Shown here: one piece after another, positions 1-64,000 of the stretch | How the letters are laid out: each line of letters opens with the position of its first letter | How positions within the stretch are numbered: the first letter of the stretch is position 1 | From: Alphaproteobacteria bacterium | Lineage (GTDB): Bacteria; Pseudomonadota; Alphaproteobacteria; Bin95 | NCBI GenBank assembly: GCA_964291285.2 | Contig: OZ219786.1 | Coordinates: forward strand, 288,001-352,000 | Length of the DNA stretch: 64,000 nt | Direction of reading: 5' to 3' | Translations under genes and position numbers: made by a program | The notes under the pieces: generated by a model | The model's input: the letters and a program-made list of their open reading frames with translations, nothing else | Database searches by the model: none | Told to the model about the DNA's origin: nothing

Positions 1-387
1 GATCGCCGGCTCCTGGAACACGGCGGCAGCGGAAGAGGCCGGGGCGGCGGCGGGAAAGACGGACCGCCGCCCCGGCGCGCCGGCGGACAACGGAACGGCC
101 GTGTTGTCCGAAGCCGCCGGCGTCCCGCGATCGGCGCCGCCCGCGCCCGGGGAAGCGGCGGACGGCCCGGGGCCGGGAAGGGAAGGCGGGGTTGCCGGGG
201 CCGGTGACGACGGCGAAGACGGCAACGGCGGAAGCGCGTCCCCCGTCCCCTCCGGCAACGCCGCCGCCGGTGACAGCAGCAACCCCCCGGACAGCAGGCC
301 CGCAAGCAGGGGCAGGACCCGCGGACGCGCCCGGACACCCGCCGGAGACTTGACGAAAACCCGCCCCGCGGGACAGGATGAGCCCAT
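1..387 (-). CDS. Putative secreted Pro/Ala/Ser-rich protein, runs off the window start (possibly pilus-associated)
   Basis: Manually translated open frame MGSSCPAGRVFVKSPAGVRARPRVLPLLAGLLSGGLLLSPAAALPEGTG...VFQEPAI with no stop down to position 1. GAAGGA lies 7 nt upstream of the ATG, and there is a signal-peptide-like basic/hydrophobic/AAA stretch. Not in the ORF track because it is truncated. Confidence 0.45.
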   Translation of the reverse strand, partial: MGSSCPAGRVFVKSPAGVRARPRVLPLLAGLLSGGLLLSPAAALPEGTGDALPPLPSSPSSPAPATPPSLPGPGPSAASPGAGGADRGTPAASDNTAVPLSAGAPGRRSVFPAAAPASSAAAVFQEPAI

Positions 388-814
388 GATGTCGTCCTTC
401 GACACCCTCGCCGCCGCCGAAGCGCTCCAGGACGCCGGCGCCAAGCCCGAACTCGCCAAGGCCATGGCCGCCCAGCTCAAGGCCGCGGCGAAAGCCGGCG
501 AACCCGTCACGAGACCCGAACTCGACGCCGCTCTCGGCGCCCTCAAGGCCGAACTGCTCGAACGAATCGCCGCGACCGACCAGCGGATCACATCCGTCGA
601 GAAAAACCTGATCGAGCGCATTGCGACGAGCGAAAAGGGGCTGATCGAGCGCATCGCGGCGAGCGAAAAGGGCCTGAATGACCGCATCGCCGAGACGGAA
701 CGCCGGCTGATGGACCGGACGGCCGCCCTCGTCTGGCGGCTGTTCGGCGCCATGGTCGCGCTCGCCGGCATCACCATCGCGGTGCTCGAATACCTGCGCA
801 CGCCGGCCGGATAG
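386..814 (+). CDS. DUF1640/CCDC90-like membrane-anchored coiled-coil protein
   Basis: Starts MMSSFDTL with AGGA upstream. FDTL head motif, VTRPEL neck-like motif, 11-residue coiled-coil repeats and a C-terminal TM helix (LVWRLFGAMVALAGITIAVL). The ORF-track N-extension from 101 is judged spurious. Confidence 0.75.
   Translation: MMSSFDTLAAAEALQDAGAKPELAKAMAAQLKAAAKAGEPVTRPELDAALGALKAELLERIAATDQRITSVEKNLIERIATSEKGLIERIAASEKGLNDRIAETERRLMDRTAALVWRLFGAMVALAGITIAVLEYLRTPAG
608..694 (+). repeat. 33-nt tandem repeat (hendecad coiled-coil repeat)
   Basis: ctgatcgagcgcattgcgacgagcgaaaagggg / ctgatcgagcgcatcgcggcgagcgaaaagggc / ctgaatgaccgcatcgccgag encode LIERIATSEKG / LIERIAASEKG / LNDRIAE. Confidence 0.85.
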
Positions 815-936
815 CCCCCGGCGGCCCCGGCAGCCGCAACCGGCCGGAAAATGCCGGCAGACTTGCGCGCTCCATGACCGGCGCTGACAGCCGCGAAGCG
901 AAGACGGCGGAAGGCGCGCAGCATCGCCCGGCGCCC

Positions 937-2184
937 TCAGTACCGGTCCCGTGTGAACCGTGTCCACACGGTCGGCTGCATATCGAGATCGGCGGCCAGT
1001 TCGCGCCAGCCGATGCTGCGCGGCCCCGCCGGATCGTCCCGGACCGTCATCTCCAGGCGGCCCCGCGTCCAGCGCCAGGTTCCGTCGAAATGAGGGCCTG
1101 ACACCAGGGTCCCCGCCTCGTCCACCACCGAGAACTTCCCCTCGGGATGGAACACGAAACGCCTGTCCGCATACGCCTCGCCCATGAACGCCAGCGAACG
1201 CGGATAAGGACGCGCGATGAACTCGTCCGTCAGCTGGAACGCCGGATGGCGGTGGCCCGTCGGCAGATACGGAAACGGATAGCCGACCGGATAGCGGAAC
1301 CGGACCCTCGGCCCGTCATGGATCTCGATCCACTCGCCCGCCTCGTCCGCCGTGCGCACGATGTCCCAGTAGCCGTCCGTCATGTTCCAGTGCCCGATCC
1401 GCCAGAGCTCCTCCCGGTCCCCGGCGCGCACATAGGTGAGGCCGATGCGCTTGTAGGTCATCAGCACATTGCCTTCCTGCGCCTCGAGGAAGGCCTCGAC
1501 CTCCGCCTTCGTCGTCGTCGGCCTGCCGCCCGAAGCGCCCAGGCCCGTGCGGCCGGGCGACGTCAACCGCCAACCCGGGAAGTGCCGGACCGGCGCGTCC
1601 GGGTCCTGGCGGCGCAGCTCGTCCATCTTCAGCGAGGTCTGCTTCTCGTTGACCCGGATATGCGCCGGGACCAGGTCCGGACAGGCGTCTGCCAGGGCGC
1701 GCGGCCAGCTGTCCTGGATATGGCCCGGATTGGTGAGGACAGCGCCGCCCTGCCCGTTGACTTCGGTCGCGAGCGTGCCGGTCTCCGGATCGTAGAAATG
1801 GGATGCATACAGCCGCTTCTGCGGGTCGATCTGCCACGCGACTTCGCCGCCGTTTCCCGCCATATGTGTTGACCAGCGGGTCGTGTCGTTGCCCAGCCAT
1901 TGGAACCTGCCGCCCGGGCGGCGGTGCGCGACGCACTCGTAGGCCGTCCCGTCGGCGCCGAAGACCACCCCCTGGACGACATTGCGGAACCGCCCGGTCC
2001 CCTCGACCACCTTCACCCTGTCCGCGAGCAGCCGGTTGTAGAAGTCGGCACTGTAGGGCGTATGGTTGATATAGACCTTGCTGTCGAGCTTGGCCGACTG
2101 CCCGTGCGCCGTGCAGGAGGCCAGCGCCGCGCCCGCAAGCGCCAGCGCCAGCAGTCTCCCTGCCGTGAGGTTCGACGGCTTCAT
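937..2184 (-). CDS. Lipoprotein of unknown function (415 aa)
   Basis: MKPSNLTAGRLLALALAGAALASC lipobox. ATG at 2184 overlaps the desaturase stop (ATGA). Aromatic, beta-rich mature part. Confidence 0.7.
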   Translation of the reverse strand: MKPSNLTAGRLLALALAGAALASCTAHGQSAKLDSKVYINHTPYSADFYNRLLADRVKVVEGTGRFRNVVQGVVFGADGTAYECVAHRRPGGRFQWLGNDTTRWSTHMAGNGGEVAWQIDPQKRLYASHFYDPETGTLATEVNGQGGAVLTNPGHIQDSWPRALADACPDLVPAHIRVNEKQTSLKMDELRRQDPDAPVRHFPGWRLTSPGRTGLGASGGRPTTTKAEVEAFLEAQEGNVLMTYKRIGLTYVRAGDREELWRIGHWNMTDGYWDIVRTADEAGEWIEIHDGPRVRFRYPVGYPFPYLPTGHRHPAFQLTDEFIARPYPRSLAFMGEAYADRRFVFHPEGKFSVVDEAGTLVSGPHFDGTWRWTRGRLEMTVRDDPAGPRSIGWRELAADLDMQPTVWTRFTRDRY

Positions 2185-3011
2185 GTCACTGTCTCCCTTC
2201 CGTCTCGCGATGGAGTGCGCCGGGCCCGGATGCGGGCCCCGCAAGAGGCCAGTCCGATCACGAGGCCCGCCATGTCGAGCGTCGGGTGGAACACCGCCCG
2301 GCCCGGCGCGGCGTGATGGTTGTTGTGCCAGCCCTCGCCCCAGGTGAGCAGTGCGACCGCCGGGTTGTTGCGGCTGTCGTCGCCCGTCCGGTGCGGCTGC
2401 GCCCCCCAGCGGTGGCAGGCCATCGTCACCAGCCCGCCCGCCCAGAGCGTCGCCGCCACCGGGACCGCCCAGCCGAAGACCGCCAGACGCCAGTCCAGCA
2501 CCGCCAGCAGCACAGGCCAGCCGAGCGCCAGCGGCAGGTAGTGCCGGTGCAGCCACAGGCCGAACCGGTCGCCGCGCAGCTCGCGCCGGAACGCCGCCCT
2601 GTCCGCCGGCGCGCCGTAGCTCCCGACCAGCAGCGCCCGCCAGCCGAGCCGGCCGGCCGGATGCGGGTCGCCCGCCCGGTCGGCATGGGCGTGATGGCGC
2701 CGGTGCGTCACCGCCCATGCGGGTCCGGTCCCGAAGCAGCCCATCACTCCCAGCAGGTGGAACATCACCACCGCCCGGCGCGGCGCCGCGAAACTCCGGT
2801 GCGCGAAGTAGCGGTGGAACCCGATCGACAGCCCGACGCAGCCGAAGAGGAAATAGCCGGACAGCGCGAGCGCCCACCAGGCGAGACCCGCTTCGGCGAA
2901 CGCCAGCGCCCACAGCGCGACCGCGCCGGTGACGATCTGGACCGCGCCGAAGAACATCATCGGCGCACCCGCCCTCCGGAACAGGTCCGTTCCCGCCGCC
3001 GGCGCGCTCAC
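2181..3011 (-). CDS. Membrane fatty-acid desaturase (delta9/OLE1-like)
   Basis: Three His boxes HRYFAH, HRRHH and HNNHH, the motifs DSRNN and GEGWHNNHH, and TM segments. GTG at 3011 overlaps the GNAT stop (GTGA); an alternative ATG lies near 2960. Confidence 0.88.
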   Translation of the reverse strand: MSAPAAGTDLFRRAGAPMMFFGAVQIVTGAVALWALAFAEAGLAWWALALSGYFLFGCVGLSIGFHRYFAHRSFAAPRRAVVMFHLLGVMGCFGTGPAWAVTHRRHHAHADRAGDPHPAGRLGWRALLVGSYGAPADRAAFRRELRGDRFGLWLHRHYLPLALGWPVLLAVLDWRLAVFGWAVPVAATLWAGGLVTMACHRWGAQPHRTGDDSRNNPAVALLTWGEGWHNNHHAAPGRAVFHPTLDMAGLVIGLASCGARIRARRTPSRDGRETVT

Positions 3012-3523
3012 AGCGCGAGCTCGTAGTTGCCGCCCGTCAGCCGGAAGCCGAGGCGCTTCAACAGCCTGTCGGTCCGCGCGATGTCCACGCCGGAGGCGAC
3101 ATTGACATGCAGGCGGACCGCGCCGCGTTCCCCGGCCCACCGCCGGCAGGCGTGCAGCAGCTTGATCGCCGCCAGCGACCCCCGATGCTCCGGCAGCACG
3201 TAGAAGGCGAGGATCGAGGCGCCGGGCGCGGACGAGTACCAGTGAGGCCCGACAGCCGCTGACAGCATGCCGACCGTGCGCTCGCCGCGCTCGGCCTGCA
3301 CCAGGCAATACCTGCCAGGCTTCGCGAGGCGCTCGACGACGCCCCGCCTGACAAGTTCCCCATCGAAGGGGAGCGCCTTGTCGCCCATCTCCTCATACGC
3401 GCGGCGGGCCAGGCTCACCCGCGCGGCGATATCCTCTTCGGACCGCGAGAACCGGACGGTCACGCTGCCGGGCCGGGCGTCTGCCGGGCGGGGCGCAGCG
3501 GCAACTGCCGGGGCCGCGCTCAT
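3008..3523 (-). CDS. GNAT family N-acyltransferase
   Basis: FYVLPEHRGS (motif A) and RLLKRLGF C-terminal motif. ATG at 3523 overlaps the upstream stop (ATGA). Confidence 0.85.
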   Translation of the reverse strand: MSAAPAVAAAPRPADARPGSVTVRFSRSEEDIAARVSLARRAYEEMGDKALPFDGELVRRGVVERLAKPGRYCLVQAERGERTVGMLSAAVGPHWYSSAPGASILAFYVLPEHRGSLAAIKLLHACRRWAGERGAVRLHVNVASGVDIARTDRLLKRLGFRLTGGNYELAL

Positions 3524-5367
3524 TCCCTGCGCTCCCCGACCCTGAGCGAGACGTCCCAAAACGCCCTCGGGCCATCCTTGCCGACATATTGGCCCTCGCC
3601 GAACACGGTGTTGCCGGCGACGCTTCGCACGACGCCGTCGCTCGTCAGCGCGATGGACCGGATGCCGGCCTCGTCGAGGCTGCGCAACTCGCCCGGATCG
3701 CTCTCGCCGTCCCGGTCGAGGTCCTGCCAGACCCGGAACAGGGCCCACTCCGCATCCTCGGGGTCCAACTGCCCGTCGCCGTCGGTGTCGAAATGGCGGA
3801 GGCCCTCGAGGTCCGTGCGCGCGCCCGGCACATAGGAGACGAAGCTCAACTCGTCATGCGCCGCGATCCGCCCGTCGCCGTCCTTGTCGTAGGCCAGGAA
3901 GCCGTCATCGGCGGCGGCCCAGGCCATGCGGGTGCGATAGCCATCGCCGTTGATGTCGTAGAACGCGGTCGAGTCCTCGAGCGCCACCAGCTCCACCCCG
4001 TCCCCGTCCAGGTCCAGCACGATCGGCTTGGCGCCCCCGCCACCACCATTGTGGCCGCCATTGTTGGCGCTGTCGCCCTTGCCGCTGGAGCCGCAGCAGC
4101 CCACGCTCGGATCCGTGTCGTCGTCGTCGTCTCCGGCCTCGACCCCGTCATTGTCACCATCATGTCCTCCCGGGCTCTCATATTCGGGGCCGGGCAGGAT
4201 GGGATCGGTCGGCGGCGGCTGGATGGGCGTCGGCGTCCTGGGCCCGACCGGAGGCGGATCGGTCGGCCGGGGAGGCGCGCCCGGATCGGGCGTTACCGGA
4301 TCGGGACGCCGCGGTGGGTCCTGCGGCGGAGGCGGAGGAGGCTGGCAGTTGTCCACGTTCCGCACCCACCGCCGGGCCCCGACCAGGCGCCATGTCCGCA
4401 CCACCTCCGCGCCCGGACGGACCTGGAAGTCCCGATACTGCGTGTCCTGCTCGTAATGCGAGGTGCAGCCGCCCGACCACCCCGAGGGGCAGGAGCAGGA
4501 GCCCGTGGTGCGCTGCACCGGCCCCGCATACAGCCGGATCACCGGGTCCGGGAGCGGGTCCGGGGCCGGCGCCTGCGCATACACATGCGGGCAGAGGCCG
4601 CCGGCATGGCGCCACGGGCCGCACTGCGCCCTTGCTCCGAGACCCGCCCGGCGGTCGCAGTCGCGCGGCCAGAGATGCGCCGCGTCCGGCGCCGTCGCCG
4701 CAAGGTCCCGGCCCCGCGCATCGCCCGCCCCGCGAATGTCCGTCGCCTGGATCGGAACACGCCGCGACTCGCGGAAGGTCTCCGTCGCCGAACCCGGACA
4801 GGCCACCGTCCGGAACTCCGTCTCCCAGCGGAACCCCGTCACCGTGCGCGCCGGATCGGCCACCGCCCCCACAAGCCCGACACGATCCTCCCCCAGCGAG
4901 GGAACCGACATGCAGGCCGGCAGCGACGCGTCGGCACGCCCGAGCGCGCCCGCCGCAATGCGCGTGTTCGCCAGGATCACATGCAGCCCCGCCCGGCCGC
5001 CCCGCACCGGCGCCACCTGAACCTCGCGATGGCCCCGGCCCACGCCCTTCAGCTCGTCGCTGGCCGCATGGACCGCCAGCACCCCGCCGCAATAGCGCGC
5101 CGTCAGGCCCCGCTCCGTCCAGGACCCGAGCCACCAGGCGCCGGAGGGCGGGTCCGAGGCGCCGTCCCATTCGCTCCGCCAGAGCCGGGCCGCGTCCGTC
5201 ACGCGGATGCGCTCCCCGACACTCGCGAAGGCGGTCCGGATCGCCGCCGCATGCGCCAGCGCCTCCTGGCGCCGCGTCCGGTCCGGATCGCCCGTCTGCG
5301 CCACAGCGCCGGGCGCGATCGCGGCGAGGGTCAACGCCAGCGCCGCTGCGGTTCCCGCCTGTCTCAT
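3520..5367 (-). CDS. Secreted PilV-like adhesin with Cys-containing repeats, Pro-rich linker and C-terminal Ca-binding FrpC-SPM-like domain (615 aa)
   Basis: Signal peptide MRQAGTAAALALTLAAIAPGAVAQ. Two CP-G...W...C modules and a Pro-rich linker. C-terminal PIVLDLDGDGVEL...DINGDG...DDGFLAYDKDGDG...FDTDGDG...FRVWQDLDRDGESDPGELRSL. ATGA overlap with the pilO-like gene. Confidence 0.65.
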   Translation of the reverse strand: MRQAGTAAALALTLAAIAPGAVAQTGDPDRTRRQEALAHAAAIRTAFASVGERIRVTDAARLWRSEWDGASDPPSGAWWLGSWTERGLTARYCGGVLAVHAASDELKGVGRGHREVQVAPVRGGRAGLHVILANTRIAAGALGRADASLPACMSVPSLGEDRVGLVGAVADPARTVTGFRWETEFRTVACPGSATETFRESRRVPIQATDIRGAGDARGRDLAATAPDAAHLWPRDCDRRAGLGARAQCGPWRHAGGLCPHVYAQAPAPDPLPDPVIRLYAGPVQRTTGSCSCPSGWSGGCTSHYEQDTQYRDFQVRPGAEVVRTWRLVGARRWVRNVDNCQPPPPPPQDPPRRPDPVTPDPGAPPRPTDPPPVGPRTPTPIQPPPTDPILPGPEYESPGGHDGDNDGVEAGDDDDDTDPSVGCCGSSGKGDSANNGGHNGGGGGAKPIVLDLDGDGVELVALEDSTAFYDINGDGYRTRMAWAAADDGFLAYDKDGDGRIAAHDELSFVSYVPGARTDLEGLRHFDTDGDGQLDPEDAEWALFRVWQDLDRDGESDPGELRSLDEAGIRSIALTSDGVVRSVAGNTVFGEGQYVGKDGPRAFWDVSLRVGERRE

Positions 5368-6656
5368 CCCGCACTCCCCGCCGCGGCGTCCGCGCCGCCG
5401 TCCACCGGCAGGCCCGTCAGCGCCGTGAACTCGCTCTGAAGCATCCGGAACGGGCGCGACCGCCGGCAGGCGAATACCCAGCCCCCCTCCCGGCTCCACG
5501 CCGCGGACACCACCTCCAGGCCCTCGACCGCCGTCAGCATCGCGACCGCCTCGCCCAGCGGGCGCACGGTCCGCAACTCCACCTCGACCTCCGCTCCCCA
5601 CTGCCCGTAGCCGATATCGAACCCCCGCAGCCCCAGCGCCCTGTCCAGGCGGCGGCGGAACGCGGCAGGCTCCGGCCAGGGCGCGGCCTCCGGGTCGTGG
5701 CGCGCCAGCACCGCCGGCAGCAGGCTGAACGCCGCCGCCGTTCCCGTGTTATCCAGAAGGGCGTTGCGCCAGTCTCCCAGCATGTCCTGCGCCAGAGGCA
5801 CATGCACGCGCGGGTCGAGGCCCTCGCGCAGGCCCCAGTGCACCTCCAGCACCGCCTGCCCGGACAGGCCGCCCGGCGACAGGCCGGACCGCGCCTGCAC
5901 GAAACGCGGATGGCACGCCGCCCCCTGCCGCTCCCACCCCGACATCGTGACCCGGTGCGCCTCCAGCGCCGCCCGGCAGTGCCGCAGGAACGCCCCGCTC
6001 CGCACCACCGCATCGACCATGGGCGGTTCCTCCGGCGGCGCCTCCTTCAGATGGACGAACACCAGTATGTCGTCCCGATGGTTCCAGGCCGGCCAGGCCC
6101 CGCCGCCGGCCAGCACCAGCAGCGCCGCCGCGATGCCCGCGCGCCAGGTCAGGCGCACCTTCGGCGCCTCGACCATGACCGGCAGGCCCGCCGCCGCGCC
6201 CGCAAGCGCCCCGCTCTCGACAACCGCCCCGGCCCCGAACAGCTCCGCAAGGCCCGGCGTCGCGACCACTGCCGCATCCTGGCCGCCGGCGCTGCCCAGC
6301 GCCCGGTGCGCCTGGTCAGCCGAGCGGTAGACGCTCTCCCCGCCCGGCAGGATGCGCCCGCCCGCGCTCCGCACGACCCCGACACGGTTGCCGCCGTCCT
6401 CCTCCACGAAGGCCGCCCAGGCGGCAGGCGCCCCCGCGCCGCCGGATGCCAGCACCGCCCGCAGCGCCCCGGCAAGCGGCGGCAGGCCGCCCGGCGCCTC
6501 CGCCGCCCCCAGAAACCCCGTCTGCCCGTCAAGCTCCACCATCCAGGCATGGCCGCGCTCGCGCGCCGCCCGCGCCGCACGGCCACGGGACAGCACGTCC
6601 CGCTCCCAGTCGAGACCGGCCGCAAACCGCCGCCCGCCCACCGCCAGCACGCTCAT
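5364..6656 (-). CDS. pilO: Type IVB pilus accessory protein PilO-like (PilO2)
   Basis: N-terminus MSVLAVGGRRFAAGLDW resembles PilO2 starts. Single mid-protein TM helix, 430 aa, coupled directly downstream of the secretin. Confidence 0.6.
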   Translation of the reverse strand: MSVLAVGGRRFAAGLDWERDVLSRGRAARAARERGHAWMVELDGQTGFLGAAEAPGGLPPLAGALRAVLASGGAGAPAAWAAFVEEDGGNRVGVVRSAGGRILPGGESVYRSADQAHRALGSAGGQDAAVVATPGLAELFGAGAVVESGALAGAAAGLPVMVEAPKVRLTWRAGIAAALLVLAGGGAWPAWNHRDDILVFVHLKEAPPEEPPMVDAVVRSGAFLRHCRAALEAHRVTMSGWERQGAACHPRFVQARSGLSPGGLSGQAVLEVHWGLREGLDPRVHVPLAQDMLGDWRNALLDNTGTAAAFSLLPAVLARHDPEAAPWPEPAAFRRRLDRALGLRGFDIGYGQWGAEVEVELRTVRPLGEAVAMLTAVEGLEVVSAAWSREGGWVFACRRSRPFRMLQSEFTALTGLPVDGGADAAAGSAG

Positions 6657-7898
6657 CCACCCGCCTCCCGGTCCACGCCCGCCGGTCCTGCACCGCCGCC
6701 CGCAGCCGCGACCGGAGCCGGGCCGAACCCCGCCCGCTCCGATATCCCCAGAGGCGCCCCGATCTCCGCCGTCACCAGAAGCGCCGTCTCCACACGCGCC
6801 AGGTCCGCTTTCCCACTGCCCTCCGGAAACGGCACGTCCTCGTGGACCGTCCCCGACCGGGTGCCCGTGGACGAACGGTCCCGGAAGCCCGTCAGCAGCA
6901 GCGTCTCGCCCCGCCCGATGCGCTGCGTCGCCACGATCGCGCGCCGCCCGCCCGCAGGAAGCTGGATCTCGTTGCCCGCAGAGCTGAACACCTTGAACGC
7001 CGGGCGGTCCTGGATCGTCGCCGTGATCCGCGCCAGAACCTCGTCATGCCCCACGACCCGCGCCACGAAACTCAGACCGAACCCCGACGACACCGTCCCC
7101 GGCGTCAGCTTGTACGACCGCACCCCGTCCTTGACCTCCGTGGCGACCTCCTTCAGGTAGGCCTGGTCGAACAGGTCGTAGAACTGCGCCGGGCGCCCGT
7201 TCAGCGTCGGCACGTCCACCGACAGCAGGCGCGAGGTCGTGCCGACCTTGCGGAGCGCGCTCACCGTCGCATCCAGCGTCTTCGTTCCGGCGGTCACCGG
7301 CTTTACTAACGAAATCGCGCCGCCCTGGAACCCGACCTGCAGGTTCGACCCGAACGCCTCCGGCAGCAGCCCCGTCAGACCCACCTCGTAGTCCGAGCCC
7401 CGGTCGAACCGCACCGAGTAGAGATGCACGCTCAGCGTCACCGGGCGCAGCACATGCCGGTTCACATGCTCCAGCCAGGACCGCACACGGTCCACCGCCC
7501 GCGGCAGGCCGGTCACCGTCACCGTCGAGGCCGCCGCCGAGATCGACACCCGGCCTTCGGAACCCGCGGCAGCCCAGGCCTGCGCCCCGATCTCCGACCA
7601 GGGCTCGTAGCTCATCTCCGAGGAGATCGACTGCTCCGAACTCCCCGAGGTCGCCTCGCCGCCGCTGCCCGAGGTTGTCGTCGTCACCGACCAGGTCTGG
7701 CGCCCGACCAGCGCATGCACCCCGAACACCCGCGTCTCGGAGCGCACCACCTCGACCAGCTCCGCCTCGCCGTCATACTGCCACCGGTAGCCCGCGCACT
7801 CCGTCCACGCGTCCAGCAGCCGGTCCAACGGACCTGCCCACACGCCGGCCTCGCCGGCCAGTTCGTCCTCCCAGGAGGCCAGCCAGGCCTCGCACGCG

Positions 7899-7982
7899 CC
7901 GCCCGTCGGCGCCGGCTCGCCATCCGTCGGCGCATCCGCCCCGTCCATCGGTGCATCCACGCCGTCCATCGGCGCCGGCTCG
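7899..7982 (-). repeat. Four 21-nt tandem repeats inside the secretin gene
   Basis: Encode EPAPMDG/VDAPMDG/ADAPTDG/EPAPTGG. Confidence 0.8.
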
Positions 7983-8114
7983 TTGTCCCTGTGGGCGGCT
8001 CCCTGCCACACGGCCCCGGTCAGCTGCACCCCGATGCCGGTCGCATCGGATATGCGGCGCGCCAGGACCTCGTCCCCCGGACCGTCGCCGAGCGTCACCA
8101 CGATCCCGGTCTCC

Positions 8115-9045
8115 GAGCCTGACCCAAAAAGAGTTGAGCGGTTTCAAGGGATTGTGATTCAGTTCGGTTATGCATCTGAACGGAGCCACGAATGCCCTGG
8201 ACCGAAACCGCTCGCCGGGAGTATCGGCGGGACTGCCCACGATATGCAAGCGATCTGACCGACGCTGAGTGGTCTCTGATCGAGCCCTTCATGCCGTTGC
8301 CCTGCCGTATCGGTCGCCCGCGCCAGACCGATCTGCGCGAGGTCGTAAATGCGGTGCTGTATATGGCCACGACCGGTTGTCAGTGGCGCCAGCTGCCGAA
8401 GGACTTTCCGCCGGTCTCGACGGTGCAGCGCTATTTCTACGAGTGGCGCGACAACAGGCTGTGGCAGACGATCCGGTTCCACCTGGCCGTGCAGGCGCGC
8501 GAACGCGAGGGGCGCGAGGCCCAGCCGAGCGCGGGCGTGATCGACAGCCAGACGGTGAAAACCACGGAGGCAGGCGGGGTTAGCGGCTATGACGCCGGCA
8601 AGAAGGTCAAAGGGCGCAAGCGCCACGCTGTCGTCGACACCATCGGCATGCTCTTCGGCCTCGTCGTACATGCCGCCGACGTTCAGGACCGCGACGGCGC
8701 CCCGGCCGTGCTGAAATCCATCCGCCACGCCTGCCCCTGGCTGCGTCATCTGTTCGCCGATGGCGGATATGCCGGGCCGAAACTGCGCGGCGCCCTCGAC
8801 AGGATCGGCAAGTGGACGCTCGAAATCGTCAAACGCTCCGACACCGCCAACGGCTTCGAAGTCCTCCCCGGACGATGGGTCGTCGAACGCACCTTCGCAT
8901 GGCTCGGGCGCTGCCGCAGGCTGGCAAAAGACTGGGAAAAATCCATCGCCTCAAGCGAAGCATGGATCAACATCGCCCATATCCGGCTCACAACACGCCG
9001 ACTCGCAAGGCCTTGAAAAACTTCAGCGAGTTTCGAGTCAGGCTC
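8115..9045 (+). mobile_element. IS5 family (IS1031-like group) insertion sequence, 931 bp
   Basis: Terminal IRs gagcctgacccaaaa (8115-8129) and tttcgagtcaggctc (9031-9045) match at 13/15. 3-bp target duplication TCC at 8112-8114 and 9046-9048. Confidence 0.92.
8192..9016 (+). CDS. IS5 family transposase
   Basis: YASDLTDAEW, TGCQWRQLPKDFPP, IDSQTVKT, GYDAGKKVKGRKRH, ADGGY, RWVVERTFAWL. Confidence 0.95.
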   Translation: MPWTETARREYRRDCPRYASDLTDAEWSLIEPFMPLPCRIGRPRQTDLREVVNAVLYMATTGCQWRQLPKDFPPVSTVQRYFYEWRDNRLWQTIRFHLAVQAREREGREAQPSAGVIDSQTVKTTEAGGVSGYDAGKKVKGRKRHAVVDTIGMLFGLVVHAADVQDRDGAPAVLKSIRHACPWLRHLFADGGYAGPKLRGALDRIGKWTLEIVKRSDTANGFEVLPGRWVVERTFAWLGRCRRLAKDWEKSIASSEAWINIAHIRLTTRRLARP

Positions 9046-9396
9046 TCCGACCTCAGATCGGCCGGAAGAAGGGAACGCTCCGGCGCCACCGCCGTCAGCG
9101 CAAGATACGGGTCCTTCGAGCGCGTGAGAGAGCGGAAACCCGGCCGCTCCGGACCCGGAGACCCGAGCGAATCAAGCCGGCCCTCTACCTCCGAGGCCGC
9201 CCGGTCGACCTCCTCATGATCGAGCCAGCCGCAGCCCGGCAGCGCAATGGCCGCCGCCAGCAAAACGGCCCGGACAGCCGCTCCGGAACCCGATGCGAAG
9301 CCGCTCGAACCGCCCGAAAGTCCTTGCCGCGCCGTGGTTGACAGGACCCCGAATCCCTCTCACCTTGTCTCCGAATGCGAAGGTCGGTCGGCTGCC

Positions 9397-10281
9397 AATC
9401 ATGAACATGCTGGCGAACACCGTGACGCCAAAGACGAAAATCAGCGCCAGCCCGACGGCGAAGTTCCGGTCGCGGAAAATAGCGAGGTCGATATAGGGAG
9501 ACCGCGCGGTGAGCGAATGGGCGATGAAGAGGTAAAGGCAAAGCCCGGCGATCACGGCCTCCGCAATGATCTCGGGAGAACTGAACCAGTCCTGCCGCTC
9601 GCCCCGGTCCAGGACAAGCTGGAGGCAAGCCACCCCGATGGCGAGCGTTACGAGACCGATCCAGTCGAGAGAAATGCCGCGTTTCTCGGTCTCCGGCGTG
9701 GTCATCCAGATGCCGAGAAACGCAATGCAGCCGAGCGGCACATTGATGAAGAACACATAGCGCCAGCCATAGAATTCCGTGAGCAAGGCGCCGACGGTCG
9801 GCCCCGCAACCGGCCCCAGGATCATTCCCATCGACCAGATCGACATGGCGAAGCCGTGCCGGCTGCGCGGGTAGGTGTCCAGCATGATCGCCTGGCTGAT
9901 CGGCAGCAAGGGTGCGCTGCCAAAGCCCTGCAGGGCGCGGAAAAGGACCAGCTCTTCAAGGCTGTCCGCGGATGCGCAGAGCATCGCCGTGACGGTGAAG
10001 GCGGCGATGGACCAGAGAAAGATCAACCGCCGCCCGAACTTCACGGCGAGCCAGCCGGAAATGGTCGTGCCGAGGGCCGAGGCGACGATAAAGGCCGTCA
10101 CGACCCAGCCGATCTGGTCCGGCGTCGCCGAGAGATTGCCCTGCATCGCCGGCAGGGCGACATAGGCGGTGCTCATGTTGGTCGAATGCAGCAGCGACGC
10201 TGCGAGCACCGGGATAGTGATCGTCGCGGTTTCCGCGCGTGTGAACGGGCCCGCCGCCGGGCGGTTGCGGGTCGAAAGCAC
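9397..10281 (-). pseudogene. 3'-truncated DHA2/EmrB-type MFS efflux permease
   Basis: Typical EmrB N-half (VALPAMQGNLSAT, WVVTAF, FRALQG, GPTVG, LDRGERQDWFSS, IFRDRNF). Similarity stops after ASMFMI at ~295 aa; full-length members are ~500 aa. The tail to 9214 is non-hydrophobic read-through. Confidence 0.75.
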
Positions 10282-10310
10282 GCGGCGGGGCCGTCCTCAG
10301 GAACCGGCGG

Positions 10311-11123
10311 TCAGGCAGAGGATTCGGGGTCGAATTTCGGCGCCCGCTTCTCCAGATGCGCCGCCAGGCCCTCTTCGACTTCCGGACCGGTGAAGCCCAG
10401 CATTTCCAGCGCGGTTGAAGCGTCGTAGGCCGGCCCCATCGAGCGGTACCAGTTATTCAGCGCATATTTGGTCCAGCGGATGGCGCTCGGCGCTCCGTTG
10501 GCGAGCTTTCGGGCGACTTCGAGCGCCTTGTCCTGCAACTCGTCGTCCTCGACGCAGAGCGATACCAGCCCGATCCGCTCCGCCTCCTCGCCGTAAACCG
10601 ACTCGCAGAGCATCAGGTAGTATTTCGCTTTCGCCATGCCGCAGAGCAGCGGCCAGTTGATGACCGAATGGTCGCCGGCGGCGACGCCGAGCCGGGTGTG
10701 GCCGTCGATGATGCGCGCCGACTTGCCGGCAATGGATATGTCGCAGAGCAGCCCCGCGACCAGGCCGGCCCCGACCGCGACCCCGTTCAGCGCGGAAACG
10801 GTCGGCTTGCAGCAATCGATGATGTTGTAGACGAGGTCGCGAGCTTCCTTCCAGGCGCGCACGCGGTCGTCGTAATTGTCGATATTCTTGCGGATCATCG
10901 AGAAGTCGCCGCCGGACGAGAAGGCCCTGCCCTTGCCGGTCAGGATGACCGCCGAGACATCGCGGTCCTGATCGATATCGCGCCAGATATAGGTCATGTC
11001 GCGATGGCCGTTGGAATCGAGCGAGTTGTAGGTCTCGGGCTTATTGAGGGTCAGGCGCAGAACGCGCTCCTCGGGCCAGTCGATCTCGAATGTCCGGCGG
11101 TAGTCGTCATAACGGTCGCCCAT
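10311..11123 (-). CDS. Enoyl-CoA hydratase/isomerase family protein
   Basis: [30 protein letters not shown] crotonase motifs. Confidence 0.9.
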
Positions 11124-11213
11124 CGGGGCCTTCCTCCTGCTGCGTCTATCCGCGATTGCGGCTTTGCGGTTCTCGCCCGAAGCGGGTTGCGGGTCAATTG
11201 CGCGCGGGCGGCC

Positions 11214-12548
11214 TCAGAGGGCTTCGGCTTCCGCCACCTCCCCCTCCATGGAAGCCAGTTCGCCGAGAGTAACCGGCTTGATCGGCGGCCGTATGCGGAA
11301 GCTGCCGACCTCCTCCACCGCAAGGCCCCGCTCGCTGGCGATGACTTCGGCGGCAGCGAGCCCGCACATACGTCCCTGACAGGGGCCCATGCCGACGCGC
11401 GCGAAAGCCTTGAGCTGGTTCGGACCCATCGCCCCGTCACGAACCGCCTGGCGAATGTCGCCCGCCGTGACACTCTCGCACCGGCACACCAGCGCCTCGT
11501 CCGCAGGCAAGGTAGTGTGCGGCCGGAACAGGCGGTCGAGCAGCGGCCGCATGGCCCGCTCCCGGTCCAGCGCGGCAACGAGCCCTCCCGGGTCCACACC
11601 GGCCGCCAGCCTGGCCGCGACCCGCCCCGAAAGCGCAGCCGCCCGTGCGCCGGCTATGCCTCCGGCGTCTCCCGCGACCAGAAGGGTCTCCTCTGCCGTT
11701 CGGCCCAGGGAGTCCGCGACGGGCGCCCAGTGGCGCTGCTCCGGGCGCCAGCGATGCGCAAGGCCGGCCTGCCGCGAAAGATGCGTCTGCGGGACGACGC
11801 CCTCGTGCAACAACAGCAGGTCGCAGCCGATCTCCCCGCCGTCGAACCGCACAGACTCTCCTGTCGCCGCAAGACCGCTGACGCCCGACCGGAACGCGAC
11901 GCCGGCGCGCCTCAGCCTGCGCTTCATCGCCACACCCCTGGCGAGGTCGCGCCAGCCGGCCATGGCGCGCGGCAGGACGGGGGCCGCGTCCAGATAGTCG
12001 GCGCCTTCCGTCGTCTCCAGCACCGCCGCCACATCCGCGCCGGCATCCAGCAGCTGGCAGCCGACGAGCAGCAGGAGCGGACCCGACCCCGCGAGCACGA
12101 TGCGTCCTGCCGGCACCAGCCCGGACGCCTTCAGCAACACCTGCGCAGCGCCGGCTCCCATCACGCCCGGCCGTTCGGCACCGGGGATCGGCACCGGGCG
12201 CTCCATCGCTCCTGTCGCGATCAGCACGCGGCGGGCCGATATCGTCGAGGCCGAGCCCTCCCGGCTGCACGCAATCCGCGCGCCCGCATCGAGCCGCCAG
12301 ACGGCACTGTTCGGCCGGTAGTCGATGCGGGCACTGCGGAAATCCGCGGCCAGCTCCCGCCCGGCTTCATATTCCTCGCCCAGTATCGCGGTGAGGCCGG
12401 ATCCAGCGCGCTCGATTCCGCGCCAGATCTGCCCTCCGGGCTCGGGCTGGTCGTCCAGGACGGTGACGGAGAGGCCGTGCTCCGCCGCCTCCACGGCCGC
12501 CGCCATGCCCGCCGGACCGGCACCGACGATTGCCAGATCGATGCTCAT
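11214..12548 (-). CDS. FAD/NAD(P) oxidoreductase, opine oxidase A/HcnB-like subunit
   Basis: IVGAGPAG, IATGAMERP, C-terminal CRCE...GMGPCQGRMCG...RPPIKP. Confidence 0.85.
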   Translation of the reverse strand: MSIDLAIVGAGPAGMAAAVEAAEHGLSVTVLDDQPEPGGQIWRGIERAGSGLTAILGEEYEAGRELAADFRSARIDYRPNSAVWRLDAGARIACSREGSASTISARRVLIATGAMERPVPIPGAERPGVMGAGAAQVLLKASGLVPAGRIVLAGSGPLLLLVGCQLLDAGADVAAVLETTEGADYLDAAPVLPRAMAGWRDLARGVAMKRRLRRAGVAFRSGVSGLAATGESVRFDGGEIGCDLLLLHEGVVPQTHLSRQAGLAHRWRPEQRHWAPVADSLGRTAEETLLVAGDAGGIAGARAAALSGRVAARLAAGVDPGGLVAALDRERAMRPLLDRLFRPHTTLPADEALVCRCESVTAGDIRQAVRDGAMGPNQLKAFARVGMGPCQGRMCGLAAAEVIASERGLAVEEVGSFRIRPPIKPVTLGELASMEGEVAEAEAL

Positions 12549-12838
12549 CGTCCGCGTCCCGCTCCGTCCGTCCGGCGCGCGACGCAAAGGCCTTCGCGCA
12601 CCGGCGTCATGCAGGCCTGGCGGTTGGGTTCGCCGTCGATCTCGACGAGGCATTCGAAACAGACACCCATGGCGCACCAGGGCCCGCGCGGCCCGCCATC
12701 GACCGGCGCACGGCGGAATTCAGCGACGCCCGACGCGAGCATGGCGGCCGCAACGCTGTCACCGGGCGCCGCTGCAACCGGTTCCCCGTCAACCTCTATC
12801 GTTATCGTCGCCTCTCGCTCAGGCAGCCGCCGGAACAT
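12545..12838 (-). CDS. 2Fe-2S ferredoxin-like subunit (HcnA-like)
   Basis: GPWCAMGVCFECLVEIDG...QAC. Confidence 0.88.
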   Translation of the reverse strand: MFRRLPEREATITIEVDGEPVAAAPGDSVAAAMLASGVAEFRRAPVDGGPRGPWCAMGVCFECLVEIDGEPNRQACMTPVREGLCVARRTDGAGRGR

Positions 12839-13931
12839 CGAACCTCCGCGCGCTGAAGGCTTCGAACCCGTCCGGCGCCTTGCCTTCGGCAATCCAGTCC
12901 GGCAGGCGGGCGGTGTGAACGGCGGCTAACGTGACGCCGCTGTGCATGGTGGCTACGAAGGCTCCGGGATGGCTTTCCGACTCGTCGTAGATCGGGCAGC
13001 GGTCCGGCGGGATGACCCTGAGCGCCGCCCAGCTCCGCATGAGCCTCAGCCGTTCGAGCGCCGGAAGCGCGCGGATGGCGCGCCGGGCGAGGCCGCGCGC
13101 GGCTTCCAGCGTCGTGCCGGTGTCGAAGCCAACGCTTTCCTGCGTCGCGCCGATCATGACCGTCCCTTCCGCCGTCTGGCGGAGATTGCCCATCGGCATC
13201 GGCATGAACCGTTCCACCCGCTCGGTCACCAGCACCTGACCGCGTTCCGGCACCGTCGGCACATTCAGGCCGACCTGCGCCGCCAGCGGCGGAATGCCGT
13301 TGCCTGCCGCCAGCAGCAGTTTCGGGGCCTCGAATGCGCCGGCGTCCGTCTCCACCCGGAAGCCGCGCCCGATATTGCGCACCCGTGCGCCGGGCCGGTA
13401 GCGCCCGCCTCTCGCCCTGAAGCCGGCGTGAAGGGCGCGCAGCAGGTAGAGCGGCCCGCAATGGCCGTCCTTTTCCGAGAAGGACGCGCCCACGACCTCC
13501 TGCCCGAAACGGACGCCCGGAGCTATCCGCTCCAGTTCGGCGCGTTCGACCATCCGGGCGTGGTAGCCGCCGCCCTGCGCCGCCATCGCCTCGTTGAGCC
13601 GCATCTGCGCTTCCCATTCCTCGTCGCCGAGGCACAGAATCGCGCCGCCCGGCCGCTCATGGTGGATGTCGACGCCCGTCAGGTCCCCAAGCTCCCCGGC
13701 GAATCCGGCGTAGCGGTCCGCCGATTCCTGCGACCATTCCTGGTAGCGCTGCAGCCCGAACCCCTTGGTCTGTACCCAGACGAGCCCGAAATTGCCTCGC
13801 GCCGCCCGGAAAGCGTCGTCGCCCTCGTCGAGCATGAGCACGTCGAGTCCCTTGCCGGCCAGCCCGTAGGCCGCCGCCGCGCCGACCATGCCGCCGCCGA
13901 TGACGATGATGTCCGCCGTCCCCTCAAGCAT
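12819..13931 (-). CDS. FAD-dependent oxidoreductase, DAO family (opine oxidase B/HcnC-like)
   Basis: IIVIGGGMVG, RAARGNFGLVWVQ, HSGVTLA. Confidence 0.85.
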   Translation of the reverse strand: MLEGTADIIVIGGGMVGAAAAYGLAGKGLDVLMLDEGDDAFRAARGNFGLVWVQTKGFGLQRYQEWSQESADRYAGFAGELGDLTGVDIHHERPGGAILCLGDEEWEAQMRLNEAMAAQGGGYHARMVERAELERIAPGVRFGQEVVGASFSEKDGHCGPLYLLRALHAGFRARGGRYRPGARVRNIGRGFRVETDAGAFEAPKLLLAAGNGIPPLAAQVGLNVPTVPERGQVLVTERVERFMPMPMGNLRQTAEGTVMIGATQESVGFDTGTTLEAARGLARRAIRALPALERLRLMRSWAALRVIPPDRCPIYDESESHPGAFVATMHSGVTLAAVHTARLPDWIAEGKAPDGFEAFSARRFDVPAAA

Positions 13932-14076
13932 GGCGGCAATCGTGCTGTAGCCGCCCGGGCTGTGCAAGCCGCGCCTCCGCGGAGTGCGTCCACGGGGCCA
14001 GACAGTTTCTTGACAGGCCGTGTCGTGGCATGTTCCCGGCCCGCCGTTCCCTCGACGAAAGTCCGGACGATCCGCC

Positions 14077-15843
14077 ATGAATGTCGCCACACCCCCGTTT
14101 ATTGCCCGGAACACCCTCCCGAACGCGACTGCCGCCGGCACGCCGCTGGCGCCCGATTGCCACGGGATGAACTTCTTCGACATCGACCGCAGCCTGCAGG
14201 ACCTGCTGCCGCTCTACCTGCCGGACGACTTGCGCGAACACATGCTTCCGCATTTCCGTCGGCTCGGGGAAATCGCCGGCGGGCGCCTAGACGAGCTGGC
14301 GCGGCTGGCTGACCGGCACGGGCCCGTGCTGCATTTACGCGACGCCTTCGGTCGCGACGAGGATTGGATCGAGTTCCATCCCGCCTACCGGGAGATGGAG
14401 CAGATCGGGTTCGGCGATTTCGGTATCCACGCTATGTCCCGGCGCTCCGGCGTACTCGGATGGAACGGAACGCCGATCACGGCGAAATACATCCTGCAAT
14501 ATCTGTTCGTGCAGTCGGAATTCGCGCTGATGTGCCCGATCTCGGCCACGGACACCTCGGCGTTCCTCATCGGGAAATACGGCGACGAGGCGGTTCGTCG
14601 GCGTTTCATGCCGGGAATGACCAGCCAGGACATGAGCGAAATCTGCATGGGCGCGCAGTTCATGACGGAGAAGACGGGCGGCTCCGATGTCGGCGGCATC
14701 GAACTGGCAGCCCGGCTGGAGGATGGTCCCGAAGGAACCGAATGGCGGCTCTACGGCGACAAATGGTTCTGTTCCTGCGCCGACGCCGATGTTGCCCTGC
14801 TGCTGGCAAGGCCGGAAGGCGCGGTCGCAGGCACGGCCGGCCTCGGCCTGTTCGCCCTGCCGAAATACCGCGACGACGGCAGCCGCAACAGTTATCGGAT
14901 CGTGCGCCTAAAGGACAAGATGGGCACCCGGTCCATGGCGTCGGGTGAAATCGTGTTCGACGGGGCCGTCGCCTATCCGCTCGGCAAAGTGGGGCCGGGC
15001 CGGAACAACGGCCTCAAGCAAATGCTCGACCAGGTGAATCTGAGCCGCCTCTCGCACGGCGTGCGGGCTGCGGCGATGATGCGGCGCTGCCTGAACGAGG
15101 CCCTGGTCGCGGCGCGCGGGCGCGTGGCATTCGGCGGCATCGTCGCCGACAAGCCGCTGATGCGCCGGCAATTGCTCAAGCTGATGGTGCCGACCGAGCA
15201 GGCCCTCTCGATGGCGCTGTTCACCGCGGACAGGCTGGAACGCTCGGAAGCCGGCGACGAGCGGGCGGCGGCGCTGGTGCGGCTGCTTACGCCATTGCTG
15301 AAATTCCGCACCGGTCGGGACAATATCGCGGTCGCAACCGGCGCCATGGAGGCGCGAGGCGGCAACGGCTATATCGAAACCTTCGTCAATGCCCGGCTCG
15401 TGCGCGACGCCCACCTCGGCGTGCTCTGGGAAGGCACCTCCAATATCAACGCCCTGGACATTGTCGGCCGCGCCGTCGGCAAGACCGGCGCGCATGAAGT
15501 CCTCCGCGAGACACTGACGGACCTGCTGGACGAGGCGGACGGCCTGCCCGGCCAGTTGAAGGGCGCGCTCGGCCATGCCGCAGGCCGTGCCATTGCGCTT
15601 GCCGAGGAGGTCGCGGAGGCTGGGGACGAGCCGCGCATGCGCCAAGCGTCCGATGCGCTCTACCACGCGGCAAGCGCCGTCGTCATGGCGCATGAAGGCG
15701 GCCGGATCGTGGCGGCCGGCGGCGGCCGGAAACGCCTGCTGCTCGCGCAGATGGTGCTGGACCACCGGCTGAGCCCGCAGGACCCGCTCGCGCCGCGCGG
15801 CGACGACCCGGAGATTGCCGGGGAGCTGCTGGACGCCGCGTAG
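14077..15843 (+). CDS. Acyl-CoA dehydrogenase, AidB-like
   Basis: CPISATD, FMTEKTGGSDV, GDKWFCS, RLKDKMGTRSMASGEI, GGNGY, WEGTSNI. Confidence 0.88.
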   Translation: MNVATPPFIARNTLPNATAAGTPLAPDCHGMNFFDIDRSLQDLLPLYLPDDLREHMLPHFRRLGEIAGGRLDELARLADRHGPVLHLRDAFGRDEDWIEFHPAYREMEQIGFGDFGIHAMSRRSGVLGWNGTPITAKYILQYLFVQSEFALMCPISATDTSAFLIGKYGDEAVRRRFMPGMTSQDMSEICMGAQFMTEKTGGSDVGGIELAARLEDGPEGTEWRLYGDKWFCSCADADVALLLARPEGAVAGTAGLGLFALPKYRDDGSRNSYRIVRLKDKMGTRSMASGEIVFDGAVAYPLGKVGPGRNNGLKQMLDQVNLSRLSHGVRAAAMMRRCLNEALVAARGRVAFGGIVADKPLMRRQLLKLMVPTEQALSMALFTADRLERSEAGDERAAALVRLLTPLLKFRTGRDNIAVATGAMEARGGNGYIETFVNARLVRDAHLGVLWEGTSNINALDIVGRAVGKTGAHEVLRETLTDLLDEADGLPGQLKGALGHAAGRAIALAEEVAEAGDEPRMRQASDALYHAASAVVMAHEGGRIVAAGGGRKRLLLAQMVLDHRLSPQDPLAPRGDDPEIAGELLDAA

Positions 15844-15930
15844 TCCTGCGTTTCGCATGGACGCGGGCGGGACCGTCCGTGACACCGGGTATCCTTGCCG
15901 CGATAGATGCCCGCCCTTAGGGTCCGGGCC

Positions 15931-17226
15931 ATGATCGAACGCTACACCCGCGCCGAGATGGCGGCCGTCTGGTCGGCGGAGACCAGATTCCGTATCTGGT
16001 TCGAGATCGAGGCCCATGCGCTGGACGCCATGGCCGCGCTCGGCATGGCGCCCGCATCGGCGGCGCGCGCGGTGTGGGAGCGGGGTGCATTCGAGATCGA
16101 CCGTATCGACGAGATCGAGGCCGAGACGAAGCACGACGTCATCGCCTTTCTCACCAATCTCGCCGAGCATGTCGGCCCGGAGGCGCGGTTCGTCCACCAG
16201 GGCATGACCTCCTCCGACGTGCTCGACACCTGCCTGGCGGTGCAGCTCACCCGCGCCAGCGACATTCTTCTGGCAGACCTCGACAGGCTGCTCTCCGCCC
16301 TGAAGGCAAAGGCTTGCGAGCACAAATTCACCCTCTGTGTCGGGCGCAGCCACGCCATCCATGCCGAGCCCACCACCTTCGGCGTCAAGCTCGCCGGGCA
16401 CCATGCCGAGTTCGCCCGCAACCGCGCCCGGCTGGAAGCCGCACGGGCGGAGATTGCCACCTGCGCCATTTCCGGTCCGGTCGGCACATTCGCCAGCGTC
16501 GATCCGCGCGTCGAGGCGCATGTGGCGGAAAAGCTGGGCCTTGCGCCCGAGACGCATTCGACGCAAGTGATCCCCCGCGACCGCCATGCCATGTTCTTCG
16601 CCGTGCTGGGCGTGATCGCGGGCGGGGTCGAACGGCTCGCGGTCGAGATCCGGCATTTGCAGCGCACCGAATTGCGGGAGGCGGAGGAGTTCTTCTCCGC
16701 CGGGCAGAAGGGCTCCTCCGCCATGCCGCACAAGCGCAATCCGGTGCTGACGGAAAACCTGACCGGGCTGGCGCGCATGGTCCGCTCGGCCGTCATCCCC
16801 GCGCTCGAGAATGTCGCGCTCTGGCACGAGCGGGACATCTCCCATTCCTCCGTCGAGCGGATGATCGGCCCGGATGCGACCACGACCCTCGATTTCGCGC
16901 TCCACCGGCTCGCGGGCGTGGTGGAGAAGCTGGTCGTCTATCCCGACGCCATGCGGCGGAATTTCGGCAGCCTGGGCGGCCTCGTCTTTTCGCAGCATGT
17001 GCTTCTGGAACTCACGCAGGCGGGCATGAGCCGCGAGGACGCCTACGCGAAGGTGCAGGCGGCAGCGATGGCCGTCTGGGAAAAGGGCGGGTCCTTCCGC
17101 GCACAGCTTGAGCGCGACCCGGACATAGCCGCAGCCGTGCCGCCGGCGCGGCTCGACGGGATATTCGACGCGGACCGCCAGCTGGTCCATGTCGATACGA
17201 TCTTCGAGCGCGTTTTCGGAAGCTGA
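15931..17226 (+). CDS. purB: Adenylosuccinate lyase
   Basis: MIERY, HQGMTSSD, GRSHAIHAEPTTFG, GSSAMPHKRNP. Confidence 0.95.
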   Translation: MIERYTRAEMAAVWSAETRFRIWFEIEAHALDAMAALGMAPASAARAVWERGAFEIDRIDEIEAETKHDVIAFLTNLAEHVGPEARFVHQGMTSSDVLDTCLAVQLTRASDILLADLDRLLSALKAKACEHKFTLCVGRSHAIHAEPTTFGVKLAGHHAEFARNRARLEAARAEIATCAISGPVGTFASVDPRVEAHVAEKLGLAPETHSTQVIPRDRHAMFFAVLGVIAGGVERLAVEIRHLQRTELREAEEFFSAGQKGSSAMPHKRNPVLTENLTGLARMVRSAVIPALENVALWHERDISHSSVERMIGPDATTTLDFALHRLAGVVEKLVVYPDAMRRNFGSLGGLVFSQHVLLELTQAGMSREDAYAKVQAAAMAVWEKGGSFRAQLERDPDIAAAVPPARLDGIFDADRQLVHVDTIFERVFGS

Positions 17227-17261
17227 ACCCACTTCGCCGCAGCCCATCTGGAGAATTCGGA

Positions 17262-18755
17262 ATGTCGGACCGCACAGTCGATGTCGTCATAGTCGGCGCG
17301 GGCAATGCCGCCATGTGCGCCGCGCTCGCCGCGCGCGAGCAGGGCGCGGACGTGCTCGTGCTGGAGCGCGCGAACGAGGAGGAGCGCGGCGGCAACTCGG
17401 CCTTCACCGCAGGCAATATCCGCACGGTCTTCAACGGCGTGGACGACATCAGGGCACTGGTGCCGGACCTCACCGACGACGAGGTCGCGATCACCGATTT
17501 CGGCGTCTACAGCGAGGCCGACTTCTACGACGACATGGGCCGGATCACCGAATACCGGACCGACCCGGACATGTGCGAATTGCTGGTTACGCGCTCGCTC
17601 GACACGATGAAGTGGATGCGGGACAAGGGCGTGCGCTTCCTGCCGATCTACGGCAAGCAGGCCTTCAAGATCGACGGGCGCTTCAAGTTCTGGGGCGGCC
17701 TCGTGCTGTCGGCCTGGGGCGGCGGGCCGGGGCTGGTGGACGCCCTGCACGAGTCCGGCGCGAGAGACGGCGTGGAGGTGCTCTACGGCGCGCGCGCCAC
17801 CGGATTGTTGCACGGCGACGACGGCGTGAAGGGCGTGCGCGTACGCCAGGACCGCCGGAGCTTCGAGGTGCATGCCCGCGCCGTGGTCCTCGCCTCGGGC
17901 GGCTTCGAGGCGAACCCGGAGATGCGCACCCGCTATCTCGGCCCCGGCTGGGACGTGGCCAAGGTGCGCGGCACCCGCTTCAACACCGGCGACGGCATCC
18001 GCATGGCGCTCGACGCGGGCGCGCGCGCCTACGGCAACTGGTCCGGCTGCCACGCCGTCGGCTGGGATTTCAACGCGCCCGAATTCGGCGACCTCGCCGT
18101 CGGCGACAACTTCCAGAAGCACAGCTATCCGTGGGGCATCATGGTGAACGCGGAGGGCCGGCGTTTCGTCGATGAAGGCGCGGACTTCCGCAACTACACC
18201 TACGCGAAATACGGGCGCGTGATCCTGGGCCAGCCGGGCCAGATGGCCTGGCAGGTGTTCGACAACAAGATCATCCCGAACCTGCGCGACGAATACCGCA
18301 TCCGCGAGGTCACCAAGGTCCGGGCCGACACGATAGAAGAGCTTGCGGCGAAGCTGGAAGGCGTGAATGCCGAGGCGTTCCTCAAGGAAATCCGGGCCTA
18401 CAATGCGGCCGTGCGCACGGACATTCCCTACAACCCGAACATAAAGGACGGGCGCCGGACGGAGGGCCTCGCGGTGGACAAGACGAACTGGGCTAACACC
18501 ATCGACGAGCCGCCCTTCGAGGGCTACCAGACCACCTGCGGCATCACCTTCACCTTCGGCGGCCTGCGCGTGAACGAGGATGCCCAGGTGATGGACACGG
18601 ACGATATCGAGATTCCGGGCCTCTACGCCGCGGGCGAGCTGGTCGGCGGCCTGTTCTGGTTCAACTATCCGGGCGGCACCGGGCTGATGGCGGGCGCGGT
18701 CTTCGGCAAGATCGCCGGCGAAGCGGCCGGGCGGGCGGCCGTCGGCAACGAATAG
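17262..18755 (+). CDS. tcuA: FAD-dependent tricarballylate dehydrogenase TcuA-like
   Basis: VIVGAGNAA, GGNSAFTAG, VRGTRFNTGDG, RFVDEGADFRNYTYAKYG, ITFTFGGL, NYPGGTGL. Confidence 0.8.
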   Translation: MSDRTVDVVIVGAGNAAMCAALAAREQGADVLVLERANEEERGGNSAFTAGNIRTVFNGVDDIRALVPDLTDDEVAITDFGVYSEADFYDDMGRITEYRTDPDMCELLVTRSLDTMKWMRDKGVRFLPIYGKQAFKIDGRFKFWGGLVLSAWGGGPGLVDALHESGARDGVEVLYGARATGLLHGDDGVKGVRVRQDRRSFEVHARAVVLASGGFEANPEMRTRYLGPGWDVAKVRGTRFNTGDGIRMALDAGARAYGNWSGCHAVGWDFNAPEFGDLAVGDNFQKHSYPWGIMVNAEGRRFVDEGADFRNYTYAKYGRVILGQPGQMAWQVFDNKIIPNLRDEYRIREVTKVRADTIEELAAKLEGVNAEAFLKEIRAYNAAVRTDIPYNPNIKDGRRTEGLAVDKTNWANTIDEPPFEGYQTTCGITFTFGGLRVNEDAQVMDTDDIEIPGLYAAGELVGGLFWFNYPGGTGLMAGAVFGKIAGEAAGRAAVGNE

Positions 18756-18798
18756 GCGCCCGCCCGACTACCGCTACCCTTTACGGAGGCTGACACCG

Positions 18799-19371
18799 AT
18801 GGCGCGCGCGCCCTACCCCGACATCGAGACCCTGCCGGACGAATTGCGCACTTTCGTCAAGCGCTTCGACCCGCTGATGAACGTCTTCCATATGCTGGCC
18901 CATACGGGGCCGGCGCTGCCGCATTTCATGCGGCTCGGCAATGCGATCCTGTTCAAGGGCCGGCTCGACCCCGAACTCAGGGAAATCGCAATCCTGCGCG
19001 TCGGCCACCTGCTGGGCGCGCCCTACGAGGTCCACCAGCACAGGATCGTTTCGCGCAATATCGGCATGGACGAGGCCCGGATCGCAGGCGTCGAGCACGG
19101 CGAGGACGACACGGTGTTCTCGGAACTCGAGAACCTGGTCATCCGGTTCACCGACGAAGTCGTGTCAAGCGTCCGTGCAAGCGACGCGACCTGGAACGCG
19201 CTCTCCGCCCGGCTCGACTCCGGGCAGATGGCCGAACTCACGCTTGCGGTCGGCTTCTATTCGATGATCGCCGTGTTCCTGGAGAACTTCGAGGTCGAAA
19301 TCGAACCGAAAGGCGTCGTAGAAGACCCGATGAAGCGCCCCCGAAAAGCCGGGGAAGCCCGACCGGCCTGA
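18799..19371 (+). CDS. Carboxymuconolactone decarboxylase/AhpD-like protein
   Basis: LREIAILRVG...YEVHQH. Confidence 0.8.
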   Translation: MARAPYPDIETLPDELRTFVKRFDPLMNVFHMLAHTGPALPHFMRLGNAILFKGRLDPELREIAILRVGHLLGAPYEVHQHRIVSRNIGMDEARIAGVEHGEDDTVFSELENLVIRFTDEVVSSVRASDATWNALSARLDSGQMAELTLAVGFYSMIAVFLENFEVEIEPKGVVEDPMKRPRKAGEARPA

Positions 19372-19390
19372 ATTCGGGAGGCGGACAGGA

Positions 19391-20224
19391 ATGGCGGAAC
19401 GACGCAGCTACTACGCGCCGACCGGAGGCCTTCCGGGCCAGACGGAACTGCTGACCGGCCGCGCCGTATTCACGGAAGCTTATGCCGTCATCCCGAAGGA
19501 CGTGCTCCGGGACATCGTGACCAGCCTGCTGCCGCACTGGGAGCGAACCCGCGCCTGGATTCTCGCAAGGCCGCTCTCCGGCTTCGCGGAGACCTTCTCG
19601 CAATACATCGTCGAGGTGGCTCCCGGCGGCGGCAGCGACAATCCCGAGCCCGACCGCGGCGCGGAAGCCGGGCTTTTCGCGGTCGCCGGGTCCTTCGAGC
19701 TCCTGCTTGCGGGCCGGACCCGGCAGATCGAAGCGGGGGGATTCGTCTATATCCCGCCCGGCGCCGACTGGCGGCTCCGCAACCGGGGCGGCGAAAATGC
19801 GGTCTTCCACTGGATTCGCAAGCGTTACGAGGCGGTCGACGGCCTCGCCTTGCCCGATCCCATCGTGACCAGCGACCGCGAGTGTCCGCCTGTCGCGATG
19901 CCGGATACGGATGGCCGCTGGGCGACCACGCGCTTCATCGACCCGGACGACCTGCGCCACGACATGCATGTCAACATCGTCTCCTTCGAGCCGGGCGCGG
20001 TCATCCCCTTCGCCGAGACGCATATCATGGAGCACGGCCTCTATGTGCTCGAAGGCAAGGGCGTGTACCGGTTGAACCAAGACTGGGTGGAAGTCGAAGC
20101 CGGGGACTTCATGTGGCTGCGCGCCTTCTGCCCCCAGGCCTGCTATGCGGGCGGCCCCGGCCTGTTCCGCTACCTGCTCTACAAGGATGTGAACCGCCAT
20201 CCCCGGCTTGCGCCGCCGATATAG
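19391..20224 (+). CDS. allE: (S)-ureidoglycine aminohydrolase
   Basis: RAVFTEAYAVIP, FAETFSQY, ETHIMEHGLYVL, YLLYKDVNRH. Confidence 0.9.
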   Translation: MAERRSYYAPTGGLPGQTELLTGRAVFTEAYAVIPKDVLRDIVTSLLPHWERTRAWILARPLSGFAETFSQYIVEVAPGGGSDNPEPDRGAEAGLFAVAGSFELLLAGRTRQIEAGGFVYIPPGADWRLRNRGGENAVFHWIRKRYEAVDGLALPDPIVTSDRECPPVAMPDTDGRWATTRFIDPDDLRHDMHVNIVSFEPGAVIPFAETHIMEHGLYVLEGKGVYRLNQDWVEVEAGDFMWLRAFCPQACYAGGPGLFRYLLYKDVNRHPRLAPPI

Positions 20225-20240
20225 GCCCGCCGGCGGGACT

Positions 20241-21470
20241 TTACTCCCGCCTGTCCTCGTACCAGGCGACGATCAGCCGGCGCTCCTCGTCTTCCATCGC
20301 GGCCAGATTGCCGGGCGGCATGGCGCGCGAGCGGCCGGCCTGGAGATAGATGAGGCGGGCGTTTCTCAAGAGTTGTTCGTCGGTTTCCAGCACGATGCCC
20401 TTGGGTGGCCTATGGACCCCCTCCCAGACCGGCTCCTCCGCATGGCAGACGAGGCAGCGGGTGAGCACGGCTTCCTGCACGGCCTCGAAATGGGGCGAGG
20501 CGGCGAGGCGGCGTTCCACGGGCGTCAGCGCCGCGCCGTCGGCCCGGCCGGTGAGGACCGCCGGCATGGTCGAAAGCCAGACGATGACGAGAAACAGGAC
20601 CGCGGCGGCAATCCAGGGCCATATCCGGTGGCCCTTCCGCGCATGCACATTGTTGAAATAGACGCGGATCAGCACGCCCATCAGGAAAATCAGCGACGCG
20701 ATGACCCAGCTGAATTCCGTGGCGAAGGCCAGCGGATAGTGATTCGACAGCATCAGGAAGATGACGGGCAGCGTCAGATAGTTGTTGTGGGTCGAACGTT
20801 GGCCCGCGATCCGGCCGTATTTCGGGTCCGGGGTCCGTCCCGCCTTCAGGTCCTCCGTGACGATGCGCTGGTTCGGGATGATGACCAGGAACACGTTCGC
20901 GCTCATGATCGTCGCCGTGATCGAGCCCAGATGGACGAAGGCGGCCCGCCCGCTGAAGACCTGCGAAAAACCCCAGGCCATCGCCACCAGAACGACATAG
21001 AGGAACAGCATCAGCCGCGTGTTGTCGTCGCCGAAGCGGCTCTTGCAGATCAGGTCGTAGGCGAACCAGCCGACGACTATGGAGGCGACGGAAATGGCGA
21101 TCGCCGCCTCGTTCGACAGCTCCATGACCTCGTTGTCGACAAGGTAGAATTCCGGGTGGGCATAGTAGAGGACGCACAACAGGGCGAAGCCGGAAACCCA
21201 GGTCGCGTAGCTTTCCCATTTGAACCAGGTCAGGTGCTCCGGCAGTTCCGGCGGAGCGACCATGTATTTGCGGACATGGTAGAAGCCGCCGCCATGCACC
21301 TGCCATTCCTCCCCGGTCACCCCTTCGGGCAAATCCTGGCGTTGGCGAAGACCGAGATCGAGCGCGATGAAGTAGAACGACGTGCCGATCCACACGATGG
21401 CGGTCGTCACATGCGTCCAGCGCACGACGAATTCCAGCCATTCGCCGAGAACGGGAAGCAACGCCTCCAC
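20241..21470 (-). CDS. puuD: Urate hydroxylase PuuD (membrane protein with cytochrome c domain)
   Basis: RWTHV...WIGTSFYF, WQVHGGGFY, WFKWESY, HNNYLTLPV, CxxCH (CLVCH), MPPGN. GTG overlaps the xdhB stop. Confidence 0.9.
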   Translation of the reverse strand: MEALLPVLGEWLEFVVRWTHVTTAIVWIGTSFYFIALDLGLRQRQDLPEGVTGEEWQVHGGGFYHVRKYMVAPPELPEHLTWFKWESYATWVSGFALLCVLYYAHPEFYLVDNEVMELSNEAAIAISVASIVVGWFAYDLICKSRFGDDNTRLMLFLYVVLVAMAWGFSQVFSGRAAFVHLGSITATIMSANVFLVIIPNQRIVTEDLKAGRTPDPKYGRIAGQRSTHNNYLTLPVIFLMLSNHYPLAFATEFSWVIASLIFLMGVLIRVYFNNVHARKGHRIWPWIAAAVLFLVIVWLSTMPAVLTGRADGAALTPVERRLAASPHFEAVQEAVLTRCLVCHAEEPVWEGVHRPPKGIVLETDEQLLRNARLIYLQAGRSRAMPPGNLAAMEDEERRLIVAWYEDRRE

Positions 21471-23779
21471 TATCCGGCTCCGTCCCGCTTCAGCCGATCG
21501 ATGGCGAGTAACAGGCGTTCGGGCGTGGCTGGCGTGTCGAGTCTGGGGCAATGCCGGTAGCCGGCCGTGCTGGCGACGGCCATCGACAGGGCCTCCACTA
21601 CAGAGGCGCATAGCAGCAGAGGCGGCTCGCCGATGGCCTTGGACCGACCGATGGTGGGCTTGGCGTTCTCGGACCACTCGGCGAGATGCACGTTGAAGAC
21701 GGGCGGGCAGTCCGAGGCAAGCGGGATCTTGTAGGTCGAGGGGGCGTGTGTGCGCAGCCGCCCCTCGCCGTCCCACCAGAGTTCCTCCGTCGTGACCCAC
21801 CCCATGCCCTGGATGAAGCCGCCTTCGACCTGACCCAGATCGATGGCCGGATTAAGCGACCGGCCCGCATCGTGGAGGATATCAACCCTGAGCACGCAGT
21901 ATTCGCCGGTCAGCGTATCGACCTCGACCTCGGTGACGCCGGCGCTGTAGGCGAAATAGTAGAAGGGCTTGCCGCGCCCGGCCGCCCGGTCCCAGTGGAT
22001 TTCCGGGGTGCGGTAGAAGCCGGTGGCCGAAAGCTGGACCCTCGCCATGTAAGCCGCTTCGACCAGGTCGGCGAAGGCGATGTCCTGGTTGCCGATCCTG
22101 ACCCTGCCGGCCTCGAATAGGACCTGGCCGGGCTCGACATTCCAGTGTTCGGCGGCGAAGGCGACCAGCCGGCGCTTGATCTCGTCGGCCGCCTCAAACG
22201 CCGCCATGCCGTTCAGGTCCGAGCCGGTGGAGGCTGCTGTCGCCGAGGTGTTCGGTACCTTGCCGGTGCTGGTGGCAGTGATCCGCACGCGGTCGAGATC
22301 GACCTGGAAGCAGTCCGCGACCACCGAGGCGACCTTGATGAAGAGCCCCTGCCCCATCTCCGTGCCGCCGTGGTTCAGATGGATGGAGCCGTCGCGATAG
22401 ACATGCACCAGCGCGCCGGCCTGGTTCATCCAGGTCGCGGTGAAGGACACGCCGAACTTGACCGGCGTGAGCGCGATGCCCCTGCGCAGGACGCCGCCCT
22501 TTGCGTTGAAGTCCAGAACCGCCTGCTGCCGCGGCGCGTAGTCCGCCCGCTCTTCGATTTCTGCGACCAAGCGCGGGAGAATGTTGTCCTCGACCGGCTG
22601 GTGATAGGGCGTCAGGTCCCTGCCGGGGCCGCCGTAGAAATTGGCCTTGCGGATATCGAGCGGGGAACGGCCGGTGCCGTATGCGATCTCCTCGATAATC
22701 CGTTCGGCCGCCATGACGCCCTGGGGCGAGCCGAATCCCCGGAAGGCCGTGTTGGAAACGGTGTTGGTGCGCATCGGCCGCGAGCGCAGCCTGACGGCGG
22801 GAAAGAAGTAGGCATTGTCGGCGTGAAACAGTGCCCGGTCGGAAACCGCGCCCGACAGGTCCACGGAAAAGCCGCAGCGCGCCGTCAGCACGCTGTCCAC
22901 GGCGAGGATGCGCCCCTCATCGTCGAACCCGACATCGTAATCGACGCGGAAGTCGTGGCGCTTGCCGGTCGCGGTCATGTCATCGTCCCGGTCCGGGCGC
23001 AGCTTGACGGCACGGCCGAATTTCCGGGCAGCGAGCGCGGCGACGGCCGCAAACAGGTTCGACTGGCTTTCCTTGCCGCCGAATGCCCCGCCCATGCGCC
23101 GCACGTTCACCGTCACCGCGCTCGACGGAACCGCGAGCACATGGGCCACGACATGCTGCACTTCGCTCGGATGCTGGGTCGATGATACCACCCGGACCTC
23201 GTCGTCTTCTCCCGGCAGGGCAAACGCGATATGGCCCTCCAGGTAGAAATGGTCCTGGCCTCCGACCCGGAACGTGCCCTGCACGCGGCGCGGCGCAGCA
23301 TCGAGCGCAGCCTCGACATCCCCCCGCGCAAGCGTCAGCGGCTCCGACACGGTTTCGAGGGCATCCTCCGCCTCGATGACGGCTGGCCGCGGCTCATATA
23401 CGACCCGTGCGCGGCGTGCGGCGCGCCGGGCCTCGGCCCGCGTCGCGGCCACGACCGCAAACATGGGCTGGCCGTAGAAGGAAACCGCACCGTTCGCGAA
23501 GACCGGGTCGTCGCCTGCTCCAACGGGGCTGATGTCGTTTTCGCCCGGAATGTCGGCCGCCGTCAGCACCCCGACCACGCCCGGCGCGCTGCCCACTTCG
23601 GCGAGGTCCAACTCCGATATGCCGGCATGGGCCGCCGTCGAAAGCCCGAGGCAGGCATGCAGCATGCCGGCCGGCTCCACCATGTCGTCGGCATAGGCGG
23701 CGCGGCCCGTCACATGCCTGGCGGCGGAATCGTGCCGGTGCGCGCGGTGCATATGTTCGCGGAGTGCGGGCCCGGTCAT
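21470..23779 (-). CDS. xdhB: Xanthine dehydrogenase molybdopterin subunit
   Basis: HDSAARHVTG, GQDHFYLEG, RRMGGAFGGKESQ, AFRGFG, GGTEMGQG, SKAIGEPP. Confidence 0.95.
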   Translation of the reverse strand: MTGPALREHMHRAHRHDSAARHVTGRAAYADDMVEPAGMLHACLGLSTAAHAGISELDLAEVGSAPGVVGVLTAADIPGENDISPVGAGDDPVFANGAVSFYGQPMFAVVAATRAEARRAARRARVVYEPRPAVIEAEDALETVSEPLTLARGDVEAALDAAPRRVQGTFRVGGQDHFYLEGHIAFALPGEDDEVRVVSSTQHPSEVQHVVAHVLAVPSSAVTVNVRRMGGAFGGKESQSNLFAAVAALAARKFGRAVKLRPDRDDDMTATGKRHDFRVDYDVGFDDEGRILAVDSVLTARCGFSVDLSGAVSDRALFHADNAYFFPAVRLRSRPMRTNTVSNTAFRGFGSPQGVMAAERIIEEIAYGTGRSPLDIRKANFYGGPGRDLTPYHQPVEDNILPRLVAEIEERADYAPRQQAVLDFNAKGGVLRRGIALTPVKFGVSFTATWMNQAGALVHVYRDGSIHLNHGGTEMGQGLFIKVASVVADCFQVDLDRVRITATSTGKVPNTSATAASTGSDLNGMAAFEAADEIKRRLVAFAAEHWNVEPGQVLFEAGRVRIGNQDIAFADLVEAAYMARVQLSATGFYRTPEIHWDRAAGRGKPFYYFAYSAGVTEVEVDTLTGEYCVLRVDILHDAGRSLNPAIDLGQVEGGFIQGMGWVTTEELWWDGEGRLRTHAPSTYKIPLASDCPPVFNVHLAEWSENAKPTIGRSKAIGEPPLLLCASVVEALSMAVASTAGYRHCPRLDTPATPERLLLAIDRLKRDGAG

Positions 23780-25215
23780 AGTGAAACGGTCCCCGGCTGG
23801 TCCAAATAGAAGCGCTTCAGCAGGTTCCGCGCGACGAGCGCCCGGTATTGTGACGAGGCGCGCCAGTCGGAAATCGGCGTGAAGTCCCGTTCCAGCGCCT
23901 GCCCCGCAGCCTCTATGGCAGGCTCTCCCCACGCCCGGCCGCGCAGCGCGGCTTCGGCCGCTTCGGCCCGTTTGGGCGTCGCCGCCATGCCGCCGAAAGC
24001 CAGCCGCGCCTCTTCCATGCGGCCCTTCCGGACGCGGACCATGAAGCCGGCGCAGACCGAAGAGATGTCCTCGTCGCGGCGTTTGGAGACCTTGTAGAAG
24101 CCGAGCCGGGCACCCTTCGCCGGAACCGGCACGCGCACCTCCTCCACGAATTCGCCGGGTGCCAGGTCCTGCCGGCCATAGTCCAGGAAATAGGCCTCCA
24201 GCGGTATGGCGCGCCGCTTCCCGCCCTTTCGCAGAACCAGTTCGGCCCCAAGCGCGATCAGCACCGGCAGCAGGTCGGCAATGGGCGAGCCGTTGGCGAT
24301 GTTGCCGCCGACCGTGCCCATATTGCGTATCTGCCAGCCGCCGATGCGGCTCCAGTAGTCCGCGAGGCCCGGCACGGACTCCGTCAGGGCGGCCTCCGCA
24401 TCCGAATAGGACGCCGTCGCCCCGATCCCGATTGCCCCGCCCTTCGCGGCAATCCGGCCGAGTCCGTCCAGATGGCCGATGAACACCGCCGGCGCAATAT
24501 CCCGCAGATCCTTGTTGATCCACACGCCGACATCGGTCGCGCCGGCAACCATGGTGGCCGCCGGCTCCGCTTCCAGCGCGTCTGCCAAATCGTCCTCGTC
24601 GGCCGGAACGACAACGCTGCCGCTGTCCAGTTCGACCCGGTTTCCGTCGGCCATTGCCGCCAGGCGCGCGGCAACCGCCTCGCGGTTCCGCACCAGCCCG
24701 TCGTCTTCGGGCAGGCCGTAGTCGCCGGCCGCCACCGCCGCGCGCAGGATCGGCGCATAGCCGGTGCAGCGGCAGAGATTGCCCTGGAGCGCCCGCCGGA
24801 CCTCGGCGTCCGTCGGCCTCGGCCGTTCCAGCCACAGCGCATAAAGCGCCATGACGATGCCGGGCGTGCAGAAGCCGCACTGGCTGCCGTGGCAATCGAC
24901 CATCGCCTGCTGGACCGGATGCAGCCGGCCATCCGCGCCTGCGAGGTGCTCGACCATCACGACATGGCACCCGTCGAGGCTCGGCAGGAGCCGGATGCAG
25001 CTGTTCACCGCCTCGTAGCGCAGGTCCCCGTCGCGCAGCCGGCCAACCAGCACGGTACAGGCGCCGCAATCGCCTTCCGCGCAGCCTTCCTTGGTGCCGC
25101 GGAGGCCGCGGCGGAGCCTCAGGAAGTCGAGCAGGCTGTCTCCGGCGCCGGCATCCCCGAGCGCGACCTCCTCGTCATTCACCAGGAACCGGAGTTCGCG
25201 GCGCACCCCGGTCAT
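23776..25215 (-). CDS. xdhA: Xanthine dehydrogenase small (Fe-S/FAD) subunit
   Basis: GTKEGCAEGDCGAC, QCGFCTPG, GNLCRCTGY, KVSKRRDEDIS. Confidence 0.95.
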   Translation of the reverse strand: MTGVRRELRFLVNDEEVALGDAGAGDSLLDFLRLRRGLRGTKEGCAEGDCGACTVLVGRLRDGDLRYEAVNSCIRLLPSLDGCHVVMVEHLAGADGRLHPVQQAMVDCHGSQCGFCTPGIVMALYALWLERPRPTDAEVRRALQGNLCRCTGYAPILRAAVAAGDYGLPEDDGLVRNREAVAARLAAMADGNRVELDSGSVVVPADEDDLADALEAEPAATMVAGATDVGVWINKDLRDIAPAVFIGHLDGLGRIAAKGGAIGIGATASYSDAEAALTESVPGLADYWSRIGGWQIRNMGTVGGNIANGSPIADLLPVLIALGAELVLRKGGKRRAIPLEAYFLDYGRQDLAPGEFVEEVRVPVPAKGARLGFYKVSKRRDEDISSVCAGFMVRVRKGRMEEARLAFGGMAATPKRAEAAEAALRGRAWGEPAIEAAGQALERDFTPISDWRASSQYRALVARNLLKRFYLDQPGTVSL

Positions 25216-25218
25216 GGC

Positions 25219-25575
25219 CTAACTGCCCCGATAGGTCGAATAGCCGAAGGGCGAGAGCAGCAGCGGCACATGGTAGTTGGCCCCGGCTTCCGAAATGCCG
25301 AACCGCACCGGCACCGTGTCGAGAAACGGCCTGTCTGCGCCCGCGCCCGCAACGCGATGATAATCGCCGGCCTCGAATTCAATCTCGTAGACGCCGGGCG
25401 CGAATGCGTCGCCGTCGAGCAACGGCCCGTCCGTGCGCCCGTCGGCATTGGTGACGGTAGACCCCAGCAGGCGTCGGCTGCCCGCCTCCAGCCTGTAGAG
25501 CCGAAGCGCCAGCCCCGCAGCGGGGCGGCCGCGCGCCGTGTCCAGCACATGGGTGGTCAGCCGGCCGTCGGGCAT
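25219..25575 (-). CDS. uraH: 5-hydroxyisourate hydrolase
   Basis: [14 protein letters not shown]-terminal YHVPLL...YRGS. Confidence 0.95.
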
Positions 25576-25700
25576 GGGCGCTCCCTCGGACTCGTTCGGA
25601 GCCTTCCTGTCGGGAGGCGGTATCCTTGCACGCTAGCAATCCGCATTTTTACAATCAACACAGTCGATTGTCGAAAATGGTTGGCAGGACGGAGAAGGCA

Positions 25701-27119
25701 ATGCTTCGATATCCAAGAGACCTGCACGGTTACGGGTCCGAGCCGCCCGATCCGAGATGGCCCGGCGGCGCCCGGATCGCCGTCCAGTTCGTCATCAATT
25801 ACGAGGAAGGCGGCGAGAACTGCATCCTCCACGGCGACCCGGCCTCGGAAGCCTTCCTTTCCGAGATCGTGGGCGCCGCGCCATGGACCGGCCAGCGGCA
25901 CTGGAACATGGAGTCCATCTACGAATACGGCGCGCGGGCCGGGTTCTGGCGCCTTCACCGGCTGTTCACCGGATTGGACATCCCGGTCACGGTCTATGGC
26001 GTGGCGACGGCTCTGGCGTGCGCGCCCGCCCAGGTGGCGGCGATGCAGGCCGCCGGCTGGGAGATCGCAAGCCACGGCCTCAAATGGATCGAATACCGGG
26101 ACATGCCGCTCGAAGAGGAGCGCGAGCATCTGGAGCAGGCCGTTCAGCTGCACGCGGAAGTCACGGGCGAGCGGCCGCGCGGCTGGTATACGGGACGTTG
26201 CTCGGCGAATACCGTTGCACTCGCCGCCGAGGAAGGCGGTTTCGAATATATTTCAGATGCTTATACCGATGACCTGCCAAACTGGATTCGTATCGGCGGG
26301 CAAGACCAGTTGATGGTTCCCTACACGCTGGACGCCAACGACATGCGGTTCGCGGTGCCGCAGGGCTTCAATTCCGGCGACCAGTTCTTCACCTATCTGC
26401 GCGACAGTTTCGATGCGCTCTATGCCGAGGGCGAAGCGGGCAGCGCGAAAATGCTCTCGGTCGGCCTGCATTGCCGGCTCGTCGGACGCCCCGGCCGCAT
26501 CATGGCCCTGAAGCGGTTCATCGAATATGCGGCGGGGCACGAGGCCGTCTGGTTCGCCCGGCGCATCGACATCGCCCGCCACTGGCATGAGGTGCATCCG
26601 CCCCCGGTAGCCCGTGAGCGCCCGTCTTCGATGGACCGCGAAACCTTCGTTGCACGGTTCGGCGGCATTTTCGAGCACTCGCCCTGGGTCGCGGAGCGCG
26701 CCTGGGACGACGAGCTGGGGCCTGCGCATGACACCGCCGTCGGCATGCTGAGCGCGCTCGCGCGGAAATTCCGGTCCGCCGGCGAGGACGAGCGGCTCGG
26801 CGTGCTGAAGGCCCATCCCGACCTGGCGGGAAGGCTGGCGGCAGCCCGCCGGCTGACCGAGGCATCGGCGGCGGAACAGGCGTCCGCCGGGCTCGATGCG
26901 CTGACCGACGCCGAGCGCGCCCGCTTTACCGACCTGAACCGGGCCTATGTGGCGAAGCACGGATTTCCGTTCATCATCGCAGTGCGCGACCACGACAGGG
27001 CCGGCATCCTGCAAGCCTTCGAACAGCGTCTTGCAAACGATTCCGGGACGGAATTCGCCGAAGCGTGCCGGCAGGTCGAGCGTATCGCCGAACTGCGCCT
27101 CTCGGAGATGTTCGGCTAG
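25701..27119 (+). CDS. puuE: Allantoinase PuuE fused to OHCU decarboxylase
   Basis: YPRDLHGYG, NYEEGGE, YEYGARAG, GLHCRL; C-terminal FEHSPW, AHPDL, FPFII. Confidence 0.92.
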   Translation: MLRYPRDLHGYGSEPPDPRWPGGARIAVQFVINYEEGGENCILHGDPASEAFLSEIVGAAPWTGQRHWNMESIYEYGARAGFWRLHRLFTGLDIPVTVYGVATALACAPAQVAAMQAAGWEIASHGLKWIEYRDMPLEEEREHLEQAVQLHAEVTGERPRGWYTGRCSANTVALAAEEGGFEYISDAYTDDLPNWIRIGGQDQLMVPYTLDANDMRFAVPQGFNSGDQFFTYLRDSFDALYAEGEAGSAKMLSVGLHCRLVGRPGRIMALKRFIEYAAGHEAVWFARRIDIARHWHEVHPPPVARERPSSMDRETFVARFGGIFEHSPWVAERAWDDELGPAHDTAVGMLSALARKFRSAGEDERLGVLKAHPDLAGRLAAARRLTEASAAEQASAGLDALTDAERARFTDLNRAYVAKHGFPFIIAVRDHDRAGILQAFEQRLANDSGTEFAEACRQVERIAELRLSEMFG

Positions 27120-27132
27120 GAAGCCGCCCGGA

Positions 27133-28011
27133 CTACGCGGCCGCCGGACGGGCCGTATCGCGGACCTGGGTGCGGTGCATATGGCGCCGGCTGCCGGCGG
27201 GCAGCGTGTCGCGCCGGTGCAGCGTGCAGCGATTGTCCCAGATCACGAGGTCTCCCGCCTGCCAGTCCTGCGTCCAGACGAACCCGCAACGCTCGATATG
27301 CGCCCAGATTTCATCGAGCAGCGCATTGCTCTCATCATCCGGCAGACCGACGATCCAGGCGTTCGGGCGGCGGCCCACGCAGAGAGCCTTGCGGCCCGTC
27401 CCGGGATGGACGAGAACCAGCGGATGGATCGCCCCCGGGCGGTCTTCGTTCGAATAGTCTTCCTCGTAGCCGTGGCGAAGCCGGCCATCGGACGAACGCG
27501 TCGCGTCATGCTTGCAGGTCAGGCCTTCGACCCGTCGGCGCAGCGCGTCAGGCAGCGCGTCATAGGCCTTGTAAAGATTGTAGAATTGCGTGGCGCCGCC
27601 GACTTCCGGAACCTCGATGCCGTAGAGCAGGCTCGCCTTGGGCGGGATGTCGTTGTAGGTCATGTCCTGGTGCCAGACGAGTTCGGAATTGCCGAGCGCG
27701 CCGGCCGGCTTACCGTCCACGACGATATTGGACACCACGACGATCTCGGGCCGCTCGGGATTGAAGGGTTTGCCGCCGCGCCCCGTCGGCGCCATGTCCA
27801 GTTCGCCGAAGCGGCGCGAGAAGGCGGCGAGAGCGTCGTCATCGAGCGTCTGGCCCCGGAACCGCACCACCAGATGCTCGTGCCAGGCGTCCTCTATCCG
27901 GCGGAAATCGGCATCGCCCATATCCCGCGCGAGATCGATTCCGACGATGTCCGCACCGAGCGCGCCGCCTGTCGGCACCACACGAATGTCCGTAGCCGCC
28001 ATCCCGGCCAT
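27133..28011 (-). CDS. TauD/TfdA family 2OG-Fe(II) dioxygenase
   Basis: WHQD, HPLVLVHPGTGRK, WDNRCTLHRR. Confidence 0.9.
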   Translation of the reverse strand: MAGMAATDIRVVPTGGALGADIVGIDLARDMGDADFRRIEDAWHEHLVVRFRGQTLDDDALAAFSRRFGELDMAPTGRGGKPFNPERPEIVVVSNIVVDGKPAGALGNSELVWHQDMTYNDIPPKASLLYGIEVPEVGGATQFYNLYKAYDALPDALRRRVEGLTCKHDATRSSDGRLRHGYEEDYSNEDRPGAIHPLVLVHPGTGRKALCVGRRPNAWIVGLPDDESNALLDEIWAHIERCGFVWTQDWQAGDLVIWDNRCTLHRRDTLPAGSRRHMHRTQVRDTARPAAA

Positions 28012-28088
28012 GTCCGTCTCCCGATGTTGCCGGCGGCGACGGTAACGGAAGCCGGCAGGCAGGAAAAGTGCCGGCCGCTTCCCCGGCC

Positions 28089-29831
28089 CTACTCCACCGC
28101 CTTTACATGAACGGTCACGATGTCCGTGTCGTGATACTGCTGGTGGCGCACCGAGGAGGCGAGGTGCCGCAGCAGCCGGAGCGAGATTTCATGCTCCGCC
28201 GGCGTGCCGGCCGTATGCTCGCCAAGCAGGGCGATGCGATCCTCGAGGTTGCCGTCTTCGCCCGAGGCGACGATGAACTCCAGGACGGCGCTCCCGTCAT
28301 CGCGGGATGCCGAGAGGCGGAGACGCCGGGGCCGCCGCTCTCCTCTTTCGCCGCTCCCCTGCATGAGTGTCGCCAGCGCCTCTTCACCGATGGCGTCCAG
28401 CCGCTGCGCCGTATCCCCGGACCAGGCGTTCCGCGACGCGAATTGCCTGAGGAACTCGCTGACAGGCCGGAAAGCCGAATCGTCGAAGGCGGTTTCCATA
28501 CGTCTTCGGCGGGGCTTGGCCGCTTCCAGGCATATCGTCAGGAAAATGGCGGCGGCACCGCCGGCCGTCATGCCGTTCTGCAGCAGGCCGCCGGCGAACT
28601 CGGCGAAGAACTCCGGGAAGATCGCGCCGTTCTGGAAGCCGACGCCGATCCAGAAGGAAACGCCTACGACGATCCCCTTGCGGTAGTCGATGCCGTCCTG
28701 CACCACGATCCTCATGCCGACCACGAAGAGCATCGCCAGCAGCACGGTCGCGTAGGCGGCGACGACCGGGCCGGGAACGGCCAGCACGATCGCAAGCGCC
28801 TTCGGCAACAGCGCCAGCACAAGGAAAATCAGGCCGACGGCGACGCCGACGCGGCGCGCGGCCACACCGGTCAGTTCGGTCACGGATATGCTGGTCGAAT
28901 AGGTCGTGTTCGGGATCGTGCCGAACAGGCCCGACAGGAGGTTGCCCATCCCGTCCGCAGCGACCGCGCCTTCCACCGCCCGGTAGTCGACGGCCCGGCG
29001 CTCGCGCCAGGAAACATGCTGGATGGCGATGGAGTCCCCCACCGTCTCGATGGCGCCGACCAGGGTGACCAGCACGAATGCCGGAAGCAGCGTCCAGAAA
29101 GCCGGCCCGAAATCGAGGTCGAACCCCGGCCACCCTCCTTCGGGAAACCCGATCCACGCCGCGTCGGCAACGCGCGCGAAGTCGTATATGCCGAACGCGC
29201 CGCCTACCGCCGACCCGACCACGACCCCTATGACCGGCGCCCAGAGCCGCCAGACCCCGGTCGCGGCCAGCGCAATCGCCACGATGACGGCGATGGTGAC
29301 GCCGGCCGATACGGGAGCGGCGAGCGCCGGCGCGCCCTCCGGCGCCTTGTCCAGCATGTCGAAGATAATCGGCATGACCGTTACCGCGATCAGCATGATG
29401 ACGGTGCCTGCGACCGACGGCGTGAAGATGCGCCGCACCAGCGACAGGCGCGCCGCCAGCGCGAATTGGAAGAAAGATGAAATGACGACGAGCGTGGCGA
29501 GCAGCGCCGGCCCGCCTTGCGCCATCGCCCCGATGCACACGGCGATGAAGGCGCCGGAGGTGCCCATCAGCAGGACATAGCCGGCGCCGATGCGACCGAC
29601 GCGCACCGCCTGGACGATGGTCGTGACGCCGCACACCGCGACGGCCGCAAAGGCCGCCCATGAGAGGTAGGTGTCGCTTCCGCCGCCCGCCCGGATCACG
29701 ATGGACGGCGTGAGGACAATTCCGGCGATGGTGAGCATCGCCAGCTGCAGGCCGAGGCCGAACGCCAGCGGCGCCGGCGGTTTCTCGTCGGCGGCATACC
29801 GCACATGGCGGCCTGCTTCGCTCGTTTCCAT
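28089..29831 (-). CDS. NCS2 xanthine/uracil permease with C-terminal soluble extension
   Basis: YAADEKPP, GLQ, ETVGD, DG, PNTTYS NAT-like motif, many TM helices; ~140-aa soluble tail. Confidence 0.85.
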   Translation of the reverse strand: METSEAGRHVRYAADEKPPAPLAFGLGLQLAMLTIAGIVLTPSIVIRAGGGSDTYLSWAAFAAVAVCGVTTIVQAVRVGRIGAGYVLLMGTSGAFIAVCIGAMAQGGPALLATLVVISSFFQFALAARLSLVRRIFTPSVAGTVIMLIAVTVMPIIFDMLDKAPEGAPALAAPVSAGVTIAVIVAIALAATGVWRLWAPVIGVVVGSAVGGAFGIYDFARVADAAWIGFPEGGWPGFDLDFGPAFWTLLPAFVLVTLVGAIETVGDSIAIQHVSWRERRAVDYRAVEGAVAADGMGNLLSGLFGTIPNTTYSTSISVTELTGVAARRVGVAVGLIFLVLALLPKALAIVLAVPGPVVAAYATVLLAMLFVVGMRIVVQDGIDYRKGIVVGVSFWIGVGFQNGAIFPEFFAEFAGGLLQNGMTAGGAAAIFLTICLEAAKPRRRRMETAFDDSAFRPVSEFLRQFASRNAWSGDTAQRLDAIGEEALATLMQGSGERGERRPRRLRLSASRDDGSAVLEFIVASGEDGNLEDRIALLGEHTAGTPAEHEISLRLLRHLASSVRHQQYHDTDIVTVHVKAVE

Positions 29832-29856
29832 TCCCCCTCCTGCCGGGCGGGACCGG

Positions 29857-30915
29857 CTAGAGCGCGTCGGCGATGGCGCGCCCGAGTTCGACCGTCGTGC
29901 CGTTGCCGCCCATGTCGGGGGTCAGCGGCCCGGCGCCGGTGAGGACCGTCTCGATGGCGCGTTCGATGGCCCTCGCCGCGTCCTCGTGGCCCAGATGCTC
30001 CAGCATCATCGCGCCGGACCAGATCTGGCCTATGGGATTTGCGATGCCCCGGCCTGCAATATCCGGCGCAGAGCCATGGACGGGCTCGAACATGGACGGC
30101 ATGTCGCCCGACGGGTTGATGTTGGAAGACGGTGCAATGCCGATGGACCCGGCAACGGCCGGACCGAGGTCCGAGAGGATGTCGCCGAACAGGTTCGACC
30201 CGACAACGACGTCGAACCAGTCCGGATGCTGGACGAAATGCGCCGTCAGGATGTCGATATGGTACTGGTCCGTTGCCACATCGGGATATTCGGCGGACAT
30301 GGCCCGGAAGCGCTCATCCCAGTAGGGCATGGTGTGGATGATGCCGTTGGACTTCGTGGCCGAGGTAACTTTCCGGCGCGGGCGCGTTTCCGCCAGCTCG
30401 AAGGCGTAACGCAGGATGCGGTCCACGCCGCGCCGGGTGAACACCGTTTCCTGAACCACCGTCTCCGCATCGGTGCCCTCGTAGAGCCGGCCGCCGATCT
30501 CCGAATACTCGCCCTCGCAATTCTCGCGGATGACGTAGAAGTCGATGTCGTCCGGCCCCCGGCCCGCCAGAGGCGAACGGATACCTTTCAGGAGGCGTAC
30601 CGGACGCAGGTTCACATACTGGTCGAAGCGACGGCGAATGGGGATCAGCAGGCCCCACAGCGATACATGGTCCGGCACCGTCGGCCAGCCGACGGCGCCG
30701 AGGAAAATCGCGTCGAACGCCGCCAGGCGGTCGAGGCCGTCCTCCGGCATCAGGCGGCCGGTCTCGGCGTAGCGCTCGCAGGACCAGTCGAAGGTCTCGA
30801 AGTCGAAATCGATGCCGAAACGCCGCCCGGCCGCTTCCAGAATCCCGATGCCTTCAGGCACGACTTCCTTGCCGATGCCGTCTCCCGGAATGGATGCAAT
30901 GCGATAGCGGGACAT
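29857..30915 (-). CDS. Tartrate/D-malate dehydrogenase (decarboxylating)
   Basis: IPGDGIGKEV, PDHVSLWG, TKSNGI..MPYWDE, NLFGDILSDL, EPVHGSAPDI. Confidence 0.9.
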   Translation of the reverse strand: MSRYRIASIPGDGIGKEVVPEGIGILEAAGRRFGIDFDFETFDWSCERYAETGRLMPEDGLDRLAAFDAIFLGAVGWPTVPDHVSLWGLLIPIRRRFDQYVNLRPVRLLKGIRSPLAGRGPDDIDFYVIRENCEGEYSEIGGRLYEGTDAETVVQETVFTRRGVDRILRYAFELAETRPRRKVTSATKSNGIIHTMPYWDERFRAMSAEYPDVATDQYHIDILTAHFVQHPDWFDVVVGSNLFGDILSDLGPAVAGSIGIAPSSNINPSGDMPSMFEPVHGSAPDIAGRGIANPIGQIWSGAMMLEHLGHEDAARAIERAIETVLTGAGPLTPDMGGNGTTVELGRAIADAL

Positions 30916-31003
30916 GAGGCGCACTTTCCTGATCGGGACGCGCCGGTATCGATACGGCCCGCCGCATTGTCAACCCGTCCGCGCGGGTCTAAGAGGCCCG
31001 CCC

Positions 31004-31732
31004 ATGAATGACAGCCCCGCCGAACGAGCACTAACCGCCTTCCGGCAACGGATCGACCGCTGCGACCTCGCGATTCTGGAGAGTCTGCGCGAGCGGGCGC
31101 GGGTGGTCGAACTCGTCGGCGCGGACAAACGCGCCCGCGGCCTTGCCGATGTCTATCGCCCCGGACGCGAGGCCGCGCTGATGCGCCAGCTGGCCGCCGC
31201 CGACAGCACGCCCTTTCCGACCGCTTCATTGCTGAGCGTCTGGCGGGAGGTGATCGGAGCGAGCTTTACGATAGAGGGGCATCCGCTGCATGTCGTGAGC
31301 GGCAGCGCGAATGCCTGGGAACGCGCCCGGAACCATTTCCGTGCAGCCCGGCATTTCCGTGTTTCGGGCGCGCCCGCCGTCGTCCATGCCGTTGCCGCCG
31401 GCGAGGCCACTGTCGGCGTGGCGTCTCTCGACGATGACGAGCCCTGGTGGCCGTTGCTGGCCGAACTCGATCCTCCCCTCCACATTGTCGCCCGCCTTCC
31501 GTTCGCTCCCGGTCTCTACCCGGTAGGCGCGCCCGGCGCGCTCGTGATTGCGCGCAATCCGCCGGACCCGAGCGGCGACGACCTTGCCGTCGCCATTGCC
31601 GCCGAAGCCGCCGGCGAGATTCTGACCGCTTGCGGCGACCGATTTCTTGTTGCCGCAAGGGAGATCGGCGCCGATATGATCCCCGTCGGCGGCTATGCCG
31701 TTCCGATCGTTCTCAAGGAGACCGCAGGATGA
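31004..31732 (+). CDS. Chorismate mutase (alphaproteobacterial type)
   Basis: [20 protein letters not shown]; upstream of hisC-tyrA. Confidence 0.8.
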
Positions 31733-32802
31733 CCGTGCCTGCCCCCCGCGCCGGCGTGCTGGAGATTGCGCCCTATGTCGGCGGCGAAAGCGACATCGAG
31801 GGCGTCGAGAATATCGTCAAGCTGTCGTCGAACGAAAACGCGCTCGGCCCCTCACCGCACGCGGCGGAGGCATTCTCCCGCCTCGCTTCCTCGCTGCACC
31901 TCTATCCGGACGGCGCTGCAGAGGAGCTTCGCGCCGCAATCGGGGAAGTCCATGACCTCGACCCGGCGCGCATCGTCTGCGGCTCAGGTTCGGACGAACT
32001 CCTTTCCCTGCTGGCCCACGCCTATGCGGGGCCGGGCGACGAGGTGATCTACCCGGAGCACGGGTTCGCCATGTATCCGATCGCCACGCGCGCGGCGGGC
32101 GCCCATCCGGTCGTGGCGCCCGAGCGCGACTTCACCACCGATGTCGATGCGATCCTGGCGGCGGTCACGACGCGCACGAAGCTGGTCTTCGTCGCCAACC
32201 CGAACAACCCGACCGGAACCTATATCTCCGGCGAAGAACTGGCCCGGCTGCGCGACGGGCTGCCGGAGAGCGTGTTGCTGGTGGTGGACGCTGCCTACGC
32301 CGAATATGTCGGCCGCAACGACTATGCGGACGGGCGCGAACTGGTCGAAGTCGGCGGCAACACGGTCATGACGCGCACTTTCTCCAAGATCTACGGGCTG
32401 GCGGCGCTCAGGCTCGGCTGGGCCTATTGTCCGCCCAATGTTGTGGATGTGCTGCAGCGGGTGCGGGGGCCGTTCAATGTCAACGCTGCGGCTCAGGCCG
32501 CCGGCGTGGCGGCGATACGGGACGCCGGATATGTCGAATTCTCGCGCGTACACAATGACAAGTGGCTTCCCTGGTTGACGGATGAGGTCCGGGCTCTGGG
32601 CTTCGAGGTGCTGCCGAGCGTCGGCAATTTCATCCTGATCCGCTTCCCGGACGTGGAGGCCGCCCTGGCCGCCCTGCAGAGACATGGGGTGATCCCGCGC
32701 CGCGTCGCGGGCTACGGCTTCCCGGACGGCCTGCGGATAACGGTGGGGCGGGAAGAAGACAACCGCGCCGTCGTCGCCGCCCTCAGGACGCTCGTTTCGT
32801 GA
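31729..32802 (+). CDS. hisC: Histidinol-phosphate aminotransferase
   Basis: [34 protein letters not shown]. Confidence 0.92.
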
Positions 32803-33683
32803 CCGAGCCGATGTTCGAGCGGGTCGCGCTGATCGGGATCGGCCTGATCGGTTCGTCCCTGGCGAGGGTGATGCAGCGGGACAGCCTCGCCGGCAGCATC
32901 GTCGCCTGCGCCCGGCGCGCGGAAACGCTGGCCGCCGTCGAGAGGCTCGGGATCGCCGACGACACGACCCACGACCCGGCGGAGGCCGCCGACGGGGCCG
33001 ACCTCGTGGTCGTCTGCACGCCTATCGGCGCCTATGCGGCCATCGGCGAGGCCATTGCGCCCCGGCTCCGGAGCGGAGCGATTGTCAGCGACGTCGGCTC
33101 GGTAAAGCAGACGGTGGTCCGCGACCTCGGCCCTCACATCCCGGAGGGGGTGCATTTCGTGCCGGCGCACCCCGTAGCGGGCACCGAGCATTCCGGGCCC
33201 GAAGCCGGGTTCGCCGAACTCTTCCAGGGCCGCTGGTGCATTCTCACCCCGCCGCCCGGCACGGCGCCCGAGGCGGTCGAGAAGGTCGGAGAGCTGTGGC
33301 GCCGGGCCGGCATGATGCTGGAAACCATGACCCCGGCCCACCACGACCACGTGCTCGCGATCACCTCCCACCTTCCCCATCTGGTCGCCTTCTCGATCGT
33401 GGGAACCGCCGCCGACCTGGAACAGGACCTTCGCCAGGAAGTCATCAAGTTTGCGGCCAGCGGCTTCCGGGACTTCACCCGTATCGCGGCCAGCGACCCG
33501 GTCATGTGGCGCGACATCTTCCTCAACAACCGCCACGCGCTGCTGGATGTATGCGGCCGGCTGCTAGAGGACATTTCCCGCCTCCAGCGCGCCATACGCT
33601 GGGGCGAGGGCGAGGAGATCGAGCAGTTGATCGAAGCCTCGCGCGAAATCAGGCGGAGCCTGATCGACGCCAAACAGGCATGA
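32799..33683 (+). CDS. tyrA: Prephenate/arogenate (cyclohexadienyl) dehydrogenase
   Basis: [41 protein letters not shown]. Confidence 0.9.
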
Positions 33684-34456
33684 CGGCCGTCGCCGAGCGC
33701 GCCTTCCGCGGTGAGCTCATCACCTTCCGGCGGCTTGATGCGCTCGACGCCTTGCTCGACCACGCGCGCGAGGCCGCCTTCGCCGCCTTCGAGGACCCGG
33801 TTCGGGACGAAGGCCGGCTGGACAGCGGGCTATGGCGCGAGAAGGCCGTGGCGGCGCGGCGCAGCTTCATGCACTCGGAGGCTGTGCCCGGCCTCCTGCG
33901 CAATCTCTTTACCGGGCTCGGCTTCGACCCGGAGACGACCTACCGCGACCGCGCGATCCTGCGCTTCCAGCCGGGGCGGGCGGCCTGCCGGACGCGCCGC
34001 CTGCGCGACCTGCCGCCGCACCGCGACAGCTGGGGCTCCAACATCATGACCCAGTTGAACTGGTGGGCGCCGGTGTTTCCGGTCCAGCCCGGCGCGACGA
34101 TGGAGATATGGCCCGGCTATTTCGACCGCCCGGTGCCCAACAGCAGCGCCGACTGGGACATCGACGCGCTCCGCGCCGCCAAAGGCAGTTATCCGCTGCT
34201 GCCGGAAGCCTCCCGGCCGGAAGAGGAAGGCGACCCCGTGCTGATCGAGCCCGGGGGACTGCTCTGCTTCTCCGCCGCGCATCTCCACGCCAGCCGGCCC
34301 AACGCGACCGGGCGCACGCGCATCAGTATCGACCTGCGCACCGTCGATGTCTCGGACGGCCCCGGCGCGCCCAATGTGGACGGCTGCGCGCGCCATACCG
34401 CCTATGACTGGTTCCACCGCCTCTCGGACGGCGCCTGCCTCGCCTCGGCCAGATAG
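33680..34456 (+). CDS. Hypothetical protein, putative Fe(II)/2OG oxygenase-like fold
   Basis: ATGA-coupled to tyrA; HxD (PHRDSW), distal His (HLHAS) and RxS (RISIDLR). Confidence 0.6.
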   Translation: MTAVAERAFRGELITFRRLDALDALLDHAREAAFAAFEDPVRDEGRLDSGLWREKAVAARRSFMHSEAVPGLLRNLFTGLGFDPETTYRDRAILRFQPGRAACRTRRLRDLPPHRDSWGSNIMTQLNWWAPVFPVQPGATMEIWPGYFDRPVPNSSADWDIDALRAAKGSYPLLPEASRPEEEGDPVLIEPGGLLCFSAAHLHASRPNATGRTRISIDLRTVDVSDGPGAPNVDGCARHTAYDWFHRLSDGACLASAR

Positions 34457-35205
34457 GCCGCCGTCTCCGCAAAGCCCCCGAACGGGAAGAAATGCAGGCC
34501 TTCCACGGACGGGGGCGAATCCCGCAGACCCGCAATCGGGGCGGCCGGAGTCCAGCGGCCGGCCATGCGCAGCAGGCGCCCGTCGCGCCACAGGCCGCGG
34601 AGCGAGCGCCCGACGCCGCACATCTTCGCGTATTTCAGCAACGCGCCGGGGCTCGCCACGCCGGGCAGTCCCACCCGGATCGGAGCGGTATTGCCGAGAC
34701 GCGCAATCCGTCCTTCCCAATCCAGCAGGGCTTCGGCCTCGAACACGAACTGCGTGACAATCGCGGCCTCGGCGCCGGCGGTGCGCGCCCTTGCGATCTT
34801 TGCGAGCAGCGCGGCGTCGCGGTCCTCCTCCGGGTGGCCGGCGAAATAGAGCCGTTCGAACCGCCCCGCCGCCGGCCCGATCAGGTCGCCCGCCTCGGAA
34901 AACGGACCAAGCGGCCCGCTGCGGTCTCCGCCGACCAGCAACGCCTCCCGCACGCCGACCGTGCGCAGGGCATCCAGATGCACGTCCAGCGCGGCCCGGC
35001 TCTCCAGATGGCGGGCGCCGATATGCGGCACCGGGGCCATCCCTGCACCCGCCAGGCGCGCCGCCGTCCTGACGATGTCGTGGAGCGCGCCATCCGGCAG
35101 ATGGGTGATGAAGACGCGCGTGCCCTGGGGCACCAGCGCCGCGAAGGAGCCGACCTTCCGGGCGCCGCCCGGTGTCGTCTCGATTGAAAAGCCGTCGATC
35201 TTCAT
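34402..35205 (-). CDS. Methylenetetrahydrofolate reductase family protein
   Basis: SIETTP, PVPHIGAR, AGHPE, VTQFVF, LKYAKMCGVG, HFFPFGG. Confidence 0.8.
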   Translation of the reverse strand: MKIDGFSIETTPGGARKVGSFAALVPQGTRVFITHLPDGALHDIVRTAARLAGAGMAPVPHIGARHLESRAALDVHLDALRTVGVREALLVGGDRSGPLGPFSEAGDLIGPAAGRFERLYFAGHPEEDRDAALLAKIARARTAGAEAAIVTQFVFEAEALLDWEGRIARLGNTAPIRVGLPGVASPGALLKYAKMCGVGRSLRGLWRDGRLLRMAGRWTPAAPIAGLRDSPPSVEGLHFFPFGGFAETAAYLAEARQAPSERRWNQS

Positions 35206-35374
35206 GCGGGGGAAGGTCCCGCGCCGATGCAGCCGCCTGCGGTCCACGCGCGACGAAGAGTTTCCCCTATGCGACAGCCTGTCGTGACGGGCATATTCGA
35301 TGTCGCGAATGGAACGCTTGCCGGCGGCAGCTTGCGGCAGGTTCCGCAGACCGATGAGGGAAGGAGCCCAGTCC

Positions 35375-37807
35375 ATGCGCACTCATGCCCGGGCAGTGGT
35401 TGTCGGCGGCGGCTGCGTCGGCGTCTCAATCGCCTACCACCTCGCAAAGCTGGGTTGGTCGGACACGGTATTGCTGGAGAAGTCCGAATTGACGGCCGGC
35501 TCCACATGGCATGCAGCGGGCCTGCTGCCGCTCTTCAACATGAGCTACAGCGTCGGCCAGATCCACAAATACTCGGTCGATCTCTACAAGACGCTCGAAG
35601 CCGAGACCGGGCAGGATGTGAGCTTCCACGTCACCGGCAATCTCAGGCTGGCGACCAATCGCGACCGCATGGACGAGTACCGCAAATACTGCGGCACCGC
35701 GAACACCATCGGCGTGCCGTTCGAGATGATCGGGCTCGACGACATCCGTGCGCTCTGGCCGCTGGCGAACACGCAGGGGCTGGTGGGCGCCCTCTTCCAC
35801 CCGCATGACGGCCATGTAGCTCCGGTGGACCTGACCAATGCGCTGGCGGCCGGCGCCCGCGCCGGCGGTGCGGAGATCCACCGGCACACCAAGGTCGTGG
35901 ATATCCGGCCGGAGCCGGACGGCGCCTGGCGGGTCGTCACGGACAAGGGCGAGATCGTCGCCGAGCATGTCGTGACGGCGACCGGCGCCTGGTGCCGCCA
36001 GACGCTGGCGATGGTCGGGATCGACGTGCCTGTCATCCCGGTGGAGCACCAGTATATCGTCACCGACTCCCACCCCGCGCTCACGGCCCGCCATGCCGAA
36101 GGGCTGCCGGAGATGCCGGTGCTGCGGGAGAGCGACGCCTCCTACTATCTGCGCGAGGAACGCGACGGGCTGATACTCGGCCCCTATGAAGCGGGCGCGC
36201 CGGCCTGCTTCGTGGACGGCGTGCCGGACGATTTCGGCCAGGAGCTGTTCCCCGGCGACCTGGAGCGGCTCGAGCCCCATGTCGAGGCGGCCATCGCTCG
36301 GGTGCCGATCTTCGGCGAGGCCGGCGTCAAGGATGTGGTGAACGGCGCCATTCCCTACACCCCGGACGGCAACCCGCTGATCGGCCCCGCATACGGGCTC
36401 AGGAACTTCTGGCTCGCCGAGGGCTTCAGCTTCGGCGTAACGGCGGCGGGCGGTGCCGGGCGCTTCCTCGCGGAATGGATGGAAGACGGCGAGCCGCCCA
36501 TAGACATGCTCGCCGTGGACCCCCGCCGTTTCGGCGCCTACGCCAACAAGAGCTATGCGGTCGAGAAGAACGAGGAAGCCTACCGCAACGTCTTCACCGT
36601 CCACTATCCCGACGAGGAGCGCCCCGCGGCAAGGCCGGCGAAGACGAGCCCCGTCCACAGCCGGCACGAGGCGGCCCGCGCCGTGTTCGGGCAGCGCTAC
36701 GGGTGGGAGCGGCCCAACTGGTTCGCACCTGCCGGGACGCCTGCCTGCGACGAGTGGAGCTTCCGGCGCACCAACTGGTTCGGCCCCGTCGGCGAGGAAT
36801 GCCGGCGCGCGCGCGAACGTGTCGGGCTGATCGACATCACCAGCTTTTCGAAGTTCCGGGTCTCGGGCTCCGGCGCTGAGTCCTTCCTCGACGGCCTGCT
36901 GGCGAACCGGATGCCAAAGAGGACGGGCGCGCTCCGCCTGGGCCATGCCCTGACCTCGACCGGCGGCGTCCGCTCGGAATTCTCGATCATGCGCGACGGG
37001 CCGGAAGAGTTCTATCTCGTGTCCTCCGGGGCCGCGGAGCGCTTCGACCACGACTATCTCGCCAAGGCCCTGCCCGGCGACGGTTCGGTCAGCCTGGACA
37101 ACATCACCGAACGCCACGGCGTGCTGGTGCTGGTAGGGCCTCGATCCCGCGACGTGTTGCAGAAGCTGACCCACACCGACCTCTCCAACGAGGCTTTCCC
37201 CTGGCTTACCGGCCGTCATATCCGCGTCGGCATGGCCCCGGTGCGTGCGCTCAGGGTCAATTTCGTGGGCGAACTCGGGTGGGAACTCCACCATCCGATC
37301 GAATACCAGACCGGACTCTATGACGCGCTCATGGCGGCAGGGGCGGAGTACGGCATTGGCGGCGTCGGCATGCGGGCGATGGAATCCCTCCGCGTGGAGA
37401 AATCCTACCGCATGTGGGGCATGGACCTGACGACGGAATATTCCGCCTTCGAAGCCGGGCTGGACCGTTTCGTAGCCCTGAACAAGCCGGACTTCATCGG
37501 CCGCGACGCGCTCGTCCGGCAGCGGGAGGAAGGCGTGCCGCAAGCGTTCGTGACCCTGGAAGTGGACGCGGAAGACGCGGACCCCTGGGGCAACGAGCCG
37601 CTATACCTGGACGGAGAGATGGTCGGCCGGGCGACCTCCGGCGTTTACGGCCATACTGTCGGCCGGAGCCTGGCCCTGGCTTATCTGCGCCCCGAGGCGG
37701 CGGCGATTGGCACCGGGCTCACCATCGACATCCTCGGCGCGCAGAGACCGGCCCGCGTCATCCCGGAATCGCCCCACGACCCCGAAAACGAGCGGCTCAG
37801 GGCGTAG
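35375..37807 (+). CDS. Dimethylglycine/sarcosine dehydrogenase-like GcvT-family flavoprotein
   Basis: VVGGGCVG, GSTWHAAG, YTPDGNP, GWERPNWF, GELGWELH, SLRVEK. Confidence 0.9.
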   Translation: MRTHARAVVVGGGCVGVSIAYHLAKLGWSDTVLLEKSELTAGSTWHAAGLLPLFNMSYSVGQIHKYSVDLYKTLEAETGQDVSFHVTGNLRLATNRDRMDEYRKYCGTANTIGVPFEMIGLDDIRALWPLANTQGLVGALFHPHDGHVAPVDLTNALAAGARAGGAEIHRHTKVVDIRPEPDGAWRVVTDKGEIVAEHVVTATGAWCRQTLAMVGIDVPVIPVEHQYIVTDSHPALTARHAEGLPEMPVLRESDASYYLREERDGLILGPYEAGAPACFVDGVPDDFGQELFPGDLERLEPHVEAAIARVPIFGEAGVKDVVNGAIPYTPDGNPLIGPAYGLRNFWLAEGFSFGVTAAGGAGRFLAEWMEDGEPPIDMLAVDPRRFGAYANKSYAVEKNEEAYRNVFTVHYPDEERPAARPAKTSPVHSRHEAARAVFGQRYGWERPNWFAPAGTPACDEWSFRRTNWFGPVGEECRRARERVGLIDITSFSKFRVSGSGAESFLDGLLANRMPKRTGALRLGHALTSTGGVRSEFSIMRDGPEEFYLVSSGAAERFDHDYLAKALPGDGSVSLDNITERHGVLVLVGPRSRDVLQKLTHTDLSNEAFPWLTGRHIRVGMAPVRALRVNFVGELGWELHHPIEYQTGLYDALMAAGAEYGIGGVGMRAMESLRVEKSYRMWGMDLTTEYSAFEAGLDRFVALNKPDFIGRDALVRQREEGVPQAFVTLEVDAEDADPWGNEPLYLDGEMVGRATSGVYGHTVGRSLALAYLRPEAAAIGTGLTIDILGAQRPARVIPESPHDPENERLRA

Positions 37808-38894
37808 ATGCCCCGTCTCCAAGGGAGATCCCGAGCGAACGCGCGGTGTGCACCAGCGGGCCGTCCAGATCGACGGCGGCGTAGGTCCTGATCGCATCTT
37901 CCAGCGGCACGTCGATAACGGTCCGGTTGCGCCACGCCACCAGCCGGTCGTGGCGGCCCTCCGCCAGGACATCCACGGCGTGAATGCCGAACGCGGAAGC
38001 GATGAGCCGGTCCTGGGCTATCGGCTTGCCGCCGCGCTGGATATGCCCGAGCACCGCAACGCGCGTCTCCGCGCCGGTCATCTCCTCCAGCCGGGCCGCC
38101 ACCCAATGCCCGATGCCCCCGTAGCTCGCCGTCTCGCCGGCGGCCTGGCGCACGGCCTCGCCCGTTTCGGTGCGCACGGCCTCCGCAACGACCACCAGCG
38201 CGAAATTGCGTCCATGCGCCTTAAGCGCCTGTATCTTCGCGGCGACATGCGCGAGGTCGGCCGGAATCTCCGGTATCAGGATGGCGTCCGCGCCGCCGGC
38301 AATGCCCGCCGAGAGCGCGATATGGCCGGCATCCCGGCCCATCACCTCCAGCACCATTACCCGGTCGTGGCTCGCCGCCGTCGGCTGCAGATGGTCGAGC
38401 GCCTCGGTGGCGGCTGCAACGGCGCTGGCATGGCCGACGGCCGACTCGGTCGAACCCACATCGTTGTCGATGGTCTTCGGGATGCCGACCAGGCGGATGC
38501 CGCCCTGCTGCGCCAGCCGGCGCAATATCGCGAAGCTCCCGTCGCCGCCAATGCCGATCAGCGCGTCCAGCCTCAATTGCCGGTAGCCATCGATGATCTC
38601 CTCGGACCGGTCGATCCTGGAGCCGTCGGGCATGGGGTAGTCGAAAGCGTCGCCCTTGTTGGTCGTGCCCAGCACGGTGCCGCCCATGCGAAGCAGCTGG
38701 CCCGTAAAACGCCTCGGGTCCAGCGTCTCGTATTGCAGTGGCCGCGACAACAGGCCGAGCGTGCCCTTCTGGATGCCGACGACCGTCCATCCGAGGTTCT
38801 CGTGCGCATGCAGCGTCACGGCCCGGACGGCGGCATTCAGCCCGGCGCAGTCGCCGCCGCTGGTCAGGATTCCAATGCGCCTTATCTCGCTCAC
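37797..38894 (-). CDS. pfkA: 6-phosphofructokinase
   Basis: ILTSGGDCAGLN, GGDGS, PKTIDND, EVMGR, LGHIQRGG. Confidence 0.93.
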   Translation of the reverse strand: MSEIRRIGILTSGGDCAGLNAAVRAVTLHAHENLGWTVVGIQKGTLGLLSRPLQYETLDPRRFTGQLLRMGGTVLGTTNKGDAFDYPMPDGSRIDRSEEIIDGYRQLRLDALIGIGGDGSFAILRRLAQQGGIRLVGIPKTIDNDVGSTESAVGHASAVAAATEALDHLQPTAASHDRVMVLEVMGRDAGHIALSAGIAGGADAILIPEIPADLAHVAAKIQALKAHGRNFALVVVAEAVRTETGEAVRQAAGETASYGGIGHWVAARLEEMTGAETRVAVLGHIQRGGKPIAQDRLIASAFGIHAVDVLAEGRHDRLVAWRNRTVIDVPLEDAIRTYAAVDLDGPLVHTARSLGISLGDGASTP

Positions 38895-38941
38895 CGTTCC
38901 AGCCTCTGCTATAGTGGATAGAGAGACGGAGCATAGGTGGA

Positions 38942-39151
38942 ATGTCCAGTCTGACGGAAGCCGACGCAAAAGCCGCGAGGCTCGCTGCGTTGCGTTCCGA
39001 ACATGCCGATCTCGACTATGCCATCGCCGCGCTCACCGAGAAGGTTCCGTTCGACCAGTTGCAGGTGCAGCGGTTGAAGAAACGAAAGTTGTGGCTGCGG
39101 GACATGATTGCGAGACTTGAGGCGCAAGGCCATCCGGACCTGATCGCCTGA
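38942..39151 (+). CDS. DUF465 (YdcH) family protein
   Basis: EHADLD...QRLKKRKLWLRD...PDLIA. Confidence 0.85.
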   Translation: MSSLTEADAKAARLAALRSEHADLDYAIAALTEKVPFDQLQVQRLKKRKLWLRDMIARLEAQGHPDLIA

Positions 39152-39211
39152 AGGGTATTTCCTGCGCCGGCCCGCCGCCGGCAGATTTCCAACAGCGAGA
39201 GGGACGGGATC

Positions 39212-39700
39212 ATGGGCGAGGCCGCCGTTCACATCGGTATCGTCATGGGCAGCCAGTCGGATTGGGCGGTGATGAAGCGGGCCTCGGAGACCCTCGAGGC
39301 GCTCGAGGTGGCGCATGAGTCGCGCATCGTCTCCGCGCACAGGACCCCCGACCGCCTCTACAGCTATGCCCGCTCGGCCCGCGACCGGGGCCTGATGGCG
39401 GTGATTGCAGGCGCGGGAGGTGCCGCGCACCTGCCCGGCATGGTGGCCTCCATGACGATCCTGCCGGTCTTCGGGGTGCCGATGCCGAGCCGGGCGCTGT
39501 CCGGCCTCGACAGCCTGCTTTCCATCGTGCAGATGCCGGCCGGAGTGCCGGTCGGCACGCTCGCCATAGGGGAAGCCGGCGCGGTCAATGCGGCACTTCT
39601 CGCGGCCGGCGTCGTCGCGCTTGGCGACCCGGCGCTTGCCGGACGGCTCCAGGCCTGGCGCGACCGGCAGACCGCCGCAGTCGCCGAAATGCCTCAATGA
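39212..39700 (+). CDS. purE: N5-CAIR mutase
   Basis: [28 protein letters not shown]. Confidence 0.95.
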
Positions 39701-40761
39701 CGCGCATTGCGCCGGGCGGCGCCATCGGCATTTTCGGCGGCGGCCAGCTCGGCCGCATGACCGCGCTCGCCGCAGCGCGCCTCGGCTATCGCTGCCATGT
39801 CTTCTGCCCCGAGACGGACAGCCCGGCGGCCGAAGTCTCGGCCGCGGCCACGGTCGCCGGCTACGACGACGCGGCGGCGCTCGATGCGTTCGCGGCGTCG
39901 ATAGACGTTGCAACCTTCGAGTTCGAGAACGTGCCCTACGAGGCCGTGGCCCGCGTGGCCGCGCAAGTGCCGGTGCGGCCCGGATGGGAGGCGCTTCGAA
40001 CCAGTCAGGACCGCGCCGTGGAGAAGCGCTTCCTAGGCGGCATCGGGCTCGAAACGCCCGACTGGATCGAAGTCCGCTCGGCCGCCGACCTCCGCCGTGC
40101 GCCCTGCCCCGGCATCCTCAAGACGGCAAGGCTCGGCTATGACGGCAAGGGGCAGTTCCGGCTCGACGAGGGCTTCGATGCCGACGCCGTCTGGGAAGCC
40201 TTCGGCGCCGAACGCGGCGTGGCCGAGGCGCTGGTCGATTTCTCGGCCGAGGTCTCGGCGATTGCGGCGCGGGGGGCGGACGGCTCCGTCGCCGTCTTCG
40301 ATGTCGGGCGGAACGACCACCGGGACGGCATACTGAGGCAGACGACGGTGCCCGCGCCGGTCCCGGACTCCCTGGCGGCGGAAGCGCAGGCGCTGGCGGC
40401 GCTGGCGGCGGAAGCGCTCGACCTTGTCGGACTTCTTGCGGTGGAGTTTTTCGTCACCCGCGACGGCAGGCTGCTTGCCAACGAGATCGCGCCCCGGCCG
40501 CACAATTCCGGCCACTGGACCCAGGACGCCTGCGGGACCGACCAGTTCGAGCAGTTCGTCCGCGCCGTCGCCGGCCTGCCGCTCGGCGACCCGGCGCGGC
40601 TGAGCGACGCCCGGATGGTCAACCTGCTCGGGGACGATGTCCGTTCATGGCCCGGCCTGCTGGCCGAACCGGGAGCCCGCCTCCACCTTTACGGGAAACG
40701 CGAGGTCCGGCCCGGCCGCAAGATGGGGCATGTGAACCGCCTCTCACCGAAATCGCGGTGA
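39697..40761 (+). CDS. purK: N5-CAIR synthase
   Basis: [33 protein letters not shown]. Confidence 0.95.
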
Positions 40762-41385
40762 AAAGGCCCGGAAGCGCGGCAACCGGCCGCCGCATCGCTG
40801 CAACCGCGCCCGCGCCTTGCCGATGCGCGCAACATCCTCGAGCCGGCGGTCCAGGAACGCCCAGGTCGCCTCCAGATCCTCGGACCGGTCGTTCAGCCAG
40901 ACTTGGAGAACCGCTGCGTAAAGGCCTGCCAAGGTCGCGCGCTTGGTGTAGTAGCTGAAGTCCGTGCTCCGGTCGTCGGCAAGCAGCCAGACCGCGTCCA
41001 CCGTGCGGTAGAGCGACCTCAGCGCCAGCGGCGCGTTATGCGGGAGCGACAGCCGGGCCGCAGCGCGGCGAATGGCCTCCCGGTCGGGCGCGTTCCGCTC
41101 CAGCCGCGCGCGAAGCGCAGCGCGTACGGTTGCGGCTGCGCCGGACGGAGCGGGTTCGAGCGCCGAAACGTCCTTGACCATCCGCCGGTCGGCGAGCGCC
41201 ATATGCACGTCGATCGCCTCCATCGGCCCGCGGGGAAAGAGCACCGCTGCCTCACGTTCGCCGAGGCCGGCAGCCCCGGCCCCGGCGCGGAGCACTGCCA
41301 TCGTCCAACCGTCGAAGGCGATGTGCGGCAAAGCCGCCTCCAGGACGCGCTCGCGCAACTGTTCCCTGCTCTCCTGTTCAACCAC
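40744..41385 (-). CDS. COQ9 family protein (rpsU-divergent)
   Basis: FDGW, VDAVW...DRSTDFSYYTKRATL, FLDRR; divergent from rpsU. Confidence 0.88.
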   Translation of the reverse strand: MVEQESREQLRERVLEAALPHIAFDGWTMAVLRAGAGAAGLGEREAAVLFPRGPMEAIDVHMALADRRMVKDVSALEPAPSGAAATVRAALRARLERNAPDREAIRRAAARLSLPHNAPLALRSLYRTVDAVWLLADDRSTDFSYYTKRATLAGLYAAVLQVWLNDRSEDLEATWAFLDRRLEDVARIGKARARLQRCGGRLPRFRAFSPRFR

Positions 41386-41502
41386 GGCGCACCTGCCCCG
41401 GTGGCGGACATATGGCCCATGCCGGTCCGCCCTTCTGCATTGCTGTCCTCCGTGCTATAAACACGCCCCTTCGAACCAATGCCAAAGGAGCAGTGAGCAC
41501 CC

Positions 41503-41706
41503 GTGCATGTTACCGTTCGCGACAACAATGTCGATCAGGCGCTGAGGGCGCTGAAGAAGAAAATGCAGCGCGAAGGCATTTTTCGGGAAATGAAATTGCG
41601 CCGCTCTTATGAAAAGCCTTCTGAAAAGCGCGCAAGGGAACAGGCGGAGGCCGTGCGCCGCCATCGCAAGCTGATGCGCAAGCGTCTGGAGCGCGAGGGA
41701 TACTAA
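41503..41706 (+). CDS. rpsU: 30S ribosomal protein S21
   Basis: [27 protein letters not shown]...YEKPSEKR. Confidence 0.95.
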
Positions 41707-41713
41707 TCCGGTC

Positions 41714-43339
41714 ATGGGCGCCTACGACCGGGGCCTGGACCGGCAGGCGGCGAATTACGAGCCGCTGACGCCGCTTTCCTTCCTGCAACGAACAGCCTGG
41801 ATTTTCCCGGACCATCCGTCCGTCGTGCATGGCGCGCGCCGGTTTACCTGGAGCGAAACCCGCCGGCGCTGCCACAGGCTGGCGGACGCGCTCGCCCGGC
41901 GCGGCATCGGCAAGGGCGACACCGTGGCCGTCATGGCCGCGAACACGCCGGAAATGCTGGAGTGCCATTTCGGCGTGCCGATGACGGGCGCCGTGCTGAA
42001 CACGCTGAACATCCGGCTGGATGCCGCGACGATCGCCTTCATGCTTGAGCATGGCGAGGCGAAGGCGGTATTCGTCGACCGCGAATTCTCCGATACCGTC
42101 CGCCAGGCGCTGGCCGGGCTCGGGCGGGATATCCTGACGGTCGATATCGACGATCCGGAATATGACGGGCCGGGAGACCGGATCGGCAGCCTCGACTACG
42201 AAGCGCTGCTGGCGGAGGGCGACCCGGACTGCGCCTATGCGCCGCCGGCGGACGAGTGGGACGCGATCTCGCTGAACTACACCTCGGGCACGACCGGCAA
42301 CCCCAAGGGCGTGGTCTACCACCATCGCGGCGCCTGGCTGAACGCGACCGGGAACACGATGGCGTGGCAGATGCAGCTCCATCCGGTCTATCTCTGGACG
42401 CTGCCGATGTTCCACTGCAACGGCTGGTGCTTCCCCTGGACGATCACCGCCCAGGCCGGCACGCATGTCTGCCTCCGGCGCGTGGAGGCAAAAGGAATTT
42501 TCGACGCGATTGCGACCGAGGGCGTGTCGCATTTCTGCGGCGCGCCGATCGTGCTCAACATGCTGCTGCACGCGCCGGAGGAGGAGCGCCGGAGCTTCGC
42601 CCGCCGCGTCCAGGTGATGACCGCGGCCGCCCCGCCGCCGCCCTCGACGCTGGAGGGCATGGAGGCGATGGGCTTCGACATCACCCACACCTACGGCCTG
42701 ACGGAATGCTACGGCCCGGCCGTGGTGTCGGCCTGGAACGGGGACTGGGACGCGCTGCCCGGCGCCGAACGCGCGGCGATGAAGGCGCGGCAGGGCGTCC
42801 GCTACCCGGTGCTCGAAGGCCTCACCGTCATGGACCCCGAAACGATGGCCGAGACGCCCCGCGACGGGGAGACCATCGGCGAGGTGATGATGCGCGGCAA
42901 TGTCGTGATGAAGGGCTATCTCAAGAACGGGGACGCCAGCGCGGAAGCGTTCGCCGGCGGCTGGTTCCACACCGGCGACCTCGGCGTCATGCACGAGGAC
43001 GGCTATATCGCGCTCAAGGACCGCTCCAAGGACATCATTATCTCGGGCGGGGAGAACATCTCGTCCGTCGAGGTGGAACAGGTCCTCTACCGGCACCCGG
43101 CGGTGCTCGAAGCCGCGGTCGTGGCGAAGCCGGACGAGAAATGGGGCGAGACCCCCTGCGCCTTCGTCGAGACGCTTTCCGGCGCAGAGCCGACGGAAGC
43201 GGAGGTCATCGCCTTCTGCCGGGACAATATGGCCCGTTTCAAGGCTCCGCGCCGCGTCGTCTTCGGCCCCCTGCCCAAGACCTCCACCGGCAAGGTGCAG
43301 AAATTCGTGCTCCGCGAGCGGGCCCGCGACCTGGAGTGA
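41714..43339 (+). CDS. Acyl-CoA synthetase (AMP-forming)
   Basis: YTSGTTGNPKG, YGLTE, FHTGD, DRSKDIIISGGEN, PKTSTGK. Confidence 0.93.
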   Translation: MGAYDRGLDRQAANYEPLTPLSFLQRTAWIFPDHPSVVHGARRFTWSETRRRCHRLADALARRGIGKGDTVAVMAANTPEMLECHFGVPMTGAVLNTLNIRLDAATIAFMLEHGEAKAVFVDREFSDTVRQALAGLGRDILTVDIDDPEYDGPGDRIGSLDYEALLAEGDPDCAYAPPADEWDAISLNYTSGTTGNPKGVVYHHRGAWLNATGNTMAWQMQLHPVYLWTLPMFHCNGWCFPWTITAQAGTHVCLRRVEAKGIFDAIATEGVSHFCGAPIVLNMLLHAPEEERRSFARRVQVMTAAAPPPPSTLEGMEAMGFDITHTYGLTECYGPAVVSAWNGDWDALPGAERAAMKARQGVRYPVLEGLTVMDPETMAETPRDGETIGEVMMRGNVVMKGYLKNGDASAEAFAGGWFHTGDLGVMHEDGYIALKDRSKDIIISGGENISSVEVEQVLYRHPAVLEAAVVAKPDEKWGETPCAFVETLSGAEPTEAEVIAFCRDNMARFKAPRRVVFGPLPKTSTGKVQKFVLRERARDLE

Positions 43340-43516
43340 GGGCCGGCGGGCCCCGAATGACACATCTGCGAGTTCGCCCGCGAACATTCTGGCGGCTGCC
43401 TGTTTCCTGCGCCGGCGCACCGGAGCAGTGTCCTTCCAGGCCGGGCCGATTCCGTCACCACCGCCCCGGCTTGCACGGCCGGGATTCATGAAATCCAAGA
43501 ATTTTCATTTTTTGTT

Positions 43517-43557
43517 CCTGATATCGCTTGACATCAGGGAAAATATGCTGATATAAG
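43517..43557 (+). promoter_or_regulatory. Sigma70-like promoter with overlapping palindrome
   Basis: TTGACA (43528-43533), 18 nt, TATAAG (43552-43557), preceded by an AT-rich tract. CCTGAT-N10-ATCAGG (43517-43538) spans the -35. Confidence 0.6.
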
Positions 43558-43625
43558 GCCCGCAGAAGCGGTGTCCGAAGCCGTTTCTCCGGCGCCGCCA
43601 TGGCCGGGCGGCGCCATGTTCGAAA

Positions 43626-43748
43626 ACCCCCTGAGAAACCGACGGGAGACGTGCGCCCGCCGCCTCGCGCGCGCAATCAGGCGTGCGAACCGCGCCGGCG
43701 CCGACGCGCGGGCCCGCCCGCCCGCGAAACGCGCGCGGCAAAGGGTCC
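43626..43748 (+). repeat. Conserved GC-rich leader, copy A (candidate structured RNA)
   Basis: Blocks cccctgagaaac, gacgggagacgtgcgccc, gcgcaatcaggcg.gcgaaccgcgccggcgccgacgc and aagggtcc recur reverse-complemented at 56242-56378. Confidence 0.85.
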
Positions 43749-43776
43749 GCCGCTCCCGGACCGGAAGGAGACATGG

Positions 43777-44379
43777 ATGACCGCAACCGACCCCCGTCCC
43801 GCACTGGCGGCGGCGCTCGCCGCAAAGCTCGCGCCCGCCGCCGAAGCCCTCGCCGCTGCCTATGCCGAAGACCTGAACCCGGAGCCCCCGCCCCCCGACG
43901 ACCGCGCCCGCGCCGAATGCCACCGCGCCGCACGCGCCCAGCTCGACCACCTGCACAAGCTCCTCGCCCTGCTCGACTGGGCCGGCGCCCACCTGCCCGA
44001 ACCGCCCGCCCCGGAACCCGAAGAAGAGCCGTGGGAGCCGCCGCCCCCGGAAGAGGACGATTACGACGGCAGCGAGGACGAGTTCCACTTCCACAGCGAG
44101 GTCTATGTCGGCAGCCAGGAGACCCCTGAGTTCCGCGCCTGGTATGCCGAGCAGGAGCGCCGCTTCGGACCGCTCGTCCCCGACGAGGCCGACTATGACG
44201 GCAGCGAGGACGAATACCACCACGGGCGGCGCAAATATGTCGGCAAGCTCAGGACGCCCGAGTTCTACGCATGGCTCGAACGGCTGGACCGCCGCGAAGC
44301 CGAAGAGGAACGCCAGGAGGAGGAAGCCGAAGCCCGCGCCGCACTGGCACGCACAGGCGGACACGGCGGCGGACCATGA
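43777..44379 (+). CDS. Acidic hypothetical protein with two ~44-aa internal repeats (200 aa)
   Basis: AAGGAG RBS at 43765-43770. Repeats DYDGSEDEF...YVG...TPEFRAW and DYDGSEDEY...YVG...TPEFYAW. The stop lies in the first CATGACA. Confidence 0.7.
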   Translation: MTATDPRPALAAALAAKLAPAAEALAAAYAEDLNPEPPPPDDRARAECHRAARAQLDHLHKLLALLDWAGAHLPEPPAPEPEEEPWEPPPPEEDDYDGSEDEFHFHSEVYVGSQETPEFRAWYAEQERRFGPLVPDEADYDGSEDEYHHGRRKYVGKLRTPEFYAWLERLDRREAEEERQEEEAEARAALARTGGHGGGP

Positions 44380-44432
44380 CAAAACATGACATTTCCCCAG
44401 CGCCGCATGACAAAACATGACACTTCATGACA
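44375..44432 (+). repeat. Five phased CATGACA heptamers, copy A
   Basis: Starts at 44375, 44385, 44406, 44416 and 44426 (spacing 10/21/10/10). Confidence 0.92.
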
Positions 44433-44464
44433 CTCCGCTGGAGCGGGCCGCACACCCGGCGGCG

Positions 44465-45280
44465 TCATTCCCGGCGTTCGCCCCGCAACGCCCGGGCGAG
44501 AGCGCAAAAATCCTCGACCGTCAGTTCCTCGGGGCGGAGCGTGTCGTCCAGGCCCGCGCGGGCGGGGAGACCGCCGAGCGTGCGGCGGAGCATCTTTCGC
44601 CGGCCGCCGAAAGCGCGCGCCGTAACCTCCTCCAGGTCGGACACCACGGCCGGCGCCGGCGACGGACGCGGCATCAGCGAGACCACGCTGGAGGCCACCT
44701 TCGGCGGCGGCGCGAAGGCGCCGGGCGGCAGGTCGAAACAGCGGCGGACCTCGGCGCGCCACTGGGCAAGGACGGACAGCCGTCCCCGGGCCTTGCCGCC
44801 CGGCGGCGCCAGCAGGCGGTTCGCGACCTCCTTCTGGAACATGAGGGTCATGGACTCGATCCCGGCCGGCCGGCGCAGCCAGCCGACCAGCAGCGGTGTC
44901 GCAATGTTGTATGGCAGATTGGCTACGATCTTGATCGGCGCGGGGCCGAGCGCGGTCACGTCCACCTCAAGCGCGTCGGCTGCCAGCACCCGGAGCCGTC
45001 CCTCGCCGGCCGCCGCCAGTTCCGCCAGCGCCTCCACGCAGCGGGCGTCGCGCTCGACCGCAACGATCCGCTCGGCGCCGGCCTCCAGCAGCGCGCGCGT
45101 CAGACCGCCGGGCCCGGGTCCGATCTCGACCGCCGTCCGGCCCGCCAACGGACCCGCCGCGCGGGCGATCCGGTCAGCGATGCCGGGATCGAGCAGGAAA
45201 TGCTGGCCGAGCGCGCGGCGGGCGCCCAGTCTGTACCGGCGGATCAGGTCCTGCGGGCGCGGCAGCTTGCCGTCAGACAC
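44465..45280 (-). CDS. rsmA: 16S rRNA m6,2A dimethyltransferase
   Basis: LGQHFL, EIGPGPGGLT, ANLPYNI, MFQKEVA, PPPKVAS. Confidence 0.95.
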   Translation of the reverse strand: MSDGKLPRPQDLIRRYRLGARRALGQHFLLDPGIADRIARAAGPLAGRTAVEIGPGPGGLTRALLEAGAERIVAVERDARCVEALAELAAAGEGRLRVLAADALEVDVTALGPAPIKIVANLPYNIATPLLVGWLRRPAGIESMTLMFQKEVANRLLAPPGGKARGRLSVLAQWRAEVRRCFDLPPGAFAPPPKVASSVVSLMPRPSPAPAVVSDLEEVTARAFGGRRKMLRRTLGGLPARAGLDDTLRPEELTVEDFCALARALRGERRE

Positions 45281-46247
45281 CTTGCCGGCGCTCTGCCATC
45301 TCGTGGGCCAGTTTCAGGGCCGCAATCAGGCTGTCGGGCCGCGCGCGGCCGGTGCCGGCGATGTCGAGCGCGGTTCCGTGGTCGGGCGAGGTCCGCACGA
45401 TCGGCAGACCGAGCGTGACGTTCACCGCGTTATGGAAATCCAGCATCTTCACCGGAATCAGCGCCTGGTCGTGATAGGGGCAAAGCGCGGCGTCGTAGCG
45501 GGCCCGCGCTTCGGCATGGAAGAGCGTGTCTGCCGAGAGCGGCCCCCGAATGTCGATTCCTTCCCGGCGGAGCCTGGCAGCCGCCGGAGCCATGATTGCG
45601 TCCTCTTCCGGCCCCAGCGCCCCGCCCTCCCCGGCATGGGGGTTCAACCCCGCCAGCGCAAGGCGCGGCGCAGCGATGCCGAAATCGGCCCGCAGGCCAT
45701 GCGCGACGATGCGCGCGGTATCTTCGACAAGGACTGCGGTCAGCCGGCCCGCAACCTCCGAAAGCGGAATATGCACGGTCATCGGAACCGTTCGGAGGTC
45801 CTTGCCGACCAGCATCATGACCGGACGCCGGGCGCCGGTAAGCTCGGCCAGGAACTCGGTGTGGCCCGGATGGGCGAAGCCGGCGCTTATCAGGCTTTCC
45901 TTCTGGATCGGAAGCGTGACAACAGCTGAAGCCTCGCCTGCGCGAACCGCCGCCACCGCCCGCTCGATGGAAGCGACAACCGCGGGCGCATGCGCGGGAT
46001 CGGCCGTTCCCGGCTTGACCGGCGCCGTCAGCGGCAGGGGCAGCACCGGCAATGCATCGGGAAATATCCGCGCGGCCTCGCAGGGGCGCCTTATCTCGCG
46101 GACGGGAGCGGCGGGATCTATCCGGGCCAGCCAGCCGGCGTCGCCTGCAAGAAAGAAGGCCGGAACACCGGGTGCAGTCCAGGCCTTGAGCGCAAGCTCT
46201 CCGCCGACGCCGCCCGGTTCGCCCATGGTCAGCGCGAGCGGCTGCAA
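45273..46247 (-). CDS. pdxA: 4-hydroxythreonine-4-phosphate dehydrogenase
   Basis: GHTEFL, LNPHAGE, YHDQ, RTSPDHGTA. Confidence 0.95.
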   Translation of the reverse strand: MQPLALTMGEPGGVGGELALKAWTAPGVPAFFLAGDAGWLARIDPAAPVREIRRPCEAARIFPDALPVLPLPLTAPVKPGTADPAHAPAVVASIERAVAAVRAGEASAVVTLPIQKESLISAGFAHPGHTEFLAELTGARRPVMMLVGKDLRTVPMTVHIPLSEVAGRLTAVLVEDTARIVAHGLRADFGIAAPRLALAGLNPHAGEGGALGPEEDAIMAPAAARLRREGIDIRGPLSADTLFHAEARARYDAALCPYHDQALIPVKMLDFHNAVNVTLGLPIVRTSPDHGTALDIAGTGRARPDSLIAALKLAHEMAERRQGV

Positions 46248-46251
46248 GGGG

Positions 46252-47202
46252 TCATCTCCGGCGGAATATCAATGCGGACCGGCGCAGGTCCTGCAAATAG
46301 CGGTCAGCCCGCCGGCTGATGCGCTCCACGCGCAATCGCCGCTCAATGCCGGTCCGTTCCTCGGCGTCTTCCGCCGCCGTGCTCTCGACGACGCTCCGCT
46401 CGCGAAGCAGGAGGATGTAGAACCCGTCTTCAAGGCGAACCGGAGCAGAAACGCCGTTGGGAGTCAGGGCGTCGAGCGCGGCTTCCAGACGGGCGTCGAG
46501 CTGCCCGGCCCGAACACGCCCGAGGTCGCCGCCGATAGCCGCGGAAGAGGATTGCGAGAACTGTCTGGCCAGCCCGTCAAAGGAGGCGCCGGCGCGCAAT
46601 TGCGCCACGATCCCCTCCGCGGCGGCGCGGACCTCGCTTTCCCTTGCCGGGTCGTCCAGTTCGAGGAAGATTTCCGAAGCGACATACTCCGTGGATCCGG
46701 CGGCGGCGCGCCGTTCCGCAAGGCGCGCGTCAATCTCGCCCGCTCCGACCTCGATGCGCGGCGCGATCCGCCGGGCCACCACCGTGTTCCAGGCGGCCTC
46801 GACCCGCAGATGCTCCTTCAGCGCCTCGATATCGAGTCTGTTGTTGCGGAAATACTGGACCAGCCCTCCGGGCGGAAGATTGTTACGCTTCTCGATGTTC
46901 TCAATTTGCCGTTCGATCTCGCGTTCGCTCACGCGGACTCCGAGCCTCCCTGCTTCCTGGCTTTGCAGGCGTTCATCCATAAGGGTCCGCAGAATCTGGG
47001 ATCCGAGCCGGCGGCGGATCTCCGGAGTGTCCTGGACATTGGAGGAGGACAACGCGATGCCCAGCCGGGCAATCACGTCGTATCGGGTGATGATATCGTC
47101 GTTGACGACCGCCACAATCCGGCCCGCCTGCTGGGCCTGGGCAACACTGCAGGCAGCCAGACCGCAGAACAAGAAAACAAACCGCAGGCACACGCTACGC
47201 AT
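46252..47202 (-). CDS. surA: SurA-like periplasmic chaperone/PPIase (single parvulin domain)
   Basis: Signal peptide, IVAVVNDDII, ARQFS...GGDLG; position upstream of pdxA. Confidence 0.8.
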   Translation of the reverse strand: MRSVCLRFVFLFCGLAACSVAQAQQAGRIVAVVNDDIITRYDVIARLGIALSSSNVQDTPEIRRRLGSQILRTLMDERLQSQEAGRLGVRVSEREIERQIENIEKRNNLPPGGLVQYFRNNRLDIEALKEHLRVEAAWNTVVARRIAPRIEVGAGEIDARLAERRAAAGSTEYVASEIFLELDDPARESEVRAAAEGIVAQLRAGASFDGLARQFSQSSSAAIGGDLGRVRAGQLDARLEAALDALTPNGVSAPVRLEDGFYILLLRERSVVESTAAEDAEERTGIERRLRVERISRRADRYLQDLRRSALIFRRR

Positions 47203-47243
47203 CTTCGCCGTTTCCGTCTGTCTCGGCAGCCGCAGTTATGCCG

Positions 47244-48335
47244 TTAGCCGTCCTCCAGATGCAAGAGCGCAGCGCAGCCCAGCATCACCGCCGCCGCCGC
47301 CGGCGTCCAGGCCGCCAGCACGACCGGCGCCCGCCCCGACAGGCCAAGCGCGAAAACGACATCCGACAGGATAAAAAGCAGGAAACCGGCCCCGACGCCG
47401 GCGGAAAGCATTACTGCCGTCCCGCCGCGCCGCCGCGACCGGATCGAGACTGCCGCCCCGATCAGGAGCATCGCAGCAGTCAGGACGACGGACGCAAGCA
47501 GGGCATGAAATCGAAGCCGATGCTTTCGCGCCTGAAAACCCGCCTCCTCCAGTGCCTCGATATATGCCGGCAATCTCCAGACCGACATGGTCGCCGGGCC
47601 CGTCAGGCCGTCTTCAATATGCTCCCAGCTAAGCGTTGTGGGAATCCGCTCTGCAACCCGGCGGACAGGCGCACCGCGGGAGCCGGCATCCCAGACGCCT
47701 TCCAGGAGCCAGTATCCATCGCCCAATTCCGCCGAACTGGCATCCAGGCGGTTCCGAAAGTGGCGCAGTCCCTCGAAACGATAGAGCACGACATCATGCA
47801 GAATGCGTTCCTTGTCGACCCGGTCTGCAAACAGAACAGTCAGGTTCCCGTCGTCGACTTCCCGCAGCCACAGTCCGGATTGGGAAATCGACGACACGGG
47901 AGCGGCGCTGCCGAAATACCGCGCCTCCAACCGTTCGAAGCGCCCCTGGGCGGCCGCTGCAAGCGGGCCATAGAACACCACCTTTCCCGCGCCCAGCACG
48001 AATGCAACCGCCAGTGCCGGCAACAACACCTTCCAGACCGAAACGCCGGCCCCGTGTGCAGCCGTCAATTCGTTGTGCCGTCCAAGACGGTCGAAAGCGA
48101 ACAGGCTGCCGAAGAGCACTGCGAACGGCAGCAGGAGTTCCAGCATTGCCGGTAGTTCCAGCGCCGCCATCTCCAGCACGATTGCAAACGTCGCTTCGTC
48201 TCTGGACCCGGACCGGCGCAGCAGCTCGATCATGCCGACCAACCAGACGAGAGCAGCCAATACGACGAGCACGATGCAGACCCATACGAAAAACCGTCGG
48301 GCCAGATAACGGGAGAGCACTCCGAATTGCTCCAT
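47244..48335 (-). CDS. lptG: LPS export permease LptG
   Basis: LSRYL, ELTAAHGAGVSVW, GLWLRE, LAAWTP...LLHLEDG. Confidence 0.88.
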   Translation of the reverse strand: MEQFGVLSRYLARRFFVWVCIVLVVLAALVWLVGMIELLRRSGSRDEATFAIVLEMAALELPAMLELLLPFAVLFGSLFAFDRLGRHNELTAAHGAGVSVWKVLLPALAVAFVLGAGKVVFYGPLAAAAQGRFERLEARYFGSAAPVSSISQSGLWLREVDDGNLTVLFADRVDKERILHDVVLYRFEGLRHFRNRLDASSAELGDGYWLLEGVWDAGSRGAPVRRVAERIPTTLSWEHIEDGLTGPATMSVWRLPAYIEALEEAGFQARKHRLRFHALLASVVLTAAMLLIGAAVSIRSRRRGGTAVMLSAGVGAGFLLFILSDVVFALGLSGRAPVVLAAWTPAAAAVMLGCAALLHLEDG

Positions 48336-48352
48336 CCTCGCCACGCCTCTTT

Positions 48353-49447
48353 TCAGACGGCCAGCGGACGGCGGCGGCCGCCCATTGCCAGGAGCGCGAA
48401 CCCGATCAGGATAGGCGCCGCCCCGACAGCATATTGAAGGCCCGCAAGCGCCGGCAGCTTCGCCACTGCTGCCTTCACCGCGAAAGCTCCTACCAGAAGG
48501 CCGAACGCAAGCGCTCCCGCCAGGGCCGGCCTGAAGGACTGGCCGCGGCGATTTACGCCCCCCAGAAGCAGGCATGCAAGTGCCACGGCAGTCACGGCAC
48601 CGGGCATAAGGCCGCTGGCGAGCCGAAAATGCGCCTCTGCCTTGTGCTTCGCGACATTTGCTTGTCCGACCTCTTCGACGGAAGGATTCAGAAGTTCGCC
48701 CAACGTCCGCTCTCGCCGGCTGCGCGACCTCTTCGGAATGGCCGGCAAATTCAGTTCAATCGTGTTGCGATCGAAATATACGAGGGTCAAGCGGCCGGAT
48801 TTCCGGTCAATTTCCTGCCGGCTTCCATTGAATGCGACCAGCGTTGGCACGCCGTCGGCTATTGTCGCGGTCCCCTTCTCGGCCATGTAGGTTATGCGCC
48901 GGTCGGGATTCCTGTCATCCTGCAGCAGGATTCCGGAATACTCGCTCGCGCCGACACCGTCCTGGACAAACAACGTCATGTCCCGGCCGATCTGTCGGAA
49001 GACGCCCGGCCGGACGAACAGCACGGAAAAACGGTCTTTCAGGATCGACTGGAGGTCTCGAAGCTCCCTCTCCGAGGCAGGCGCCAATACGAGCGCATTC
49101 CAGGCGACGGCTCCCATGACCACCAGTCCCAGCAGCAACGCCGGCGCCGCCAGGCGCAGGTCGCTGACGCCGGCCGCACGCATCACGATCACCTCGCTGT
49201 CGGAAGCCATCCGCACATAAACCAGCAGGACGGAAATCAGCAGCGCCAAAGGCAGACCCACACTCGCAAGATACGGCAGCGCCAACATTACGAGCGCCGC
49301 GAACATTTCGATGGCAATGCCGCGCTCCACGATGTCATCGACGAAACGCAGCGCTGTCGCCAGCAGCAGCAGAGGGGCCAGAACGCCGGCCGCGGCGCCG
49401 AGCGCGACAAGCAAACGCCGCAGGACATAAAGATCGGTCTGGCGCAT
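48353..49447 (-). CDS. lptF: LPS export permease LptF
   Basis: DLYVLR, DSEVIVMRAAGVS, PGVF, EAHFR. Confidence 0.88.
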   Translation of the reverse strand: MRQTDLYVLRRLLVALGAAAGVLAPLLLLATALRFVDDIVERGIAIEMFAALVMLALPYLASVGLPLALLISVLLVYVRMASDSEVIVMRAAGVSDLRLAAPALLLGLVVMGAVAWNALVLAPASERELRDLQSILKDRFSVLFVRPGVFRQIGRDMTLFVQDGVGASEYSGILLQDDRNPDRRITYMAEKGTATIADGVPTLVAFNGSRQEIDRKSGRLTLVYFDRNTIELNLPAIPKRSRSRRERTLGELLNPSVEEVGQANVAKHKAEAHFRLASGLMPGAVTAVALACLLLGGVNRRGQSFRPALAGALAFGLLVGAFAVKAAVAKLPALAGLQYAVGAAPILIGFALLAMGGRRRPLAV

Positions 49448-49501
49448 CGCGTGCCTGTATGCTGCTTTACCGAAAATCAGACAAGCCGCATGAGGGTTAC
49501 G

Positions 49502-50959
49502 ATGAAGGTTTCTTTCGCCGCTCCCGCCCTGCCCCGCTCGGGAGCCCTGGTGCTCACAGTCGCAAAGGGAGGGGCTCTGGAGGGCCTGGCGGCCGAGGCG
49601 GACGCCGCTGCAACCGGCGCCCTTTCGCAAGCGATGGCGGCTTCCCGTTTCGACGGCGAAGCGAAGGCCACGATCGAAGTGATGGCGCCTTCCGGCCTGG
49701 ACGCTGAGCGGGTGCTGATCGTCGGTGTCGGAGAAGAACTGGATGCCCGGCTCGCTGAAGATGTGGGCGGCACCGTCTATTCCGCGCTTGCCAAGTCGGG
49801 TTCCAATTCGGCGACACTGGTCTGGCCGCAGGCTGGCTCAGCTGCCGCTGCCGGCCTCGGCGCAGCCCTTGCAGCCTACCGGTTCGACAAGTACCGCACG
49901 AAACTGAAGGACAAGGACAAGCCGGCGCTCGCGGAACTTGTGGTCGCGGCGCCGGATACCGACGATGCACGCCAGTCCTACGAGGAGGACGGCGCCAGAA
50001 TTGTCGAGGCCGTCGCCTTCGCCCGCGACTTCGTATCGGAGCCGGGCAATGTCCTTTATCCGGAGAGCTATGCGGACGGGCTTCGCGAACTGGAGGGGCT
50101 CGGCGTTTCCGTGGAGGTATTCGACCAGGCGGCGCTTGAAGAACTGAAAATGGCCACACTGCTGGGCGTGGCGCAGGGAAGCGCGCGCGAGGCCCGGGTG
50201 GTCGTCATGCGCTGGCAGGGCGGGGAGGGGCCGCCGATCGCTCTCGTCGGCAAGGGCGTCACATTCGATACCGGCGGCATCTCGATCAAGCCCAGCGGCG
50301 GCATGGAAGAGATGAAATGGGACATGGGGGGATCCGCCGCCGTGGCCGGAGCCATGAAGGCCATTGCCGGGCGCAAGGCGGCCGCGAATGTCGTCGGAAT
50401 CGTCGGCCTGGTGGAAAACATGCCTTCGGCGACGGCCCAGCGGCCCGGCGATGTCGTGACCAGCTACTCCGGACAGACCGTCGAGGTTATCAACACCGAC
50501 GCTGAGGGCCGCCTCGTCCTGGCGGACCTGCTGGCCTATGTCATCGAGCGATATGAACCGCACGCCGTGGTCGATCTGGCGACGCTCACCGGCGCCATGG
50601 TGATGGCGCTTGCCCACGAATATGCCGGCATGTTCTCCAACGACGACGCGCTGGCAGAATCACTGATGTCGGCAGGCGCGGCCGTGGACGAGAAATTGTG
50701 GCGGTTTCCGCTCCACGAGGCCTACGACAAAATGCTCGAGTCCCACATCGCCGACATGAAGAACATCGGTCCGCGCGAGGCAGGCGCGATATCCGCGGCG
50801 CAGTTCCTGAAGCGCTTCGTCGGCGATACGCCCTGGGCTCACCTGGACATCGCCGGCACGGCCTGGACCGACAAGGCACGGCCGACTGTGCCAAAGGGAG
50901 CGACGGGCTACGGCGTGCGCCTGCTCGACAGGCTGGTCCGGGATGTCTGCGAAAGCTGA
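49502..50959 (+). CDS. pepA: Leucyl aminopeptidase
   Basis: VGKGVTFDTGG, MKWDMGG, NTDAEGRL, ATLTGA, WAHLDIAG. Confidence 0.95.
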   Translation: MKVSFAAPALPRSGALVLTVAKGGALEGLAAEADAAATGALSQAMAASRFDGEAKATIEVMAPSGLDAERVLIVGVGEELDARLAEDVGGTVYSALAKSGSNSATLVWPQAGSAAAAGLGAALAAYRFDKYRTKLKDKDKPALAELVVAAPDTDDARQSYEEDGARIVEAVAFARDFVSEPGNVLYPESYADGLRELEGLGVSVEVFDQAALEELKMATLLGVAQGSAREARVVVMRWQGGEGPPIALVGKGVTFDTGGISIKPSGGMEEMKWDMGGSAAVAGAMKAIAGRKAAANVVGIVGLVENMPSATAQRPGDVVTSYSGQTVEVINTDAEGRLVLADLLAYVIERYEPHAVVDLATLTGAMVMALAHEYAGMFSNDDALAESLMSAGAAVDEKLWRFPLHEAYDKMLESHIADMKNIGPREAGAISAAQFLKRFVGDTPWAHLDIAGTAWTDKARPTVPKGATGYGVRLLDRLVRDVCES

Positions 50960-51395
50960 CCCGCCGGTCTTCTACGACCTGGATGGCGCTCCGCTGGACC
51001 TCGGCCTGGGCCGGCTGCTGGAAGCAGCGCTGGCCGAGGGCCGGCGGGTCTGCGTCCGCCTCGGCCAGGACGAACGGGTGGCGGCACTCGACCAGGGGTT
51101 GTGGACCTACCGCAACGACAGCTTCCTGCCGCATGGATGCGAGGGCGACCCCGCCGAGCATCCGGTATGGCTGACGGCGGTGCCCGGAAATCCGAATGCG
51201 GCCGACCTGCTCGTCCTAGTGGACGATGCGCCGCTGGACGGACGCGAAGGATTCGCCGGCACCGCCTATCTGTTCGACCGGCGCGACCCCGCAATGCGCG
51301 ACATTGCCCGCGACCGGTTTGCCGCATTTCGAGACGAGGGAAGCCGGCCCGCATATCTGCGGTTCGGGCCGCAGGGCTGGCCGCAGTCCGAATAG
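50943..51395 (+). CDS. holC: DNA polymerase III chi subunit
   Basis: [19 protein letters not shown]. Confidence 0.85.
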
Positions 51396-51462
51396 CGCCG
51401 TTGTGCGGGCAGGGCGGCATGGCTATAACGCCGCGCCCGCCGTGCTGGGGAGGAGACCTGAA

Positions 51463-51885
51463 GTGGCGACCGAACGCACATTGTCTATCGTGAAGCCCGA
51501 CGCGACCCGACGCCAACTGACGGGAGAGATCATCGCCCGGCTGGAGAAGGCCGGGCTCAGGGTCGTGGCCCAGAAGCGCATCCGGCTGACGCGGGAGCAG
51601 GCGGAAGGCTTCTACGCCGAGCACAGCGAGCGGCCCTTTTTCGACGATCTCTGCACCTTCATGACCTCGGGCCCCGTCGTCGTGCAGGTGCTCGAATGCG
51701 AGGGCGCCATCGAACTCAATCGGGAGATCATGGGCGTCACCAACCCGGCCAATGCGGCCGAGGGCACGATCCGCAAGGACTATGGCGAGTCGATCGAGGC
51801 GAATTCCGTCCACGGCTCCGACTCTCCCGAAAGCGCGGCGCGCGAGATCGCCTATTTCTTCAGCGCCTGCGAAATCGTCGGCTAA
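51463..51885 (+). CDS. ndk: Nucleoside diphosphate kinase
   Basis: [23 protein letters not shown]; AGGAG RBS before the GTG. Confidence 0.95.
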
Positions 51886-52634
51886 ACCCGGTCCGGGCTG
51901 TCGACGCGAGCTACAGTCAACGCATCGACCCGGGCCGCGCCGGCGCGCTTGAGGGTCCGCGCGCAGGCCTCAAGCGTTGCCCCGGTCGTCAACACATCGT
52001 CCACGACAACTATTCGCGCGCCGCGGACCCGGTCCCGCCAGGCCGGCGCGACGCGGAATGCGCCGGCGACATTGCGTCCCCGCTCATTGCGCCCGAGTTC
52101 CGTCTGCGGGCGCGTGCGCCTTACGCGCCGCAAGAGGTCGGGAGCGAAGGCCGCCTCGCCTCCGGCAGCGAGCCGTCCCGCCAGCAGCGCGGCCTGGTTG
52201 TAGCGCCGCCGGTATAGCCGCATCCAGTGAAGCGGCACCGGGGCGACCCAATCCGCGTCCTTCAGCAGCACAGCGCCGGCTTCCCGCGCCCATGCTGACA
52301 GCAGCGGCGCCAGGCCGGTTTCGTCTCGGAACTTGAAGCGCTGGACAAGGTTTCTTGCGTTACCGCCGTAAATCAGCGCGCTTCTTGCCCGATCATAGGC
52401 AGGGTGTTTCGCCATGCACGCGCCGCAAAGCGAGCCGGCCTCCGCCTGGAAGGCGAAGGGCCGCCCGCAACTGTCGCACAACGGCTCGGCAATGAACTCG
52501 AGGTCCGACCAGCAGGCCCCGCAGACAGTCGCCGGGTCCGCTACCGGGCCCCGGCAAGAAGCGCAGCGCGGCGGCAGCGCGAGGTCCAGCAACCGCCGTG
52601 CAAACGCCGCAGCCTTCGTTTCGGGAAACACCAT
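51882..52634 (-). CDS. comF: ComF family protein (zinc ribbon plus PRTase)
   Basis: CxxC pairs, [21 protein letters not shown]. Confidence 0.9.
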
Positions 52635-52643
52635 CGGCCGGGA

Positions 52644-54176
52644 TCAGGCGGGGCGGCTCCAGAACCGCGTCGTGCCGTCGCGGTCGAGCTGTTCCACGAG
52701 GCCGGTCTCCCAGTCGAGATAAGCCTGCATGTTCTCCTCGACGGTCCCGCCCTGCTCATAGGGCTTCAGCCACACATCGTCGGCCGTATCCGCCATGTGC
52801 CAGGCGCCGCTTTCCAGCGGCCCGGTCCATGCCTCCGTGCCGCCCTCCAGCACGGAGACAGGCCGGTCGAAATCGCCGGCGGCCAGATGCGCCAGCCGCC
52901 CGTCCGGAGAGGTGAAGACATAGCGTTCCGCGTCCGGCAGGCGCGCCGAGGCAAGCCGCGAGCGGATCGCGAACCAGGCGCCCGGTATATGGCCTTCGGC
53001 ATAGCTGCGGCTGTCGGCGAAATCGACCACGACCGCGCCTTCGACGGCCTCCGGGCCGACCGTCGGCACATCGGCCAGACCCGGAATGTCGGCATCGACA
53101 GGTCCGGCCTCCAGCGGGCCGCCCTCCAGCACGCCTTCCAGCACGGCTGCATCCCAGTTCATCTGCCGGAGCCAGTGCGCGGTCATGGCGGCGCGAACGC
53201 CGTTGTCGTCCACAAGGAAGATGCGCGCGCCGCGCACCGCCGCATAGCGGTCGGTCGCCTGCACCAGCTGTCCGCCGGGCGCCGAACGCGACCCCTTCAG
53301 ATGCCCCGCCTCGAATTCGTGCGGATGGCGGACATCGAACACATAGGTGGTCCGGCCGGGCGCAGGCGGGATTTCGCGCACGACCGGCACCTCGAAACGC
53401 TCCGCAACCGCCGCGGCGCAGGCGCGCGCCGCTTCCAGCCCGGCCGCGCTCGGCTCCGGCGCCGGGCGCTCGTTGCCCCGCTCCAGTTCGAGGCCGGCGA
53501 GATGCCAGCCCATCGTGCCGTTTCGCAACGCCGCCACCCGGTTCGGGATCCCCGCATTTATCAGGGACTGCGCCCCGATGATGCTGCGCGTCCGCCCCGC
53601 GCAATTGACGATCACCGTGGTATCCGGAGACGGCGCGAGGTCGTGGACGCGATAGACCAGTTCCGCTCCGGGACAGCAGGTCCCGGTCGGAATGTTCATG
53701 TTGCGGAATTCGTCCATCGGCCGGCTGTCCAGCACGACCACCGGGTCCGGGCCGTCCAGCATGTCGCTGAGTTCCTCGGCCGACACGGACGGGGTGTCGT
53801 AGGCGTGCTCGACATATTCGCCGAAGGCCTTGCTCGGCACGTTGAAGCCGGAGAACACCTCGTAGCCCGCCTGCCGCCAGGCCTCGACGCCGTTCGCAAA
53901 CAGGGCGATGTCGGTGTAGCCGAGCTCATGGAGCCGCGCCGCGCCGCGTTCCGCAAGGCCGCCGCCATTGTCGGTCGCGACGATTTTCGTCGCCGCACGC
54001 GGCACGAGGTCGCGGATAGACAGTTCCAGCCGGGAGAGCGGGATATTGCAGGCGTGGAGCAGATGCGCGGGCGCGAACGAGCCCTCCTCGCGGAAGTCGA
54101 TGATGGCGAGTTCGTCCTCTCCGTCGAGCGCCTTTCGCAATTCCTCGGCCGAGATCGGGCTATAGTTCTCGCTCAT
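52644..54176 (-). CDS. Multi-domain rhodanese-like sulfurtransferase
   Basis: NVPSKAFGE, LDSRP, NCAGRTRS, GGQLVQATD, MQAYLDWE. Confidence 0.88.
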   Translation of the reverse strand: MSENYSPISAEELRKALDGEDELAIIDFREEGSFAPAHLLHACNIPLSRLELSIRDLVPRAATKIVATDNGGGLAERGAARLHELGYTDIALFANGVEAWRQAGYEVFSGFNVPSKAFGEYVEHAYDTPSVSAEELSDMLDGPDPVVVLDSRPMDEFRNMNIPTGTCCPGAELVYRVHDLAPSPDTTVIVNCAGRTRSIIGAQSLINAGIPNRVAALRNGTMGWHLAGLELERGNERPAPEPSAAGLEAARACAAAVAERFEVPVVREIPPAPGRTTYVFDVRHPHEFEAGHLKGSRSAPGGQLVQATDRYAAVRGARIFLVDDNGVRAAMTAHWLRQMNWDAAVLEGVLEGGPLEAGPVDADIPGLADVPTVGPEAVEGAVVVDFADSRSYAEGHIPGAWFAIRSRLASARLPDAERYVFTSPDGRLAHLAAGDFDRPVSVLEGGTEAWTGPLESGAWHMADTADDVWLKPYEQGGTVEENMQAYLDWETGLVEQLDRDGTTRFWSRPA

Positions 54177-54206
54177 GGGGTTTCCTTCCGGCGCAGCGGG
54201 GCGTCG

Positions 54207-54980
54207 ATGATACCGCAACTCTTCGACCGGGGCGCCCTTCGCCGCCACCGCGACCGCGCCGCCGCTGCACCTCCCGGCGCGGATTTCCTGTTTCGCGAGG
54301 TGGCGGAGCGGCTGGCGGACCGCCTCGACGATGTGACCGTCAGCTTCCCGCTCGCGCTCGATATCGGCGCGCGCGACGGCGTGCTGGCGTGCGCGCTGCA
54401 CGGGCGGGGGGGCATCGAGACCCTCATCCGCCTGGAGGCCTCGGAGGCGCTTTGCCGCGCCGGGGGCGGCGTCGGCGCCGTCGGCGAGGAGGACAATCTG
54501 CCCTTCGCGGCCGGGAGCTTCCATCTGATTGCAAGCAATCTTGCCCTGCACTGGACCCAGGACCTTCCGGGCGCGCTCGCCCAGATAAAGCGCGCGCTCA
54601 AGCCCGGCGGCCTCTTCCTCGCAAGCCTTTTCGGCGGCGAAACGCTGACCGAGCTGCGCCAGGGCCTGCTCGCCGCCGATGCGGCCGCGTCCGGCGGCGC
54701 AGCGCCCCGGGTTTCCCCCTTCGCGGACCTGCGCGACGCCGCCGGGCTGCTGCAGCGCGCCGGATTTGAGTTGCCGGTCGCCGATCTGGACACCATCCGG
54801 GTCACTTACGAATCCCCCTTCAAGCTGATGGCCGACCTTCGCGCCATGGGCGAGACCAATGCGCTGGCGGCGCGGCCCCGCCATTTCGCGCGCCGCGCGC
54901 TGTTCGCCGAACTCGCCTCGCAATACACCGCCCGGCAGGCAGCGACGTTCCAGGTCATCTATCTCTCCGGCTGGGCCTGA
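54207..54980 (+). CDS. SAM-dependent methyltransferase (BioC/NDUFAF5-like)
   Basis: LFDR, DFLFREVAERL, LDIG, LHW..DLPGAL, RVSPF, LLQRAGF.LPVAD. Confidence 0.88.
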   Translation: MIPQLFDRGALRRHRDRAAAAPPGADFLFREVAERLADRLDDVTVSFPLALDIGARDGVLACALHGRGGIETLIRLEASEALCRAGGGVGAVGEEDNLPFAAGSFHLIASNLALHWTQDLPGALAQIKRALKPGGLFLASLFGGETLTELRQGLLAADAAASGGAAPRVSPFADLRDAAGLLQRAGFELPVADLDTIRVTYESPFKLMADLRAMGETNALAARPRHFARRALFAELASQYTARQAATFQVIYLSGWA

Positions 54981-55999
54981 TCCGCGACGCCGCACCGCAG
55001 GAGGCGGGTTCCTGCGACCATCGCACGCAGCTTTTCCCTCGCCAGCCAGCGCGGCAGCGCCGAGAAGCCGCAATCGGCCGTGACCCAGAGGCGGTCCCGC
55101 GGCACCACCTCCAGCACCCTCTCCAGCCGCGCGGCCACTTCCCCGGGCGTTTCAATGTGGAACGACTTCACATCGACCACGCCGGCCGCGATCCGGAAGC
55201 GCTCGGCCAAAGCCGGCAATGTGTCGAGGTCCGCCATTTCCCGGTTTGCGAACTCCAGCACCAGCATCGAGCAGTCGAGCATGGCCATGCCCGGGAGCAG
55301 GCGGGTGAAGCCGCGCGGCGAATAGGGGCGGGACGCATTGTTGCCGAAGCAGATATGAACCGCGACGCGGTCCGCATGGCCGGCGATGGCGGTGTTGATC
55401 GCCTCGGCGCAGGCCCTGCTGTCCATGCCGTGCGAGAGGTCGGTGAAGCCCGGCTCGTCGATCTGGATGAGTTCGGCGTCTTCGCCGGCGAGCCTGTCGA
55501 GTTCGTCCCTCACAATGCCGGCGATGTCGTCGAGCAGCGCCGCCCTGTCGCCGCCATAGGGGCCTTCGGGCTCGATCTTGGGCATGAAGGTCAGAGGGCC
55601 GGGAAACGCAACCTTGAGCCGGCTGCCCGGCGCCAGCTCCCTGAGGCGGCGGAACTCGGCCGCGATGCCGAGCCCGCCGGGCGCCGCCACCCGTTCCCTG
55701 GCGGTGAAATGGGGGGCCCGGTCATAACCGGGCACGCCGAGGCGCCGGCCTGCCGGAATCCGCTCGATACCGGTCAGCCGGTCGTACATCTCGTAAACGA
55801 ATCGGCTCCGGCGGAGTTCGCCGTCGGAGACGATGTCCACGCCCGCTTCGATCTGGTCGGCAATCGCGATGCGGGTCGCGTCGTCGAAGGCTTCCTCGAC
55901 ATCCTCGGCCCCGGTCCGGCCCGCGCGCATGGCCTCCCGGAACAGGAACAGCCAGCCGGGCGCCGCATAGGACCCCACGCCCATTGTCGGCAAATCCAT
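54959..55999 (-). CDS. Cobalamin-independent methionine synthase II family (single-domain) protein
   Basis: VGSY, SDGELRR, QIDEP, HICFGN, EFANRE, DCGF. Confidence 0.85.
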   Translation of the reverse strand: MDLPTMGVGSYAAPGWLFLFREAMRAGRTGAEDVEEAFDDATRIAIADQIEAGVDIVSDGELRRSRFVYEMYDRLTGIERIPAGRRLGVPGYDRAPHFTARERVAAPGGLGIAAEFRRLRELAPGSRLKVAFPGPLTFMPKIEPEGPYGGDRAALLDDIAGIVRDELDRLAGEDAELIQIDEPGFTDLSHGMDSRACAEAINTAIAGHADRVAVHICFGNNASRPYSPRGFTRLLPGMAMLDCSMLVLEFANREMADLDTLPALAERFRIAAGVVDVKSFHIETPGEVAARLERVLEVVPRDRLWVTADCGFSALPRWLAREKLRAMVAGTRLLRCGVADQAQPER

Positions 56000-56079
56000 G
56001 CCGCTCCTCCTTCTCGACCGCCGCACCGGGATAGTAACGGCTTCTCCGGCGCCGGGAAGCTTTCCGACGGTTGCGGGAG

Positions 56080-56138
56080 TGTCATGAAAATGTCATGTTT
56101 TGTCATGAGGCCCGCCGAAAATGTCATGTTTTGTCATG
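56080..56138 (-). repeat. Five phased CATGACA heptamers, copy B
   Basis: TGTCATG on + at 56080, 56091, 56101, 56122 and 56132 (spacing 10/21/10/11 read on -). Confidence 0.92.
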
Positions 56139-56188
56139 GTGCGCCGGCCTTCGTTCGAAACGCCGGCATCCGTATCCTGATCCCGCAT
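56093..56188 (-). CDS. Possible 31-aa mini-ORF in cassette copy B
   Basis: GGAGG just upstream of the ATG; MRDQDTDAGVSNEGRRTMTKHDIFGGPHDKT*. Occupies the same slot as the 200-aa ORF in copy A. Confidence 0.3.
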   Translation of the reverse strand: MRDQDTDAGVSNEGRRTMTKHDIFGGPHDKT

Positions 56189-56241
56189 ACGGTACCTCCA
56201 TCGTGTTCCGTTCTCCCCGCCGCCGGCCTGCCCGGCAGGAG

Positions 56242-56378
56242 GGACCCTTTTCCGCGCGTATCGCGGGCGCGCGCGGGCGGGCGTCGGCGCCGGCGCGGTT
56301 CGCGCGCCTGATTGCGCCTGCGCGCGCGAGGCCCATGCGCAGGGCGCACGTCTCCCGTCCGTTTCTCAGGGGTCTTTT
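56242..56378 (-). repeat. Conserved GC-rich leader, copy B
   Basis: Reverse-complement homologue of 43626-43748. Confidence 0.85.
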
Positions 56379-56430
56379 CGCGCCGGCGCGAAGCGGCCCT
56401 GCAGATGCCGCTTCCGTTGCCCCATATTAG

Positions 56431-58444
56431 CCCGACTTCCGCAACTCGGCTTGAGAATCGACTGATTTGACGGTTTTCCGGCGCGAGAAGTGTCGGATTT
56501 CGGTGCAGTACCTCTCGGGACCGGCTTGTAGTGCCGACCTACCCCCTTGATCGGGCTGGCGAAGATCCGGACGCTGCGCTGATGTTCGTGCGCTGCAAGA
56601 GACGCTTCAAGGACGGCAAGGAGCACCGCTACTGGAGCGTTGTGGAGAACGTCCGGGTCCACGGCGGTCGGGTTGTTCAGCGTCAGGTGCTCTATCTCGG
56701 GGAGATCAACGACAGCCAGCGAGCGGCGTGGTGCCGCTCGATCGAGGTGGTGGAGGGCAAGTCGCGATCACGGCAGATGGCGCTGTTTCCCGAGGACCGG
56801 GAGGCGCCGGCGCTGACTTGCGAAGTGGTGAAGATCGACCTCTCGCAGGTGGCGCTTCACGACCCGCGCCAGTGGGGGGCGTGCTGGCTGGCGCTGTCCT
56901 TGTGGGACCGCCTGGACCTGGACCGCTTCTGGGAAGAGCGGCTGCCGGCGAGCCGGCAAGGCACGCGGTGGCTGGACATCCTGAAGATCCAGGTCTGCTA
57001 CCGGCTGATCGACCCGGGCAGCGAGTGGCGCCTTCACCGTCACTGGTATGAGCACAGCGCGCTTCGCGATCTTCTGGGTGGCGAGCGGGCGATCGCCGAC
57101 GACACACTCTATCGCTGTCTCGACAAGCTGCTGGCGCACAAGCAGGGCTTCTTCTCGTTTCTGCGCGACCGCTGGGCGACGCTGTTCGAGGCGCGCTTCG
57201 ACGTGCTGCTCTACGACCTGACCTCGACCTACTTCGAGAGCGATCCGCCGTTCGATGACAAGCGCCGCTTCGGCTACAGCCGGGACAAGCGGCCCGACTG
57301 CGTGCAGGTGGTGATCGCCCTGATCGTTACGCCGCAGGGCTTTCCGCTGGCCTATGAGGTGATGCCGGGCAACACCTCCGACGACACCACGCTGGCGGCG
57401 TTCCTCAAGAAGATCGAGGATCAGTATGGCCGCTCCGAGCGGGTGTGGATCATGGACCGCGGCATCCCCACCGAGGAGACGCTGGCCGCGATGCGCGAGG
57501 GCGAGGCGCCGGTGCGCTACCTGGTGGGCACGCCCAAGGGCCGGCTGACGCGGCTCGAGAAGGTGTTCCTGGGCCTGCCCTGGCAGGAGGTGCGCCAGTC
57601 CGTGACTGTCAAGCTTCTGGTCGAGGATGGCGAGCTCTACGTCCTGGTGCGCAGCGAGGGGCGGCAGGTGAAGGAACGCGGCATGCGCCGGCGCCGGCTG
57701 AAGAGGCTGTGGCGTCGATTGGCCGAGTTGCAAGGGCAGTCGAACAGCCGGGATCAGTTGTTGCTCAAGCTCGGCGCCGCCAGGAAGGAGGCCGGCCGGG
57801 CCTGGAGCCTGGTCGACATCACCGTGCCCGGGACCGACAGCGAACTCGCCGCCAACGGCTTCTCATTCCGCCTGCAGCGCGACCGGCTGCGCCAGGTCCG
57901 CCGCCGCGAGGGCCGTTACCTGCTGCGATCCAACATGGTCGCCGAAGACCCCGCCACGCTGTGGCATCTGTACATGCAGCTCGTCGAGATCGAGCAGGCG
58001 TTCAAGGAACTCAAGCACGACCTCGCGATCCGCCCCATCTTCCATCAGCGCCAAGAGCGCATCGAGGCGCATATCTTCGTCTCGTTCATCGCCTACTGCC
58101 TGCTGGTGACCCTGAAGAACCTCGCCCGGCCGCGCGCCCCGGGCCTCACCCCACGCGCCATCCTTGAGGCCTTCGCCACCATCCAGATGGTGGACGTCCA
58201 TCTGCCAACCACCGACGGCCGGCACCTCGTCCTGCCGCGCCACACCCGGCCGAACAAGGAGCACGAGCTACTGCTGCAACAGCTCGGCATGACCTGGCCG
58301 CAGCAACCCGCACCCCGGATCTCCGCCTGACGGCACACGGCGCCGCCTCTCCGTTCGCCGCCTTGTAGTGCCGACCCTCGGGGAGACGATCAAGGCTATT
58401 CAATGAGTTAGCATCCTCATGACCCCCGAGTTGCGGAAGTCGGG
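56431..58444 (+). mobile_element. IS1634 family insertion sequence, 2014 bp
   Basis: Perfect 19-bp IR cccgacttccgcaactcgg. TTAG target duplication at 56427-56430 and 58445-58448. Subterminal direct repeat cttgtagtgccgacc at 56525-56539 and 58362-58376. Confidence 0.93.
56582..58330 (+). CDS. IS1634 family DDE transposase
   Basis: KDGKEHRYWSVVE, LLYDLTSTYFE, GYSRDKRPD, MDRGI, IEQAFKELK, RPIFHQ...RIEAHIF. Confidence 0.93.
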   Translation: MFVRCKRRFKDGKEHRYWSVVENVRVHGGRVVQRQVLYLGEINDSQRAAWCRSIEVVEGKSRSRQMALFPEDREAPALTCEVVKIDLSQVALHDPRQWGACWLALSLWDRLDLDRFWEERLPASRQGTRWLDILKIQVCYRLIDPGSEWRLHRHWYEHSALRDLLGGERAIADDTLYRCLDKLLAHKQGFFSFLRDRWATLFEARFDVLLYDLTSTYFESDPPFDDKRRFGYSRDKRPDCVQVVIALIVTPQGFPLAYEVMPGNTSDDTTLAAFLKKIEDQYGRSERVWIMDRGIPTEETLAAMREGEAPVRYLVGTPKGRLTRLEKVFLGLPWQEVRQSVTVKLLVEDGELYVLVRSEGRQVKERGMRRRRLKRLWRRLAELQGQSNSRDQLLLKLGAARKEAGRAWSLVDITVPGTDSELAANGFSFRLQRDRLRQVRRREGRYLLRSNMVAEDPATLWHLYMQLVEIEQAFKELKHDLAIRPIFHQRQERIEAHIFVSFIAYCLLVTLKNLARPRAPGLTPRAILEAFATIQMVDVHLPTTDGRHLVLPRHTRPNKEHELLLQQLGMTWPQQPAPRISA

Positions 58445-60778
<2,334 letters not shown>

Positions 60779-60783
60779 CGGCC

Positions 60784-61767
60784 ATGCACCGCCTCTCCGT
60801 CGCGCCGATGATGGACCGGACGGACCGGCACTGCCGCTTCTTCCACCGGCTGCTCTCGCGGCGCACACGCCTCTATACCGAGATGCTGACGGCCGGGGCG
60901 GTCATTCACGGCGACCGGGACCGGCTGCTGGGCTTCGACCCGGTCGAGCATCCCGTCGCGCTGCAACTGGGCGGGAGCGAGCCGGCGATGCTGGCGCAGG
61001 CGGCGCGCATCGGCGAGCGGCTGGGTTATGACGAGATCAACCTCAATTGTGGCTGCCCGAGCGACCGGGTGAAGAAGGGCCGCTTCGGCGCGAGCCTGAT
61101 GGCCGAGCCGGAACTTGTCGGCCGCTGCCTCGCCGCCATGCGCGAGGCGGTCTCGGTCCCCGTAACCGTCAAGTGCCGCGTGGGCATAGACGACCAGGAC
61201 GACGATGCGCTCGAACGCTTCGCCTGGACCGTCCACGCGCTTTCGGGCGTCACCGTCTTCATCGTCCATGCCCGCAAGGCGTGGCTCGAGGGCCTCAGCC
61301 CGAAGGAGAACCGGGAAGTTCCGCCCCTGCGCTACGAACTGGCGTTCCGCCTGAAGGCAGAGCGCCCGGACCTGTGCATCGTGCTGAACGGCGGCGTTTC
61401 CGGCCTCGACGAGGCGGAAGCCCTTCTTGAGGACGGGGCCGTCGATGGCGTCATGCTGGGCCGGGCCGCCTATTCGGACCCCTGGCTGCTCGCCGATGCG
61501 GACCGGCGCCTGTTCCGTGTGGAAAACCCGGTGCAGTCGCGGCAGGAGGCCGTAGAAGTGCTGCTGCCTTACGCCGAACGGCTGGCGGCGGACGGCATCC
61601 GCCTGCATGCGCTCACCCGGCATGTCCACGGGCTGTTCCAGGGCTGCCCCGGCGCCCGCGCCTTCCGCCGCCACCTGGCGGAGAACGCACACCTGCCGGG
61701 CGCGGACTCCGAAGTGCTCGCCGCAGCCGCAAGCCTCGCGACCCCGCCCGACCGCCTGGCGGCGTGA
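60784..61767 (+). CDS. dusA: tRNA dihydrouridine synthase A
   Basis: SVAPMMDRTDRH, LQLGGS, INLNCGCPSDRV, VHARKAWLEGLSPKENR. Confidence 0.95.
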   Translation: MHRLSVAPMMDRTDRHCRFFHRLLSRRTRLYTEMLTAGAVIHGDRDRLLGFDPVEHPVALQLGGSEPAMLAQAARIGERLGYDEINLNCGCPSDRVKKGRFGASLMAEPELVGRCLAAMREAVSVPVTVKCRVGIDDQDDDALERFAWTVHALSGVTVFIVHARKAWLEGLSPKENREVPPLRYELAFRLKAERPDLCIVLNGGVSGLDEAEALLEDGAVDGVMLGRAAYSDPWLLADADRRLFRVENPVQSRQEAVEVLLPYAERLAADGIRLHALTRHVHGLFQGCPGARAFRRHLAENAHLPGADSEVLAAAASLATPPDRLAA

Positions 61768-62733
61768 GGTCTTCAGGATATTCCACAACGGAAAACAGGA
61801 CGGAATAGCCGGAATGAACCGACTCGAACTGGGTATGCTTGAACAAGTAGAGGTCCGAAGAGTTTGGCCGCACGAGGCTCAGGACTTCACACCCTGGTTG
61901 GCGGAAAACCTCGACAGCTTGTCCGCCGTATTGCATGTGGACCTTGAGCAGGAGGGCATCGAGGTACAGGTCGGGCCATATCGAGCGGATATCGTCGCCC
62001 GAATCGCGCAGGATGGCCCTCGCGTGCTCATCGAAAACCAGCTTGAAGAAGCAGACTTGCAGCACTTGGGGCAGGTACTCGCCTATCTAGCAGGCTTGGA
62101 CGCTGAGATTGTTGTTTGGGTTGCGGCTGGCTTCAACGAGGCGCATTTGTCCGCAATCCGCTGGCTGAACGAACACACAGCGGATCCGTTCGCTTTCTTT
62201 GCAGTTAAGCTGGAGGTCGTTCGCATCGGCGATTCAAAACCCGCACCGGTGTTCGATGTGCTCGAGCGCCCGAACCGTTGGCAACGCCAGGCGCAGGAGG
62301 TCAATCGAAGCGGCGAGCTCAGCGAACTCGGTAGGTTTCGACGGGATTTTTGGACGCACTTCGTTTCTCGGATACCCGATGCGCCGGGGCTTTGGCCTGG
62401 CTACGCGGCGAGTAGCGTGTGGCACCCAGTGGACGAAGCTGAGTTGACTATCGTTCAATTCCTAGCCAGCGATAGAGTCGGCATTTTCATGCGCGGCAAC
62501 CGAGGCGAATCGCGCGAGGACGCGAAAATCAAGATCGAGTCCTACTCCGCAGCTCTCGGCGAGGCACTGAATGGCGAATTCGACTCAGGCGTATTGACTC
62601 TCAGGGTGAATTCGAGAGACCGGCGTAATTGGGACAAGATGGTCGATTGGCTGGACGATCGGCGGCAAACCTATGCGAGAGTCCTGTCAGGGTAGGAGGT
62701 GGCAAGTGTGCCGGACCGGCTCGCGGCGTGAGG
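61747..62733 (+). repeat. Imperfect 23-bp direct repeat (dusA 3' end) flanking a one-gene islet
   Basis: cccgaccgcctggcggcgtgagg (61747-61769) vs ccggaccggctcgcggcgtgagg (62711-62733). The three mismatches are all at codon position 3 (PDRLAA*). Confidence 0.75.
61814..62695 (+). CDS. DUF4268-type protein with N-terminal PD-(D/E)xK-like nuclease domain
   Basis: VWPHEAQDFTPWL, ADI, VLIENQL...HLGQVLAY, WLNE, FW. Visibly more AT-rich than its neighbours. Confidence 0.75.
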   Translation: MNRLELGMLEQVEVRRVWPHEAQDFTPWLAENLDSLSAVLHVDLEQEGIEVQVGPYRADIVARIAQDGPRVLIENQLEEADLQHLGQVLAYLAGLDAEIVVWVAAGFNEAHLSAIRWLNEHTADPFAFFAVKLEVVRIGDSKPAPVFDVLERPNRWQRQAQEVNRSGELSELGRFRRDFWTHFVSRIPDAPGLWPGYAASSVWHPVDEAELTIVQFLASDRVGIFMRGNRGESREDAKIKIESYSAALGEALNGEFDSGVLTLRVNSRDRRNWDKMVDWLDDRRQTYARVLSG

Positions 62734-62741
62734 CCCGAGCG

Positions 62742-63536
62742 CTACCGCGCGGTCCAGCCGCCATCGATCACGAGTTCGGCGCCTGTCATGAACGAGCTGT
62801 CCGCCGAGGCGAGGAAGAGGACGCCCGCCGCGATGTCGGCCGGGCCGCCGAGGCGCTTGATCGGGTGCTGGTCCATGACGAACTGACGCGCGGCATTGTC
62901 GGACATGCCGGTGCTCATCCAGCGGTCCAGCACCTGCACCGCCATGTCGGTTTCGATCAGGCCCGGATGGACCGAGTTCACGCGGATGTTGTAGCCGAGT
63001 TGCGAGGCCTCGAGCGCGGCCGACTTGGTCAGCAGACGGACCGCGCCCTTGGACGCGCTGTAGATCCCCGAGAGCGGCGAGCCGACGAGGCCGGCGACGG
63101 AGGAGATATTGACGATGCTGGCGGCTTCGGCGCCCGCCGGTATGTTCTTCATCGAGCGGAAGGCGTGCTTTATGCCGAGAAAGACGCCCATGACATTCAC
63201 GTCCATCAGCCGGCGGTAGTCCTCGACGGACATCTCCTCAAGCTTCGCGTAGCTGTAGACGCCGGCATTGTTGACGAGGATGTTCAGCGCCCCGAACCGC
63301 CTCTCGGCTTCGGCGACCGCGCTTTCCCAGCCCGCTTCGTCGGTCACGTCCTGGGCGATGAAATGCGCGTCGCCGCCCGCGGCCCCGATTTCCTCCACCG
63401 TCCGGTGGCCGTTCTCCTCGATGAGGTCGGAGACGGCGACCTTCGCCCCCGCCTCCGCCAGCCGCCGCGCGATTCCGGCCCCGATGCCGCGTCCCGCGCC
63501 CGTTACCAGCGCGACCTTTCCGTCCACACGGTTCAT
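62742..63536 (-). CDS. Short-chain dehydrogenase/reductase
   Basis: TGAGRGIG, NNAG, YSASK, VNSVHPG. Confidence 0.93.
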   Translation of the reverse strand: MNRVDGKVALVTGAGRGIGAGIARRLAEAGAKVAVSDLIEENGHRTVEEIGAAGGDAHFIAQDVTDEAGWESAVAEAERRFGALNILVNNAGVYSYAKLEEMSVEDYRRLMDVNVMGVFLGIKHAFRSMKNIPAGAEAASIVNISSVAGLVGSPLSGIYSASKGAVRLLTKSAALEASQLGYNIRVNSVHPGLIETDMAVQVLDRWMSTGMSDNAARQFVMDQHPIKRLGGPADIAAGVLFLASADSSFMTGAELVIDGGWTAR

Positions 63537-63554
63537 TCGTCATTGCTCCTTCGG

Positions 63555-64000
63555 TCAGGACGGCAGCAGGCCCGCCAGTTCGTCGAGCCCCCGGATTTCC
63601 GCCACCGGCTGGAAGGGCAGCGTCTCGACCGGCGCGCCGGCGCGGTTGATCCACACGGCCCGGAAGCCGAAGGCCGCCGCCCCGGCTGCATCCCAGCCAT
63701 TCGCCGAAACGAAGCACACCTGGGCCGGCTGCGCGTCCAGCTCGTCCACCGCAAGCTGGTAAACGGACGGGTGCGGCTTGAAGACGCCGCAGGCATCCAC
63801 GGAAAGCACCCGGTCCAGAAGAGGCGTCAGCGTGTTGGCGTTGACCGCCGCCGTCAGCATGGTGGGCGTGCCGTTGGAGAGGACCGCCGTGCGCGTCCGC
63901 CGGCCCTTCAGCGCCTCCAGGCAGGGCCGGGCGTCCGGGAAGGCGTCGAGCGCGAGATAGAGCTGCATCAGTTCGGCCCGGAGCGCCGGGTCGTCCACCT
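63555..64000 (-). CDS. Haloacid dehalogenase type II (5'-partial)
   Basis: LSNG, FKPHPSVY, FVSANGWD; runs off the window end. Confidence 0.88.
   Translation of the reverse strand, partial: VDDPALRAELMQLYLALDAFPDARPCLEALKGRRTRTAVLSNGTPTMLTAAVNANTLTPLLDRVLSVDACGVFKPHPSVYQLAVDELDAQPAQVCFVSANGWDAAGAAAFGFRAVWINRAGAPVETLPFQPVAEIRGLDELAGLLPS

Follow-up and report, generated by a model that had tools for sequence, protein, structure and literature searches.

The window, the whole stretch of 64,000 nucleotides analysed here (Alphaproteobacteria bacterium, GCA_964291285.2 OZ219786.1:288001-352000), contains the terminal part of an IncI/Dot-Icm-type conjugative element that occurs in multiple copies, in uncultured bacteria. 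The features are as follows.

1..21, minus strand: start of a pilP-like gene (TIGR03021, E 0.042 only)
386..814, plus strand: small coiled-coil protein, oriented against its neighbours, in a variable slot flanked by the lipoprotein gene and pilP
937..2184, minus strand: lipoprotein, lipobox LASC; N-terminal half a lipocalin-like beta-barrel (model pLDDT 91.3)
2181..2960, minus strand: membrane His-box desaturase, SCD1-like (PF00487, E 2e-14)
3008..3523, minus strand: GNAT acyltransferase of an RTX/SPM-associated subfamily (PF00583, E 4e-9)
3520..5367, minus strand: protein X, 615 aa, between pilO and pilP (model and homologues)
3523..4026, minus strand: SPM-like Ca2+-binding domain, residues 448-615 of X (FrpC 6sjw, E 3e-25)
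4027..4029, minus strand: Lys447 of X, candidate acylation site (aligned to 6sjw/6sjx)
5364..6656, minus strand: PilO-position protein, 430 aa, central hydrophobic segment, kept after pilN
6653..8114, minus strand: pilN secretin, 3' piece (TIGR02520 PilN, E 7.7e-42, under the curated cut-off)
8115..9045, plus strand: IS5-family insertion sequence within pilN (transposase 8192-9016; TCC duplicated, 3 bp)
9046..9263, minus strand: pilN secretin, 5' piece (lipobox LPGC, Cys codon 9231-9233)
9410..10281, minus strand: truncated EmrB-type MFS gene, outside the element (TIGR00711 positions 3-278 of 485)

The MFS gene joins the element at ~9409, and likeness to the other copies of the element stops at 9409; the C-terminal half of the gene was not found by tblastn with the C-terminus of a paralogue as query. 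Repeats and insertion sequences are very abundant in the host genome. The element carries an MPF-I/Dot-Icm-type set (DotA/TraY, DotB/TraJ, DotC/TraI, DotD, IcmK, IcmL and IcmT), a profile scan further matched two IcmL, IcmT/TraK and TraQ, and the copy at G000:C2:457-533k contains a coupling protein, a TrwC relaxase and a serine recombinase. Its pil cluster includes an assembly ATPase (T2SSE, E 3e-41), a platform protein (T2SSF, E 1.5e-4), a major pilin (Bundlin, E 1e-4), a prepilin peptidase (Peptidase_A24, E 1.4e-3) and PilV-type minor pilins (Shufflon_N, E 3e-4 and 4e-3), several of these matches being under curated cut-offs. Judged from its gene content, the element is best explained as a conjugative island that encodes both a type IVB secretion system like that of IncI plasmids and a 'thin' pilus of type IVb. 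IncI1/IncI2 plasmids (R64, TP114) have a tra/trb type IVB system and a thin type IVb pilus with a shufflon-varied PilV adhesin, and share with the element DotA/TraY, IcmK, two IcmL, IcmT/TraK, DotB/TraJ, TraI, DotD and TraQ, as well as the secretin and PilQ/R/S/V-like genes. Unlike these plasmids, the element lies in the chromosome in multiple copies and has a TrwC relaxase together with a serine recombinase.

The novel part is the four-gene insert between pilO and pilP, in a type IVb pilus cluster that looks canonical apart from it. A first-pass annotation of the window had noted that in R64-type operons pilN-pilO are followed by pilP/Q/R/S/T/U/V and not by lipid- or acyl-modifying enzymes. 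Here, the insert is followed by pilP/Q/R/S/S/V/V/U-like genes and Dot/Icm genes, which lie to the left of the window, and the idea of a new appendage replacing pilP-V was rejected. The five 4-nt overlaps listed in that annotation are present (ATGA at 6653-6656, 5364-5367, 3520-3523 and 2181-2184; GTGA at 3008-3011), but 4-nt overlaps are commonplace across the element (11/32 junctions among its other genes), and the translational coupling in the insert is not special. The GTGA at the GNAT/desaturase junction is probably not the true start: homology of the desaturase begins at ATG 2960, and coupling of the desaturase through GTGA was rejected, as the GTGA-led extension is confined to two near-identical copies among the five desaturase junctions shown.

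The pilN copy in the window is broken by the insertion sequence and is not one intact gene. The secretin call holds as a family assignment, with a profile match under the cut-off, while the IS5 split had been missed. The transposase (NF033580, E 2.3e-79) has 13 identical copies in the genome, and the IS-free joint from 8109 to 9044 is found in contigs of 3/3 sequencing runs. The 5' piece agrees at every position (100% identity) with the beginning of the uninterrupted copy at G000:C2:533.4k. Its start codon is uncertain (nearest in-frame start, TTG 9263). The uninterrupted copy matches plasmid PilN proteins. The following gene is putatively assigned to PilO by position only. The protein had been called PilO-like, a call that profile searches did not reproduce: it has no Pfam, NCBIfam, PDB or plasmid match, and PF06864 (PilO) was found in 0/5 genomes and also in 0/14 controls. 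Among PLSDB plasmids there is no match to this protein or to X.

Protein X has a Sec-type signal (residues 1-23, …GAVA|QTGD, judged by eye), a pilin/PilM-like domain (residues ~24-170), a Cys-rich and G5-like beta stalk to ~345, and a Gly/Pro/Asp linker followed by the SPM-like C-domain. A class III signal with a hydrophobic N-terminal helix was not seen by eye, the N-terminus being Sec-like and followed by a polar helix. The best fold match of the X model (pLDDT 75.5) is PilM 3eoi (Z 6.9, rmsd 4.4, 110 aligned), and the next are type IV pilins, many at Z 3-4. The N-terminal half of the lipoprotein matches ToxS (top) and lipocalins at Z 7-7.9; for both proteins, scores of Z 6.9-7.9 are in a range that may reflect just a common arrangement. 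Foldseek gives no match at E<=0.001 for either model, the ESM Atlas has no usable match for X and only matches below 0.9 for the lipoprotein, and the lipoprotein C-terminal half has no clear fold match. Complex prediction with the X N-domain and the lipoprotein scores 0.00, which counts neither for nor against binding.

The C-terminus of X is interchangeable: an FrpC-type SPM, a CFI-box domain (above the NF041770 cut-off in 3/3 proteins scored) or none. Six forms carry no C-domain, so the tail is dispensable. On a quickly built X tree of 57 rows, tail type is scattered: it changes 22 times, where shuffling gave a mean of 24.3. In the SPM, a call of the first-pass annotation that stood, the EF-hand-like loops and both Trp (W451/W519 pair) align with FrpC 6sjw, and Lys447 occupies the position of the scissile Asp414 of FrpC, immediately ahead of Pro448. 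The scissile Asp-Pro bond was not found: all 4 genome copies have Lys-Pro, and D478 of FrpC aligns to a gap. Among 29 SPM-bearing X homologues the -1 residue is K in 25, G in 3, Y in 1 (Tyr-Pro at the junction) and D in 0, and Lys is at -1 or -2 in 28/29, versus 1.4% Lys in their linkers. X has no RTX repeat match, and no HlyB/HlyD was found among the scanned element genes. An FrpC-like clip-and-link adhesin was rejected as the SPM is without the catalytic Asp.

The GNAT call was upheld. The protein matches PF00583/PF13508 and not PF02794 (HlyC) in the Pfam profile search; three GNAT loci outside the genus also carry HlyC. Its wider family includes podophage acetyltransferases adjoining head-tail connector genes, and short-chain acetylation is therefore equally plausible for it. 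On viral contigs, no match was found for SPM or for the GNAT and lipoprotein alignments. The GNAT may be a short-chain lysine acetyltransferase controlling non-canonical self-processing at Lys-Pro, where acetylation would block or prime cleavage and cross-linking, the partner enzyme would modify the X peptide, and no lipid substrate would be involved. The GNAT family does recur beside autoprocessing domains (SPM, and Hint in L262 and L263), the boundary at which either tail type begins is sharp and rich in Gly (GGK|P, GG|CFLTTA), and in L046 a 2OG-Fe(II) oxygenase follows the GNAT. However, FrpC cleavage proceeds via an Asp anhydride, according to PMC7078468, and Lys is unable to form one; moreover, Asp-Pro is in the minority among sampled alphaproteobacterial SPM-like domains, so that many may never cleave. 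This explanation seems improbable.

The desaturase call was likewise borne out, with SCD1 4ymk matched at E 8e-13 and the His boxes HxxxxH, HxxHH and HxxHH aligned. The desaturase is optional, and most relatives have a radical-SAM enzyme in its slot (11/16 slot-filled loci, near-identical copies counted once). The closest solved relative of the latter is GDGT-MAS/Tes (E 1e-18), Tes being lipid-coupling, and the closest solved relatives of both slot enzymes thus act on lipid chains. Among 251 class genomes the desaturase has 1 match outside, and the radical-SAM subfamily was not found at E<=1e-25, in a sample without a positive control. The CFI domain has 1 match in 301 phylum genomes, and its link to prenyl enzymes is thus known within the genus alone. 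All three enzymes examined are under purifying selection (dN/dS 0.12-0.51 in 46/46 pairs).

Tail type and enzymes covary. An X-based search within the genus, not selected for GNAT, gave 25 matches, of which 2 are unreadable and 1 is an SPM form at a contig end. GNAT follows X in 12/12 readable SPM forms (one truncated) and in 0/10 other forms, and polyprenyl synthase follows it in 3/4 CFI forms and 0/18 others, L240 being a CFI form without enzymes. The lipoprotein comes after X in nearly all loci, whatever the tail. As the first-pass annotation would predict, GNAT and desaturase recur with secretin and X, in L026 and L032, from two further genomes, and in a divergent copy in the host genome. 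GNATs from all 11 radical-SAM loci fall on one side of a branch (SH-aLRT 91), whereas the X, PilO and lipoprotein trees intermix desaturase-type and radical-SAM-type loci, which indicates that GNAT and partner travel as a pair. Outside the genus, 14/17 GNAT-selected loci with a readable SPM have Lys-Pro, in RTX/type I contexts with different gene orders; one member of the subfamily, DQL45_RS22300, with a Lys-Pro SPM, is on plasmid pDE of Cereibacter sphaeroides 2.4.1. L050 has Phe-Pro, and two GNAT loci show only Arg-Pro before the locus end. Among 40 SPM-selected loci, Lys-Pro is found in 3/3 with GNAT versus 3/37 without (Fisher p 0.002, kinship ignored).

The SPM coding region adjoins the GNAT gene, and block swaps between conserved flanks would therefore give covariation with no functional tie; linkage by itself could account for some of the pattern. 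In its full form, this explanation holds that blocks taken up from other loci, RTX ones among them (SPM with GNAT; CFI with prenyl synthase), are exchanged at a recombination hotspot that lies between the X N-domain and the lipoprotein, the enzymes being cargo that is useful but unrelated to X or the pilus. It is consistent with the GNAT tree, where the element's clade is sister to GNATs from RTX loci (L044 and L059, for example; support 89), as expected from one capture, with the richness of the genome in mobile and repeated DNA, and with the slot between the lipoprotein and pilP, which also gathers unrelated small genes. However, the GNAT-SPM pairing holds in different gene orders, in several families and at spacings as wide as about 7 kb, there are two independent tail types, each with lipid-type enzymes, and purifying selection acts on the enzymes. 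We consider linkage as the whole explanation unlikely.

Our preferred reading, to which we give somewhat less than an even chance, is that the enzymes of the insert lipidate or tailor the tail of X, with GNAT acylating the junction lysine. An exchangeable surface module would sit between pilO and pilP of the conjugative island. X, probably exported via Sec, would expose its head, of pilin-like fold, and its beta stalk on the pilus machinery or through it. It would end in a replaceable C-terminal domain, each type coming with tailoring enzymes of its own. When that domain is an SPM, a cytoplasmic GNAT would move an acyl group, shaped by the desaturase or Tes-like radical-SAM partner, onto the Gly-Lys just ahead of the SPM. 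In the CFI-box form, polyprenyl synthase with or without methyltransferase would give an isoprenoid, probably for the first Cys of the domain. Once attached, the lipid would tether X to a membrane, be it the cell's own, that of a recipient or that of a host, or would modulate adhesion, possibly with a role in mating. The lipid, or X itself, may be bound by the lipocalin-like lipoprotein. The first-pass annotation had also proposed acylation of the exported protein, and this part of its proposal agrees with our preferred reading, while the appendage part was dropped. A lipidated chain would need passage across the inner membrane, which speaks against acylation.

Dedicated acyltransferase genes adjoin those of secreted proteins with Gly-Lys in the HlyC/CyaC and CdiC-class IV CdiA systems as well, as described in PMC8510554: HlyA acylation sites are Gly-Lys, CdiC acylates a Lys in the CdiA binding domain, and the lipid is proposed to aid membrane binding. 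Against the comparison, the same text places the acylated lysine of CdiA elsewhere than at its Gly-Lys. The GNAT differs from these enzymes in belonging to PF00583 rather than PF02794 and in its co-inherited desaturase or radical-SAM partner, and its acyltransferase activity is predicted.

Alternatively, the enzymes may produce a free lipid or signal, such as an unsaturated N-acyl amine or a methylated isoprenoid, held non-covalently by the lipoprotein or the X C-domain and regulating or assisting the pilus, with X unmodified. The lipocalin-like barrel with ToxS as its top match would fit, acyl-CoA or lipids are a more natural substrate for a membrane desaturase, and the methyltransferase's matches include prenyl-diphosphate methyltransferases (BezA, C6-FPP MT, GPP MT), though not as the top ones. 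However, the lipoprotein is present where the enzymes are absent (L238, L240, L241, L243, L244 and L247), and the conserved Lys and the tie of GNAT to Lys-Pro SPMs in RTX loci are left unexplained, so that we consider a free product rather doubtful.

X is not PilV, and the single PilV-like gene set against it shows no similarity. It resembles the IncI adhesin in its constant N-part and variable C-terminus, a trait described in PMC9045228, but carries a Sec-type signal, is encoded between pilO and pilP, has its own enzymes and varies between elements, whereas IncI PilV varies by inversion. The locus resembles Neisseria FrpC/FrpD in its SPM domain and adjacent lipoprotein gene. FrpD binds the FrpC N-domain (PMC5233953), and the fold matches listed for the lipoprotein do not include it. 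X differs from FrpC in having Lys-Pro for Asp-Pro and in being without RTX repeats or a type I exporter, and its SPM is C-terminal on a 615-aa protein, while PMC7078468 describes SPM as exclusive to large RTX proteins. CFI-box-CTERM (NF041770) is the same domain as the alternative tail, here interchangeable with SPM and linked to polyprenyl synthase. The literature search found no paper using that term, and no description of the cassette was found in open-access literature, although supplements, database family notes and subscription papers could hold one.

If tail tailoring is correct, conjugative elements vary a surface adhesin by swapping its tail together with lipidating enzymes, unlike the IncI shufflon strategy, and non-Asp SPM-like domains, CFI-box-CTERM and the RTX-associated GNAT subfamily gain testable functions. 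A broader version, which we regard as tentative, takes the two unrelated domains, Lys-Pro SPM and Cys-first CFI-box, as alternative lipid-acceptor or self-processing modules, with cognate sets of GNAT plus desaturase or Tes-like radical SAM, and of polyprenyl synthase plus methyltransferase. The function of CFI-box-CTERM would then be bacterial protein prenylation, and a widespread GNAT class would acylate RTX/SPM proteins independently of HlyC.

The window corresponds to C2:288001-352000 (C2, C3 and C5 are contigs of the source genome). Its positions 1-9409 are the right end of a block of about 40 kb (C2:257-297k) that is repeated at C2:494-533.5k and C5:50-89k, where most of the block is 94-100% identical, and that has a divergent copy at C3:2075-2119k. 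R64-type pil operons run pilN-pilO and then pilP/Q/R/S/T/U/V. Left of the window, where the first-pass annotation had advised looking for PilQ/R/S/U, are pilP-, pilQ-, pilR-, two pilS-, two pilV- and pilU-like genes, several of these pilus matches being below curated cut-offs. Beyond them lie DotD, TraI, DotB/TraJ, IcmT, two IcmL, IcmK, TraQ and DotA/TraY, and the C2:457-533k copy additionally carries a coupling protein, a TrwC relaxase-helicase, a large serine recombinase and ParA/ParB. In place of the undescribed surface-appendage system first proposed, the block is a conjugative element of IncI/Dot-Icm type that encodes a type IVb pilus, and its pilus cluster has the genes discussed here inserted between pilO and pilP. 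The PilO assignment is by position after pilN, the searches made having given no confirmation of its identity. The chassis of the element, an IncI-like transfer region with a thin pilus, is of a known kind (PMC9045228, PMC4471445). The two pilS-like major pilin genes are in tandem (C2:283586-284741) and ~90% identical.

The features discussed below are:

937-2184, minus strand: lipoprotein
2181-2960, minus strand: desaturase
3008-3523, minus strand: GNAT
3520-5367, minus strand: protein X, 615 aa
8115-9045: IS5-family element, 931 bp, interrupting pilN, with TCC duplicated

All six reading frames annotated earlier are present, as are their five overlaps, and 4-nt overlaps are frequent in the element (11/32 junctions of its other genes). 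The desaturase frame stands, but ATG 2960 is most likely its start on sequence grounds, rather than the overlapping GTG. The secretin sequence is likewise real, but it is not one intact gene, as the IS5-family element, whose transposase has 13 identical copies across the genome, lies inside it; pilN joints without the IS are seen in 3/3 runs compared. The window copy is damaged, since pilN is split, similarity on the left stops at a multicopy repeat, and at 9409 the copy runs into a truncated EmrB-type gene. This EmrB-type MFS frame (9214-10281, minus strand) continues into the element and overlaps the pilN start; a contig of run X1 spans this junction without differences, while one of run X2 departs from the window sequence there. 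In the divergent copy pilN is also broken, and orphan desaturase and pilN fragments adjoin insertion sequences at C3:869.3-869.6k, C2:1047.7-1049.0k, C3:1388.1-1388.3k and C3:2118.9-2119.2k. The relatives shown have no conserved pilN ATG ahead of the lipobox (signal peptides and lipoboxes were assigned by eye); a candidate start in the window is at 9263. About 80 nt upstream of it, TTGACA (9338-9343, plus strand; TGTCAA on the gene strand) is found in the window copy and 12/12 relatives shown. As it is directed away from pilN, it could be a promoter for divergent transcription or a regulator site.

The N-terminal 322 residues of X past the signal are modelled as a head and a G5-like beta stalk (pLDDT 75.5). 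Plasmid PilM is the top fold match of the head (3eoi, Z 6.9) and many type IV pilins come next (Z 3-4), scores that are no more than suggestive. The C-terminus aligns to FrpC's self-processing module (SPM), yet has Lys-Pro in place of the Asp-Pro that defines FrpC-type SPMs. In FrpC that Asp-Pro bond cleaves via an anhydride (PMC7078468), and the SPM homologues tested in PMC12538545 were cleaving ones only. Among 57 N-domain homologues, 29 have an SPM tail, 14 a CFI-box tail and 14 neither, some of these being possibly partial. Lys is at -1 or -2 of the junction in 28/29 SPM forms, against 1.4% Lys in the linker; CFI forms start GG/GS/SA/SG|C[FLY][LF]TT. On a quick tree of the N-domain the tail types are scattered, with 22 changes against a mean of 24.3 when shuffled. 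One 944-aa homologue (P0245, locus L243) ends in many Cys/Trp-rich repeats in place of a tail domain.

A search of all 37 genomes of the order with the X N-domain found 25 loci in 12 genomes of a single genus: 13 with SPM, four with CFI, six with no tail domain and two unreadable. GNAT follows 12/12 SPM forms with readable downstream DNA (one truncated) versus 0/10 other forms, or 10/10 versus 0/10 with three near-identical copies counted once. Polyprenyl synthase follows 3/4 CFI forms and 0/18 others, with a SAM methyltransferase also in two of the three, and in 6/6 tail-less forms the lipoprotein gene comes straight next. The slot after GNAT holds the desaturase in four copies in the source genome and at loci L026 and L032, so the combination with GNAT and X noted earlier extends beyond this genome. 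It holds a radical-SAM enzyme at six genome loci and five metagenome contigs, and neither enzyme at L030. The nearest solved structures are SCD1 for the desaturase and the lipid-coupling GDGT-MAS/Tes for the radical-SAM enzyme. In the GNAT tree a single branch sets the sequences from radical-SAM loci apart, whereas flanking-gene trees mix both types, so GNAT and its partner enzyme are swapped together. Pairwise dN/dS is 0.12-0.51 in all 46 pairs. At L029/L038 (P0339), a deletion has produced an in-frame fusion of the N-half of the radical-SAM enzyme with the C-part of the lipoprotein.

The reading that ranks first, quite plausible if short of probable, is that the GNAT, desaturase/radical-SAM and prenyl enzymes are cognate tailoring enzymes for the X tail. 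The GNAT would acylate the lysine at the junction and its desaturase or radical-SAM partner would shape the acyl chain; the alternative cassette would provide an isoprenoid to the CFI-box domain. Linkage of unrelated cargo seems unlikely; that acetylation governs a non-canonical self-processing at the Lys-Pro junction is slightly less likely again. Lysine acylation by CdiC/HlyC is a precedent for such tailoring (PMC8510554), although the Gly-Lys lysine of CdiA is not the modified one; the GNAT of the element is not HlyC. Neither the cassette nor a pairing of tails with enzymes is described among the matches listed in literature searches, and there is a real chance that the known chassis carries a new protein-lipidation system.

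Beyond the genus, free-living Proteobacteria carry this GNAT family in RTX/type I secretion loci, at times with HlyC, and more distant relatives are in podophage morphogenesis modules. An SPM accompanies these GNATs in 7/9 genome loci, 7/74 metagenome loci (of which many are short or resemble phage) and 3/5 plasmid regions examined; 14 of the 17 have Lys-Pro, two only Arg-Pro before the locus end and one Phe-Pro. In a reverse sample of 40 SPM loci from 35 genomes (401-genome class sample; eight further matches left out, contig ends truncating some of the regions and one junction being unreadable), GNAT is present in 3/40, with Lys-Pro in 3/3 of these versus 3/37 without GNAT, a figure inflated by kinship. 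The SPM and GNAT of the element look like a single capture from an RTX-type locus. Among the source names are Holophagales, Acidobacteria and Gammaproteobacteria MAGs, perhaps owing to transfer or mis-binning. In alphaproteobacterial SPM-like domains (L197-L236), Asp-Pro is a minority, -1 also being Ser, Lys, Pro, Ala, Phe, Trp, Thr, Cys, Tyr or Ile. At three loci (L200, L213, L263) what we take to be a Hint-like C-terminal motif (…VHN) stands directly or shortly before a Lys-Pro SPM, with Hint also annotated in the L263 record; these may be tandem autoprocessing modules. On a Paracoccus plasmid (L262:10514-19500) a related GNAT has a Hint-domain protein on one side and a type I polyketide synthase on the other. 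The SP6 gp28 'acetyltransferase' ahead of the head-tail connector (L264:3977-4438) is a distant GNAT relative; 217 phage records match.

The lipoprotein is found with X irrespective of tail type. Its model is confident (pLDDT 91.3), and the N-half forms a barrel resembling lipocalins (Z 7-7.9). That the enzymes make a lipid or signal which stays free and is bound by this protein seems unlikely, to the same degree as linkage of unrelated cargo. The search gave ~130 homologues, all unnamed or hypothetical among the 120 matches listed.

Follow-up and report, generated by a model that had tools for sequence, protein, structure and literature searches.

The 615-residue protein encoded in an R64-type thin-pilus operon of the window (the whole stretch of 64,000 nucleotides that was analysed) ends in a confirmed homologue of the Neisseria FrpC self-processing module (SPM). 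This domain is without the FrpC cutting residues, the Asp nucleophile being replaced by Lys and the two port glycines by Phe and Asp. The best reading of its sequence is a module whose folding would be triggered by Ca2+ and which would not cut. We regard it as probable, if by no means certain, that the protein is an exported accessory component of an R64/IncI-type pilus, that its C-terminal SPM relative is a non-cleaving Ca2+ switch, and that a GNAT acetyltransferase co-inherited with it probably acts on the tail. The features discussed below are listed in Table 1.

Table 1. Positions in the window of the SPM-like domain, its host gene and the neighbouring genes
Feature	Position	Strand	Basis
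Conserved operon gene of ~495 aa, 5' part, leaving the window towards pilQ	1..924	-	
Putative lipoprotein of 407 aa, conserved in the operon	937..2160	-	leader ending in Cys
Fatty-acid-desaturase-family membrane protein, start codon uncertain, optional in the cassette	2181..2948	-	PF00487, E = 1e-14
GNAT acetyltransferase gene, 171 aa, without signal peptide; ATG overlaps the SPM-gene stop	3008..3523	-	PF00583
Gene of the 615-aa pilus-linked protein, stop at 3520-3522; ATG overlaps the upstream stop (ATGA)	3520..5367	-	
SPM-like putative Ca2+-binding domain, residues 448-615, extreme C-terminus	3523..4026	-	sequence and model match to FrpC SPM
Lys447-Pro448 junction, equivalent of FrpC Asp414-Pro415	4024..4029	-	AAG 4029-4027, CCG 4026-4024; alignment
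Low-complexity Pro/Gly/Asp-rich linker, residues 342-446, Gly run at its end	4030..4344	-	composition
N-terminal domain, about residues 25-341, 10 Cys; first ~145 modelled residues possibly PilM/pilin-like	4345..5295	-	model
Putative Sec signal peptide, residues 1-23, A-V-A before Q24	5299..5367	-	sequence and alignment A1
430-aa protein occupying the pilO position, assigned to no Pfam or NCBIfam family	5364..6656	-	
Type IVB pilus secretin of the PilN family, the repeated element's first gene	6653..8101	-	TIGR02520, E = 7.7e-42, 143.5 bits, below the cut-off of 287.65
Transposase of IS4/IS5 type, adjoining this element copy at its left end	8192..9016	+	DDE_Tnp_1, E = 1.4e-37; DUF4096, E = 5.7e-29

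The SPM-like domain, its host protein and the pilus operon

In a search of PDB sequences, the C-terminal 170 residues of the protein matched the FrpC SPM chains 6sjw_A (E = 2.1e-25, query residues 3–157 against chain residues 1–161) and 6sjx_A (E = 1.2e-24), and the next-best matches were calmodulins, at E = 2e-7 and confined to the EF-hand loops. The model of the domain has a pLDDT of 92.2, and in a Foldseek search it matched 6sjx at E = 4.2e-15 with a TM score of 0.75 and 36% identity in the structural alignment, the third match reaching only E = 0.05. An earlier note on this DNA had proposed the relationship with the FrpC SPM, to be checked by alignment and structure prediction, and both bear it out; its coordinates for the domain, 3520..4029, are exact, running from the stop codon (3522–3520) to the Lys codon (4029–4027). 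Pro448 is aligned with Pro415 of FrpC, and Lys447 thus takes the place of Asp414, as the same note had described.

Counterparts of W451, W519 and D456 of FrpC are all present in the alignment to 6sjw, as are those of the loops 419–424, 462–474, 499–511 and 521–532 (the roles of these residues and of the Ca2+ loops are taken from PMC7078468), and the equivalent of D579 is kept as Asp605. The four EF-hand-like sites and the Trp pair therefore have counterparts, from which Ca2+ binding itself is predicted. A pattern scan of the 615-residue protein found six D-x-[DN]-x-[DN]-G loops, at residues 403, 452, 471, 494, 527 and 549. The same protein contains no RTX nonapeptides by either the pattern scan (zero GG.G.D matches) or the Pfam scan (no PF00353 match), in agreement with what had been noted before. 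The family PF26745.1 is precomputed on the 99%-identical cluster representative (P0002) and on 87 others among the matches listed.

The leader of the protein consists of one Arg, an Ala/Leu-rich core and A-V-A|Q, as judged by eye from the sequence and from the alignment of the pilus proteins (A1), and has the Sec-type form claimed earlier. The model of the N-terminal domain (pLDDT 78.3) gave no Foldseek match at E ≤ 0.001. With VIA-align its top match was the PilM chain 3eoi_B (Z 6.3, rmsd 4.7, 121 residues), where a Z below 8 may reflect a common arrangement, followed by type IV pilin heads at a weak Z of 3–4.5, and the first part of the domain possibly has a PilM/pilin-like fold. The linker that follows is rich in Pro (29), Gly (19) and Asp (15 of 106 residues) and variable in length in alignment A1. 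Related loci were retrieved with A1 as the query, a single-protein query having given no relatives, and the 72,556 plasmids of PLSDB contained no full-length homologue.

The link to a pilus, also part of the earlier note, is borne out as well. Upstream there is a secretin of the PilN family; downstream follow a PilQ-like ATPase (T2SSE, E = 4e-41), a PilR-like platform protein (T2SSF, a weak match at E = 2.7e-4) and pilins (Bundlin, E = 1.2e-4). Secretin, ATPase, platform protein and pilin in one operon constitute an R64-type thin-pilus (type IVb) cluster. The gene order is secretin, 430-residue gene, SPM gene, GNAT, desaturase-family gene (where present), lipoprotein, 495-residue gene, T2SSE ATPase, T2SSF and two Bundlin-like pilins, beyond which follow TcpQ, DotD, a DotB-like ATPase, DotI/IcmL and the coupling protein. 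The SPM gene sits between the pilO and pilQ positions of an R64-type operon on a Dot/Icm-type conjugative element. This element of about 41 kb occurs in three copies with 95–98% nucleotide identity and in one divergent locus. The 407-residue lipoprotein is encoded in all 15 loci compared, although it is partial in three of them (L184, L186 and L187).

Junction and port residues across the SPM-like family

In the alignment to FrpC, the port glycines G477 and G491 correspond to Phe and Asp, and D478, the fifth-site residue, lies opposite a gap of two residues. The Lys is no singular occurrence, as GGGK-P is what a tight clade has conserved: Pro448 is invariant and the Lys near-invariant across alignment A1, and Lys is present in 73 of 88 motif matches of the Gly-run-Lys-Pro junction. 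Three of 30 family members have GGK-G-P, with the Lys one residue farther from Pro, and one member has Tyr. Such a movable or replaceable Lys is a poor fit to a catalytic residue acting in place.

With 11,100 representative clusters at E ≤ 1e-10, the SPM-like domains form a very large family, in which Pro is preceded by A, S, K, D, T, C or yet other residues. For 111 domains, aligned from Pro onwards, a tree was computed with FastTree alone and midpoint-rooted, and it splits into two halves with an SH-like support of 82. The half with the domain studied here (61 rows) has Ser or Val followed by Phe at the FrpC positions 476–477 (Phe in 52 of 61) and Asp at 491 (57 of 61). The FrpC-like half (50 rows) has F-G at 476–477 (48 and 44 of 50, respectively) and Gly at 491 (45 of 50), and its residue before Pro is Asp in 31 rows, Ser in 13, Cys in four, and Thr and Val in one each. 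Thirty-one of the 32 Asp-Pro domains fall within this half. The same pattern of port residues was found in a larger set of 385 domains. The SPM domains of the pilus proteins form a single clade with support 100. Since the whole non-Asp half shares the same replacements, they point to an old stable state and not to recent decay.

The Lys in the place of Asp414, the replacement of both port glycines and the position in a half of the tree without a conserved nucleophile all support a non-cleaving module, which was one of the alternatives offered in the earlier note; its other alternative, a variant chemistry, is neither favoured nor refuted by these results. There is also a precedent in FrpC, where the D414A substitution abolishes cleavage according to PMC7846742. 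Because the literature searched contained no experimental study of any SPM-like domain with a residue other than Asp before Pro, the absence of cleavage is something that we infer.

Two broader points of the earlier note hold in part. It considered that the SPM normally resides in RTX proteins, and the literature agrees in describing the module as exclusive to a subset of these (PMC7078468), but in the databases non-Asp SPM-like domains are very common, often in tandem in giant proteins. It had also envisaged that X-Pro variants might be common and already characterised; common they are, but the literature searched contained no paper characterising SPM-like domains with non-Asp junctions.

The partner GNAT and competing readings

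The gene directly downstream matches the GNAT family PF00583 at E = 4e-9 and, with 37.2 bits, exceeds the cut-off of 20.7; its start at 3523 and the SPM-gene stop share an ATGA. Among PDB sequences the GNAT had no match at E ≤ 0.01, and a protein-atlas comparison gave generic GNAT clusters only. The earlier note had named the Lys as a conceivable target of this GNAT, and an association of the enzyme with the SPM domain has strong genomic support: the GNAT directly follows the SPM gene in 14 of 14 SPM-bearing loci (truncated in one), which come from kin genomes and are not independent, and is absent from all five SPM-less loci, while the dedicated subfamily to which it belongs comprises 49 clusters, all at least 47% identical. 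The association may go back to one acquisition event and its retention ever since. Precomputed Pfam matches suggested P0071 as an SPM–GNAT fusion, and its sequence proved to be a frameshift read-through of two adjacent genes. A possible pairing outside the pilus context was suggested by the RTX-type Lys-Pro protein P0074, whose contig has the same length (11,894) as that of the GNAT P0289. Among 401 genomes of the class there was no full-length relative of P0074; the sole partial match, in G013, proved to be a truncated fragment, and that genome lacks the GNAT.

These results lead us to a picture in which a signal peptide, a Cys-rich domain (its first part perhaps PilM/pilin-like), a Pro/Gly-rich tether of about 100 residues and the SPM-like domain follow one another. 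In the cytosol, where Ca2+ is low, the SPM-like domain would be disordered and hence fit for Sec export, and outside the cytoplasm it would take on Ca2+ and fold, forming a rigid knob at the tip of the tether. The folded knob could provide anchoring or a Ca2+-dependent contact for the mating pilus. The cytoplasmic GNAT, co-inherited and translationally coupled, would probably act on the C-terminal extension before export. A purely structural role of the domain leaves the near-invariant Gly-run-Lys-Pro junction unexplained, nor does it account for a dedicated enzyme that travels with the domain.

The SPM-less alleles also weigh against this picture. After a similar Gly-rich linker, and likewise at the extreme C-terminus, they carry another module, CFI-box-CTERM (NF041770), which was found with NCBIfam in three of six C-terminal extensions and begins with an invariant Cys; a Pfam scan of the same extensions gave no family, and the papers searched described no function for it. 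It occupies the same place as the SPM domain but is unrelated in sequence and has no GNAT downstream. Its presence hints that this site hosts processing or sorting modules.

It is conceivable, although we would give the idea only a modest chance, that the pair constitutes a modification system in which Lys447, in the Gly-rich junction, is acetylated or acylated by the GNAT while the module is unfolded in the cytosol, and the pilus protein is then anchored or targeted through its modified, Ca2+-folded tail. The desaturase-family protein, encoded behind the GNAT in 6 of the 14 loci, would tailor the acyl chain where present, and all of this is compatible with a non-cleaving module. The acylation of Lys in RTX toxins by HlyC-type enzymes follows an analogous logic. 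The strict adjacency of the GNAT, its small dedicated subfamily and the ATGA coupling favour this scenario, as does the position of Lys447, one of only five Lys in the 615 residues, within a flexible Gly run; a one-residue shift of the Lys would be tolerated in an acceptor site. However, GGGK-P is just as conserved in RTX-type and other relatives, with no such GNAT near those inspected (L003, L099, L100 and L159) and, at L052, only a GNAT of 27% identity located 4 kb away, so Lys447 as the target of the GNAT is still speculation. Furthermore, the family member with Tyr for Lys still has an intact GNAT, on a contig of equal length, motif A of the enzyme is atypical (R-G-S-L-A), the fusion that P0071 might have offered is not a true one, and any modification of a Sec substrate by a leaderless GNAT would have to precede export. 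Equally tentative is the proposal of an undescribed two-gene cassette, in which the GNAT would acylate the junction Lys before export and the Ca2+-folded, acylated tail would be an anchor or contact device or, more boldly, in which the GNAT would gate a clip-and-link reaction of the Lys.

Variant self-processing appears very improbable. Folding around Ca2+ would activate a strained X-Pro bond for attack by the Lys or by a partner nucleophile, and the module would be released, for instance with a C-terminal Lys lactam, or a cross-link would be formed. The closure of a seven-membered ring is chemically unfavourable, which counts against the lactam route. The invariant Pro448 and near-invariant Lys, the retention of the scaffold with its four predicted Ca2+ loops and Asp605, and the invariant Cys at the start of the modules of other alleles would fit such a reaction. 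On the other hand, both port glycines are replaced, D478 is deleted, the Lys can be shifted by one residue or be Tyr, and the genome has no Asp-Pro SPM of its own to donate an anhydride to Lys447. The residue preceding the Lys is Gly or Ala, and in FrpC cleavage is almost lost when Gly precedes the Asp-Pro pair (PMC7846742).

That the domain is a decayed remnant of a once self-cleaving SPM, now functionless and with the GNAT as an unrelated passenger, can hardly be right: the Asp is indeed missing and the cassette (SPM and GNAT, with or without the desaturase) resembles a single acquisition in one clade, but no part of the protein is better conserved than the domain (71–87% identical to the domain studied in 10 loci, versus 47–70% for the N-terminal domain, which is evidence of purifying selection), all Ca2+ loops are intact, and so is the GNAT, down to 47% identity in 49 clusters.

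The SPM is in use as a protein-engineering tool, as in NeissLock and self-excising tags. It appears that the Asp-Pro cutter represents a single branch within a very large family of Ca2+-binding domains, the majority of which differ from it at the junction and in the port residues. A stable, Ca2+-gated relative that does not cut would serve as a natural control scaffold, and new self-processing chemistries might be sought among those Ser-Pro and Cys-Pro domains that group with the Asp-Pro cutters and have retained the port glycines. The known range of such modules is widened to Sec-exported proteins of conjugative pili, and the strict pairing of SPM and GNAT provides a bench-testable hypothesis of a new modification step in the biology of mating pili.

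Comparison with known systems

The domain shares with the FrpC SPM the start Pro-x-x-L-D-L-D-G-D-G, the EF-hand-like loops and the Trp pair, and the homology extends over the whole module, FrpC residues 415–591. It differs in having Lys, Phe, Asp and a gap where FrpC has the Asp nucleophile, G477, G491 and D478, and in its GNAT companion gene. The FrpC SPM is internal to an RTX protein secreted by a type I system (PMC7078468, PMC3034196), whereas the present domain is terminal, on a protein with a Sec-type leader and without RTX repeats.

The non-Asp SPM-like domains of giant repeat proteins and adhesins (precomputed family PF26745) belong to the same half of the tree as the domain studied and share with it the S/V-F and Asp replacements at the port, with a variable residue before Pro. 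They are usually internal and present in two to four tandem copies in proteins of 1,000–7,000 residues, often with RTX repeats. Unlike these kin, the domain described here is single and terminal, belongs to a protein of a pilus operon, and has a conserved Gly-run-Lys junction and a linked GNAT.

With the R64/IncI-type pil and Dot/Icm-like transfer systems, the element shares the PilN secretin, T2SSE, T2SSF, Bundlin-like pilins, DotD, DotI/IcmL, a TcpQ-like protein and the coupling protein. The difference lies between the pilO position and pilQ, where three conserved genes (for the 615-residue protein, the 407-residue lipoprotein and the 495-residue protein) are found here, while in R64 we take pilP to be the only gene in that interval.

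The SPM-like domain and its host protein

The C-terminal domain of the 615-residue pilus-linked protein is a member of the family of SPM-like domains, named after Neisseria FrpC's self-processing module (SPM). The feature is real and correctly placed. The earlier note began it at the codon for Lys447 (4029-4027, minus strand), followed by that for Pro448 (4026-4024). When the last 170 residues were compared with all PDB chains by phmmer, the top match was 6sjw_A (E = 2.1e-25, query 3-157 on chain 1-161), followed by the second FrpC SPM entry, 6sjx_A (E = 1.2e-24), and then by calmodulins at E = 2e-7, with alignments confined to the EF-hand loops. Pro448 pairs with FrpC Pro415 in the alignment to 6sjw_A, confirming Lys-Pro in place of Asp-Pro. 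Residues 430-615 were modelled with AlphaFold2 on a 111-row alignment (mean pLDDT 92.2, pTM 0.87), and its best Foldseek match was 6sjx (E = 4.2e-15, TM 0.75, 36% identity), with 6sjw next at E = 2.1e-14 and a third match at only E = 0.05. The likeness to the FrpC SPM claimed in the earlier note is thus borne out in both sequence and modelled structure. The protein contains six D-x-[DN]-x-[DN]-G loops and, as had also been remarked, no RTX nonapeptides (zero matches to GG.G.D, PF00353 absent).

The proposed Sec-type signal remains putative: the N-terminus has the appropriate shape, a hydrophobic core followed by a conserved A-Q-[ST]-G-D-P-D-R, as read from the sequence and the alignment of its relatives. 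The N-terminal domain (residues 25-345) contains ten Cys, most of them invariant across homologues, which fits an exported protein. Its model, built on 44 sequences (pLDDT 78), gave no Foldseek match; a structure search independent of Foldseek found as best match the "putative PilM" of E. coli B7A (3eoi_B, Z 6.3, 121/123 residues, rmsd 4.7), followed by type IV pilins and pseudopilins (Z 3-4.5). A PilM- or pilin-like N-terminal domain is congruent with the pilus context, and we consider the modelled similarity a weak lead.

The pil operon and its conjugative element

The window corresponds to 288001-352000 of contig 2 in a 6.1 Mb genome of five contigs (G000). Four copies of the gene are present in this genome, ours and three others at 99%, 94% and about 55% identity, and it contains no SPM-like domain beyond these four and no Asp-Pro one. 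Ours and the two closest copies each lie within a ~41 kb repeat (95-98% nucleotide identity) that begins at the secretin gene, the fourth in a divergent pil locus on contig 3. Beyond the window start, Pfam matches include a T2SSE ATPase, a weak T2SSF, two tandem Bundlin-like pilins and a TcpQ-like protein, and further DotD, a second T2SSE-type ATPase, DotI/IcmL and a TraG/TrwB-type coupling protein. Together with the PilN-family secretin, these matches point to a thin-pilus operon of R64/IncI-like type to which Dot/Icm-like transfer genes are joined, and the pilus link proposed earlier stands. The sequence upstream of the secretin start differs in the other two element copies, and in ours a transposase may lie between the operon and its native promoter region.

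Coordinates of the gene and of the associated element features
Feature	Location	Strand	Evidence or remark
Gene of the 615-residue protein	5367-3520 (window)	-	ORF
~41 kb thin-pilus + Dot/Icm-type conjugative element	G000 contig 2 ~255,000-296,100 (first ~8 kb = window 1-8101); contig 5; contig 2 ~487,000-533,200		
IS4/IS5-type transposase	8192-9016 (window)	+	DDE_Tnp_1, E = 1.4e-37; directly upstream of, and abutting, the secretin gene/repeat start in our copy
Two tandem pilin genes (177 + 178 aa)	13586-14741 of locus L096 = contig 2 283,586-284,741	-	One matches the Bundlin model, E = 1.2e-4

The two tandem pilins are identical over their first 40 residues. At the window start, two long ORFs overlap on opposite strands: 1-924 (-) is the start of a conserved 495-aa operon gene, and 101-814 (+) encodes a coiled-coil-like repeat of I-E-R-I-A-x-S-E-K-G-L units with a hydrophobic C-terminus and a weak family match only. 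Positions ~12,800-29,800 form a chromosomal purine/urate catabolism neighbourhood, with a xanthine-dehydrogenase-type molybdopterin subunit, a protein of the urate oxidase N-terminal family, a xanthine/uracil permease, and an OHCU decarboxylase fused to a polysaccharide-deacetylase domain.

A variable C-terminus and the accompanying acetyltransferase gene

Fifteen loci were compared by tblastn with the operon proteins, 14 from six genomes of the same genus and from our own, and one from a metagenome contig. The gene order is kept: secretin, the gene in the pilO position, the N-domain protein, a lipoprotein, the 495-aa gene, pilQ, pilR and pilS. An SPM-like tail is present at 10 of the 15 loci, and at all ten an acetyltransferase (GNAT) gene follows directly, overlapping or nearly abutting it (truncated in L185); the five loci whose N-domain protein has no such tail (L180, L182, L183, L186, L187) have no GNAT. 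Including the three near-identical copies of our own genome and locus L001, the GNAT occurs at 14/14 SPM-bearing versus 0/5 SPM-less loci. SPM-bearing copies and GNAT genes each number three in genome G011, and no GNAT was detected at E <= 1e-10 in G015 and G012, which have SPM-less copies only. A dedicated GNAT thus accompanies the SPM-like domain, and a desaturase-family gene follows it at 6 of the 14 loci. Since the compared genomes are kin and the SPM domains of the family form one clade, the pairing may reflect one acquisition that was long kept rather than repeated independent gains; such long retention is itself informative. Among 5.8 billion sequences the GNAT subfamily makes up only 49 clusters; none falls below 47% identity, and no fringe of weaker matches trails behind them. 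At least 13 of the 49 lie on contigs equal in size to one carrying a family member. The GNAT P0289 of this subfamily and the RTX-type protein P0074 likewise come from contigs of equal size.

In these alleles the C-terminus of the pilus protein acts as a swappable cassette. Three of six SPM-less alleles scanned (P0043, P0056, P0065) end in CFI-box-CTERM (NF041770; 42.7-49.8 bits, cut-off 40), and others in long Cys-rich repeats (P0067, P0082) or in nothing further (G-G-S-P-P), the linker before these endings being similar and rich in Gly, Ser and Asp. Across loci the N-domain is 47-70% identical and the GNAT 58-63%; at 71-87%, the SPM domain is better conserved than any other part of the protein, which rules out a decaying remnant.

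The strict pairing, together with translational coupling (the gene shares an ATGA overlap both with the upstream 430-aa gene and with the downstream GNAT), suggests that the SPM-bearing tail is what the GNAT acts on, although we regard action on the 615-aa protein at all only as a tentative proposal. That its target is Lys447 is unlikely. This residue, in a flexible Gly run and among just five Lys of the whole protein, would be an obvious candidate, but Gly-run-Lys-Pro is equally conserved in RTX-type and other relatives with no such GNAT within the available DNA (L003, L099, L100, L159) or with a distant GNAT only (L052), and one family member has Tyr for the Lys with its GNAT still intact. 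An apparent SPM-GNAT fusion, P0071, proved to be a frameshift read-through.

Junction residues and comparison with FrpC

Non-Asp junctions (the residue before the domain-starting Pro) are common in databases. A word-indexed search yielded 133 relatives of the whole protein, and Lys precedes Pro in 73 of the 88 junction motifs found among 121 of the 133 relatives, nearly always behind a Gly run. Among the Lys-Pro relatives are numerous proteins that have RTX repeats (PF00353) and unrelated N-termini; three of the RTX type (P0074, P0081, P0083) lack a leader, and their N-termini are rich in hydrophobic, Gly-zipper-like stretches, with acidic low-complexity repeats after them. In an exhaustive HMMER search of the 170-aa domain against 1.84 billion cluster representatives, the matches numbered 20,207 at E <= 1e-3, falling to 11,100 at E <= 1e-10 and to 892 at E <= 1e-30. 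Large proteins of 1,000-7,000 aa that contain the domain 2-4 times are frequent among the best 150, and the residue before Pro among these 150 is A 55, P 40, S 39, K 28, L 25, T 13, D 9 and others, Pro-Pro starts being counted twice. It also varied in 79 loci of species-representative genomes and in 79 metagenome loci (in the latter, for example, S 31, D 20, A 12, T 7, C 7, K 4). The domain occurs in 169 PLSDB plasmid records, under annotations such as hypothetical protein, adhesin or calcium-binding protein, none of which covers the N-terminal domain. The earlier note had allowed that such X-Pro variants might be common and already characterised; common they are, but our literature search found no paper on characterised non-Asp-junction SPM-like domains or PF26745. 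Published descriptions still confine the SPM to a subset of RTX proteins (accessible text of PMC7078468; PMC3034196), and the homologues explored in the accessible part of PMC12538545 are all close Asp-Pro relatives.

We aligned 385 domains, compared columns by junction residue, and built a FastTree tree of 111 domains from the Pro onwards, leaving out the junction residue itself. Its midpoint separates halves of 50 and 61 rows, with modest SH-like support (82) and a midpoint root only. Junctions in the first half are Asp 31, Ser 13, Cys 4, Thr 1 and Val 1; in the second they are A, K, S, G, Q, T, L, Y, E, W, F, V, I or R, with one Asp. The halves differ sharply exactly at the FrpC port positions: Phe-Gly at 476-477 (48/50, 44/50) and Gly at 491 (45/50) in the first, Ser/Val-Phe at 476-477 (Phe 52/61) and Asp at 491 (57/61) in the second. 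Our domain falls in the second half, inside a 13-row clade (support 100) of 11 Lys-Pro and two Lys-Gly-Pro domains. The Ser-Pro (e.g. L063, L127, L140), Cys-Pro (L062, L121, L155, L163) and Thr-Pro domains group, with modest tree support, with the Asp-Pro FrpC-like ones and keep F-G at 476-477 and G at 491. Asp, Ser, Cys and Thr are all nucleophiles, and these domains might perform other kinds of Ca2+-triggered self-processing.

The two-branch structure and the GNAT pairing are new and testable, the role of the GNAT is the most interesting question raised, and non-Asp junctions, though common, are unstudied.

According to the accessible text of PMC7078468, the FrpC SPM has four EF-hand-like sites (D419-G424 with D456, D462-E474, D499-D511, D521-E532) and a T-shaped W451/W519 pair. 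The D414 carboxylate attacks the strained D414-P415 bond, which lies behind the shield of a "narrow port" (W451, L475, G477, G491, D579-L582), and a transient fifth Ca2+ is liganded by the D414 carbonyl, D478 and D579. In the accessible part of PMC7846742, D414A abolishes cleavage, and Gly, Asp or Pro directly before the Asp-Pro pair almost abolishes it; the residue preceding the junction Lys is Ala in our protein and Gly in most relatives. Unlike FrpC, our domain has Lys at the nucleophile position, Ser-Phe for F476-G477, a gap opposite D478-N479 and Asp for G491. The junction Lys is displaced by one residue in 3 of 30 family members and replaced by Tyr in one, which argues against a Lys acting in place on its own peptide bond. 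Given the Lys for Asp, the port replacements, the placement in the second half and this shifting Lys, we read the domain as a Ca2+-folding module without cutting, the first of the two alternatives in the earlier note. Lacking the Asp nucleophile, port glycines and RTX context that define a self-processing SPM, it would probably not be one itself. Like FrpC, it has the four loops, D456 and the two Trp, and Asp stands at the D579 position (phmmer alignment). Most likely it would be a folding knob gated by Ca2+, sitting where a long tether ends on an accessory protein of the thin pilus that a multi-copy conjugative element encodes.

Follow-up and report, generated by a model that had tools for sequence, protein, structure and literature searches.

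Two loci in the window, as we call the whole 64,000-nt stretch of the alphaproteobacterial contig OZ219786.1 that was analysed, carry the same parts in the same order on opposite strands, and we can ask: What kind of unit do they represent, and how does it come to occupy both sites? The host belongs to a genus of uncultured marine, largely sponge-associated Alphaproteobacteria, and its genome of 6.1 Mb (68% GC) is 100% complete by marker genes. In each cassette an AT-rich promoter-like region is followed by a 5′ stem-loop with a GC-rich leader, a variable ORF, and a series of CATGACA heptamers. This architecture is common to 85 aligned 5′ ends and 83 3′ ends, and the units measure 0.4-1.5 kb.

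Copy A lies on the forward strand. Its homology with paralogous cassettes starts with an AT-rich upstream region (43486..43527), the BLAST matches beginning at 43473-43501. A putative promoter at 43528..43557 consists of TTGACA (43528-43533), an 18-nt spacer, and TATAAG (43552-43557). It is followed by a 5′ stem-loop (43564..43588) with the arms AGAAGCGG and CCGTTTCT and a conserved TCC-containing loop, and then by the GC-rich leader or 5′ UTR (43589..43776), which has a conserved core at 43623-43737 and an SD-like sequence, GGAAGGAG, at 43764-43771. The cargo ORF (43777..44379, 200 aa) has its stop codon TGA within the first of five heptamers. This array occupies 44375..44432, with heptamers starting at 44375, 44385, 44406, 44416, and 44426 (spacings 10, 21, 10, 10) and closing in catgacactcc at 44436. 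The 3′ tail CTCCGCTGGAGCGGGCC lies at 44433..44449, and homology with the paralogues stops at 44449.

Copy B is read from the reverse strand. Its AT-rich upstream region (58445..58510), including the -35 element TTGCAT at 58469-58464, is separated from the remaining parts by an unrelated insertion sequence of 2,014 bp (56431..58444, forward strand), which has inverted ends, a duplicated CTAA (58448-58445 and 56430-56427), and a forward-strand ORF for a 599-aa transposase (56531-58330; DDE_Tnp_1, E 1.9e-13). The -10 element TAATAT (56429-56424), the 5′ stem-loop, and the leader take up 56189..56430, with the leader core at 56377-56249. A 31-codon ORF (56093..56188) passes heptamers 1-3 and ends at the TGA of heptamer 4, in an array of five (56080..56138; spacings 10, 21, 10, 11). 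Since the insertion sequence parts the -35 from the -10 element, the promoter of copy B is broken, and in an intact paralogue, C3 1723064, a promoter of the same type is uninterrupted. The leaders of copies A and B align and share long identical blocks. All parts that a preliminary description of this DNA had listed in shared order were located in both copies. The same description held that no recombinase is encoded; none was seen in the intact cassettes, but the span of copy B does contain the DDE_Tnp_1 transposase of the unrelated element. BLAST finds 49 matches of more than 1 kb to that element in the genome; it is 100% identical in the matches listed within cassettes and occupies 11 cassettes, copy B included.

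Copies A and B are members of a genus-restricted family of about 100 dispersed, self-contained cassettes per genome. In this genome nhmmer detected 96 leader copies, dispersed over all five contigs, and there are 122 CATGACA arrays of at least two heptamers, of which 96 have a leader on the same strand within 1.6 kb upstream. Many copies genome-wide had been predicted from the first two, and these counts bear that out. CATGACA itself is present 901 times, where base composition predicts 312, and the exact 17-mer used for searches occurs 86 times, against 0 for its reversed control. Thirteen of the 17 genus genomes contain the family, all 24 genomes examined from beyond the genus lack it, and the exact heptamer is conserved in 12 further species.

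With far more than two copies counted, the family matches no catalogued element in Rfam or in the plasmid and phage collections. Rfam gave 0 matches at gathering score over the whole window and just three chance-level matches in 43300-44600 (E 2-7, far under the gathering scores), and the plasmid and phage collections have no DNA similarity to the cassette. Ten IMG/VR contigs with three phased heptamers proved to be low-GC tandem repeats without the leader. The exact 17-mer is absent from the literature searched, in which the family, having no name, was looked for by this string only.

In the 5′ module the AT-rich block is conserved across 85 aligned copies, and the position homologous to the copy A promoter has TTGACA or TTGCAT together with TGnTATGAT-like motifs. 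It is this conservation of -35 and extended -10-like motifs, and not a scan match, on which the promoter reading is based. The sigma70-like promoter described earlier is retained as a set of motifs conserved in 85 copies, although a simple sigma-70 scan of 43300-44700 calls none in copy A. A promoter-like site was not seen on the opposite strand of copy A either. In 24 of 61 scored promoters the -35 heptamer is CTTGACA, one mismatch away from CATGACA. A direct terminal heptamer at the left end of the unit was considered and rejected, since just 12 of 61 promoters have one, compared with about 7 of 85 shuffled sequences.

A 5′ stem of at least 6 bp around the conserved loop was found in 55 of 87 copies from several species and in 10 of 87 shuffles, with compensatory variants such as AGCGGC/GCCGCT, GCCGGC/GCCGGT, GGCGGC/GCCGCC, and CGAAGT/ACTTCG. 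The leader had been given as about 125 nt; this length fits only its conserved core (about 120 nt), the untranslated leader being about 215 nt in all. The alignment of 84 leaders, taken from several species, has 18 invariant and 52 nearly invariant columns. RNAalifold nevertheless returned no consensus fold for these 84 sequences (7 pairs, no compensatory change), and the single-sequence fold had no excess stability (z -1.67). The predicted 5′ hairpin is the only RNA fold that the comparison supports in the 5′ module. The leader was also considered as coding sequence and rejected, given paralogues without a start codon and variable gap lengths between the conserved blocks.

How do the cassettes lie relative to their neighbours? 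With a crude GC3 gene caller, 41 are co-directional with the neighbouring gene, 33 convergent, and 9 unclear. The first two numbers rule out an obligate leader of the downstream gene. A replication-polar motif is likewise ruled out by the distribution relative to local GC skew (50 vs 46).

The cargo is variable, its size range extending up to 329-347 aa. In 29 cassettes it is an ORF of 15 codons, fixed in length and accompanied by an SD-like motif, whose products are polar and hydrophilic. No selection on the peptide was seen in these ORFs, as there is no third-position excess (entropy 0.68, 0.75, and 0.77 at positions 1, 2, and 3).

Type I toxin-antitoxin repeats are multi-copy intergenic loci in which a tiny ORF follows a long conserved 5′ UTR, and the cassettes share all these traits. 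They could accordingly be a toxin-antitoxin-like or other selfish small-peptide repeat, like the E. coli long direct repeats. However, hydrophilic 15-residue products without peptide selection do not suit a toxin, no antisense partner was seen and no antisense promoter in copy A, the copies are about ten times more numerous, and the cargo is variable and sometimes large, up to the sizes given above. We regard this explanation as extremely improbable.

The 200-aa protein of copy A is acidic, with two internal repeats. It has more than 160 homologues, all unnamed or labelled 'hypothetical', and no match in Pfam or PHROG. Its AF2 model has a pLDDT of 82; Foldseek found no PDB fold match (best E about 1), and the best ESM Atlas score was 0.81. 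It represents a real, lineage-specific protein family. In other genomes its homologues terminate in differing readings of the heptamers.

No recombinase was found by Pfam and PHROG scans of 10 larger cargo ORFs, and none was seen as cargo in the intact cassettes, the scans covering those 10 ORFs. We also looked for an autonomous master copy among the 13 long or array-less cassettes; BLAST against two IS sequences explained 11 of them by IS insertion and left two without such an explanation.

The heptamer arrays combine regular spacing with stop codons. Neighbouring heptamers are exactly 10 nt apart in 252 of 324 pairs, and the start-to-start distances fall into classes of 10 (252 pairs), 21 (22), 32-33 (20), and 42-45 nt (11). 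These spacings appear to follow the DNA helical repeat of about 10.5 bp; the distances 21, 33, 42, and 45 are multiples of three too, so the phasing argument rests mainly on the classes 10, 32, and 43. At the same time, a heptamer TGA is the stop codon of the longest ORF in 65 of 83 cassettes, and in 68 of 83 arrays each of the three frames has a heptamer TGA. The orientation of the array is fixed relative to the ORF and the ORFs end inside it, which a role at the RNA level would explain equally well.

Such a role would make the array a G-poor, unstructured 3′ segment of the transcript at the stop codon, where a termination factor, ribonuclease, or RNA-binding protein could enter or bind and ribosome release in any frame would control access; the family would consist of co-regulated small genes expanded by ordinary duplication. 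This would account for arrays that always follow the leader on the sense strand (96 of 122), for ORFs that end in the array always at TGA, for an A/C/U-rich composition in a 68% GC genome, and for the terminator scan of copy A, which found 0 intrinsic terminators after it. The 15-codon ORFs, with fixed length, SD-like motif, and no peptide selection, have the pattern expected of a regulatory mini-ORF. However, RNA recognition has no need of spacings of 10, 21, 32-33, and 42-45 nt that track the DNA helical repeat, and conservation of the heptamer in 12 further species far exceeds what stops or a low G content would demand. An IS3-like element points to DNA too: in 8 cassettes it is inserted exactly 6 nt past the last heptamer, with a 3-bp duplication in 7. 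Such precise targeting suggests a distinctive DNA site at the array. On this balance an RNA-level tail keeps a small but real chance of being right.

It is also necessary to trace the history of the sites across species. In G015, G013, and G003 no cassette lies at site A, the kind of empty site that had earlier been proposed for comparison. Site A is filled in G016 with the cargo of copy A and in G010, G011, G008, G006, and G007 with other cargo. Site B is filled in G016, G010, G007, and G012 with three other cargos, among them a terminase-like gene in G012, and a third site (L165) is empty in G016 and G010. Within the genome, 5′ groups defined at 85% identity or more precede several cargo groups and differing neighbour genes; 5′ group 0 carries five cargo groups, while cargo group 2 (n=11) stands behind 10 different 5′ groups. 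The notion of fixed flanks with exchangeable cargo is thus well founded, both across the genome and at the two window sites, where the genes on either side are the same but the cargo differs among related species.

The copies within one genome are also more alike than positional orthologues, a pattern of concerted evolution. Identity between copy A and the cassette at the corresponding place in G016 is 80.7%, against 92% and 86% for the flanks and 94%, 92%, and 89% for paralogues of copy A in its own genome. The cassette C1 389587, with a terminase-like cargo, is 79-80% identical to the copies at the same site in G010 and G012 (flanks 84-89%), and its G000 paralogues are 93-97% identical at the protein level. 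G015 also has a terminase-like cassette at this site.

Does the unit have the ends of a transposon? In 12 near-identical copies aligned with their flanks, similarity extends from near TTGTTCATGAAAT to about 11 nt past the last heptamer, and neither terminal inverted repeats nor a target duplication were found. The inverted pairs of copy A are weak, at most 78% complementary over 18 nt. The lack of terminal inverted repeats reported at first was therefore seen again, in the 12 copies and in copy A, and we rejected a MITE or non-autonomous DDE transposon, as inverted ends and target-site duplication were missing from the 12 aligned copies. A clean junction between empty and filled sites was not found, the flanks being present in G016 and G010 around intergenic DNA that does not align, so the proposed mobilisation in trans received no support. 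The cassette sites have persisted across species, which exchange of cargo and gene conversion at existing sites fit better than transposition does.

The reading we prefer, with a probability of about one half, is that of non-autonomous cassettes spread and homogenised by recombination, with a protein-bound, DNA-level array at the 3′ end. The cassettes would use no transposase of their own; homologous recombination or gene conversion, with the shared 5′ and 3′ modules serving as homology arms, would let them spread and trade cargo. Promoter, stem-loop, and leader would make each cassette an independently expressed gene and may also drive the next gene where this is co-directional. The heptamer array would be a phased platform on DNA for an oligomeric, sequence-specific DNA-binding protein and would mark where the unit ends on its 3′ side. 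By supplying stops in all three frames it would also terminate any cargo, either as a second function or as a by-product.

The same concerted evolution and long-lived sites could be expected if nothing were mobile. Here the cassettes would be resident genes, similar only through gene conversion, and the heptamers together with the CTTGACA at -35 would be operators of a single regulator. The 24 of 61 scored promoters with a -35 box one position off CATGACA agree with this, as does the near-random orientation to neighbours (41 co-directional, 33 convergent). Resident genes do not explain, however, why site A is empty in G015, which bears the family, why G016 and G010 have no cassette at the L165 site, or why one site has unrelated cargo in different species. 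Heptamer-like boxes upstream of the promoter are little more frequent than in shuffles (12 of 61 vs about 7 of 85), and operators 3′ of a stop codon are unusual. A plain operator regulon therefore seems unlikely to us.

If recombining cassettes with a protein-bound array are the right reading, then which protein reads the array? The best candidate may be encoded by the family itself. The cargo of about 10 cassettes is a 329-aa protein resembling a phage small terminase, with the N-terminal HTH DNA-binding domain of the Terminase_2 family. It matches Terminase_2 (PF03592) with 45.5 and 50.4 bits over a cut-off of 26.1 (E 1e-11 to 5e-13) and phrog_51 with E 1e-13 to 5e-15. Matches to the solved small-terminase DNA-binding domains 4zc3, 2cmp, and 3zqp are weak (E about 0.01). 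Its relatives bear the name 'terminase small subunit' at NCBI, and it ends in a long acidic tail without a family match.

The terminase-like protein is found in exactly those 13 of the 17 genus genomes that have the exact 17-mer, a co-occurrence which is partly trivial because the protein is itself cassette cargo. In G008 no terminase-like protein was found, with at least 40 leader matches and 23 phased heptamer pairs, compared with 252 in G000 and 319 in G015, so that the link between protein and arrays rests on this one informative lineage, in which some perfect arrays persist. Across species the two counts do not scale, as G007 has 10 protein matches and 7 exact 17-mers.

In SPP1-like terminases (PMC4737164) the HTH motifs form a ring with a spacing of about one DNA turn, and the SPP1 pac site, which has direct repeats, is located at the small-terminase gene. 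Here too a small-terminase-type HTH gene stands beside direct repeats phased at about one turn, a phasing of roughly 10.5 bp that is compatible with binding by a ring-shaped oligomer. The repeats are found, however, at the 3′ end of the gene and not at the 5′ end, about 110 of 122 arrays are not beside a terminase-like gene, the protein tail is long and acidic, and no large terminase of three families accompanies it.

Could the arrays nevertheless be packaging sites? As pac-like sites they would be recognised by the terminase-like protein and by the large terminase of a phage or gene transfer agent acting with it, for packaging or transduction of host DNA from about 100 places or for diverting the motor of an invading phage. 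The family match, the NCBI names, and arrays abutting a gene 3′ end would all agree with this, as would the repeats of the SPP1 pac site at the small-terminase gene (PMC4737164). However, the complete genome has no match to the large-terminase families PF03237, PF03354, and PF04466, the three searched, and a single weak match to capsid genes (28.9 bits). No relative of the protein was found in IMG/VR, most arrays belong to cassettes without a terminase-like gene, and the cassettes have no GC-skew bias (50 vs 46). Packaging is consequently very unlikely, in our opinion.

The preferred reading of recombining cassettes can be taken one step further. The family might be a chromosome-wide, dispersed counterpart of the integron, with about 100 fixed expression sockets that swap cargo and with a 3′ boundary of helically phased heptamers read by a domesticated, ring-forming small-terminase-like protein. 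Each socket would provide promoter, stabilising 5′ hairpin, leader, and all-frame stop, and the reader would be carried by the family itself. We consider this extension improbable; if true, it would put a phage packaging protein to a new use and would give a bacterium a novel means of expressing and shuffling small genes.

Integron gene cassettes are similar in being modular, with variable, mostly unknown ORFs bounded by a short conserved sequence of recombination type. Tandem units occur in our family as well, with a few promoter-less second cassettes after an array, and the cargo at the same place differs between strains or species. In contrast to integrons, each unit has its own promoter-like region and leader (85 aligned full 5′ ends), the units lie at about 100 scattered sites and not in one array behind attI and Pc, and the 3′ module consists of direct heptamers rather than an attC-type imperfect palindrome. 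The best match to the integron integrase TIGR02249 in the genome has 72 bits against a cut-off of 265, and about 100 weaker matches are generic tyrosine recombinases.

Putative mobile promoters ('Promoter reuse in prokaryotes', PMC3575422) are highly similar promoter-bearing sequences before unrelated genes in one genome. The near-identical 5′ regions of our family do precede non-homologous genes. The repeated unit of a mobile promoter is essentially the promoter region, whereas ours further comprises a leader of about 200 nt, an ORF of its own, and a conserved 3′ array, and it occurs irrespective of how the next gene is oriented (41 co-directional vs 33 convergent).

Our family is high-copy, intergenic, confined to one lineage, and a preferred target of two kinds of IS. 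The same is true of REP/BIME, MITE, and Correia-type repeats, which are high-copy, intergenic, single-lineage sequences targeted by IS elements. The differences are that the cassettes have no terminal inverted repeats, palindromic unit, or target duplication, and that they are units of 0.4-1.5 kb bearing a promoter-like region and ORFs.

If the recombining-cassette reading is true, genomes of this genus are filled with about 100 ready-made expression units trading their contents, a new route to create and test small genes. These would also be a strong driver of genome rearrangement, as about 100 homologous segments of 300 bp in both orientations and landing pads for two IS families, and a source of compact natural parts for use in high-GC bacteria, namely a promoter, a 5′ stabiliser, a leader, and a stop in three frames. 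The orphan small-terminase-like protein, together with the phased heptamers, would offer a protein-DNA pair open to direct test. For annotation, the cassettes would account for many of the small ORFs labelled 'hypothetical' and for many of the breaks between contigs in the metagenome assemblies of this lineage. One further detail may be added on the landing pads: the 3′ tail of copy A is similar to the end of the IS3-like element whose insertions in other cassettes lie 6 nt past the last heptamer.

Copies A and B belong to a family of modular promoter-to-stop units, present in about 100 copies in the source genome, whose cargo is exchangeable and whose copies evolve in concert. Direct reading of both loci bore out the parts that the preliminary description had assigned to them. 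Copy A lies on the plus strand, flanked on one side by an AMP-binding (acyl-CoA-synthetase-like) gene (41714-43339) and on the other by rsmA (44465-45280), which is on the opposite strand to it. Its AT-rich stretch begins at about 43486, with TTGACA at 43528-43533, TATAAG at 43552-43557, a stem-loop at 43564-43588 and a GC-rich leader ending at the SD-like GGAAGGAG (43764-43771). The cargo ORF of 200 codons (43777-44379) stops at a TGA within the first of five CATGACA heptamers, which start at 44375, 44385, 44406, 44416 and 44426, all on the plus strand. A simple promoter scan made no call in copy A, so its promoter is a predicted element, proposed from conservation and not from the scan. Copy B has the same order of parts on the minus strand, with a MetE-like gene downstream: leader core (56377-56249), 31-codon ORF (56188-56093) and heptamers from 56138 to 56080. 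The span originally quoted for it also contains an insertion sequence of 2,014 bp (56431-58444), which interrupts copy B between the -35 and the -10; CTAA is duplicated, the ends are inverted, and a 599-aa DDE_Tnp_1 ORF lies within it. As to the claim that no recombinase is encoded, Pfam and PHROG scans of 10 larger cargo ORFs found none, but the copy B span does encode a transposase.

How many such cassettes does the source genome (6.13 Mb, 68% GC, five contigs, including the window) contain? Many copies had been predicted, and iterated nhmmer indeed gave 96 copies of the leader core, spread over all five contigs. There are 122 arrays of at least two heptamers, 96 of them within 1.6 kb downstream of a same-strand leader. 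The exact sequence of two heptamers (the 17-mer) occurs 86 times and its reversed control not once, while CATGACA occurs 901 times in total against 312 expected from base composition. Thirteen leaders have no nearby array; 11 of these 13 long or array-less cassettes are explained by insertion of the 2,014-bp element or of an IS3-like element.

The anatomy of the cassettes was drawn from about 85 copies. Their 5′ ends can be aligned from the AT-rich block through the -35 (of 61 scored, 24 have CTTGACA and 11 have CTTGCAT) to a TGnTATGAT-like -10. The hairpin that follows would be the predicted transcript start. Its stem covaries (AGCGGC/GCCGCT, GCCGGC/GCCGGT, GGCGGC/GCCGCC, CGAAGT/ACTTCG) and reaches at least 6 bp in 55 of 87 copies versus 10 of 87 shuffles. 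The rest of the leader is conserved at the level of primary sequence, with 18 invariant and 52 nearly invariant columns in an alignment of 84 sequences from several species. RNAalifold gave a consensus fold of only 7 pairs with no compensatory changes, and the stability of the copy A leader was not exceptional (z -1.67).

At the 3′ end, the distance from one heptamer to the next is 10 nt in 252 of 324 cases in the source genome, and the other distances cluster at 21 (n=22), 32-33 (n=20) and 42-45 nt (n=11). This series matches the DNA helical repeat of ~10.5 bp. A protein that binds as an oligomer may use the array as its platform on the DNA; that the array acts instead at the RNA level is a serious rival explanation. 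Since a spacing of 10 is out of step with the codon triplet, three heptamers put TGA (and ATG) in all three frames. All-frame TGA is found in 68 of 83 arrays, and a heptamer TGA ends the longest ORF that begins upstream of the array in 65 of 83 cassettes. The C-terminal ends of copy A protein homologues in other genomes are different readings of the heptamers.

The cargo itself is diverse. In 29 cassettes it is a 15-codon ORF of the pattern M-P-E/G ... Y/H ... A-C-R/K-T/S, whose conservation has no third-position excess (entropy 0.68, 0.75, 0.77) and whose 3′ codons are invariant and A/T-ending, which suggests that the nucleotides are constrained and not the peptide. Downstream of some arrays there are second units with a 12-codon ORF and no promoter. 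The 200-aa protein of copy A belongs to a genuine family, with over 160 homologues, none of them named, and gave no matches to Pfam, PHROG, Atlas or PDB folds. It has two internal repeats (44046-44088 and 44178-44220, 84% identical at the DNA level); the structural model (pLDDT 82) predicts an N-terminal helical hairpin, then a beta-hairpin plus helix for each repeat.

A terminase-like protein of 329-347 aa is the cargo of about 10 cassettes 1.2 kb in length. At the N-terminus it matches the HTH domain of small terminases (PF03592, phrog_51; solved domains matched weakly), an acidic tail lies beyond, and its relatives bear the NCBI name "terminase small subunit". According to one study (PMC4737164), the small terminases of SPP1-like phages display HTH motifs around a ring, spaced by roughly one turn of DNA, and they act at a pac site that contains direct repeats. 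The protein, carried by the cassettes themselves, is the candidate array reader. Searches detected it in precisely the 13 genomes that have the 17-mer, and not in G008, a species of the same genus. This link is weak, because there is one informative lineage, some arrays in G008 are still perfect, and the protein is one of the cassette cargoes. That the arrays serve in packaging in the source genome is unlikely, since three large-terminase families gave no match there and the only phage-capsid-family match (C2:88158-88493, 28.9 bits) is weak.

In the genus, 12 of 16 other species have the 17-mer, with 7 to 100 copies each. It was absent from 24 genomes of other genera, and among the matches listed from a scan of 185,579 species' genomes there were only MAGs named Alphaproteobacteria, Rhodospirillaceae or Rhodospirillales bacterium. 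G008 lacks the 17-mer, yet has at least 40 leader matches with partly degenerate heptamers and 23 phased pairs (neighbouring heptamers at 10-nt spacing), versus 252 in the source genome and 319 in G015. The family is absent from G001, G003 and G013. The leader had no matches in plasmid and phage collections, and no mention of the 17-mer was found in the literature searched. Three heptamers at 10-bp spacing occur in a few low-GC viral contigs of IMG/VR (L180, L183, L184), one of which has the identical 17-mer; no leader or related gene was found in these contigs, and the occurrences are probably independent.

It is instructive to follow the two sites across the genus. No cassette stands at the copy A site (synthetase-like gene to rsmA) in G015 (40 bp), G013 (4 bp) or G003 (40 bp), so the empty sites sought in relatives do exist. 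The site holds a cassette with the same cargo in G016 and other cassettes in G010, G011 (a tandem pair), G008, G006 and G007. The site of copy B is occupied in G016, G010, G007 and G012 by cargo unlike that of the source genome, including a terminase-like gene in G012. Within the source genome one cargo similarity group stands behind 10 different 5′ groups. Both observations bear out the fixed flanks with exchangeable cargo that were first proposed. The 5′ and cargo groups are also linked in part, which suggests that whole units have been duplicated. Identity between copy A and its positional orthologue in G016 is 80.7% (flanks 92% and 86%), against 94%, 92% and 89% with paralogues in its own genome; a terminase-like cassette (C1 389587) has the same pattern. 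The copies evolve in concert. Homologous recombination could act through the 5′ and 3′ modules that the copies have in common, both spreading the cassettes and exchanging their cargo. No clean insertion junction, target duplication or terminal repeat was found, in keeping with the reported lack of terminal inverted repeats. Orientation had no bias relative to the leading strand (50 against 46) or to neighbouring genes (41 co-directional against 33). Both flanks of the C1 389587 cassette (L166, C1:386900-391100) match the same stretch of ~145 bp in G016 (C4:957703-960316), where the cassette is absent; this implies either that a long direct duplication encloses the unit or that sequence between repeats was deleted.

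Compared with known systems, the family failed the defining test of an Rfam family, a MITE and a type I toxin repeat and the defining tests of an integron cassette, and it fits "mobile promoters" in part only. In its working it is most like a dispersed set of gene cassettes. We rate it among the dispersed intergenic repeat or gene-cassette families, as a variant not previously known. That the cassettes form a dispersed, integron-like system with a domesticated terminase-like protein as its reader seems to us improbable.

Tyrosine-recombinase-like ORFs occur at about 100 places in the source genome, often two or three adjacent and in repeated copies (for example C2:209879-211262, C3:1344188-1345571 and C5:428151-429801); by score, no integron integrase is among them. 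Elements bearing recombinases abound in this genome and could act in trans. The 2,014-bp element has 49 BLAST matches longer than 1 kb, those listed within cassettes being 100% identical. It sits in 11 cassettes (copy B and 10 others), though cassettes make up only about 1% of the genome, and probably targets rare A/T-rich tetranucleotides found in them. The IS3-like element (~1.25 kb) lies exactly 6 nt past the last heptamer in eight cassettes (for example C1:689771-691020), with a 3-bp duplication in seven of the eight. Three more copies lie beside heptamers elsewhere, two immediately ahead of a first heptamer and the third 13 nt beyond a heptamer. This specificity resembles that of IS elements targeting REP sequences.

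A separate GC-rich palindromic repeat (GTCACCCCGG ... CCGGGG) flanks many cassettes and in G008 lies directly upstream of nearly every promoter (loci L143-L163). Co-directional tRNA genes (Glu, Gly, His) follow three arrays at 85-103 nt (C1:361416-361654, C1:641569-641813, C3:708711-708947). The arrangement with tRNA-Glu recurs in G008 (L159), so some cassettes may supply a tRNA promoter.
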